32,000 nt of DNA. Source: Microcystis aeruginosa NIES-843. Its GTDB lineage: Bacteria; Cyanobacteriota; Cyanobacteriia; Cyanobacteriales; Microcystaceae. A program made the translations under genes and the position numbers. Position 1 is the first letter of the stretch; every line of letters starts with the position of its first letter. Location: the NCBI RefSeq assembly GCF_000010625.1, contig NC_010296.1:2790001-2822000 (forward strand). The letters run 5' to 3'. A model generated the notes under the pieces. That model saw only the letters and a program-made list of their open reading frames with translations. It had not been told where the DNA came from and did not search any database. Below are positions 1 to 32,000 of this stretch, in pieces.

Positions 1-1
1 T

Positions 2-601
2 CCCGTCGGTCTAGATAATACGGTAACTTTAGGAATTATTAGCACGATCGGGCGCTCGGCGGCTAAGGCTGGTATTCCCGATAAACGCATTGATTTTATC
101 CAAACCGATGCCGCTATTAACCCGGGTAATTCCGGCGGTCCTTTACTCAACGCCCAAGGGGAAGTCATCGGCATCAATACGGCGATTCGTGCCGATGCCA
201 TGGGCATCGGTTTTGCCATTCCCATCGACCGGGCCAAGCAGTTACAAGCAACCCTAGAATCAGGTCAAAAGGTAGCCCATCCCTATATTGGTGTACAGAT
301 GGTTAATCTAACTCCCGATTTAGCCCGGGCTAATAATCAAAACCCCAATTCTGCCATGATCGTCCCGGAAGTGTCGGGAATTTTGGTGGTGAAAGTCCTA
401 CCTAATACCCCCGCCGAAAAAGCCGGGATCCGTCGCGGGGATGTGATTGTCAAAGCTAATAATCAACCGGTTAGCGATGGCGCTGAGTTACAGGAAATGG
501 TGGAAAAAACCGGGATCGGTCAATCTTTACCCCTAAGAATCAGAAGGGGGGAAAGGGCGATCGATCTCACCGTAATCACCGCCCAAATGTCAAATCAGTA
601 A
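2..601 (+). CDS. HtrA/DegP-family serine protease, C-terminal part (5' end lies outside the window)
   Basis: Frame open from nt 2 to the stop at 599-601. '[16 protein letters not shown]' is the trypsin-fold catalytic Ser motif (GNSGG). It is followed by a PDZ-like segment '[32 protein letters not shown]'. Confidence 0.85.
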
Positions 602-669
602 TCGGCGGTCAGTGATCAGTTATCAGATGTGAGTTTTCATGCCTTGATTGAGCAGCGACGAAAATCTTT

Positions 670-1533
670 TCAGGACTCGTAGCGCCGATAAAGTCGCTGC
701 AACTTGTCATAGAAACGCTTGCGGACTTTTTCCGGGGAGATCAGCAAGCAATCTTCTCCGTAGGGAAGAATCTCGCGGAAAAACCAGAAGCTACTCGTTA
801 CCTGTCGGGTAATCTGCCGGACGAGGGGATCGTTCGAGATCAATTCGTTGGCGATATCGATAGCGCTTTTAGTCCGGTACGATCGAGCTAATCCATCGAA
901 TAGCTTAAACTCGGCCGACACACTATCAAGCTGATTGCGCCATTTGCCCCTAGGGATCGGGGTAATTAAGGAATCGTTGGGGATTCGATCGATCCTTAAA
1001 CTCCAATTATGCTGTAGTTCGGAAATATCTTGATTTCCCTCGGTTTCCTCGCACCAACAATCGAGATATAAGCGATCCTCGTGACGATTGATAGCGGCAT
1101 GGTAAAGATGGAATTCCCAGATTCGATCGCCGGCATCCTGATAGGATAACTGAAACGGTTGTTGTCGGAGAATGCAGCGATCGAGTTCCAGTCGCCATGG
1201 TGGGGGAGGATTATCGAGGCGGCCTTCTAGCTCTTTCCGTAAGGGTCCCGGCAGTTCGCTCCGTTCTAATAGTAGTTTAGTTAGTTCTAGGGCGATGGGG
1301 ATTTGTCCGGCATCAATGAGAGAATCGATCGCCTGTTGGAGCATCTGCAAGCGATCGGGCTTCCAGTCGTGATTAGGGGCGATTTTAAGCTTATTACGGG
1401 CAATTTCTTTGATTAACTTCGATATATTCGGTTTATCTCCCCAAAATAGCCCGAATTCACTGGCAAGGATTTCTAGGGCCTGTTTTTCTTTTTCACTGAC
1501 CGATAAAGTGATCGATTGTCCTATCCGGCTCAT
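670..1533 (-). CDS. CRISPR-associated transcriptional regulator, RHH-like N-terminus + WYL-type domain (comparable to the WYL regulator found next to cyanobacterial I-D loci)
   Basis: 287-aa ORF with ATG start, divergent from cas3'. 'ITLSVSEKEKQALEILASEFG' is CopG/RHH-like. 'RLYLDCWC...HNWSLRIDRI' fits the WYL-domain YL..W / R.DRI signature. The paralogue at 11072-11929 shares the C-terminal 'REILPYG(E/D).C' block. Confidence 0.7.
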   Translation of the reverse strand: MSRIGQSITLSVSEKEKQALEILASEFGLFWGDKPNISKLIKEIARNKLKIAPNHDWKPDRLQMLQQAIDSLIDAGQIPIALELTKLLLERSELPGPLRKELEGRLDNPPPPWRLELDRCILRQQPFQLSYQDAGDRIWEFHLYHAAINRHEDRLYLDCWCEETEGNQDISELQHNWSLRIDRIPNDSLITPIPRGKWRNQLDSVSAEFKLFDGLARSYRTKSAIDIANELISNDPLVRQITRQVTSSFWFFREILPYGEDCLLISPEKVRKRFYDKLQRLYRRYES

Positions 1534-1540
1534 AATTTAT

Positions 1541-1562
1541 AAGTGTACGGACACTTTTTCTG
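1541..1562 (+). promoter_or_regulatory. 22-bp box AAGTGTACGGACACTTTTTCTG (copy 1), candidate operator in the regulator/cas3' divergent region
   Basis: Exact 22/22 repeat of 3833-3854. It contains the GTGT-ACGG-ACAC partial palindrome. A third TACGGACA half-site lies at 1618-1625, just upstream of the cas3' start. Confidence 0.4.
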
Positions 1563-1571
1563 TTAAGGTAC

Positions 1572-1600
1572 TTGTCCATCCCTATTATCCTGGTTACTAT
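1572..1600 (+). promoter_or_regulatory. candidate sigma70-type promoter for cas3' (-35 TTGTCC, 17-nt spacer, -10 TACTAT)
   Basis: Hexamers and spacing read directly from the sequence, 33 nt upstream of the GTG start at 1633. Confidence 0.35.
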
Positions 1601-1632
1601 GGAAGATAGCAAGAAGTTACGGACATAAATTT

Positions 1633-3798
1633 GTGGGTAATTATCAAGTAACGCTCAAGCCGGTCTATTCCTGTCCCGCGGACGAGATCCCGGACGGGAT
1701 CAAGGTTCCGCAAGGATGGCGGTTATCGTGGCATCAGGTGGAGACGTGGAAAGCACTCAACGATCCCGATATCGATGTGATTTTCAATACGGCCATGACG
1801 GGGGACGGGAAAAGTCTAGCGGCCTACCTGCGAACTTTGCAAGGATATTTCCCGATTATGGGACTCTACCCAACCAACGAACTGGCGCGGGATCAGCGGG
1901 GTCAGATCGAGGCATATATTCAACGATTTCAACCAACGGATCAACCGCGGGTCAATCTTTTAACCGGGCCCGAGTTGGAATTGTACGCCGAACGGGATGG
2001 GAAAACGAAAGCGATCGCTCTAGAGACTCGATCGAAACAGTCGGAAATTCTCTTAACTAACCCCGATATTTTCCATTATCTGCATCGGGGGGCCTATTTA
2101 ACCCCCTACGATAACCCCGATCAGCTATGGAACCGGATCGATAAACATTTCGATCTCTTCCTATTCGATGAATTTCACGTTTTCGGCACGCCACAGGTCG
2201 CCAGTATTATCAATACCATGCTTCTAATCCGACGGGCCAATCGTGGGAAACGATACCTGTTTTTGTCCGCAACTCCCGACGAGGGTTTACTAAAACGATT
2301 GGATAAAGCGGGGTTTCGCTATCGATCGATCGACCCAGTAAGAGAAGGAAAATACCGGTTTCCCGATACCCCAGAAGAGGCCAATTCCCTCGCTCAACAG
2401 GGATGGCGGCAAGTAACCTCGGAAATCGAGCTATCTTTTATTCCCTTACCGTCGAGTTTTCAAACTTCGGAAAATTGGTTGAAGGAAAATAAAGAGCGAA
2501 TTTTAGACTATTTTAAGCGATACCCCGGCAGCAAGGGCGCGATTATTCTCAATTCGATCGCTTCGGTTAAACGTCTGCTGCCGATTTTCCGAGAATTATT
2601 GGCGACTATCGGTTTAACAGTGGGGGAAAATACGGGTCTTTCGGGAACGCGGGAGAAGTTGGCATCTTTAAATCGTGATCTGGTGATCGGAACGAGTACC
2701 ATCGATGTGGGGGTGGACTTCAAGATTAATTTTCTCATTTTCGAGTCGTCGGATGCGGGAAATTTTATTCAACGTTTCGGCCGTTTAGGCCGTCACAGCG
2801 GCTACGATCGAAAGGGAACGGCGGTAAAATTTGCTAACTTCACAGCGATCGCTCTGGTTCCGAAATTTTTCCTAGAACGGTTATTCGAGAAGAAAGACGC
2901 GCCGTTACAAGTTGGGGAACGGTATGACCGAATTCAGCTACAGGAGGCCATCAAGAGTAACTACCGTCATATCAATAATTTCGAGGGTTATTACCAACGT
3001 TGGGGAGCGGTACAATCATTTCAACTCTGGTGGAATTTAGGGAGTCCGAAGATCAAATCCCAATACGGGGAAAGTCGCCAGAAGTTTCAACAGGAATGCG
3101 AGGAGGTTTTCGATACCAGTTTAAAACGGGTCGCCGGTCGGGTGAAAGGATGGGCCGACGAATGGAAGGAGTTATCGGGGAAAAACGGTAATCCGATTTT
3201 CGAGGATGCGTCTAGTTTTCGCGGGTCGAGTCCGTTACTATGCGGGTTATACGATTCGACGGAACCAGAGGAGGGCGATCGCTTTAAAACCTACGATTTA
3301 CCCAGTATTCTCGGTAATCTAGAGGTGGAGGTGTGGAGAAAAGGCGAGTTTAAGCGCCAGATCGAGGCCACGGAAACACCGATCGCGCGCGGACGTTTCG
3401 ATTATTGTCTCACGTTTCTGAATTTAAAGGGATATCGAGAGGAACGGTTAAACTGGCGCTTTACCTACGACGGCGATTTAGGCGAGATTGCCTCCGCGTG
3501 GAAAGTACAGGTTTTGACGGGAATCGGTGTTTGGCAACCAGATAATCCTTGGCTCGATCGAATTAGTCGGGAGTTACGGGATCTGGCTCTGGTTAGCTTC
3601 GTTCTTGCCTATCCCGTCGCTGCAGTTCGCCAACGCTTACAATTACCGATGCACTTTGGTATCTATCCGATTAGTGACGAGAGTAGTCTTCATTCTCCCC
3701 TGTCACCCTATTCTATAGCGATCGGTCAATCGGCTTTGTTGTTGGATACTCTCGCTCATCGGTTCAAAGGTCAAGGGGGTGAGGTGTGGATCTGTTGA
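1633..3798 (+). CDS. cas3: Type I-D Cas3' helicase (SF2, no HD domain)
   Basis: 721 aa. Helicase motifs: 'TAMTGDGKS' (Walker A), 'LFDEFH' (motif II), 'LSATP' (III), 'GTSTIDVGVDF' (V), 'QRFGRLGRH' (VI). No HD motifs. Sits first in a cas3'-cas10d-csc2-csc1 order. Confidence 0.9.
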   Translation: MGNYQVTLKPVYSCPADEIPDGIKVPQGWRLSWHQVETWKALNDPDIDVIFNTAMTGDGKSLAAYLRTLQGYFPIMGLYPTNELARDQRGQIEAYIQRFQPTDQPRVNLLTGPELELYAERDGKTKAIALETRSKQSEILLTNPDIFHYLHRGAYLTPYDNPDQLWNRIDKHFDLFLFDEFHVFGTPQVASIINTMLLIRRANRGKRYLFLSATPDEGLLKRLDKAGFRYRSIDPVREGKYRFPDTPEEANSLAQQGWRQVTSEIELSFIPLPSSFQTSENWLKENKERILDYFKRYPGSKGAIILNSIASVKRLLPIFRELLATIGLTVGENTGLSGTREKLASLNRDLVIGTSTIDVGVDFKINFLIFESSDAGNFIQRFGRLGRHSGYDRKGTAVKFANFTAIALVPKFFLERLFEKKDAPLQVGERYDRIQLQEAIKSNYRHINNFEGYYQRWGAVQSFQLWWNLGSPKIKSQYGESRQKFQQECEEVFDTSLKRVAGRVKGWADEWKELSGKNGNPIFEDASSFRGSSPLLCGLYDSTEPEEGDRFKTYDLPSILGNLEVEVWRKGEFKRQIEATETPIARGRFDYCLTFLNLKGYREERLNWRFTYDGDLGEIASAWKVQVLTGIGVWQPDNPWLDRISRELRDLALVSFVLAYPVAAVRQRLQLPMHFGIYPISDESSLHSPLSPYSIAIGQSALLLDTLAHRFKGQGGEVWIC

Positions 3799-3832
3799 TG
3801 CCGTTTGAGGCTACCAAGAGATGAGGGAGTCA

Positions 3833-3854
3833 AAGTGTACGGACACTTTTTCTG
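3833..3854 (+). promoter_or_regulatory. 22-bp box AAGTGTACGGACACTTTTTCTG (copy 2) between cas3' and the TA genes
   Basis: Identical to 1541-1562, same orientation. Lies 35 nt after the cas3' stop. Confidence 0.4.
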
Positions 3855-3967
3855 GGATTTAGTTGCTCTTTGCTTCCTCCGCGTTTGATAATAGACATAG
3901 ACAGACGCTAGGGACATCGATCGATATATCCATCGGATTCTTGCCAATTTTTTGATGGGAGCTAAAT

Positions 3968-4387
3968 ATGAATAGGCTAGTAGAAAAAATTACGGCTATT
4001 GTCGAAAAACTACCGAATTTAAAACTATTAATTCTCTTCGGTTCTAGAGCGCGTGGAGAGCATAAACCTGATAGCGATTGGGATTTCGCTGTTTTATACG
4101 AGGAAAGAAGCGATCAAAAGGATATTTCGAGTCTATTGAAAATTTATTCACTGCTCGAACAAGCTTTAGAGATTCCCGATGACAAAATTGATGTGGTTGA
4201 TTTAAAAGAATGTTCGCCGATCCTCGCTCATTATGTCGCACGGGATGGTCAACTTCTATACGAACGGGAAACGGGAATATTCGAGGGATTTAAAGAAAAA
4301 TTTCTCATGAATCCTGAAGAATCGAAAGCGTTATACCGTCAATTACGGAATAATCTAGAGATTTCTCTACGAGAAAAAGGAGTGTAA
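3968..4387 (+). CDS. MntA-type minimal nucleotidyltransferase (antitoxin of a HEPN-MNT pair)
   Basis: 139 aa. 'LILFGSRARGEHKPDSDWDFAV' is the GS..RG...D.D NTase motif. Followed by a HEPN/DUF86 gene. Confidence 0.85.
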   Translation: MNRLVEKITAIVEKLPNLKLLILFGSRARGEHKPDSDWDFAVLYEERSDQKDISSLLKIYSLLEQALEIPDDKIDVVDLKECSPILAHYVARDGQLLYERETGIFEGFKEKFLMNPEESKALYRQLRNNLEISLREKGV

Positions 4388-4428
4388 ATGCTATTCAACC
4401 TCTGATCACGATAGACGAATTAAACCTC

Positions 4429-4827
4429 ATGAATCAATACCTCGCCGAACTTAGCGAGTACGGTTCGATCACCTTAGAGGATTATCGTACATTAAGAGAA
4501 CGTCAATTAGCCATAGAAAGGTTAATTCAGCTTATCGTTCAAACTGGCATCGATATCAATTACCAGATTTTAAAATGTTTAGATATCGAGTCTCCGAATA
4601 ATGCTCGCGACGCTTTATTTCAAATCGTAGAACTGGGAATTTTAGAAGAACACCTAGCCGTTCAACTGGCCGAGTCTATTAAATTAAGAAACTTACTCGT
4701 ACACCTATACAAGAAAATTGATCCCGATATCGTTCATTCCTCGATCGCTAATATTTTACGAGATTATCCCCGCTACCAACGCTCGATCGTTCAATATCTA
4801 GATTTCTTGGAGGCAGAAAATGGTTAA
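4429..4827 (+). CDS. HepT-type HEPN (DUF86) RNase toxin
   Basis: 132 aa. 'RNLLVHLY' is the R-x4-H-x-Y HEPN motif. Downstream partner of the MNT gene. Confidence 0.8.
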   Translation: MNQYLAELSEYGSITLEDYRTLRERQLAIERLIQLIVQTGIDINYQILKCLDIESPNNARDALFQIVELGILEEHLAVQLAESIKLRNLLVHLYKKIDPDIVHSSIANILRDYPRYQRSIVQYLDFLEAENG

Positions 4828-5278
4828 AAACACGAAAGAATTGAAAATTATCAATACAGTCAATAGAATAACCACGACTGTGGAAAAAATACCGAATTTA
4901 AAACTATTAATTCTCTTCGGTTCTAGAGCGCGTGGAGAGCATAGACCTGATAGCGATTGGGATTTGGCAATTTCACACGATGAAACAAACAGACAAACAC
5001 ATATTAAGGAAATCAGTAATGATTACTTAACTTCTCTCTCTATCTTGAGTGAATTGTTTGAGATAAACCGTGATTTGATCGATCTAATTGAACTTGATCG
5101 CTGTTCTCCATTAATGAAGTATCAAGTCGCACGAGATGGAAAACTTATCTATGAAAAAAATACGGGAGACTTTTTAAAATTTCGTGTACGCGCTTGGAAA
5201 GAGTACGCCGATACCGCTAAATTCCGAAAGATTCAAAAAGACAGTATCGATCTTTGGCTCAAACAATGGGGAGTTTAA
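4820..5278 (+). CDS. MntA-type minimal nucleotidyltransferase, second copy
   Basis: 152 aa. 'LILFGSRARGEHRPDSDWDLAI'. Start overlaps the preceding HEPN stop by 8 nt. Confidence 0.85.
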   Translation: MVKNTKELKIINTVNRITTTVEKIPNLKLLILFGSRARGEHRPDSDWDLAISHDETNRQTHIKEISNDYLTSLSILSELFEINRDLIDLIELDRCSPLMKYQVARDGKLIYEKNTGDFLKFRVRAWKEYADTAKFRKIQKDSIDLWLKQWGV

Positions 5279-5281
5279 ACG

Positions 5282-5716
5282 ATGGAAAGGGAGATAGTCA
5301 CCGTTAGAATTCGTTTGATGATCAAATATCTTAATCGATTACGGGGGTTCGAGAGCGTTACTCTATCAGAGTATTTGGACAATTTTGACTATCAACTTAT
5401 GGTTGAGAGATTGATAGAATTATTGGTAGAGTCATCTTCCGATATTAATAGCTATCTTCTTTTACAATTACATAACGTAACTCCCGCTACCTATTACGAT
5501 TCTTTTATAGAAGCTGGTAAAAATGGTTTAACTACCAGAGAACTAGCCGGGGAGTTGGCGAAATCATCAGGAATGCGAAATCGTTTAGTGCATCAATACG
5601 AGGCGATCGATAATGAACTTGTTTTTAAGGCGATTCCGATCGCTTTATCTCAATTTCCGCTTTATCTCAAACAAATTACCGACTATTTAGACTCTCTAGA
5701 GGTGAAAGATGCCTAA
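5282..5716 (+). CDS. HepT-type HEPN (DUF86) RNase toxin, second copy
   Basis: 144 aa. 'RNRLVHQY' is the R-x4-H-x-Y motif. Follows the MNT gene after 3 nt. Confidence 0.8.
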   Translation: MEREIVTVRIRLMIKYLNRLRGFESVTLSEYLDNFDYQLMVERLIELLVESSSDINSYLLLQLHNVTPATYYDSFIEAGKNGLTTRELAGELAKSSGMRNRLVHQYEAIDNELVFKAIPIALSQFPLYLKQITDYLDSLEVKDA

Positions 5717-6125
5717 AAAACAAAAAAAATTAGAGGAAACGGGACAGTTAAATCTATTCGATAACACTACAGAAATTGACGATGAAGATCTGGATTTTGA
5801 GTTCGAGGATATTGATTTAGAATCTCTTGTTTCCGAAGATTTGGGGATTACTGAATCAGTAAGCGATCGCCGAGTCGAAACCGTTCGCCAACTGCTAACC
5901 CTAAAACTCCTACGGGAGGCGATTCGAGCGGAAAACCCCGACGATCGAGTTATGGCAGATTTTGCCGAAATGGTATTACCCAATTTACTCCGATTAGCGA
6001 TCGGTGTCACGGCAAAAGGAGGAAATTTCTTCGAGGAAATCGATCGCCGTCGGGAATTAGAGGGAAAAAGCAAAGTTCGACAGGAGGAAATTTCTTCGAG
6101 GAAATCGATCGCCGTCGGGAATTAG
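5709..6125 (+). CDS. N-terminal fragment of Cas10d, ending out of frame inside the duplicated 65-mer
   Basis: 138 aa. ATG preceded by GAGGTGAAAG and overlapping the HEPN stop by 8 nt. The tail 'QEEISSRKSIAVGN*' is the second repeat copy read in the wrong frame. Confidence 0.7.
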   Translation: MPKKQKKLEETGQLNLFDNTTEIDDEDLDFEFEDIDLESLVSEDLGITESVSDRRVETVRQLLTLKLLREAIRAENPDDRVMADFAEMVLPNLLRLAIGVTAKGGNFFEEIDRRRELEGKSKVRQEEISSRKSIAVGN

Positions 6126-6146
6126 AGGGAAAAAGCAAAGTTCGAC
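6017..6146 (+). repeat. perfect 2 x 65-bp tandem duplication inside cas10d
   Basis: AGGAGGAAATTTCTTCGAGGAAATCGATCGCCGTCGGGAATTAGAGGGAAAAAGCAAAGTTCGAC occurs at 6017-6081 and again at 6082-6146. 65 mod 3 = 2. Confidence 0.95.
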
Positions 6147-6277
6147 GGGATAACGCGGGCGATCAATCTCTCAATACTCATTTACTTAATGGATTATTTC
6201 CCGCCAATCTCATCGAAAAACGACTAGAAAAACTCAATACTACCGTTCGACGGGTAGTAAAGGAATGCGAGCGCAGG

Positions 6278-9217
6278 TTGGCGATCGCTGGGTTTATTCT
6301 CCACGATTTCGAGAAATTCCGCTACTCGCTTTTTCCCGCGATGCCGGCGAAATATATCGAGATTAACGAGGACTTCGATCGAGATATCCGCAAACTATCA
6401 CGAGAGGAACATCGAGAGATTTTTCAAGTATTGGTTCCCGAATTAGGATTAGATCGCTTTTTATTTTCCGATCAACCAGAAAAATGGACTGAATATCTTG
6501 ATGATTTGATATACATCGCTAAAAATGCCCAGCGTCGGAATGATACCGATCGAAATACCTCGGAAGATGGGTTAAATACTCGCTTAAACAATAGCGCCCT
6601 CGAAAGTTTAACCGATCTTGCCTGTCTAGCCGATCGCCTCGCATCCATTATTAAACACCCCCACGACGCGGAAAAAGCCTCGTTACAAGACCTTTTATAC
6701 AGCCTCAGCGATGGGGAACTAAAATTTACTTACCACAGCATCGCCGAAAACCGCGGGGTACTGACGAACGTACTTAATAACGCGGTGATGGAAGCACATC
6801 AAGAACTAGACTATCAGCCTTTACTTTACTTGCCTACGGGAGTTGTCTATATCGCCCCCAAAAACGCGCCAGAAGTGTCCCTAGAAACCTTACCGAATCG
6901 AGTGGTGGACACGATTAAATCCCTCTGTAGCGGCGAATTACAGCGTAAACAAACGGGATTCGGTAGAGATGGCAAGGGGATGAAATACGCAGATTACTAC
7001 AGCCAATTTTTCGACGATGCCGGGTTAATGCGCGCTGCCCTCAACGCCACCCTTCGCATCCTCGGTGATAATAAAGCGTCCGTGGCCGGAAGTCGCGGCG
7101 AAAACCTGATTAAATTTCAACAACAGGGCGTTTTACCGACGGATTACGATTTTCATTGTGAAGATGATATCCGCATCGATCGCCTAGCGGAATTCGGGGA
7201 CGTGGTGACGCGGAAAATCTGGGGCGATCGCTTGGGAAAAATCGAACAGGCGCGAAAATTGCAGAAAAACTTACCCGCACCGCCGGATTTAGATTTAATT
7301 AGCGAGATCGCGCATTATTGGAATCTAGAAAATTATCTGCCACAAATTCGAGCGATCAAGCGTATTAATGAATCGTTAAAAGAACTCAAACTGAAAGGCA
7401 ATACGGGAGGGGTTCCCTACGAATGGTATTATCTAGCGGCGCAATACCTGAAACAGCATCCCGGAATCGAGGATATTAGACCGGTTGCAGAAGATTTAAT
7501 CGCTTTTCTCGCCGCAAAAATCGCCGCCATAGTTGCGGGATATAACTTACCCGATGGTTGGGAGGATTTGCGAGAGTGGGTTAATCAAGTGGTGCAGTTA
7601 CCCGGTCGGGAATTGGCCCACTCGATCGAAATCTTCCAGAAAGAATTAAACCACTACAACGCCGCTAAAAAACAAGGTCGCGGCCGTCAACTTCTCTGTT
7701 CGATCTCCCATTCTCCCTATAGTGTCAGCGAACAGATGGAATCGGCGGTTCTTTTTACTCCCCAAGTCTATACCAATAAACAAATGCTGGCAGGCTCGAA
7801 CGCCAAACGAAATATTTCCAGTATCGCGGGAACGGAAATGATGTTGCGTCAGATTCTTATGAATCAAACCCAAGCGGTAGGAAAACGTTTCGAGGACGGC
7901 AAATATCGCTATCTGTACTTTTACCCGACCTATTATTTTACTCCCGAAACCAATAGTTTTTTACAAAAAGCCTACGCTAACATCGCTCAAACTCGTTTTG
8001 ATAGCTCGATAAAGTTGCACTTTGTCGATAAGGATCTAGTCGCTAACTTCGATCGAACCCGTTATCAGAGTGTCGATAGTTTCCTGATCGATGAAAAATT
8101 AAGGCAGAAAAAGGAAACAATTAACGAGGAGGAAGATGGCAAAAAAGACCGCACTTTTAAACTATCCTATCCCGAAGATAAACCCCTAACCTTTTATTTT
8201 ATAGCCCTACCTCCGGGCCGCGATCCCACCGATACGGAATCCTGGGTTATGCCAGCATGGTTAGGATTAGCTTTCCCGATGATTCTAGATGTCAAAACGG
8301 TGGTTTCTGAGTCTCCTATTCCTCCCTATCGCGACGGTGCGGAATTTGAAGAGACGGTATTTCTCGACAGTGCGCCCCAAGCGATCCGGTCCTTAACCCG
8401 ATGCGATCGATTCCGTCTCGATCGAGTCTTGAACCCATGGCAAGATAATGACGGAAAAAAATATCCTGCCCCTCTAAATACCCTCACCGCAGCCTATTCT
8501 ATTCATTTAGACGTGAACTCGAAGCAGGGTAAGACGGGTTATGATCCCAATTGGGGCAAATTAACGGAACTCGCTATCAATTTAGAAACCAGTCCTCTCT
8601 ATGTTTTTCATTACCTTAAACAGTGGAAACGGGGCAAAGATGCCGATATACCGAGCGCTAATCGAATCGCTCTGTATCTCTACGATTTTTATCCTTGTTT
8701 CGATCCCTATGTACAAGCCAACCGAACCAATTTAACTATCGATATGACAGCAGAATCGCCCTTAAATCACCCGAAAAACTTAACCGAATTGTATCGTCAA
8801 TTCTATCGAGCTAATAAACGATATAATCCGAAAGCGAACGCAGTTTTAAAACCGATCGATGTGGCCGCCGATACGATTCTCAAAGGAGGAATGTATCAGG
8901 GAGAAGCCCTAGTTTCTGTAGTAGCGGCGGAAGTGGCCAGCTTAATGAATCGGGTTCATGCTTCTACAGCAGAAGGTCGCTGGATTCTATCCGATCGAGA
9001 ACAGGAAAGACAGAAAATATTGTCTTTTGCTCGTTATTTTGTGATCGATGTGTTCGAGGTTTCTTTTAAGGGCGATCGAGCGCGTCTAGCCGGCAGACAA
9101 TTAAACCTTATTCGCGATACCTGCGAATTTCTTTACCGTCTTGAACAGGACAGAGAAAATCAAGAGTTAAAAGCCCAGGGTCAAACTGTGGATGAAGATT
9201 CTGAAAACAATAATTAA
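6278..9217 (+). CDS. cas10d: Cas10d/Csc3 main body (HD domain + large-subunit core); only a TTG start is available
   Basis: 979 aa. 'FILHDFEKF' and 'KHPHDAEK' are HD-type motifs near the N-terminus. Size and position (between cas3' and csc2) fit the I-D large subunit. Confidence 0.85.
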   Translation: MAIAGFILHDFEKFRYSLFPAMPAKYIEINEDFDRDIRKLSREEHREIFQVLVPELGLDRFLFSDQPEKWTEYLDDLIYIAKNAQRRNDTDRNTSEDGLNTRLNNSALESLTDLACLADRLASIIKHPHDAEKASLQDLLYSLSDGELKFTYHSIAENRGVLTNVLNNAVMEAHQELDYQPLLYLPTGVVYIAPKNAPEVSLETLPNRVVDTIKSLCSGELQRKQTGFGRDGKGMKYADYYSQFFDDAGLMRAALNATLRILGDNKASVAGSRGENLIKFQQQGVLPTDYDFHCEDDIRIDRLAEFGDVVTRKIWGDRLGKIEQARKLQKNLPAPPDLDLISEIAHYWNLENYLPQIRAIKRINESLKELKLKGNTGGVPYEWYYLAAQYLKQHPGIEDIRPVAEDLIAFLAAKIAAIVAGYNLPDGWEDLREWVNQVVQLPGRELAHSIEIFQKELNHYNAAKKQGRGRQLLCSISHSPYSVSEQMESAVLFTPQVYTNKQMLAGSNAKRNISSIAGTEMMLRQILMNQTQAVGKRFEDGKYRYLYFYPTYYFTPETNSFLQKAYANIAQTRFDSSIKLHFVDKDLVANFDRTRYQSVDSFLIDEKLRQKKETINEEEDGKKDRTFKLSYPEDKPLTFYFIALPPGRDPTDTESWVMPAWLGLAFPMILDVKTVVSESPIPPYRDGAEFEETVFLDSAPQAIRSLTRCDRFRLDRVLNPWQDNDGKKYPAPLNTLTAAYSIHLDVNSKQGKTGYDPNWGKLTELAINLETSPLYVFHYLKQWKRGKDADIPSANRIALYLYDFYPCFDPYVQANRTNLTIDMTAESPLNHPKNLTELYRQFYRANKRYNPKANAVLKPIDVAADTILKGGMYQGEALVSVVAAEVASLMNRVHASTAEGRWILSDREQERQKILSFARYFVIDVFEVSFKGDRARLAGRQLNLIRDTCEFLYRLEQDRENQELKAQGQTVDEDSENNN

Positions 9218-9234
9218 TTCAAGGAGTACCTACC

Positions 9235-10242
9235 ATGTCTTTACTGAAAACCCTCAATTCTAAATTCTTTCATAGCGAGATTCCCTACAAACCGATGGGA
9301 AAATACGTTCACTTTTTGACGATTCGAGTCACAGAATCCTATCCTTTATTTCAAACAGATGGAGAGCTAAATAAAGCTCGTGTTCGTGCGGGAATTGATA
9401 GCAAAAAAACGATTAGTCGTTTATCGATGTTTAAACGGAAACAGTCAACTCCAGAACGTTTAGTCGGTCGAGAATTACTCAGAAACTACAAATTAATTAC
9501 CGCCGAAGAATGTGAGTACAATGTAAAATTTGCCATGAATAACCCCGACTGTATTATTTATGGTTTTGCCATCGGTGATTCGGGTTCAGAAAAATCGAAA
9601 GTAGTAGTAGATACGGCTTTTTCGATCACACCCTTTGATGAATCCCATGAAAGTTTTACTTTGAACGCTCCCTACGAGAATGGTACTATGGCATCGAAGG
9701 GAGAGAATGACACAAAAGTAGGAGAAGTGACTAGCAGGATTAACCAGCAGGATCACATCCGTCCGCAGGTGTTTTTCCCTAGTATTGTCACGCTCAAAGA
9801 TCCGACAGAAGCAAGTTTTCTCTATGTTTTTAATAACATCCTGCGTACCCGTCACTACGGCGCGCAAACTACCCGGACGGGACGGGTAAGAAATGAGCTT
9901 ATCGGTGTTATTTTTGCCGATGGGGAAATTGTTAGTAATTTGCGCTGGACACAGGCAATATATGATCGCCTTCCCGATGAAGTATTACACTCGATCGATC
10001 CCTTAGACGAGGATTTAGTTATGGAAAAAGCCACCGAAGCAATACAAGAATTAATGGCGGAAGAATTTATCGTTCATACCGATTTTATCGGGGAAAATTT
10101 TCAACCTTTATTAACTGAGGTGAAAACTCTCACGGGTACGGAAGCAGGAATTTTATCGATCTTGAACCAAGCAGATAAAGAAGCGAAAGACTACGCTAAG
10201 AAACATATCGCCGAGAAAAAACCAGCCGCTCAAAAACCGTAA
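9235..10242 (+). CDS. csc2: Csc2 (Cas7d), type I-D backbone subunit
   Basis: 335 aa. 'NNPDCIIYGFAIGDSGSEKSKVVVDTAFSI' and 'GAQTTRTGRVRNELIGVIFADGE' blocks. AAGGAG lies 7 nt upstream of the ATG. Position after cas10d fits. Confidence 0.85.
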   Translation: MSLLKTLNSKFFHSEIPYKPMGKYVHFLTIRVTESYPLFQTDGELNKARVRAGIDSKKTISRLSMFKRKQSTPERLVGRELLRNYKLITAEECEYNVKFAMNNPDCIIYGFAIGDSGSEKSKVVVDTAFSITPFDESHESFTLNAPYENGTMASKGENDTKVGEVTSRINQQDHIRPQVFFPSIVTLKDPTEASFLYVFNNILRTRHYGAQTTRTGRVRNELIGVIFADGEIVSNLRWTQAIYDRLPDEVLHSIDPLDEDLVMEKATEAIQELMAEEFIVHTDFIGENFQPLLTEVKTLTGTEAGILSILNQADKEAKDYAKKHIAEKKPAAQKP

Positions 10243-10249
10243 ATTTCAG

Positions 10250-10273
10250 TAGGGTGAGTAATTTCTCACCCTA
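10250..10273 (+). promoter_or_regulatory. intercistronic stem-loop between csc2 and csc1
   Basis: TAGGGTGAG-taattt-CTCACCCTA, a perfect 9-bp stem. No U-tract follows directly, so it is not a clear intrinsic terminator. Confidence 0.3.
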
Positions 10274-10297
10274 GATCCTCGCAATTTTTAAAGAGTT

Positions 10298-10972
10298 ATG
10301 GTACATATTTATTCCTGTCAATTAGAACTGCACGATAGTCTTTATTACGCAACCCGTGAAATCGGCAGACTCTACGAAAGCGAACCCGTAATTCATAATT
10401 ACGCGCTCTGTTATGCTTTGGGATTGGTAAATAGCGATAGTTATCGTTACTTCTGTTCCGAACAGATTCCCCAGTACCAAGAACATTTAAATCCTCTTAA
10501 CGAAGAGAAAATTTATGTCACTCCCGCACGGGCGATCGTTCATACGGCGGTTCTCAATACTTGGAAATATGCCAATAATAACTATCATGTGGAGATGGAA
10601 AAAACCCAGAAAAATATTCCCAGTTTTGGCAGGGCAAAAGAAATCGCTCCCGAAAGTGTTTTTGAATGTTTTATCATTTCCCATCACCCCCTACAACTTC
10701 CTAAATGGATTCGTTTGGGAAAATGGATGAGTAAAGCGGAAGTAAAACTGACAGAACTTTCCCTATCAAAACAAAAAGAGGATTTATTTATTTATCCCTA
10801 TCCTTTAAATCCTCTCGATGTTATGTTTACCCATCAGGTGATTGGCTACGATGTGATTAATATGCCTCCCGTTAGTTTGATTCGTAATGTGAGAATGCGC
10901 GGGGAATATTACCAAATAAGCGATCGTCCCGATCTGAAAATTCCCGCTCGATTGTCCTATCGCTTCGGTTGA
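10298..10972 (+). CDS. csc1: Csc1 (Cas5d), type I-D
   Basis: 224 aa. Position directly after csc2. Call rests on conserved I-D gene order and size. Confidence 0.75.
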   Translation: MVHIYSCQLELHDSLYYATREIGRLYESEPVIHNYALCYALGLVNSDSYRYFCSEQIPQYQEHLNPLNEEKIYVTPARAIVHTAVLNTWKYANNNYHVEMEKTQKNIPSFGRAKEIAPESVFECFIISHHPLQLPKWIRLGKWMSKAEVKLTELSLSKQKEDLFIYPYPLNPLDVMFTHQVIGYDVINMPPVSLIRNVRMRGEYYQISDRPDLKIPARLSYRFG

Positions 10973-10978
10973 AAATTG

Positions 10979-11056
10979 ACCATGACTCTTATCTCTTCTA
11001 AACCCCTCACTTTACCGGAATTTTTCTCGCTAACCGCTCCCGAGGGCGATATTACC
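10979..11056 (+). repeat. left 78-bp direct repeat (uma2 start region) bracketing the cargo
   Basis: 74/78 identical to 19916-19993. Homology stops exactly after ...GATATTACC. Confidence 0.9.
10982..11056 (+). pseudogene. 5' fragment (25 codons) of a Uma2/DUF820 endonuclease gene, truncated by the cargo junction
   Basis: Encodes MTLISSKPLTLPEFFSLTAPEGDIT, matching the N-termini of the full copies at 19919 and 21004. Similarity ends at 11056. Confidence 0.85.
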
Positions 11057-11071
11057 GTCGCATCGCACATT

Positions 11072-11929
11072 TTACCCCGATTCGTACTGTTGACGAGATT
11101 TAAATAAAATTTGTTTGATCCGGTTGCGTAATGGCTCTGGTGTAAGTACAATACAGCGATCTCCGTAGGGTAAAATCTCCCGAATTAACCAAAAAGGACT
11201 AGAGACTTTACGGGTTATAATCCTTTTTCCGTTTACCTCTCGGTCGTCGATATCCCTTGTGTTCCTTTCATAGGCCTTCACGAGGTCTTTTTCTAATTGT
11301 AATTGTACTTCTATAAAATCGAGACTGTCTCGCCATGGTTCTTCGATCGGGATCAGGCTTTGAATACGAGAGAATTTAAGACAGCGATTGTGAACAAGCT
11401 CGGGAAAGTCTCGCCTATCTTCTTCTGGCAGATCGACCGTTTCTTCACACCAGATCTCTAGATAGAATTCTTTTTCCCGAAACATGATCTCGGCAGAGCG
11501 AACGGTAAATTCTAGGGTCTGTCCCTGAGAATTTTTGTACATTACCCGAAAAGCTTGCCGGTCATGGATATAGCGCTCCACCGTGAGCCGCCAATCGCGA
11601 TCGTACTGACTCACCTGTTCGGAAATCTCCCGACGCTCTTGAGGGGAGAGATTTCCTCTCTCTAAAAGAAAATTAGAAAGAGTCTGGGCCGGTTCGATGT
11701 GACCCGATCGCACCAGACGGTCGATCGCTTCCTTGATCGCTTCGACCCGCTTTGCCGAGAGGGTAAAAGGTTCACCGATCTCCAGTTCTCCTTCGGCGAT
11801 GGCGGCGATTAGACCTGACGGACTAGGACTTTTCCCCCAAAAGATGTCAAAGCGTCGGGCGATCGCCTCTAGCTTCTCCTTCGTGCCGGGAGGGATTGAC
11901 AGTGTAATTGTTTCTTTTTTGCGATTCAC
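11072..11929 (-). CDS. second RHH-like + WYL-type regulator, paralogue of 670-1533, divergent from the second effector operon
   Basis: 285 aa with GTG start. 'ITLSIPPGTKEKLEAIARRFD', 'EFYLEIWC...NRCLKFSRIQ', 'FWLIREILPYGDRC' are colinear with the first regulator. Confidence 0.7.
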   Translation of the reverse strand: MNRKKETITLSIPPGTKEKLEAIARRFDIFWGKSPSPSGLIAAIAEGELEIGEPFTLSAKRVEAIKEAIDRLVRSGHIEPAQTLSNFLLERGNLSPQERREISEQVSQYDRDWRLTVERYIHDRQAFRVMYKNSQGQTLEFTVRSAEIMFREKEFYLEIWCEETVDLPEEDRRDFPELVHNRCLKFSRIQSLIPIEEPWRDSLDFIEVQLQLEKDLVKAYERNTRDIDDREVNGKRIITRKVSSPFWLIREILPYGDRCIVLTPEPLRNRIKQILFKSRQQYESG

Positions 11930-11942
11930 CTGAAAAATGTAC

Positions 11943-11971
11943 TTGCAATTCTGGAATATTTGTGCTACAAT
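11943..11971 (+). promoter_or_regulatory. near-consensus promoter P1 (-35 TTGCAA, 17 nt, -10 TACAAT)
   Basis: Hexamers at 11943-11948 and 11966-11971. The -10 is half of a palindrome TACAATA-CCTA-TATTGTA (11966-11983). Confidence 0.5.
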
Positions 11972-12223
11972 ACCTATATTGTAATGATAAATGAGCGCAA
12001 AAAGCTATGGTAAGAGGAAATGAGGGGGATATACCACTGACGATGGTTCTGCGTCCGTGTAACCTTTTGTCGGGAACTCGGAAAATATTGATCAGCATGG
12101 TGTCACCGCCACATCGTTGTGGGGAGTTCAGGCGATCTAAAACGGCAGATATCTGAAGTGAACAAAAGGAGACAGAGTAGTATGGACAACCTCATAGACA
12201 AAGATCGCATATTGCCCTGTCTG

Positions 12224-12320
12224 GCTTCAATCCCTAATAGGGATTCGATGAAAAGGCTAAACAGTAGCCTCACGACTTGTCAGGTTTCAATCCCTCTTAG
12301 TATCAGGGGTTCAGTGATCG
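12224..12320 (-). ncRNA. degenerate two-repeat mini-array (psi-repeat / 23-nt spacer / psi-repeat), CreA/CreR-like crRNA gene
   Basis: Minus strand 12320->12284 ends in AGGGATTGAAAC, 12/12 with the array repeat 3' end. Minus strand 12260->12224 contains CCCTATTAGGGATTGAA (17/17) and matches the repeat at 24/37 overall. The spacer is CTGACAAGTCGTGAGGCTACTGT (12283->12261). Confidence 0.6.
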
Positions 12321-12364
12321 ATCATCTTACCATGATATGCTTAAGAGAATGATTTGCTTTTCCT

Positions 12365-12383
12365 GCCTCAGACTTGTCAGGAC
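12365..12383 (-). promoter_or_regulatory. PAM-flanked partial protospacer for the mini-array spacer, overlapping the P2 -35 box
   Basis: Minus strand reads GTC|CTGACAAGTC|TGAGGC. GTC is a type I-D-compatible PAM. Spacer nt 1-10 match exactly, and nt 12-17 match after a 1-nt bulge. Confidence 0.55.
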
Positions 12384-12402
12384 GTAAACAGTGAGCTATA
12401 TT
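12374..12402 (+). promoter_or_regulatory. promoter P2 (-35 TTGTCA, 17 nt, -10 TATATT) heading the 47-aa ORF and the second effector operon
   Basis: Hexamers at 12374-12379 and 12397-12402, each 5/6 to consensus. Confidence 0.5.
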
Positions 12403-12515
12403 AAAAGAAGCCGTTTTGGGGTCGGCTATCTATAGAAAAATTTATGCACTTGCATTATAGCAAAGCTGACCCCAGATGGATACCCACCTCAATCAAAATA
12501 AAATGGAGGTCAGTA

Positions 12516-12659
12516 ATGCCTGCTTTTGACGATATTTACCAGCAAATCGAAATTATTCAAGACCAAATCGAGCTTCTTCAGTGCCAAATCAAAGAACTGA
12601 GGCAGTCTCCAGTCTTGGATTCTGAAGGCGAAGTCAGAATTTTCGATGATTTAACCTAG
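12516..12659 (+). CDS. 47-aa acidic, heptad-like small protein of unknown function
   Basis: GGAGG at 12505-12509, 6 nt before the ATG at 12516. Product is MPAFDDIYQQIEIIQDQIELLQCQIKELRQSPVLDSEGEVRIFDDLT. The track ORF 12444-12659 is the same frame with an SD-less upstream ATG. Confidence 0.45.
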   Translation: MPAFDDIYQQIEIIQDQIELLQCQIKELRQSPVLDSEGEVRIFDDLT

Positions 12660-12746
12660 AATCCCAGCAATAACGCCTCTAGAGAGCGGAAGTAGGCACT
12701 TTTCAGCCTACTCCCTCAAGATAAGAAATCAAGGAAGGACAGCACT

Positions 12747-15431
12747 ATGTCGATTAAACAACTTTCACTTTTCGAGAATGTTCCTCCAGAGCAAGATACA
12801 AAAGCGGTTACGACTTCGGAAGAGATTAGCGAACTTGAAATTACTATCTTATTGAGTGCTTTGACCGCAAATGCGATCGCTCAAACCGACTCGACATTGA
12901 TTTTCGCTTTAGCTGACGATCCAAGAGCGATGGCGATCGCCAAAACTTTTGATCGTCCTAAATTGGTTAGACAGTTACGACTTTCTCAACCCCAAAAAGA
13001 AAGCGAGTTCATTAAACCCACGTTTCAAGGGAATCAAGTTTTTTATCGAGAACGAGAGATAGGTAGGATACAGCTTGTGTACAAATCACCGTCACCGGGA
13101 GAGCTACAAGCAAAATTAACTCATGAAAGCACGATTGATCGGTTTTTAGAGTTTTTGCAAAAAAAATATCAGATTGTTTCCCTGCATGAAAGTAATTACC
13201 ATGTGCAGATTTTTATTCCACAAACTCAACAATCACATAATATAGAGGAGCTTTGGATAGAATTTATCACGAAAGTTATTTTTTCTATCTATGGTGATTT
13301 TCAATATCAGCTATCAGGATTAATGCAAACTTTTATCACAATGCTAAAAAGTGTTACCTTAGCGGGACGAGGTTTTAGCACCCTAGAAATTCCGATAATT
13401 ACCAGAGATCAAGCCAAGGTGTTAGCGGCTTTTTATTTAGCTATTTTCGAGCAAGTAAAGGATCGCCAAGAGAAGCGTGAGACTGAGATCGTTCAACTTA
13501 TTGAGAAAATTAAATCCGAAGAACTTAACTCGAAAGATTTAGAGTCCACTGAAAAGAAGCTAAAAAGCAGGCAGGAAATGCAAGCTAAAGAGTTTAATAA
13601 ATATAGAGATTATTTTCAGAAAGTTTTGTCTAAATTATTATATGAGCAACGAGCTATTTATCATAAGATAAGAACCCTTGACGAGCAGTTAGGAAAAACT
13701 GGTTTGTCAAAAGCTCAAGTTAGCAAATTACAGAAGCAAAAGGATAAAATAGAGTCACAAATTATTTTTCAGGAAGGATCGATCGAGGAGAAGCAGAGAT
13801 TTCTAGAAGAATCAGACGGAAATCCGTTTGAGTTTATAGAAAAACAAAAACAAACAGATCTATTGAAGCCAATTCAGGTGATCGCTAAATCTTTTAACAA
13901 AACGGCCACAGAACAAATTAACTCGACTCGTGGCGATATTTTCACTCAATGTATATTAGAGATGTATCGTTTGTTAGAAAATCCAAAACTCGAAACCATT
14001 CCAGAACCGCTTTTAACGATTAACCCAAAAATTTTAGCAGCAAGGACAGCGGGAGACGATGGTAAAGATTTTTGTTACTCTTGCGGAGTAACTTTAGATG
14101 CTAAAACTGTGCGGTGGAGAGTAGCTAGATTTATGTTCGAGCGACCGTCTCAACGTCGTCAATCATCCTCTAGTGAAGATAGACCTTTCATTTGCTCTTC
14201 TTGTTCTGTATTATCGTTTGCCTCCCCCTTAAAAGTAACGGATGATAGTATTATCTTACGACTCAAGCCTATTCGAGAAAAATCTGGCTATGATGATAGA
14301 GTTAGATTACATAACCTAAAAGAATACTTGAGAGGATTAACTACTGGTGAACTAGATATTACTGCGGGAAAATATATTATTTTAAATTCTCAAAAAGATA
14401 AAACTAACAATGGTGATATCGCTTCTCAAAAATTAGGATTAAAGCAGTACGCTTTAGCCAAGATCGCTTCTAAACTTCCTTTAGAGGTTCTATCGGATTG
14501 GGAAATCGATTTATATTTACAAAAAAGTACACCAGATAAGCTAGAGCGAAGACAACTAATTTTGCTCAAAGGAATAATGGAGGGATATAATCAAAACATC
14601 ATTATTAAAGATGCTAAAACCCAGGAACAAAAAAATGAACACAAAATAAATCTTAAACTAGGAGACGCTATTCGTTATGTACAACAAGATATGCCTTACT
14701 TGGCGGAATTTATTGTATCTGGAGTTCCCGACTACAATCTCAAATTTGAAAACAAGATATGGTTAGAGAGTATTCGAGAACTCTACTGGAAACAAATCAA
14801 TGAAGACGTGAGAAATCAACAACGATCAAAAGGAGTTTATTCTATGTCAGAAACAACAATGTCTAAAAGAGCTAAAATCTATGAAGATGTAGCTGCATTA
14901 ACAGGCTTACTTTATCCCTTTATAGAATGGGCTGAATTTCTTATAAAAAAGGATAAAGAGATGGAAGAAAAACGGAAGCAAGGAAAAAAAGAACAAGATA
15001 ATTTAGATGAAAAAACTATCGATAAAATTAAAAAAGAAGTTGCCAGAGAAATTAGCAAAATCATCGAAAATGTCAAGGATGAGCATTTTTTCACCTACTA
15101 TGCCTCTATTGGAGATCAAGACCGTACTAAAATCAAAGCCACTCTCAAGCGAGATAGAGACACATATTTTATTTACGATCAAGCCAGAAAGTTAATTTTT
15201 GAAAAGCTTAAAATTTCGGAGGATATAGAAGTAAAAAAAGATGGTATCGCATCGTTAAATCTTACTCTTGACGATATTAAAAATGCTTATACTTATTTTG
15301 CAAATGATCCTCTATATACGGATAAACAAGGAGATAAAAACTGGAGGGACTTCACTTATCGATTAAAACTTTCTCTTTATACGCGGTTTCCTGAATTGGT
15401 TCGTAAACTTTCATCTAAAGGAGATAAATAA
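12747..15431 (+). CDS. HD-less type I large subunit (Cas8/Cas10d-like) with a CxxC...CxxC zinc ribbon and long coiled-coil
   Basis: 894 aa, first gene of a coupled large-subunit/cas7/cas5/cas3 operon. 'FCYSCG...FICSSCS'. N-terminal 'KQLSLFEN' parallels 'GQLNLFDN' of the Cas10d N-fragment. AAGGA lies upstream of the ATG. Confidence 0.6.
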   Translation: MSIKQLSLFENVPPEQDTKAVTTSEEISELEITILLSALTANAIAQTDSTLIFALADDPRAMAIAKTFDRPKLVRQLRLSQPQKESEFIKPTFQGNQVFYREREIGRIQLVYKSPSPGELQAKLTHESTIDRFLEFLQKKYQIVSLHESNYHVQIFIPQTQQSHNIEELWIEFITKVIFSIYGDFQYQLSGLMQTFITMLKSVTLAGRGFSTLEIPIITRDQAKVLAAFYLAIFEQVKDRQEKRETEIVQLIEKIKSEELNSKDLESTEKKLKSRQEMQAKEFNKYRDYFQKVLSKLLYEQRAIYHKIRTLDEQLGKTGLSKAQVSKLQKQKDKIESQIIFQEGSIEEKQRFLEESDGNPFEFIEKQKQTDLLKPIQVIAKSFNKTATEQINSTRGDIFTQCILEMYRLLENPKLETIPEPLLTINPKILAARTAGDDGKDFCYSCGVTLDAKTVRWRVARFMFERPSQRRQSSSSEDRPFICSSCSVLSFASPLKVTDDSIILRLKPIREKSGYDDRVRLHNLKEYLRGLTTGELDITAGKYIILNSQKDKTNNGDIASQKLGLKQYALAKIASKLPLEVLSDWEIDLYLQKSTPDKLERRQLILLKGIMEGYNQNIIIKDAKTQEQKNEHKINLKLGDAIRYVQQDMPYLAEFIVSGVPDYNLKFENKIWLESIRELYWKQINEDVRNQQRSKGVYSMSETTMSKRAKIYEDVAALTGLLYPFIEWAEFLIKKDKEMEEKRKQGKKEQDNLDEKTIDKIKKEVAREISKIIENVKDEHFFTYYASIGDQDRTKIKATLKRDRDTYFIYDQARKLIFEKLKISEDIEVKKDGIASLNLTLDDIKNAYTYFANDPLYTDKQGDKNWRDFTYRLKLSLYTRFPELVRKLSSKGDK

Positions 15432-15433
15432 CG

Positions 15434-16327
15434 ATGGCTACCGAATCTAAAGTGACGACTGGACTACCTAAGACTGATGCTAATAAACCTAGATTGCATT
15501 TTGATATTTATGCCATTCTCGAAGGCTCTCAAGAGCTTTACCTAGGACATGAAGTACAGGTTAATGTTAACTTAGTTGAAATCGTTAAACTGAGTACAAA
15601 AGATGGTAAAGAAATTGAAAAATGTTATATTTCTCCGACCAAACGGCGAGGAGTTGAACGACGTTGTTTACTATGGTCTCCTGTGAAAAGTGGAGAGCTG
15701 CTAGGAGATAAACAAAACTGCGGAATCCCGAAAACCTGTGCTGAACCCACTTGTCCGATTTGTGCTACATTTGGCGCACTCGATCCAGGAAAACGGACTT
15801 TAATCGGTCGGGTAACTCATGGTGGAGGTGTTGCCATACAAGAGATTTACCCAGTCGAAAAACAACGAGCAATGCACCCCGCTTTATTGGTCAATCGCAA
15901 TGATGAAACTCCCACACCTTTTAGACGAGAATACAATCAACCTGGCATTCTCTATCCCGTTTATAACCACGCTCTGAGTATCACCGATCAAGACTTTTCA
16001 GCTGTGGCTTATGCTTTCTTAGATTCATTACCTCGCATAGGTTCAGGAAATCCGAAAGGAATTGCTATCGCGGAAACGGACGATCGTACCCCGCTTCTGG
16101 TTTTGGATAGATATTTGTCTCCTAGAGGGAAGCGTCCAATCGTTTCTCCCTCGGAAACCGACCCGCAAAAGGCGATCAATGATTTCCTTTATTTGGCACT
16201 GTATCCTGAAACTAATTTCACTAATCATATTCAAGAAGCGCACTTCGATCGCTGGATAGGCAATGAAGCGTTAGCCAAATTGCAAGAATACTCCGCAATA
16301 TTCGTCGATACAGTTTTACAAGCATAA
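15434..16327 (+). CDS. cas7: Cas7-like (Csc2-related) backbone subunit
   Basis: 297 aa, starting 2 nt after the upstream stop. 'TCPICATFGAL' aligns with Csc2 'PDCIIYGFAIG'. 'LSITDQDFSAVAYAFLDSLPRIG' aligns with Csc2 'VTLKDPTEASFLYVFNNILRTRHYG'. Confidence 0.6.
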   Translation: MATESKVTTGLPKTDANKPRLHFDIYAILEGSQELYLGHEVQVNVNLVEIVKLSTKDGKEIEKCYISPTKRRGVERRCLLWSPVKSGELLGDKQNCGIPKTCAEPTCPICATFGALDPGKRTLIGRVTHGGGVAIQEIYPVEKQRAMHPALLVNRNDETPTPFRREYNQPGILYPVYNHALSITDQDFSAVAYAFLDSLPRIGSGNPKGIAIAETDDRTPLLVLDRYLSPRGKRPIVSPSETDPQKAINDFLYLALYPETNFTNHIQEAHFDRWIGNEALAKLQEYSAIFVDTVLQA

Positions 16328-16330
16328 ATC

Positions 16331-17155
16331 ATGTATTGCCTGACCTTTAAGATTATCCCAACGGCGGCGATGACATTTCGCATACTGCCTGGATCGATTC
16401 TCAATATCGCCACCTATCCCTTCGTCCCACCGACTACTTTTTCTGGGTTTCTCCGACGGATAGTAATGTTAAGCGAGGGATTAGATATCCCTGAAACCAG
16501 CATTAACAAGGAAAATCCGCCTTATTTCACCCTACCTCGTCAGTATATAGCGTTAGGAGCCTATCCAGTCCTAGATAAATGGTCTGGAGTCCATCGTACT
16601 CATCGCAAAGGAACTCGATCGTTTAACCATGATGTTTTTTCTAGACTATACATTGATGGCGATCGAGAAAACTTTCAGTTACACACTTGGGAATATTTTA
16701 TCGCTGAGGAGTTAATCGGCTATGTTGTAAGCGAATCTAAGTCCAGTCTAGAGGCATTTTCTAACCTACAAGGAGTCGGATGTAAAATTGGTAAGGAAGG
16801 ATTTGCGGTGATTGACGAGGTATCTGAATCTATACGACTCCAAAGAAAGATTCTTTCCGCTCACCCGTCAACTGTTGTTCCCATGGAAGCTTTAATACAG
16901 CGAAATCCTTGTATCAATCGTTGTGATATTTATAATCTCTATCGTCATGAATGGTCAGCAGATCAGACTCAAGATGAAGATAAGGGATTGTTCGATACAG
17001 AGCGATCTCCTATTAATGGTTTTATCCCCTTTGTTGCCGCTTACTATCCCGAAAAAGCCAATCCTTTACCCACTTTAGATTTCTATACGGATGGAAATCT
17101 TCAGATTCCTGTAGCACTTGTGGAACTTTTACAAGGAGAATCAATTAATGTCTAA
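16331..17155 (+). CDS. cas5: Cas5-like subunit
   Basis: 274 aa. N-terminus 'FRILPGSILNIATYPFVPPTTFSGFLRR' fits the Cas5 RAMP N-terminal pattern. Position between the cas7-like and cas3 genes. Confidence 0.55.
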   Translation: MYCLTFKIIPTAAMTFRILPGSILNIATYPFVPPTTFSGFLRRIVMLSEGLDIPETSINKENPPYFTLPRQYIALGAYPVLDKWSGVHRTHRKGTRSFNHDVFSRLYIDGDRENFQLHTWEYFIAEELIGYVVSESKSSLEAFSNLQGVGCKIGKEGFAVIDEVSESIRLQRKILSAHPSTVVPMEALIQRNPCINRCDIYNLYRHEWSADQTQDEDKGLFDTERSPINGFIPFVAAYYPEKANPLPTLDFYTDGNLQIPVALVELLQGESINV

Positions 17156-19871
17156 ATCTAACCCTCAACCTTTTTTCAAATTCGGCCGCGTGTTTTTTCC
17201 AGGCGAACCTACAATTGCTCCTGATAAAATTCTTTTTCAACCCCTGGGTAATCATGTAGGTAATGTTAGACAATTAGCTAGAAAATGGCAAGATGGCAAC
17301 TTTTCTTTAGAACGAGTTATTGAAGGAATCAATTTACACGACAAAGCTAAACCACAAACTTTCAAAATTCGCGTTGAAACTAATAAACAGGGAGAGTTTA
17401 CAAAATATACTTATTCATTTAAAGGGCATCGATTTAAAGTAGATGAACCACAAAATCTTTGGGTGCAGGCTCTAGCAAGAGGACATCATGACTATTCAAC
17501 TAAGGAAATTATCAAGGATACCTATCAATTAAAAAAAGATCCTAAATATCAGAAGATTTTCTCTAAAGACCCCTTACAATACGCCAAAGAACTTTATATT
17601 TTGGAAATGTGCGATCAAATTGAAGCGGAATTAGCTTGTCGTGTCATTGGAGACGACGAACAGGCAAAATCTCGCACATTTATGGATTTTACAATAACTA
17701 AAGGTACATCCGAAGATAGCAACCACCGTGTTTTTTATCTCGATCCCTATCCTTTTAAAGAACCAACTATCACTTTAAATTTTCGTTCGTGGACATATAA
17801 CTTGTCAGACGAGGATAAAAATCAACTCCAACAATTACGCGAAAACGGAAAAGATAAGGAATTAGGAGGTAAATTGAATACTCTTGTTAAAGAGTGGTGG
17901 AAAAAAAACGAACATACAATCAGTGAAGATAGAGCAATTACTGCCATTATCAAACCTGATAATTCAAACACTTATTCCCCATCAGAAAAATCAGAAAATG
18001 CAATTTTGTGGTGGTATAGAGAATTAGCGAATTTTCAACCTAATCCAATGCAGGAGCAAGTCTTTCAAACGATGGTTGAAAACAAACATCCAGCTTTTAT
18101 ACTTAAAGCTCCTACAGGAGTGGGAAAATTTGAAGCGATTATTATTCCCTTTTTAGCTATGCTATCTACAAAAGAAGATAGACCTCGCCTGATTATACCC
18201 CTACCTGCACGAAGTTTGTTAGAAGATCAAAAACAGAGATGCGATAAATATTTAAAACAATTTTCACTCCTACACAAAGGACGTGAAGTGTCTTTGGTGA
18301 TAGATACAGGAACCGAAATGAATCGATATGTTTATCTAGATGGAGAAATTAAATCTAGCAATAATTCTCGAAGACATTTATACAAAGGAGATATTATTTT
18401 AACAACGATTGATAAATTTATATATCGATACTTTGGCTATGGTGATAAGCAAAAATCATTCATCTTTCCCTATCGAATTTATCATGGTAATACACTGATT
18501 TGTTTTGATGAAGCTCATACCTATGATGATATTTCGTTTACTAACTTTTGCAGTTTGGTTAAAGCTTTGTATGAAGCAGGACGCTCGCTTGTTTTAATGA
18601 CGGCAACTTTATCACAAAATCATCTGGAAAGATTCGATTATCTTGCGGATAACATGATCGATTACATTGATGTTCAGGACAATCTAGAGAAGCTAAATAA
18701 TTTTTATCAGCAAATTTTGAAGCAAGACTATTCTAATTTAAAACAGTTTGAATGGGTTGATGATATTGTTTATGATGTAAAAGAACCAACAAATTTACAA
18801 CAAAAGTTGACCTCGATAGCCCTTGCAGAATGGAACTCTAACCCAAGCCATCGTATCATTGTTTCTGTAGAAACTGTTAAAGATGCCATAGCAATTTATG
18901 AAAAAATAAAACAGAAATTAAACATTAAATCTTCAGGACAAAATGAATTTTTATTTCTCTACCATGGTCGTTTGTCAGATATTCCCAAAACTTCCCATTA
19001 TTCTCGCACCAATCTTTATAAAAGATTAAAAGAGAGAGATGAAAATGACCAAGCTTATATTCTGGTTACTACCAGTGCGATCGAAGTTGGTTGTGATTTA
19101 AATAGTACCCGTTTGATTACTCAACTGTGTAACCCAGAAAGTTTAATTCAACGAGCGGGACGTTGCAATCGTAAAGGTAATGTTGAAGATGCAAAAATCA
19201 TTGTTATTGGCAATAATATTCCTGAATTTATTAATACTTTAAGCGAGGCAGAGCTAGAGGATTATAAAACAATTCTTAAGGGTTTGCACGCTCGAAACTT
19301 TGATCCGAAAGCGATCATGAATTGTGTTTCTACAAAACAGAAAATTGATGATTATCGAGTTGTTGAGCTTTTTTCCCTGTTGCAAGACTATGTTTATAAT
19401 GCCGATCTCACTTGTCAATCTGCTCATGAAAAAGGATTAGTAATCACCCGTAGCTGGACTCCATCCGTTACCTTGGTATATGATGACGGTAAGCAGGGTG
19501 ATAGTTTAGAAAAAATTGTCAAAGAATCTCCTCAAATTCAAGTCCCCATTGATCGTTTAATCAATAATGAAGGAAATTACACAAATCAATACGCTAATGT
19601 GTCTGTGTACGAATGGATTTACGACAAGGAAGAAACTCGATATAAGTTAGAACCTTTAAAATATTGGGGATGTGCATACAGTAAAGACATGGTGATCAAA
19701 GTCTGTGCAGTTCAGGAGGGAGCCATATATGATCATGAATTAGGGTTTAAAGACTTGCCTAGAGTTTTTATTAAATGCAGATCAAATGGCTATCAAGAAA
19801 GACTTCGGTATAACCCCACAGAAGATAGATCAGTAGTGATTAATTACACTTCTGCTCTAACACAAGATTGA
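17148..19871 (+). CDS. cas3: Cas3 with fused N-terminal HD nuclease and SF2 DEAH helicase
   Basis: ATG at 17148, with AAGGAG 9 nt upstream, overlaps the cas5-like stop by 8 nt. HD motifs: 'NLHDKAKP', 'RGHHDYS'. Helicase motifs: 'APTGVGKF', 'CFDEAH', 'MTATL', 'TSAIEVGCDL', 'QRAGRCNRKG'. Confidence 0.85.
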   Translation: MSKSNPQPFFKFGRVFFPGEPTIAPDKILFQPLGNHVGNVRQLARKWQDGNFSLERVIEGINLHDKAKPQTFKIRVETNKQGEFTKYTYSFKGHRFKVDEPQNLWVQALARGHHDYSTKEIIKDTYQLKKDPKYQKIFSKDPLQYAKELYILEMCDQIEAELACRVIGDDEQAKSRTFMDFTITKGTSEDSNHRVFYLDPYPFKEPTITLNFRSWTYNLSDEDKNQLQQLRENGKDKELGGKLNTLVKEWWKKNEHTISEDRAITAIIKPDNSNTYSPSEKSENAILWWYRELANFQPNPMQEQVFQTMVENKHPAFILKAPTGVGKFEAIIIPFLAMLSTKEDRPRLIIPLPARSLLEDQKQRCDKYLKQFSLLHKGREVSLVIDTGTEMNRYVYLDGEIKSSNNSRRHLYKGDIILTTIDKFIYRYFGYGDKQKSFIFPYRIYHGNTLICFDEAHTYDDISFTNFCSLVKALYEAGRSLVLMTATLSQNHLERFDYLADNMIDYIDVQDNLEKLNNFYQQILKQDYSNLKQFEWVDDIVYDVKEPTNLQQKLTSIALAEWNSNPSHRIIVSVETVKDAIAIYEKIKQKLNIKSSGQNEFLFLYHGRLSDIPKTSHYSRTNLYKRLKERDENDQAYILVTTSAIEVGCDLNSTRLITQLCNPESLIQRAGRCNRKGNVEDAKIIVIGNNIPEFINTLSEAELEDYKTILKGLHARNFDPKAIMNCVSTKQKIDDYRVVELFSLLQDYVYNADLTCQSAHEKGLVITRSWTPSVTLVYDDGKQGDSLEKIVKESPQIQVPIDRLINNEGNYTNQYANVSVYEWIYDKEETRYKLEPLKYWGCAYSKDMVIKVCAVQEGAIYDHELGFKDLPRVFIKCRSNGYQERLRYNPTEDRSVVINYTSALTQD

Positions 19872-19915
19872 TTTTTATCTGGCGCGGGATATGTTCACTA
19901 CACTAAAAACTATAT

Positions 19916-19993
19916 ACCATGACTCTTATCTCCTCTAAATCCCTCACTTTACCGGAATTTTTCTCACTAACCGCTCCCGATGGCGATATTACC
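19916..19993 (+). repeat. right 78-bp direct repeat bracketing the cargo
   Basis: 74/78 identical to 10979-11056. Confidence 0.9.
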
Positions 19994-20485
19994 TATGAAT
20001 TAGTCGATGGAGAAGCGATCCCAAAAATGTCACCGAAATTCTTTCATTCTCGTTTAACTCTGGCTTTATCTTCTATACTCGATCGCTGGAATCAAGGACG
20101 GGGAGAAGTGGGAATCGAATGGGCGATCATTCTCAGCAAAAACGATCGAGATTGGTGTCCGGTTCCCGATCTTCTCTACATTTCCCCGGAAAGGTTAGGA
20201 GATATTCCCCTCACCGATGAAGCTTGTCCCGTTCCCCCGGAATTAGTCATCGAAATTATCTCTCCGGAACAATCTTTCAGCAGCCTGAGCGAAAAAGCCG
20301 TGGACTACCTAAAAGCGGGAGTCAGTCGTATCTGGATCGTCGATCCCCGGGCCAAGCAGATCACAATTTTCTATCCCGATGCACCCCCGGCGATTAAAAA
20401 AGGCGATGACGAAATTAGCGATATTCTCCTCCCCGATTTAACCCTAACCCCCAGACAAATTTTTGCCAAGGCCCGATTAAGTTAA
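19919..20485 (+). CDS. Uma2-family (DUF820) PD-(D/E)xK endonuclease, copy B
   Basis: 188 aa. 'YELVDGEAIPKMSP', 'PDLLYIS', 'PELVIEIISP', 'AGVSRIWIVDP'. Confidence 0.8.
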   Translation: MTLISSKSLTLPEFFSLTAPDGDITYELVDGEAIPKMSPKFFHSRLTLALSSILDRWNQGRGEVGIEWAIILSKNDRDWCPVPDLLYISPERLGDIPLTDEACPVPPELVIEIISPEQSFSSLSEKAVDYLKAGVSRIWIVDPRAKQITIFYPDAPPAIKKGDDEISDILLPDLTLTPRQIFAKARLS

Positions 20486-20576
20486 TGCCCTACAGTCTCG
20501 TTCTCAATCTCACCCCTCGATCGCCGATCTATCCGAATTTTCTCACCGGACGACACCTTCAGGCGCTATTCCTTAC
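20485..20576 (+). pseudogene. cas6: 5' fragment of cas6 (92 bp), duplicated
   Basis: 90/92 identical to 21811-21902. Its ATG overlaps the uma2 stop (TAATG). Similarity ends at ...CCTTAC. Confidence 0.9.
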
Positions 20577-20994
20577 AAAAAGAGGATTTATTTAGGGCTT
20601 GCTGAAAAAGTACGGGCGAAGCATTCGGATAGAAAATCTCCGGTTTCACCGATAGGTTATTGCCCGAATGCTTCGCCCCTACAGGACCCGGGCCGATGAA
20701 GACGCAAGGTTTTGAACGACGATTCTCTCAAAATCTTGCACCTGTTTCGCTCGTAAAGCCCCAAAACCCTTACTTTGCCTACATTTCACATTTATTCAGC
20801 AAGCCCTATTTATCTATCCCTATCCTTTAAATCCTCTCGATGTTATGTTTACCCATCCGGTGATTGGCTACGACGTGATTAATATGCCTCCCGTTAGTTT
20901 AATCCGTAATGTACGAATGCGCGGGGAATATTACCAAATAAGCGATCGCCCCGATCTGAAAATTCCCGTTCGATTGTCCTATCACTTCGGTTGA
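20577..20994 (+). pseudogene. csc1: 3' fragment of csc1 (about 200 bp), duplicated and interrupted by a MITE
   Basis: 20577-20594 plus 20807-20994 align to csc1 10773-10972 with about 10 substitutions, including the stop codon. Confidence 0.85.
20595..20806. mobile_element. about 212-bp MITE-like element
   Basis: Terminal inverted repeats GGGCTTGCTGAA...TTCAGCAAGCCC. Internal perfect 15-bp inverted repeat GGGCGAAGCATTCGG (20614-20628) / CCGAATGCTTCGCCC (20664-20678). Flanked by TATTTA on both sides. Absent from the intact csc1 at the homologous point. Confidence 0.75.
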
Positions 20995-21003
20995 AAATTG
21001 ACT

Positions 21004-21570
21004 ATGACTCTTATCTCTTCTAAACCCCTCACTTTACCGGAATTTCTCTCGCTAACCGATCCCGAGGGCGATATTACCTATGAATTAGTCGATGGAGAAG
21101 CGATCGCAAAAATGTCACCGAAATTCTTTCATTCTCGTTTAACTGGTGCTTTATTTCTCGTACTCGATCGCTGGAATCAAGGACGGGGAGAAGTGGGAAT
21201 CGAATGGGCGATCATTCTCAGCAAAAACGGTCGAGATTGGTGTCCGGTTCCCGATCTTCTCTACATTTCCCTGGAAAGGTTAGGAGATATTACCCTCACC
21301 GATGAAGCTTGTCCCGTTCCCCCGGAATTAGTCATCGAAATTATTTCTCCTGAACAATCCTTCAGCAGCCTGAGCGAAAAAGCCGTGGACTACCTAAAAG
21401 CGGGAGTCAGTCGCGTCTGGATCGTCGATCCCCGGGCCAAGCAGATCACGATTTTCTATCCCGACGCACCCCCGGCGATTAAAAAAGGCGATGACGAAAT
21501 TAGCGATATTCTCCTCCCCGATTTAACCCTAACTCCCAGACAAATTTTTGCCAAGGCCCGATTAAGTTAA
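21004..21570 (+). CDS. Uma2-family (DUF820) endonuclease, copy C
   Basis: 188 aa, nearly identical to copy B. The ATG at 21004 is preferred over the TTG at 20998. Confidence 0.8.
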   Translation: MTLISSKPLTLPEFLSLTDPEGDITYELVDGEAIAKMSPKFFHSRLTGALFLVLDRWNQGRGEVGIEWAIILSKNGRDWCPVPDLLYISLERLGDITLTDEACPVPPELVIEIISPEQSFSSLSEKAVDYLKAGVSRVWIVDPRAKQITIFYPDAPPAIKKGDDEISDILLPDLTLTPRQIFAKARLS

Positions 21571-21807
21571 GTAGGCAGGCGTTAAAAATCATCAGATGCC
21601 CCCCTTATTAAGGGGGATCCCCCCGCCTATCGGCACCCCCCTTATCAAGGGGGGCAGGGGGGATCGACACCCCCCTTATCAAGGGGGGCAGGGGGGATCG
21701 ACACCCCCCTTATCAAGGGGGGCAGGGGGGATCGACACCCCCCTTATCAAGGGGGGCAGGGGGGATCGAAGCTAAAATCCATTTTTAATTTAATTATAAC
21801 CAGCTAC
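21571..21807. mobile_element. 237-bp insertion between uma2 and cas6, flanked by TTAA
   Basis: Absent from the paralogous uma2/cas6 junction at 20482-20487. TTAA lies at 21567-21570 and 21808-21811. Confidence 0.6.
21634..21769. repeat. 4 perfect tandem copies of a 34-bp unit CACCCCCCTTATCAAGGGGGGCAGGGGGGATCGA
   Basis: Unit boundaries at 21634, 21668, 21702 and 21736. A degenerate unit precedes at 21595-21633. Each unit has a C6-TTATCAA-G6 hairpin plus an extra G6. Confidence 0.95.
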
Positions 21808-21810
21808 TTA

Positions 21811-22644
21811 ATGCCCTACAGTCTCGTTCTCAATCTCACCCCTCGATCGCCGATCTATCCGAATTTTCTCACCGGACGACACCTTCACGCGCTATTTCTT
21901 ACCCTTGTCAGTAGTGTTGATCAGGAATTAGGGAAAATTCTACACACAGCCGAGGCAGATAAAGCCTTCACCTTATCGCCACTACAGATGCAATCCGGGG
22001 GAAAAACGATAAATTCCCCGCAGTGGCGATACGAACGGCCAATCGCCCCAGAAACTCCCTGCTGGTGGCGGATTTCTCTGCTCGATGACCGATTATTCGG
22101 TAAATTAACCCCGCTCTGGTTGAATCTCAATCCAAAACACCCCTGGCATCTCGGTTCCGCCGATCTGGTTATCACCAGCGTCCTCGCCACCCCGCAATCG
22201 GTTCAACCCTGGGCGAACTCTTGTACTTATCAATACCTGTATGAAAACGCCTCGGAAACGAATCGGGAATTTGATTTCCTTTTCGCCACCCCCGTCACCT
22301 TCCGGCAGGGAAAATTCGATAGTGCCTTACCGACGCGGGAACTGGTGTTTAATAGCCTTCTCAATCGTTGGAATCGCTATAGCGCTATCCCCTTCGATTC
22401 CATCGTCCTAGAGTCGATTTTCCCTAGTTTCTTCGATATTCAAACGAAATTAGCCGACGAAGCCTATAAAAACCAGTCGTTCGGTTGTGTGGGCGAGATT
22501 CACTATCGTCTTTTGGGAGAGGTGGAACCCGCAAAGATTAAAGCGATTAATGTACTGGCGGATTTTGCCCTCTACGCGGGAGTGGGACGGAAAACCACCA
22601 TGGGAATGGGGATGACTCGCAGAATTGCTAAGGAGAAAAGATAG
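21811..22644 (+). CDS. cas6: Cas6 crRNA endoribonuclease
   Basis: 277 aa. C-terminal glycine-rich loop 'GVGRKTTMGMGMT'. Position before cas4-cas1-cas2. Confidence 0.85.
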   Translation: MPYSLVLNLTPRSPIYPNFLTGRHLHALFLTLVSSVDQELGKILHTAEADKAFTLSPLQMQSGGKTINSPQWRYERPIAPETPCWWRISLLDDRLFGKLTPLWLNLNPKHPWHLGSADLVITSVLATPQSVQPWANSCTYQYLYENASETNREFDFLFATPVTFRQGKFDSALPTRELVFNSLLNRWNRYSAIPFDSIVLESIFPSFFDIQTKLADEAYKNQSFGCVGEIHYRLLGEVEPAKIKAINVLADFALYAGVGRKTTMGMGMTRRIAKEKR

Positions 22645-22646
22645 CC

Positions 22647-23240
22647 ATGGATGAATCTGATTACATACCGATCGCCGCTCTCAACCATTACGCCTACTGT
22701 CCCCACCGTTGTTGGAGAATGTTCGTCGCCGGGGAATTTCTCGATAATAGCTACACGATCGAGGGAACAAATTTACACGAGCGAGTTCACACCGTCGGGG
22801 CGGCAAACCGGGAGGAAATATGGCAAATACGGGCGATCTGGCTTAAATCAGATAATTACCGTCTCATCGGTAAAGCCGATCTGATCGAGTCCCACGACGG
22901 CGAATTTATCCCCGTGGAATACAAACGGGGCAGTAAAGGCGAATGGGATAACGACGAGTTGCAGGTGTGCGCTCAAGCCATCTGTTTGGAAGAAATGACT
23001 GGAAAAAGGCTAGATACCGGCTATATCTACTATGCCAGTTCTCACCAGCGTCAACCGGTGGCGATCGATCTTGCTCTACGGCAACGGGCGATCGCTACGA
23101 TCCGAGCAATTGAAACCCTGATCCAGACGGGAAAAATGCCCCCGGCGGTCTATTCACCCCGCTGCAAGGGATGCAGTTTGTTCGATCGCTGCTTGCCCCG
23201 ATTAACCGAAAAAGTCCAACGATATCGAGAGGAAGACTAA
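22647..23240 (+). CDS. cas4: Cas4 (RecB-like nuclease with Fe-S cysteines)
   Basis: 197 aa. N-terminal 'YAYCPHRCW', 'DLIE...EYKRG', C-terminal 'CKGCSLFDRC'. Confidence 0.9.
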   Translation: MDESDYIPIAALNHYAYCPHRCWRMFVAGEFLDNSYTIEGTNLHERVHTVGAANREEIWQIRAIWLKSDNYRLIGKADLIESHDGEFIPVEYKRGSKGEWDNDELQVCAQAICLEEMTGKRLDTGYIYYASSHQRQPVAIDLALRQRAIATIRAIETLIQTGKMPPAVYSPRCKGCSLFDRCLPRLTEKVQRYREED

Positions 23241-23245
23241 AAAAT

Positions 23246-24250
23246 ATGGGAACGGTATATGTGACGAGAGAAGACGCATTTCTCGGCAAAAATGACGAGC
23301 GTTTAACGGTTAAAGCATCCAAGGAAACGATCCTCGATGTACCTCTATTGAACGTGGAAGGAGTGGTGATTTTCGGACGGGGTTCAGTTTCTCCCGCATT
23401 GGTGATCGAATTGTTGGAACGTCATATTCCCCTGAGTTTTGTCACTGCCACGGGAAAATATCTCGGTAGATTGGAGCCGGAGATGACCAAAAATATTTTC
23501 GTTCGTCGAGCGCAATGGCAGGCCGCCGGCGATTCTCCGAAAGCCATTCATTTAGTGCGGGGATTCGTCCGCGGCAAGCTGAAGAATTACCGCAACATTC
23601 TACTCCGTCGTCAACGCGATCGAAAGGAGTTGGATTTACAAACGGCGATCGCTTGTTTGGAAGCAGCGATCGGCTCGATCGAAACAACCTCGGCGATCGA
23701 TTCTCTCCGGGGGTTAGAGGGAGCGGGAAGCGCAGCCTATTTCAGTTGTTTTGATTCCTTAATTCTCGGTGATACTTTTACCTTTGCCTCGCGTAACCGT
23801 CGCCCCCCGCGAGATCCGGTCAATTCTCTTTTGAGTCTGGGTTATGCGTTATTGCGCCATGACGTGCAGAGTGCGATCAATTTGGTCGGTTTTGACCCCT
23901 ATCTCGGTTATCTTCACTATCAACGCTACGGTCGCCCCTCGCTGGCACTAGATCTGATGGAAGAATTTAGAGCGATCGTCGTTGATGCCGTGGTTCTCAA
24001 TGGGGTCAATCATCCTTATCTTACCCCCGAACATTTCACCACCGAACCCTTAAGCGGTGCGGTTTCCTTGACGAGAGAAGGTTTACAGATTTTCCTGCGC
24101 TTGTACGAACAGAAGAAACAATCGAAGTTTAAGCATCCAGTAATGGGTAAACAGTGTACTTATCAAGAAGCTTTCGAGATTCAGGCCCGACTAATGGCGA
24201 AATATCTGATGGATGAGACGGATAAGTATCCACCCTTGATTTTAAAGTAG
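23246..24250 (+). CDS. cas1: Cas1 integrase
   Basis: 334 aa from the ATG at 23246 (MGTVYVTREDAFLG...), just after the cas4 stop. 'NSLLSLGYALL' and 'GYLH' blocks are typical of Cas1. Confidence 0.9.
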   Translation: MGTVYVTREDAFLGKNDERLTVKASKETILDVPLLNVEGVVIFGRGSVSPALVIELLERHIPLSFVTATGKYLGRLEPEMTKNIFVRRAQWQAAGDSPKAIHLVRGFVRGKLKNYRNILLRRQRDRKELDLQTAIACLEAAIGSIETTSAIDSLRGLEGAGSAAYFSCFDSLILGDTFTFASRNRRPPRDPVNSLLSLGYALLRHDVQSAINLVGFDPYLGYLHYQRYGRPSLALDLMEEFRAIVVDAVVLNGVNHPYLTPEHFTTEPLSGAVSLTREGLQIFLRLYEQKKQSKFKHPVMGKQCTYQEAFEIQARLMAKYLMDETDKYPPLILK

Positions 24251-24262
24251 ATAGAGGCGGTC

Positions 24263-24535
24263 ATGTATTTTGTTGTCAGTTACGACATTTCCGATGATAA
24301 GCGACGAACCAAAATTCACAATACGTTAAAGTCCTACGGCCAACGGGTGCAGTATAGTGTTTTTGAGTGCGATCTAACCGATACCCAGTACGCTAAGCTG
24401 CGCGGGCGCTTGAGTAAGTTGATCAAACCCGATACCGATAGCATCCGCTTTTATTTTCTCTGCGCCTGTTGTCGGGGTAAAGTGGAACGCATCGGTGGTG
24501 AGTTACCCCGGGATAATACAATTTTTTTTGTTTAG
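24263..24535 (+). CDS. cas2: Cas2
   Basis: 90 aa. 'MYFVVSYDISDDKRRTKIHNTLKSYGQRVQYSVFEC' is a typical Cas2 N-terminus. Confidence 0.9.
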   Translation: MYFVVSYDISDDKRRTKIHNTLKSYGQRVQYSVFECDLTDTQYAKLRGRLSKLIKPDTDSIRFYFLCACCRGKVERIGGELPRDNTIFFV

Positions 24536-24670
24536 CTCGGTTGCGCTTCCGGGTAGCTGTAAAAATCCTTAACTATTATCTGGTGGCTGAAAAGCTTATG
24601 CAATATAGATTCGAGATGATTTTCCTTTCCAACGCGGGGCGCACCTTATCCCGTAAGGTTTTGCGGGGTC

Positions 24671-24699
24671 TTGAAGAACTGGGTCACTTGCTGTATGAT
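24671..24699 (+). promoter_or_regulatory. candidate array promoter within the leader (-35 TTGAAG, 17 nt, -10 TATGAT)
   Basis: Hexamers at 24671-24676 and 24694-24699, about 70 nt upstream of the first repeat. The leader spans 24536-24768. Confidence 0.4.
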
Positions 24700-24768
24700 T
24701 GGTTTATTGCGGGTGCGGCGCATACGAACCTTGAAAATCCCATAACGTATAGCTTTTACCACTGGGCG

Positions 24769-27700
24769 GTTCCAATTAATCTTAAACCCTATTAGGGATT
24801 GAAACTTCAGAATTCGACACAATTATTGCTATAAAAAATGATAGCGTTCCAATTAATCTTAAACCCTATTAGGGATTGAAACATGGATTTTACATGGGAT
24901 GAAGAAAAATCAAAATTGTTCCAATTAATCTTAAACCCTATTAGGGATTGAAACCATGAAGGATACCAGATAGAACGTAACGATGGGACGGTTCCAATTA
25001 ATCTTAAACCCTATTAGGGATTGAAACCAATGGCAAGTGGAGAGGGGTGTTTATGATTTAAAGTTCCAATTAATCTTAAACCCTATTAGGGATTGAAACG
25101 AGAGATTGCCTTGATCGGAATGTTACCTCATCAATGTTCCAATTAATCTTAAACCCTATTAGGGATTGAAACAACTTAATCCTCTAAAAAATCATGAGAG
25201 TCATAGAGTTCCAATTAATCTTAAACCCTATTAGGGATTGAAACGGAGAATATCGGTATCTCTGAGGGTGCGTTGCGGGGGTTCCAATTAATCTTAAACC
25301 CTATTAGGGATTGAAACGTGGTGAATGTGAGACTGCAAGTGGATAGGGAGCCGTTCCAATTAATCTTAAACCCTATTAGGGATTGAAACTTGCCTTAGCC
25401 AACTTCCGTAATTCGTTAATTCCTGTTCCAATTAATCTTAAACCCTATTAGGGATTGAAACCCCCCAATAGCCTTTCTTGGCTAATTTGAGGGCTTGTTC
25501 CAATTAATCTTAAACCCTATTAGGGATTGAAACAGAAATGTGTCGAATTGGGCAGTTTATTGACCTAGTTCCAATTAATCTTAAACCCTATTAGGGATTG
25601 AAACACAACAATATCTTCAGAATTAGTCAAAGGATGATCCCGTTCCAATTAATCTTAAACCCTATTAGGGATTGAAACTAATCACTTTTATTGCTGACTT
25701 TGCTGTACATCTTGTTCCAATTAATCTTAAACCCTATTAGGGATTGAAACGATGCTTTATAGGGAGGAGAGAAAAATAAAAAAAGAGTTCCAATTAATCT
25801 TAAACCCTATTAGGGATTGAAACTCCTATGGATGGGCATCGGAGGGTATTAGCTTGGTGTTCCAATTAATCTTAAACCCTATTAGGGATTGAAACTCGAT
25901 TAATCATCCTAAAGATATCGGCAGAACCGGTTCCAATTAATCTTAAACCCTATTAGGGATTGAAACCTCTACTACTCCATCTACCCAATAAAAAACCCGG
26001 TTCCAATTAATCTTAAACCCTATTAGGGATTGAAACAAGACTAGGAACATCAGCATAAGTTGAAAACAAAGTTCCAATTAATCTTAAACCCTATTAGGGA
26101 TTGAAACTTGGCACTTAAGAAAGGAACCCAAGATTTAAGCGTGTTCCAATTAATCTTAAACCCTATTAGGGATTGAAACCCAAACACTAGCTTTTACAAA
26201 GCAACCAGCTCGTGTTCCAATTAATCTTAAACCCTATTAGGGATTGAAACAAGCATGGAAAAACTAAGCGAGTTAACATCAGAATGTTCCAATTAATCTT
26301 AAACCCTATTAGGGATTGAAACAACCCTGATTCTAATGCAAGAGAATTGACTTCTAGTTCCAATTAATCTTAAACCCTATTAGGGATTGAAACCGGCATT
26401 CTCTATCGGCGCGTCTCCGATAGACTCGTTCCAATTAATCTTAAACCCTATTAGGGATTGAAACTCAGGATTCGGTCCTGTGTAGTGACATCTATAGTTG
26501 TTCCAATTAATCTTAAACCCTATTAGGGATTGAAACAAATTTAGTTTTGACTGCAATTAATACTATCTCATCGTTCCAATTAATCTTAAACCCTATTAGG
26601 GATTGAAACACCTGAGAAAGCACGCTGGCGGGCGAGGAAATATAGTTCCAATTAATCTTAAACCCTATTAGGGATTGAAACCTAAAATTACTAGAAGGGG
26701 GCGTGGTATGATTAGGTTCCAATTAATCTTAAACCCTATTAGGGATTGAAACCGAAATTTTACTCGAAAAGCGTCGATTACTACCGGGTTCCAATTAATC
26801 TTAAACCCTATTAGGGATTGAAACAATGGTTTGCATAATCCTAATTGCTACATCTCCCGTTCCAATTAATCTTAAACCCTATTAGGGATTGAAACGATGC
26901 CATTGGTGAGCCGTCTTTATCTGATGATGAAAGGGTTCCAATTAATCTTAAACCCTATTAGGGATTGAAACCTTATCCCTTAGCGAAAAAAAGCAGATTG
27001 CCTCTTGTTCCAATTAATCTTAAACCCTATTAGGGATTGAAACCCAAAACAGCCATGGCATACTCGATGATGTCCAGGCTGTTCCAATTAATCTTAAACC
27101 CTATTAGGGATTGAAACGTTTTTTAGCACCCAATCAAACCAACAACACGCAAAGGTTCCAATTAATCTTAAACCCTATTAGGGATTGAAACATTATACTC
27201 CCTAAAGCAGCTAAATTGTTTCCCGCCGGTTCCAATTAATCTTAAACCCTATTAGGGATTGAAACGTGCTAAGACTAATACTGCATATTATTTTGGAGAT
27301 GGTTCCAATTAATCTTAAACCCTATTAGGGATTGAAACGGGATTGTTTTCTTTTGGGATCGAGTTCTCGAGTTCCAATTAATCTTAAACCCTATTAGGGA
27401 TTGAAACTGATAAATTGGCATCTCTTTTAAATCTTGCTACTGTTCCAATTAATCTTAAACCCTATTAGGGATTGAAACCATCAGGCGATTTCAAAACTAC
27501 GCGAATTGGAAGGTTCCAATTAATCTTAAACCCTATTAGGGATTGAAACATCCACTGCCCGACCCTGGGGACAATCCATACTAAGGTTCCAATTAATCTT
27601 AAACCCTATTAGGGATTGAAACAATCTTTCGCGAAACAGCATCGCTAACTTAAATGGGTTCCAATTAATCTTAAACCCTATTAGGGATTGAAACACAAGC

Positions 27701-30700
27701 CTACAAATCGAACACCTACCCCTGCCCCGTTCCAATTAATCTTAAACCCTATTAGGGATTGAAACTTGCTTGATAGAATCGTGGTACAAAAAAGCAACCA
27801 GTTCCAATTAATCTTAAACCCTATTAGGGATTGAAACTTTTTTAATAATCAGATTAAGCCTAATTTAACCGAGTTCCAATTAATCTTAAACCCTATTAGG
27901 GATTGAAACTTGGATAAGGCTGAGACCCGCATAGCCGATCGCGTTCCAATTAATCTTAAACCCTATTAGGGATTGAAACACGATAATTGCTGAATCCCAA
28001 TCCTCACGAATTTTGTTCCAATTAATCTTAAACCCTATTAGGGATTGAAACTAAATGTTATTAATTGGGCGTTAGAGAAAGCACAAGTTCCAATTAATCT
28101 TAAACCCTATTAGGGATTGAAACCGATTTCCCCAAAAATACGATCTTCTTTGTTTAGGGTTCCAATTAATCTTAAACCCTATTAGGGATTGAAACTTTGA
28201 TTGGAATTGATACTCAATTTCTCTTTCTCGTTCCAATTAATCTTAAACCCTATTAGGGATTGAAACCAATTTTCCCTAAAACAACATCTCGATCATGATT
28301 CGTTCCAATTAATCTTAAACCCTATTAGGGATTGAAACGGGCTTAACGCGATCGGGTTCCTAACCGACTTTCAGTTCCAATTAATCTTAAACCCTATTAG
28401 GGATTGAAACAAAGTTGCATTCTGAAAGTCTAAAATCTCATTGCCGTTCCAATTAATCTTAAACCCTATTAGGGATTGAAACAAAGGAATTTTAACAGGG
28501 GGATACATTTGTTACTAGGTTCCAATTAATCTTAAACCCTATTAGGGATTGAAACGTGATCAAGATTAATCGACCGGGGAATTAAATTAGCGTTCCAATT
28601 AATCTTAAACCCTATTAGGGATTGAAACTCAGACTAACTCCGAAGGGAGTCTTGGGGAAAAAGTTCCAATTAATCTTAAACCCTATTAGGGATTGAAACA
28701 AGTTCCAATGGTACGAAACAGCCTGGGCAGACCGTTCCAATTAATCTTAAACCCTATTAGGGATTGAAACAACGATTTTAAGGATTCCGGGGATGCAGTC
28801 TCGCTCGTTCCAATTAATCTTAAACCCTATTAGGGATTGAAACATTCTAACTTAAACTCAAGAAAAATCAATAAACAGTTCCAATTAATCTTAAACCCTA
28901 TTAGGGATTGAAACCCCCTCATCTTGAATTGATAGCAGCGACGCATCATTGTTCCAATTAATCTTAAACCCTATTAGGGATTGAAACTCCACAACGACGA
29001 CGACCCCTTAACAGCATAAATCGTTCCAATTAATCTTAAACCCTATTAGGGATTGAAACTCGATTACTTCTAAAACTTGAGACGCTCTGCTAGGGTTCCA
29101 ATTAATCTTAAACCCTATTAGGGATTGAAACAGGCAAGTCTTAGCCAAAGTTCTTAAACTACTATCGTTCCAATTAATCTTAAACCCTATTAGGGATTGA
29201 AACTCGGAAAATAATCTTGATGTGACTCTTGATGCCCGTTCCAATTAATCTTAAACCCTATTAGGGATTGAAACGTTAAAGATTTAATAGGCATTGTTTT
29301 TACTCCTAAGTTCCAATTAATCTTAAACCCTATTAGGGATTGAAACCCATCGTAAATTCTGACTGCATAGCTATCTAATTGTTCCAATTAATCTTAAACC
29401 CTATTAGGGATTGAAACTTGTAAAAATTATCTACATAAATCATCAAAGTTCCTGTTCCAATTAATCTTAAACCCTATTAGGGATTGAAACCCAAAACTAC
29501 AGCGACCCTACTGGTAACTTCCTGAGTTCCAATTAATCTTAAACCCTATTAGGGATTGAAACTGCTGAATGAACTTATATATTGTGATGCCTCTAGAGTT
29601 CCAATTAATCTTAAACCCTATTAGGGATTGAAACGTAATACCTTGAAAGAGCTAGAGTAGTAATCTATAGTTCCAATTAATCTTAAACCCTATTAGGGAT
29701 TGAAACTGTAAGTCACCCCATCATCATTGTTCCCACTACCAGGTTCCAATTAATCTTAAACCCTATTAGGGATTGAAACTTCCGTGAATATTTATACTTA
29801 CATTCACAGACTCGTTCCAATTAATCTTAAACCCTATTAGGGATTGAAACGTTTTTAGGAATGATGCCTGCCGTGGCAATGTCTGTTCCAATTAATCTTA
29901 AACCCTATTAGGGATTGAAACGTCTATAGGAGTATCTGGTAAATACCCTACTCCCTGGTTCCAATTAATCTTAAACCCTATTAGGGATTGAAACTTCCCT
30001 ATATCGCTTCTTTGAGCGGGGAGATTTAATTGTTCCAATTAATCTTAAACCCTATTAGGGATTGAAACGTAATTCAGGCAAAAACTTCGGTTTTTGTTCA
30101 AGTTCCAATTAATCTTAAACCCTATTAGGGATTGAAACTAAATATTCTTAGTTTTAATCCTCAGGCAAACCCGTTCCAATTAATCTTAAACCCTATTAGG
30201 GATTGAAACAGTTAATAGTGGCTAGAGGAGTAGGATTAAATTGGCGTTCCAATTAATCTTAAACCCTATTAGGGATTGAAACTTAAAAGCAGGTAGTTTT
30301 AACTACCTGCTTGATTGTTCCAATTAATCTTAAACCCTATTAGGGATTGAAACTTGTGATCGACCTTTGCCTGCTTGCCAAGCTCTCGATCGTTCCAATT
30401 AATCTTAAACCCTATTAGGGATTGAAACCTTCTACCCGCAATAATAGCGCTTCGATCTCTTGGTTCCAATTAATCTTAAACCCTATTAGGGATTGAAACT
30501 TTGCTGTGGACTATAAGGGTCGCAACGCTCGATCCGTTCCAATTAATCTTAAACCCTATTAGGGATTGAAACATTGACAGATTACAGTGGGCTGAAACCC
30601 ACCGGGTTCCAATTAATCTTAAACCCTATTAGGGATTGAAACGCATTGGCAGATTTATTCAAATTAGCGATCGCATTGTTCCAATTAATCTTAAACCCTA

Positions 30701-32000
30701 TTAGGGATTGAAACATTTTAGACATTTTTAGGTCTGTGCCAAGAATGCAGTTCCAATTAATCTTAAACCCTATTAGGGATTGAAACCGTTAGTTTCAATT
30801 GAAGCATCAAGATAAATATCATCGTTCCAATTAATCTTAAACCCTATTAGGGATTGAAACGTAATATTAAATTATAGAGAAAGACGACCGCAACTAAGTT
30901 CCAATTAATCTTAAACCCTATTAGGGATTGAAACATTTTTTTTAGCGACCCTTCGGCTTTGCTCGGGGGTTCCAATTAATCTTAAACCCTATTAGGGATT
31001 GAAACTCATCCGTCTATCATTCACCTTTTTATAATACCATGAAAAGTTCCAATTAATCTTAAACCCTATTAGGGATTGAAACATGAGCCCATTAGTTGAG
31101 GGATTCACAAAAGTTTGTTCCAATTAATCTTAAACCCTATTAGGGATTGAAACAAAAAAGGAGGACAAGTTGATGGGATTTGTAAAACGTTCCAATTAAT
31201 CTTAAACCCTATTAGGGATTGAAACCGAATACTTCATCTGACCTCCTGTAGAATCGGGTTCCAATTAATCTTAAACCCTATTAGGGATTGAAACCTCGCT
31301 CTAGCCTCGGAACGATCAGAAATCTACTGGTTCCAATTAATCTTAAACCCTATTAGGGATTGAAACCTCTTTGGCTTTCTGATGTGTCTCCTCGCGACAA
31401 ACGTTCCAATTAATCTTAAACCCTATTAGGGATTGAAACGCCATAAGAAGGGATCTCTTAAATATAAAATTATTGTTCCAATTAATCTTAAACCCTATTA
31501 GGGATTGAAACAATTTCTTATTAGAGATTAAGGGGTAATTGCCCTCGTTCCAATTAATCTTAAACCCTATTAGGGATTGAAACCCACAAACCTTTTTTAC
31601 CGGAGTAACTTTTAGATCGAGTTCCAATTAATCTTAAACCCTATTAGGGATTGAAACTCTTTATAAGCATATCTTCTCATTATCTCTCGCCAGTTCCAAT
31701 TAATCTTAAACCCTATTAGGGATTGAAACCTCAAACAAATCGGCTAAATCAAAACTCCAGTTTTGTTCCAATTAATCTTAAACCCTATTAGGGATTGAAA
31801 CTATTCCAATGCTCCCATTTGGGAGCCTAAAAAGATGTTCCAATTAATCTTAAACCCTATTAGGGATTGAAACCGAAATTCTGCAATTCCATCGGCAATA
31901 ATTAAAGTTCCAATTAATCTTAAACCCTATTAGGGATTGAAACCGAAATTCTGCAATTCCATCGGCAATAATTAAAAAGTTCCAATTAATCTTAAACCCT
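24769..32000 (+). CRISPR. CRISPR array, 37-nt repeat GTTCCAATTAATCTTAAACCCTATTAGGGATTGAAAC, 100 complete repeats + 1 truncated by the window end, 100 spacers of about 33-40 nt
   Basis: I counted repeats by hand line by line. First repeat is 24769-24805; the last partial repeat starts at 31979. I noticed no variant repeat. Orientation comes from the cas2-proximal leader and the 3' ATTGAAAC tag. Confidence 0.99.

Follow-up and report, generated by a model that had tools for sequence, protein, structure and literature searches.

An intact type I-B-family effector cassette with its own regulator inside the type I-D CRISPR operon of Microcystis aeruginosa NIES-843

Organization of the locus and limits of the insert

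[quoted passage not shown] The resident I-D effector genes (1633..10972, plus strand) comprise cas3' (1633-3798), cas10d (6278-9217), csc2 (9235-10242) and csc1 (10298-10972), and were assigned through NCBIfam models TIGR03158, TIGR03174 and TIGR03157, which matched above their cut-offs. Two toxin-antitoxin pairs matching the MntA/HepT models lie between cas3' and cas10d. A WYL-domain regulator gene, WYLa (670..1533, minus strand), is divergent from the operon and is also found upstream of cas3' in I-D-only Microcystis loci. The processing and adaptation genes follow at 21811..24535 on the plus strand, i.e. cas6 (21811-22644; NCBIfam and Pfam) and cas4 (22647-23240), cas1 (about 23246-24250) and cas2 (24263-24535), identified by Pfam Cas4, Cas1 and Cas2. 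Downstream lies a CRISPR array (24769..32000, plus strand) with 100 repeats of GTTCCAATTAATCTTAAACCCTATTAGGGATTGAAAC within the window, which extends beyond the window end.

The interval between the end of csc1 (10972) and the start of cas6 (21811) carries, besides a WYL regulator gene and a 47-aa ORF, a mini-array of two degenerate repeats and four genes in tight coupling. A sequence-only reading had placed a cassette between these coordinates, which were confirmed, and the limits it proposed, 11057-19915, proved to be those of an insert between two direct repeats (10975-11056 and 19916-19997), each corresponding to the initial ~80 nt of a Uma2 gene. In the left copy (10975..11056, plus strand) the Uma2 gene is broken after GGCGATATTACC, and this breakpoint is identical in six loci (window, L002, L053, L061, L101 and L052). 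The claim that the cassette sits directly upstream of cas6 did not hold, as a duplicated csc1'-Uma2-cas6' segment comes first. This recombination scar (19916..21570, plus strand), with direct repeats of 94-98% identity, consists of Uma2A (19919-20485), a cas6 5' fragment (20485-20577), 168 nt of filler, a csc1 3' fragment (20746-20994) and Uma2B (20998-21570), the cas6 and csc1 pieces being recognized by fragment matches. Its cas6'/csc1' joint is also present in an I-D-only locus (L050) and in L002. The cassette has a GC content of 0.33-0.38, the I-D genes and cas6-cas2 one of 0.45-0.50. Taken together, the ~80-nt flanking direct repeats and the lower GC content of the insert point to acquisition by recombination.

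The four effector genes encode a complete type I-B-family module

The four genes are separated by 2, 3 and -8 nt, exactly as first read, and encode a second complete type I effector module, as had been proposed, consisting of a large subunit, Cas7, Cas5 and an HD-containing Cas3. The large subunit (12747..15431, plus strand; 894 aa) belongs to a Cas8b-labelled family and matches PADLOC profile PDLC01527 end to end with 1122.7 bits. It combines a long coiled coil with a four-cysteine zinc ribbon; the ribbon had been predicted, and its cysteines C443, C446, C483 and C486 are invariant in 27 homologues. When the AF2 model of Cas8b (pLDDT 76) was compared with the PDB by Foldseek, no match was obtained (best E-value 0.7). 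Its designation as a PAM-reading large subunit rests on profile label and synteny. A candidate small subunit of 195 aa (Cas11b; 14844..15431, plus strand) may be translated internally from M700, which is conserved in at least 90% of the family and whose in-frame ATG has AAGGAG 8 nt upstream.

The second gene encodes a Cas7b-labelled protein of 297 aa (15434..16327, plus strand; PDLC01388, 461.5 bits). Csc2-like blocks had been ascribed to it; neither BLASTP nor hhalign returned a significant direct match to Csc2, and this relation was recovered only via intermediate sequences, which match Pfam Csc2 above cut-off. Outside of its own family, Csc2 of type I-D and Csm3 are the closest relatives. 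The third protein, of 274 aa (16331..17155, plus strand), matches PDLC01389 with 440 bits and is also hit by independent Cas5b (8.9e-9) and Cas5 (1.5e-3) profiles. The fourth gene (17148..19871, plus strand) codes for a Cas3 in which an SF2 helicase domain follows an N-terminal HD nuclease (TIGR01587, 149.8 bits at a cut-off of 102; Pfam Cas3-like_C_2 and DEAD). Its predicted HD and SF2 motifs were all found (NLHDKAKP, RGHHDYS, APTGVGKF, CFDEAH, MTATL, QRAGRCNR), and its overlap of 8 nt with the preceding gene stands; the proposed length of 917 aa does not, since it counts from a TTG at 17118, while the ATG at 17148 yields 907 aa.

Pfam and NCBIfam had no match for Cas8b, Cas7b or Cas5b, and none of the solved structures was related to them in sequence; a link to a characterized I-B Cascade was thus not found. 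The subtype, left undecided by the sequence-only reading, is nevertheless settled: the CAS-I-B-labelled PADLOC profiles match all three proteins end to end, and the genes had been noted in 2012 and 2015. According to Yang 2015, "four additional predicted cas genes" of NIES-843 were recorded by Kuno 2012. The cassette itself is already in the literature; what is new is the evidence for swapping and stacking of such modules.

In keeping with canonical type I-B systems (Haloferax, Clostridium and Synechocystis PCC 6714, the latter with a solved Cascade; PMC11096372), the cassette has a large subunit without HD domain, a Cas7, a Cas5, a single HD-helicase Cas3 and no separate cas11 gene; Cas6 and Cas4-Cas1-Cas2 lie beside the array and the repeat ends with ATTGAAAC. 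However, cas6 follows cas3 rather than preceding cas8b, the Cascade proteins lack detectable sequence relation to any solved protein, Cas8b is without structural match, Cas7 has its nearest outside relatives elsewhere, and a divergent WYL regulator gene and a mini-array lie upstream. With type I-D (Microcystis TiD, PMC7648086; Synechocystis) the locus shares the repeat, interchangeable Cas6 and Cas4-Cas1-Cas2, a GTH/GTN PAM, a WYL regulator and a distantly related Cas7. Unlike type I-D, the cassette lacks Cas10d, which was sought by hhalign and not found, its HD domain is fused to Cas3 and not to the large subunit, and its Cas5 belongs with Cas5b.

Regulator, mini-array and promoter of the cassette

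The cassette regulator WYLb (11072..11929, minus strand; Pfam WCX and WYL; PADLOC WYL, 5.5e-14) is divergently transcribed and shares 36% identity with WYLa. In nearly all related loci a WYL gene precedes cas8b. The insert had been described as free of cas6, cas4, cas1, cas2 and any repeat array. The former is correct; the latter is not, because the insert carries a probable regulatory mini-array of two degenerate units (12222..12320, minus strand; unit spacing 60 nt). It comprises pseudo-repeat 1 (12284-12320), a pseudo-spacer (12246-12283) and pseudo-repeat 2 (12222-12245), and is the sole repeat-like copy outside of the main array. The mini-array is kept in six Microcystis loci, while many related loci are without one.

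The predicted target of the pseudo-spacer (12371..12383, minus strand) consists of a 10-nt seed match (12371-12380) and an adjoining GTC PAM (12381-12383). This PAM is invariant in the six Microcystis strains, four of which carry a mismatch at seed position 3. The target includes the -35 box of a sigma-70-like promoter (TTGTCA-17-TATATT; 12374..12402, plus strand), which with 10/12 matches is the best promoter-like site of the intergenic region and points toward the cas8b operon and orf47. This small ORF (12516..12659, plus strand), preceded by a GGAGG ribosome-binding site, occurs in Microcystis only, and in-frame 21-nt indels between strains suggest that it is coding. Seed matches with a GTC or GTT PAM were also detected in three other genera (L013, L018 and L017); in L013 and L018 position 6 is the only mismatch. 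From the mini-array, all four predicted targets are 94-117 nt away in the direction of cas8b, and in the window and L013 they overlap the cas8b promoter at its -35 box. As the pattern recurs in three other genera, it looks like CreR-type autorepression. For the I-B variant, the PAM is deduced here solely from these mini-array targets; a search for protospacers of an I-B-only strain found none.

As in CreR/mini-array autoregulation (bioRxiv 10.1101/2023.03.10.532045; PMC10120712), a pseudo-spacer lies between two degenerate repeats, and the ~10 nt at its PAM-proximal end match a sequence that adjoins a cognate PAM in the effector cas gene promoter. In contrast, the mini-array of the cassette is on the opposite strand between the WYL gene and cas8b and has a shorter unit of 49-61 nt, and in the nested locus a crRNA-like RNA could load into either of two effector complexes. 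The main texts of both papers contain no cyanobacterial examples of this family.

Two effector modules on a shared chassis

The survey of homologous cassettes called for by the earlier reading yielded about 25 loci, spread over many cyanobacterial genera, in which the cassette stands alone in the order WYL(-)-cas8b-cas7b-cas5b-cas3-cas6-cas4-cas1-cas2-array. The position of the cassette in NIES-843 indeed recreates this native I-B-like layout, as had been suggested. The repeats of the stand-alone loci are 37 nt long and end with CCCTATyAGGGATTGAAAC like the window repeat, and they belong to the same repeat family. I-D-only Microcystis strains have a repeat identical to that of the window (Yang 2015; PMC11855584), and GTH is the PAM of the Microcystis I-D system (PMC7648086). 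Microcystis W13-11, which carries the I-B cassette without any I-D genes, likewise has the identical repeat, along with a 92% identical cas6 and a 100% identical cas2. In the Cas6 tree, I-B and I-D effector types are distributed at random (18 Fitch changes versus 19.8 after permutation), and certain I-B/I-D pairs have Cas6 proteins of 94-95% identity. I-D and the I-B family of the cassette freely swap the cas6-adaptation-repeat chassis.

Two further Microcystis loci are nested identically to the window (L053, L061), and I-D plus I-B nesting is seen as well in Nostoc (L026, L027) and in one other lineage (L086). In two more Microcystis loci (L101, L052), a second I-D effector set occupies the same slot after the same WYLb junction. 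NIES-843 has a single cas gene set and three arrays with identical repeats (Yang 2015, Table 3). With one cas set and one repeat, the cassette almost certainly relies on the shared Cas6, adaptation genes and array; if functional, it has no others to draw on. The idea that it borrows them is therefore partly right, in that two interchangeable modules share one chassis; the one-sidedness of the borrowing fell away, because the family normally owns such a chassis.

Composite CRISPR loci have been discussed (PMC10120712). As in multi-effector genomes, repeat family, Cas6 and adaptation genes are common to more than one effector type at the NIES-843 locus. In Pyrococcus furiosus, a single Cas6 and a common set of arrays serve two type I complexes and a type III-B complex, and type III systems are known to use type I crRNAs. 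In contrast to such genomes, two type I DNA-targeting effectors stand in tandem within one operon-like locus of NIES-843; recombination at conserved junctions appears to have stacked them, and each comes with a WYL regulator of its own.

Ownership of the shared block could also be reversed: cas6-cas4-cas1-cas2 and the array would be part of the I-B cassette, with the four upstream I-D effector genes as an orphan add-on. Cyanobacterial cassettes normally have this block directly downstream, W13-11 does entirely without I-D genes, and in two loci (L001, L015) the interval from WYLa to WYLb holds no I-D effector genes. However, 12 of 14 Microcystis strains are I-D-only, with the extra genes restricted to NIES-843 and PCC 9443 (Yang 2015; the I-D-only loci analyzed here are L050, L051 and L056). 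Moreover, the GC content of cas6-cas2 (about 0.50) resembles that of I-D cas3' and cas10d and not that of the cassette (0.35), and the Uma2 repeats bound an insert within a csc1-Uma2-cas6 framework that also occurs without it. We regard this reversal as improbable, and with a shared chassis, the question of which module owns it is mostly semantic.

Alternatively, the cassette could be the silent or decaying remnant of an earlier I-B system, with no part in immunity. This would fit the hypothetical-protein annotation of its three Cascade genes, the gene fragments and scars around it and the cas3 C-terminal fragment in L002. Yet all four ORFs are full length compared with their homologues, dN/dS against W13-11 is 0.05-0.40 for all four genes, translational coupling and the HD and helicase catalytic motifs are intact, Cas7b is 98-100% identical between strains, and regulator and mini-array are conserved, which makes decay quite unlikely. 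Equally, the partial seed match to the promoter, and the position of orf47, a small ORF without assigned function, downstream of the targeted promoter, could suggest a CreTA-like transcriptional control or addiction module that works only with its own mini-array and not with main-array spacers. This we consider very unlikely, given that a complete HD-helicase Cas3 is kept, stand-alone cassettes adjoin adaptation genes and arrays of up to 48 spacers, many related loci have no mini-array, and orf47 is confined to Microcystis.

We consider it probable that the cassette is an intact, functional I-B-family effector module that was recombined into the I-D locus, shares Cas6, adaptation genes and array, and regulates itself. 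We infer that it entered the csc1-cas6 slot of the Microcystis I-D locus by homologous recombination at the Uma2, csc1 and cas6 junction repeats. Its Cascade and the I-D complex would draw on the same pool of Cas6-processed crRNAs, and the same Cas4-Cas1-Cas2 would supply the cassette with GTN-PAM spacers, so that one array may feed two interference machines, Cas10d-HD with Cas3' and Cas8b-Cascade with HD-Cas3. Its own WYL regulator would control expression separately. Probably, a crRNA-like product of the mini-array directs Cascade to the -35 region of the promoter in front of cas8b by means of the 10-nt seed, which would be too short for cleavage, with autorepression as the outcome. For the CRISPR biology of NIES-843, this would mean two interchangeable effector modules operating on one Cas6, one adaptation module and one array.

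Gene content and identity of the cassette proteins

ORF listing and profile searches place the regulator WYLa on the minus strand (670-1533), followed on the plus strand by type I-D cas3' (1633-3798), two tandem MntA/HepT toxin-antitoxin pairs (3968-5716), cas10d (6278-9217), csc2 (9235-10242) and csc1 (10298-10972). Downstream of the cassette (11057-19915), likewise on the plus strand, lie two Uma2 genes (19919-20485 and 20998-21570), cas6 (21811-22644), cas4, cas1 and cas2 (22647 to 24535) and, from 24769, the CRISPR array with 100 copies of GTTCCAATTAATCTTAAACCCTATTAGGGATTGAAAC within the window. The toxin-antitoxin pairs separate cas3' from cas10d, a kind of gap in which such genes are enriched (PMC10120712), and a perfect 65-nt tandem duplication (6017-6146) is found just 5' of cas10d. 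Directly 5' of cas6, a G/C-rich hairpin unit of 34 nt (CCCCCCTTATCAAGGGGGG...) is repeated in tandem about five times (21595-21798), and these copies could serve as a transcriptional insulator or terminator; they are absent from the Microcystis locus L050, where Uma2 adjoins cas6.

The cassette comprises the WYL/WCX regulator WYLb (11072-11929, minus strand), a degenerate mini-array (12222-12320, minus strand), a 47-aa ORF (12516-12659) and the genes cas8b (12747-15431), cas7b (15434-16327), cas5b (16331-17155) and cas3 (17148-19871). The sequence-only reading had described four coupled genes with a series of motifs, and indeed spacings of 2, 3 and -8 nt as well as every quoted motif were recovered. 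The HD and SF2 motifs of the fourth gene were likewise borne out, but counted from the ATG responsible for the -8 overlap, that gene encodes 907 rather than 917 aa. The cassette lacks cas6, cas4, cas1 and cas2 as proposed, but given its mini-array it is not free of repeats. The 47-aa ORF, located between the promoter and cas8b, has a strong ribosome-binding site and occurs in Microcystis only; its product is heptad-rich and strains differ in it by in-frame 21-nt indels.

The four proteins are identical to BAG02898-BAG02901 of M. aeruginosa NIES-843, the first three of which are annotated as "hypothetical protein". The genes were noted in NIES-843 and PCC 9443 as "predicted cas8a, cas5, cas7, cas3-I" by Kuno et al. 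2012, as relayed by Yang 2015 (PMC4428289), and they are already covered by existing I-B profiles. The large subunit scores 1122.7 bits against PADLOC model PDLC01527 "Cas8b, CAS-I-B" (residues 28-894 on profile positions 6-759 of 759), a membership resting on a profile that was itself probably built from the same cyanobacterial family. Cas7b (461.5 bits) and Cas5b (440.1 bits) match the PADLOC CAS-I-B models end to end, the latter also being hit by two independent Cas5 profiles of that search, and both backbone genes adjoin the large-subunit gene as in type I-B. The fourth protein reaches 149.8 bits against the Cas3 core TIGR01587 (cut-off 102.45) and matches Pfam Cas3-like_C_2, DEAD and Helicase_C. 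Its HD motifs LHDKAKP and GHHDYS lie within the N-terminal 130 residues, so that HD and SF2 helicase are combined in one Cas3. A transposon-associated (CAST) I-B system was ruled out, since Cas3 is present and no transposase genes are nearby.

Among the four proteins only Cas3 was recognised by Pfam and NCBIfam; Cas8b, Cas7b and Cas5b remained unmatched, and Pfam at E up to 10 returned nothing relevant for the Cascade proteins. Sequence and family-profile searches of PDB chains gave no relevant match to these three either. The AF2 model of the large subunit was usable (pLDDT 76), and Foldseek against the PDB yielded nothing better than E = 0.7; the Cas7b model, built with 22 close homologues, was unusable (pLDDT 31), precluding a fold test of Cas7. 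The four zinc-ribbon cysteines of the large subunit are invariant in 27 homologues. In type I-D the HD domain resides on the large subunit Cas10d and Cas3' lacks it, whereas the cassette carries HD on Cas3 and its large-subunit family shows no significant similarity to that of Cas10d (hhalign probability 0.2%). The second gene had been read as Csc2-like. Direct comparison of Cas7b with Csc2, and of Cas5b with Csc1, by BLASTP and hhalign detected no significant similarity, but the likeness emerges through intermediate sequences: because the most distant full-length Cas7b relatives match the Cas7b profile, Pfam Csc2 (above the gathering score) and Csm3, the cassette Cas7 is, at the level of profiles, distantly related to the Cas7 proteins of I-D and type III.

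No separate small-subunit gene is present in the cassette. An AAGGAG motif lies 8 nt 5' of an in-frame ATG corresponding to M700 of Cas8b, a residue kept in at least 90% of homologues, and translation of a Cas11-like small subunit might begin at this candidate site; for types I-B, I-C and I-D, such internal initiation is on record (PMC10212523). The C-terminal half of Cas8b (residues ~500-850, window 14250-15300) shows 22-54% identity between Microcystis strains, while in the same strains the N-terminal half is 90-98% and Cas7b 99% identical; the pattern is a sign that the large subunit has undergone allele replacement or diversifying evolution.

A common chassis and exchange of effector modules

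Among genomes sampled at one per species, 43 loci, nearly all cyanobacterial, contain the Cas7b family, and an exhaustive profile search returned only 55 representatives among 1.84 billion proteins. When the window proteins were mapped onto these loci, the usual layout was WYL (minus strand)-cas8b-cas7b-cas5b-cas3, after which come, at a distance of 30-100 nt, cas6-cas4-cas1-cas2 and an array. About 25 of the loci have no I-D genes upstream. The repeats of such stand-alone loci are 37 nt long, end in CCCTATyAGGGATTGAAAC and belong to the same family as the window repeat. Type I-B systems canonically have their own cas6, cas4-cas1-cas2 and array in the order cas6-cas8b-cas7-cas5-cas3-cas4-cas1-cas2; the stand-alone relatives possess these components too, but with cas6 placed after cas3, whereas in the window they are shared with I-D. 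A scan for Csc1 relatives added 80 further loci, most of which are ordinary I-D operons with cas6 directly after csc1.

On neighbour-joining trees of Cas6, Cas4 and Cas1, I-B-cassette and I-D loci are interleaved. The Cas6 tree requires 18 parsimony changes of effector type versus 19.8 after label permutation, and in several I-B/I-D pairs Cas6 is 94-95% identical, the same Cas6 lineage occurring with either effector type. On the evidence of this interleaving and of the near-identical Cas6 proteins, the two effector types share one chassis, i.e. Cas6, adaptation genes and repeat, on which the effector module has been swapped on many occasions. Nested I-D and I-B modules also occur in two genomes of Nostoc and in another lineage, and in Prochloron the order of the two modules is reversed.

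Within Microcystis, four kinds of locus were distinguished. L050, L051, L056 and L060 carry I-D only, in the arrangement csc1-Uma2-Uma2-cas6, and L053 and L061 match the window with I-D, WYLb and the I-B cassette. Strain W13-11 (locus L002) has I-B only, with an identical repeat and cas2 and cas6 100% and 92% identical to the window, respectively. Finally, L101 and L052 contain a first I-D set, the same WYLb junction and then a second, divergent I-D set, assigned in L101 to Cas3d, Cas10d, Cas7d and Cas5d by PADLOC. This second complete set (L101 1753-8404; L052 about 13300-16400) replaces the I-B cassette after csc1 and WYLb, and its Cas10d and Csc2 are 28% and 47% identical to those of the first set. 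Upstream of the W13-11 cassette (L002 4286-5777) lie a cas3 C-terminal fragment (82% identical), Uma2, and cas6-start, csc1-end and Uma2-start fragments, which record modules that formerly occupied this slot.

The breakpoint between GGCGATATTACC and GTCGCATCGCAC, leading from a Uma2 fragment to the end of WYLb, is the same in the window, L002, L053, L061, L101 and L052. In the window, the initial ~80 nt of Uma2 stand on either side of the insert as two copies of ~95% identity; a joint of cas6 start and csc1 end between the tandem Uma2 units is present in I-D-only strains as well. These features, together with the lower GC content of the cassette (0.33-0.38 versus 0.45-0.50), point to its acquisition and reshuffling by homologous recombination in the repeated csc1-Uma2-cas6 slot, the route presumably being of the Campbell-type or unequal-crossover kind. 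Between the cas6 and csc1 fragments, a 168-nt filler (20578-20745) contains a long inverted repeat (GGGCGAAGCATTCGG ... CCGAATGCTTCGCCC) and is possibly a small mobile palindromic element. In L055, L056 and L060, cas3' and cas10d are 57-67% identical to the window (1633-9217), and csc2 and csc1 95-98%; by these identity values the I-D effector genes of Microcystis are mosaic.

The cassette mini-array and candidate mini-arrays in phages

On the minus strand, the mini-array consists of a degenerate repeat ending in GGGATTGAAAC (12284-12320), a pseudo-spacer (CTGACAAGTCGTGAGGC...) and a second repeat (12222-12245) with 1 mismatch in the 19-nt repeat core. Nucleotides 1-10 of the pseudo-spacer are identical to the minus strand at 12371-12380, where a GTC precedes the match. 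This target contains the -35 box of TTGTCA-17-TATATT (12374-12402), the most promoter-like site in the intergenic region, which is directed at the cas8b operon. Besides Microcystis, 8 or more further loci have the mini-array. Position 6 of the seed is the base flipped out by type I complexes. Outside this position the seed matches 10/10 with PAM GTC in L013, where the target overlaps a TTGACA -35 box, and in L018; in L017 it matches 9/10 with PAM GTT. All three are stand-alone I-B loci of other genera, and in L018 and L017 the small RNA has a promoter and a terminator to itself. We estimate that a 10-nt seed flanked by a GTN PAM would be expected by chance in a region like this about 1e-4 times per locus; a chance match was ruled out, as seed, PAM and promoter geometry recur in four genera. 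Position 3 of the seed is mismatched in 4 of 6 Microcystis strains, and pseudo-spacer and target vary partly in step.

CreR-type mini-arrays comprise two degenerate repeats around a spacer-like segment near cas genes, with a PAM-flanked partial seed match to the effector cas promoter; the former holds for the window and the latter for the window, L013, L018 and L017 alike. Autorepression of this kind has been described for several type I subtypes (10.1101/2023.03.10.532045; PMC10120712), and the cassette element, with its predicted repression, is a new example rather than a new mechanism; a literature search found no paper on a mini-array of the cassette family. The PAM of Microcystis I-D is GTH (PMC7648086). 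Because the mini-array targets carry GTC or GTT, the I-B variant appears to read this same PAM, as spacer sharing would need. A search with the 35 spacers of the I-B-only strain W13-11 found 0 protospacers in phage or plasmid collections.

Microcystis phages likewise carry the host repeat, placed behind a TTGACA-17-TATAAT promoter: Ma-LMM01 in phage region L130 (1453-1700; NC_008562.1 about 35,700-35,960) and MaMV-CH01 in L131 (1445-1615; PP681321.1). Ma-LMM01 has three repeat copies, with the last base changed from C to A, and spacers of 36 and 33 nt, annotated only as "56 bp repeat unit". In the MaMV phages there are two copies, both perfect, and the spacer corresponds to the phage's own promoter stretch in reverse complement. 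These repeats are candidates for a phage mini-array or RNA anti-CRISPR; no paper tying Ma-LMM01 or MaMV to mini-arrays was found in a literature search. Spacer 2 of Ma-LMM01 (GGGCATTTACTTA...) matches the Uma2-stop/cas6-start junction at 12/13 nt with a GTA PAM (window 20478-20490, minus strand; L050 11256 and 11906), for which we estimate a chance expectation of roughly 0.01. In I-D-only strains this junction is the real cas6 start, and on this weak evidence the spacer could direct silencing of cas6 by the phage.

One array, probably shared by two effectors

The sequence-only reading held that the cassette must borrow Cas6, adaptation genes and array. This proved right for NIES-843, whose three arrays all have the same repeat and whose cas genes form one set of 12 (Yang 2015 Table 3, PMC4428289), so a functional cassette would need a shared chassis. 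Borrowing is a one-sided description, however, because the chassis is the native partner of the cassette family, and it would be wrong to see either module as merely parasitic. Gene content in NIES-843 corresponds to that of multi-effector systems, in which a single Cas6 and repeat family supply several effectors from one array. Effectors sharing arrays are a known situation in other organisms. We consider it probable that the cassette is a functional second effector sharing Cas6, adaptation genes and array with the I-D effector. If so, main-array crRNAs with the 5' handle ATTGAAAC would be expected in the cassette Cascade.

The relationship could be turned around, with the I-D genes as the add-on; for Microcystis this is unlikely in view of the distribution among strains, the GC values and the junctions. 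That the cassette is a decaying relic is contradicted by its intact genes, which are under purifying selection (dN/dS 0.05-0.40). A purely regulatory role, to which a promoter-directed mini-array might seem to lend itself, is contradicted by the intact Cas3 and the large arrays of stand-alone loci. Beyond the probable second effector, a wider scheme can be drawn, which we regard as doubtful: I-D and I-B-family effectors would be plug-compatible cassettes on a common chassis, stacked in tandem by recombination at a dedicated csc1-Uma2-cas6 slot, with the second module under crRNA-guided autorepression and switched on by titration or inhibition of Cascade, for example through anti-CRISPR proteins or the repeat-carrying mini-arrays of Ma-LMM01 and MaMV, so that the cell would possess a reserve effector, already built in, that draws on its entire spacer memory.

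Cyanobacterial hybrid loci have been counted, without analysis, in a 2025 review (PMC11903412). Literature searches found no paper on interchangeability of I-D and I-B-family effectors on one chassis, nor on the recombination slot or its second I-D occupant. The comparative data show that effector modules are swappable on a constant Cas6/adaptation chassis and point to the recombination junctions involved, which is useful for understanding the modular evolution of CRISPR systems. Microcystis I-D is already employed as a genome-editing tool, and a second effector that has unidirectional Cas3 activity, takes guides of the same format and reads the same PAM would be a complement ready for use. 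If both complexes load the same crRNAs, one spacer archive would serve two mechanistically different nucleases and a phage would have to beat both; such dual effectors, if real, would help to explain the coexistence of Microcystis with phages bearing its repeat.

Follow-up and report, generated by a model that had tools for sequence, protein, structure and literature searches.

CreR-type mini-arrays guide a CRISPR effector to a cas promoter, which has been tested in types I-B, I-E and V-A, and look-alikes have been noted for type I-D and other subtypes; CreA of Haloarcula also represses the cas8 promoter (10.1101/2023.03.10.532045). Mini-arrays were found by Shmakov et al. 2023 in 12-15% of loci, with enrichment in composite loci, and lie between cas3 and cas10d in type I-D and around cas6 in type I-B (10.1101/2023.03.03.530964); the text of that study names no cyanobacterial genus, and the text of its supplement carries no taxon names. 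Some regulatory RNAs of the Cracr/Racr type have spacers that are 12 nt shorter and form complexes with two fewer Cas7 (10.1101/2024.10.29.618823; PMC10651486).

The class is already described, and the locus presented here, in a stretch of 32,000 nucleotides from Microcystis aeruginosa NIES-843 (the window), adds one more probable CreR-type case. As in CreR (Liu et al. 2023), there are two degenerate repeats, the first with a 5' handle and the second with a hairpin; the spacer is identical in its PAM-proximal part to a site, with a putative PAM, at or beside the -35 box in the promoter of the effector operon; the element is intergenic, just upstream of the effector genes; and the predicted outcome is autorepression without cleavage. 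It differs from CreR in belonging to a cyanobacterial I-B variant that stands in tandem with type I-D and shares cas6, adaptation module and array with it, in that the operon begins with a conserved 47-aa ORF, and in the match itself, which is 10 nt long with a conserved 1-nt offset and GAGGC. The haloarchaeal type I-B CreTA offers a similar chain, in which a mini-array RNA in an I-B locus directs Cascade to a small neighbouring gene at its promoter, but CreT is a small toxic RNA, whereas the small gene here encodes a conserved acidic protein and is apparently co-operonic with cas8b. The mini-arrays of Shmakov et al. share repeat-like pairs, long cas intergenic regions, promoter seed matches of at least 10 nt with a PAM, and a toxin-antitoxin cargo that in I-D loci separates cas3 from cas10d (here at 3968-5716), although the placements in that survey differ from the position found here, between a WYL gene and cas8b. 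The viral Cracr/Racr RNAs are likewise repeat-bearing small RNAs that load Cas effectors, and the Microcystis unit is 12 nt under the array period; those RNAs, however, are phage-encoded counter-defence elements, whereas this mini-array is chromosomal and targets its own operon.

The features of the locus are collected in Table 1. The operon that the initial annotation had described as cas8-like/cas7/cas5/cas3, lying behind promoter P2 and the 47-aa ORF, was identified by PADLOC as a type I-B interference module (cas8b-cas7b-cas5b-cas3). This module and the I-D effector genes share one cas6, one adaptation module and one array, and the cas6 of the window presumably processes both the main array and the mini-array. 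The WYL/WCX gene is divergent from P2, and all related loci that were examined have it beside cas8b; it shares its strand with the mini-array, which is found some 300 nt upstream of the start of the gene. The reading frame of cas10d is broken by a perfect 65-bp tandem duplication (6017-6146), and removal of one copy gives a 1147-aa ORF.

Table 1. Coordinates of features in the window, with the evidence or remark attached to each
Feature	Position	Strand	Evidence or remark
WYL gene	670-1533	-	
I-D cas3'	1633-3798		
Two MntA/HepT pairs	3968-5716		Between I-D cas3' and cas10d
cas10d (split)	5709-9217		
csc2	9235-10242		
csc1	10298-10972		
Second WYL/WCX-domain regulator gene	11072-11929	-	Pfam WCX 6.7e-8, PADLOC WYL 5.5e-14
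Mini-array (CreR/CreA-type, predicted)	12320-12224	-	Two repeat relics flanking a spacer-like sequence
Second repeat relic (psiR2)	12224..12260	-	Conserved 3' part CCCTATTAGGGATTGAAGC at 12242->12224
Spacer-like sequence CTGACAAGTCGTGAGGCTACTGT	12283->12261	-	Seed = 12283-12274
First repeat relic (psiR1)	12284..12320	-	Repeat-word count, BLAST, predicted fold
Candidate extended -10 (TGgTAAGAT) of mini-array transcript	12332->12324	-	Picked by eye
Target CTGACAAGTC-TGAGGC	12380->12365	-	With PAM, spans 12383->12365
PAM GTC	12381..12383	-	Directly 5' of target, strand reading like spacer
Promoter P2 (TTGTCA-17-TATATT)	12374..12402	+	Promoter scan
Structured leader of P2 transcript	12415..12476	+	RNAalifold
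47-aa acidic small ORF	12516..12659	+	First gene after P2; protein-level conservation
cas8b	12747-15431	+	PADLOC Cas8b, E = 0
cas7b	15434-16327	+	PADLOC Cas7b, 2e-139
cas5b	16331-17155	+	PADLOC Cas5b, 7e-133
cas3 (I-B)	17118-19871	+	PADLOC Cas3 models; Pfam and NCBIfam Cas3 helicase matches
Two Uma2 genes	19919-21570		
cas6, cas4, cas1, cas2	21811-24535		Array next
cas6	21811..22644	+	Only copy in window; NCBIfam TIGR01877, 5.5e-19
Main array	24769 to window end	+	100 copies of GTTCCAATTAATCTTAAACCCTATTAGGGATTGAAAC, 70-77 nt spacing

Two repeat relics had been proposed on the minus strand at 12295-12284 and 12242-12224, and both were recovered with the same sequences and coordinates, far beyond chance: AGGGATTGAAAC with at most one mismatch occurs at 103 sites in the window (100 in the main array, the two relics, and one inside cas10d) against a chance expectation of 0.28, and short-word BLAST of the 37-nt repeat outside the array gave E < 0.5 at the two relic sites only. 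Both relics lie on one strand in the interval from the WYL gene to cas8b, with no other repeat-like pair outside the array; in particular, the 12-mer count and the repeat BLAST found no second mini-array for the I-D genes in the window outside 12224-12295. The first relic keeps AGGGATTGAAAC exactly (12295-12284), with the 8-nt 5' handle ATTGAAAC (12291-12284) also exact, and its hairpin pairs CCCT (12308-12305) with AGGG (12295-12292) across a 9-nt loop, the predicted fold having a 4-bp stem at -5.3 kcal/mol. The second relic carries CCCTATTAGGG plus ATTGAAGC, thus keeping hairpin and 3' handle, and is predicted to fold with a stem of 6-7 bp and a 3-nt loop; it gave the sole match in an Rfam scan of 11800-12800 (CRISPR-DR5), which at 28.3 bits is sub-threshold (gathering score 40). 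The 23-nt spacer of the initial annotation stands in sequence and coordinates, but its boundary and length are nominal, since the 5' 17 nt of psiR2 cannot be aligned to the repeat. From relic to relic the period is 60 nt, whereas the 100-repeat array has 70-77 nt, as had been read earlier. A canonical immune CRISPR array (near-identical full-length repeats, here with 32-40 nt spacers, and foreign targets) was rejected, because each repeat has kept no more than its 3' 12-19 nt, the unit measures 60 nt, and the sole match is to the locus's own promoter, not to foreign DNA.

The minus-strand -10 suggested at first (TATCAT, 12337-12332) was abandoned, as it reads GATCAT in several Microcystis haplotypes, whereas the adjacent TGgTAAGAT is invariant. 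[quoted passage not shown] The same scan found no terminator for the Microcystis mini-array.

The proposed target, GTC-CTGACAAGTC-TGAGGC, was confirmed together with its exact 10-nt seed match: target positions 1-10 (12380-12371) are identical to the spacer, GAGGC then matches at a 1-nt offset, and beyond the 10/10 seed nucleotides spacer and target are out of register. The sequence CTGACAAGTC was found twice in the 32 kb, both times on the minus strand, where 0.00 occurrences are expected. The TTGTCA-17-TATATT promoter called earlier proved to be the top sigma-70-like site in 11800-12800, with 10/12 consensus matches, and seed positions 2-7, read as reverse complement, give its -35 box. The identity between guide and P2 is PAM-proximal only and covers the -35 box. 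The trinucleotide GTC fits the GTN/GTH PAM of type I-D (PMC10212523), which may not be the PAM of this I-B variant. A search of the window for other seed targets (GTN, at most two mismatches) returned only chance-level sites, at 22236 and 676.

The initial annotation had named the I-D complex, the complex of the second module, or both, as users of the mini-array RNA; the I-B Cascade of the second module is the likelier user, and the I-D complex the less likely one. In Symploca and Planktothricoides the same cassette sits in I-B loci that stand alone, without I-D genes in the vicinity, and psiR2 of Microcystis has GAATCCCT, which is common to Symploca, Planktothricoides and the metagenomic locus L030, where the resident repeat has AAACCCT. 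These two observations indicate that the mini-array is an old part of the I-B module and not a decayed resident array. By this comparison of sequences, the mini-array is assigned to the I-B module and not to the upstream I-D genes. Should the duplication be real, the frameshift in cas10d would count further against use by the I-D complex. A complete stand-alone system was found on Picosynechococcus plasmids, with a WYL gene beside cas8b-7-5-3-cas6-cas4-cas1d-cas2, and this relative has a cas1d-type adaptation module. As far as the literature searched shows, an I-B Cascade of this kind is uncharacterised so far.

Cas8b, the small ORF and a conserved 20-mer served as queries in the search for relatives, which gave 28 Microcystis loci; the Cas8b family counts 280 proteins at E <= 1e-10. 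The cassette order WYL gene (minus), mini-array (minus), promoter (plus), small ORF and cas8b was found in four further lineages (Symploca L022, Planktothricoides L025, and metagenomic L030 and L048), whose Cas8b is 47-53% identical to that of the window, and all four have the pattern of a psiR1 handle and a psiR2 hairpin and 3' handle. The spacer start and target are GAGAAAGCGCGAGAGGC and GAGAAAGCGATGAGGC with PAM GTT in Symploca, GAGAAAGCACCAGAGGC and GAGAATGCAATGAGGC with PAM GTC in L030, TGCTAATCAAGGGAGGT and TGCTATCAATGAGGT with PAM GTC in Planktothricoides, and GAATTGGCAAATGAGGC and GAATTGCAATGAGGC with PAM GTC in L048. The seeds GAGAAAGCG, TGCTA.TCAA, GAGAA.GCA and GAATT.GCAA are unrelated to one another, and each matches its own promoter region by a GTT or GTC, the ungapped match being only 5 nt in Planktothricoides and L048; between Symploca and L030, position 9 is G:G in one and A:A in the other. 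For 14 distinct pairs, guide positions 1-11 and the target strand were scored like the two strands of a duplex: 77.9% of cells were paired, against 58.7 +/- 2.5 in 500 shuffles, and 10 of 11 positions had changed on both sides, against 5.1 +/- 1.5; the observed value was reached in 0/500 shuffles for either measure, and sliding the register by 1-3 columns lowered pairing to 23-42%. Co-variation of spacer and target with a retained GTN, which the initial annotation had proposed to look for in homologous cassettes, was therefore found at 10/11 positions across five lineages, and it supports the central claim of that annotation, a CreA/CreR-like mini-array whose seed lies on the -35 region of the second effector operon.

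The distant lineages also carry the parts of a transcription unit. In L022, L025 and L030 the promoter scan made calls that overlap PAM or seed, an intrinsic terminator was found by scan directly after psiR2 in L022, L025 and L048, and a -10 box was seen by eye upstream of psiR1 in all four (TTGGTATAAT in Planktothricoides, TATAAT in Symploca, TATATAAT in L030). Their own terminators and TATAAT-type -10 boxes suggest that the mini-arrays of these relatives are stand-alone small-RNA genes. Judged by its missing terminator and the 9-nt loop of psiR1, the mini-array of Microcystis appears to be the weakest version.

What the sequences show directly is the anatomy, the PAM, the promoter overlap, the conserved cassette and the co-variation of spacer and target. 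Since the element goes with the I-B module, repression of the operon by its own I-B Cascade is the simplest account, and the element is probably a crRNA-like regulatory mini-array of the CreR type that belongs to the cyanobacterial I-B module and represses its own operon. It is rated no higher than probable, a limit set in part by the imperfect seeds of many Microcystis strains. A short minus-strand RNA would be made from the extended -10 promoter and cleaved by Cas6 at both relics to give the handle AUUGAAAC followed by the seed CUGACAAGUC, and this RNA would be loaded into Cascade, for which the I-B complex, encoded immediately downstream, is the likeliest candidate. Cascade would read the GTC PAM and pair over about 10 nt, possibly plus GAGGC, across the -35 box of P2, so that RNA polymerase would be blocked while the incomplete R-loop would leave Cas3 unlicensed and no cut would be made. 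The outcome would be negative feedback on the 47-aa ORF and the cas8b-cas7b-cas5b-cas3 operon, which would be loosened once abundant crRNAs titrate Cascade or once Cascade is inhibited. By analogy, a result in E. coli counts against this mechanism: Cascade was bound there via a short seed, and the effect on transcription was undetectable (PMC5904413). With autorepression of this kind, CreR-type regulation of Cas proteins would reach bloom-forming cyanobacteria, and a locus in which I-D and I-B effectors depend on a common Cas6, a common adaptation module and a common 100-spacer array; there, the amount of the second effector could be set by a repressor RNA in competition with crRNAs for Cascade. 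The five-lineage series is also a natural collection of mutations bearing on the seed rules of this I-B Cascade.

The targets have a further pattern. In all five lineages (5/5) they lack one base relative to the guide at position 11/12, and guide and target carry an identical GAGGY at guide positions 13-17. The targets of Planktothricoides and L048 also have no base opposite position 6, and positions 7-10 match in the shifted register, unrelated as the seeds are. When positions 1-5, 7-10 and 13-17 are counted, a view fitted to the data, the match is 14/14 in the window, Planktothricoides and L048 and 13/14 in Symploca and L030. Cascade flips out every sixth guide base, and for association in E. 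coli a PAM with 5 bp is enough, whereas interference needs more than 18 bp (PMC5904413). A speculative reading of these alignments, thought rather unlikely, is that the targets pair with the guide in 5-nt segments and lack the nucleotides opposite the flipped-out positions; alternatively, the target indels may simply cap the R-loop. If such register-skipping were true, Cascade could bind stably over three segments, while a full R-loop, and with it the licensing of Cas3, would be geometrically impossible, giving a complex that binds and never cuts by a route other than simple 3' mismatching. No current model requires the target-indel pattern, and the conserved target indels and the conserved small ORF are specific leads.

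The small ORF is present, and conserved as a protein, in 5/5 mini-array lineages, and neither mini-array nor small ORF is present in Snowella, Nostoc, Picosynechococcus and Microcoleus, whose WYL-cas8b spacers are 88-242 nt long; the Nostoc locus has the same I-D plus I-B tandem without either element. The ORF ends 87 nt upstream of cas8b, apparently in the same operon. Its leader contains a 13-bp stem between TTTGGGGTCGGCT (12415-12427) and AGCTGACCCCAGA (12464-12476), with 2 compensatory pairs in RNAalifold of Microcystis, Symploca and L030. The AlphaFold2 model of the 47-aa protein consists of a helix (residues 4-29) followed by a beta-hairpin (mean pLDDT 90). No family or fold was found for the protein in Pfam, NCBIfam-style models, PADLOC, PHROGs, PDB sequences or Foldseek against PDB, and what matches there were are limited to generic coiled-coil or insignificant ones. 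The perfect co-occurrence of mini-array and small ORF, the protein-level conservation and the structured leader would suit a CreTA-like safeguard, in which the 47-aa product would be a toxin or growth arrester and the mini-array RNA its Cascade-dependent antitoxin, and such cassettes are known from I-B loci; loss or inhibition of Cascade (e.g. by an anti-CRISPR) would then free the toxin, the same molecular steps serving another biological role. This role is judged unlikely: the protein is acidic and soluble-looking, with its predicted helix and beta-hairpin, and matches no toxin family, and the ORF is apparently co-operonic with cas8b, so that derepression would raise Cascade too.

The 28 Microcystis loci have 17 different intergenic sequences between them, and 13 haplotypes of spacer and target. 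Among the 17, pi is 0 for the PAM GTC, 0 for the extended -10 (TGgTAAGAT) and 0.016 for psiR1, and the PAM, the handle and the -10 are the least variable parts of the intergenic region; positions 1-11 are the most variable stretch of both spacer (pi 0.166) and target (0.226), and pi for the remainder of the region is 0.085. Variation in the spacer seed affects positions 1, 3, 10 and 11, and paired states are C:C or G:G at position 1 and C:C, G:G or A:A at position 10. The seed is perfect over 10 nt in the haplotype of the window and L013 only; most haplotypes are mismatched at position 3 (C in the spacer, A in the target), some also at 5 or 6, and L040/L044, which combine a GTC-type spacer with a CTG-type target, are mismatched at 1, 3 and 5. 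Linkage could partly explain the association of spacer and target within the species, the two sites being 97 bp apart and the haplotypes related.

These mismatches, with one haplotype broken at three seed positions, together with the degenerate repeats, the indel in the spacer/target pair and the lack of a terminator or strong promoter in Microcystis, are what might be expected of a non-functional relic, a decayed self-targeting repeat-spacer unit whose similarity to the promoter is left-over homology. Such decay is improbable, as the cassette is kept in five lineages with Cas8b about 50% identical, in which the seeds have turned over fully and still match, the PAM is retained in all five, three have their own terminator, and the parts of the Microcystis intergenic region that vary least are just the PAM, the handle and the -10.

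The constancy of GAGGC/T in both copies in all lineages is not needed for pairing alone, and a WYL regulator gene is always adjacent, which would agree with two direct copies of a protein operator, e.g. for the divergent WYL regulator, and a coincidental likeness to spacer and protospacer. The chance of this is very small: every lineage has one copy directly beside the ATTGAAAC handle and the other beside a GTN, the variable 10 nt of the two copies change together base by base, which an operator does not predict, and TACTTGCA near the WYL start, seen by eye in most loci, is a better operator candidate. The TAGCCTCA motif is missing from WYL-cas8b spacers without a mini-array, and the WYL-operator reading of GAGGC was rejected on the ground that the motif is absent wherever the mini-array is absent. 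A 59-aa protein on the plus strand (12183-12362, AAGGAG upstream), to which the repeat-like sequences would be incidental, is scarcely credible and was rejected, since its frame, although open in 16/17 Microcystis haplotypes, is uninformative at such low divergence, L001 has AAGTAG in place of its Shine-Dalgarno sequence, its amino-acid differences all fall at variable spacer and repeat positions, and the equivalent Symploca frame has a TGA stop (by eye).

To derive a PAM, protospacers of the array were sought in phages. The 99 array spacers, N-joined, had no protospacer match in 50,697 phage records, and a search with the whole array returned phage-borne repeats only; Microcystis phages carry mini-arrays with the exact resident repeat. 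The seeds of the phage mini-arrays matched promoters of the window 3 times, with about 0.4 expected by the author's estimate, and this was judged chance level, 2 of the 3 matches being one duplicated 12-mer. Phage mini-arrays with the same repeat are a plausible selective reason for the diversity of seeds and targets in Microcystis. As a separate observation, a spacer-internal hairpin (GAGGCUA/UAGCCUU), not clear in Symploca, was predicted in both Microcystis and Planktothricoides.

The window carries two type I effector sets in tandem, with I-D genes (cas3', cas10d, csc2 and csc1) and an I-B module (cas8b, cas7b, cas5b and cas3) preceding a single cas6-cas4-cas1-cas2 set and one array; each effector set has a divergent WYL gene of its own. 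The same I-D and I-B tandem is present in another Microcystis locus (L004) and in a Nostoc genome (L027), where it lacks the mini-array.

The I-D large subunit gene, cas10d, is frameshifted by a perfect 65-bp tandem duplication, which places the N-terminal ~140 codons in a separate frame and leaves the remainder as an ORF with a TTG start. Deletion of one copy yields a single uninterrupted ORF of 1147 aa. Either the I-D effector is crippled or the duplication is an artefact of assembly.

Further genes lie between the cas genes. Two MntA/HepT pairs (type VII toxin-antitoxin) lie in tandem between I-D cas3' and cas10d, an interval described as a cargo hotspot (Shmakov et al., bioRxiv 10.1101/2023.03.03.530964); a repeat search of the window outside the main array found no mini-array beside them. 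Two genes encoding Uma2-family paralogues and a tandem repeat of four 34-nt units separate I-B cas3 from cas6. The cas6 start codon lies within a 12-mer, TTAATGCCCTAC, that recurs upstream, which suggests a duplication-insertion event in this interval.

A 13-bp stem (TTTGGGGTCGGCT / AGCTGACCCCAGA) is conserved in the leader of the small ORF, the first gene behind promoter P2, and two of its pairs differ in a compensatory manner between Microcystis and the Symploca group. Judged by eye, the 3' arm of the stem could form an alternative pairing with GGAGGTCAGT, the invariant Shine-Dalgarno region; translational control of the small ORF would then be suggested. In the protein alignment, a 54-aa version found in some Microcystis has an additional ERLQDQI-like heptad within the helix, which suggests a coiled coil that is longer in some strains than in others. 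Within the 87 nt that separate the small ORF from cas8b lies a hairpin (GTAGGC...GCCTAC), which recurs in Symploca with wobble changes; it is not an obvious terminator, because no T-run follows it (all by eye).

Directly upstream of the WYL gene start, where the intergenic region adjoins that gene, is a conserved element around TACTTGCA (by eye), with the form AATGTACTTGCAAT in Microcystis and Symploca. It occurs in most related loci compared, whether or not the mini-array is present (L022, Symploca; L023; L025, Planktothricoides; L027, Nostoc; L030, a metagenomic lineage), and is a candidate for a WYL operator or an element of the WYL promoter.

Positions of features in the window and of mini-arrays in Microcystis phages
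Feature	Window or locus position	Accession and position
I-D and I-B tandem through cas2	1633-24535	
MntA/HepT pairs	3968-5716	
cas10d	5709-9217	
65-bp copies	6017-6081; 6082-6146	
cas10d N-terminal ORF	5709-6125	
cas10d remainder	6278-9217	
WYL-proximal element	about 11937-11951 (by eye)	
Leader stem	12415-12476	
Shine-Dalgarno region	12504-12518	
Small ORF	12516-12659	
Small ORF-cas8b interval	12660-12746	
Uma2-family genes	19919-20485; 20998-21570	
34-nt repeats	21629-21769	
12-mer copies	20482-20493; 21808-21819 (cas6 start)	
MaMV-CH01 mini-array	L045 411-523	PP681321.1 about 40317-40446
Ma-LMM01 mini-array	L046 about 402-580	NC_008562.1 35762-35941
MaMV-DH01 mini-array	L047	

The host's repeat also makes up mini-arrays in the Microcystis phages MaMV-CH01, Ma-LMM01 and MaMV-DH01, the seeds of which have no significant match in the window. 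That of Ma-LMM01 has three repeats, all with the GAAAA end. That of MaMV-CH01 has two, each identical to the host repeat at 37/37 positions, downstream of a TTGACA...TATAAT promoter, and its 'spacer', 39 nt long, repeats the region of that same promoter in inverted orientation. These phage mini-arrays are candidate RNA anti-CRISPRs or viral crRNA-like regulators.
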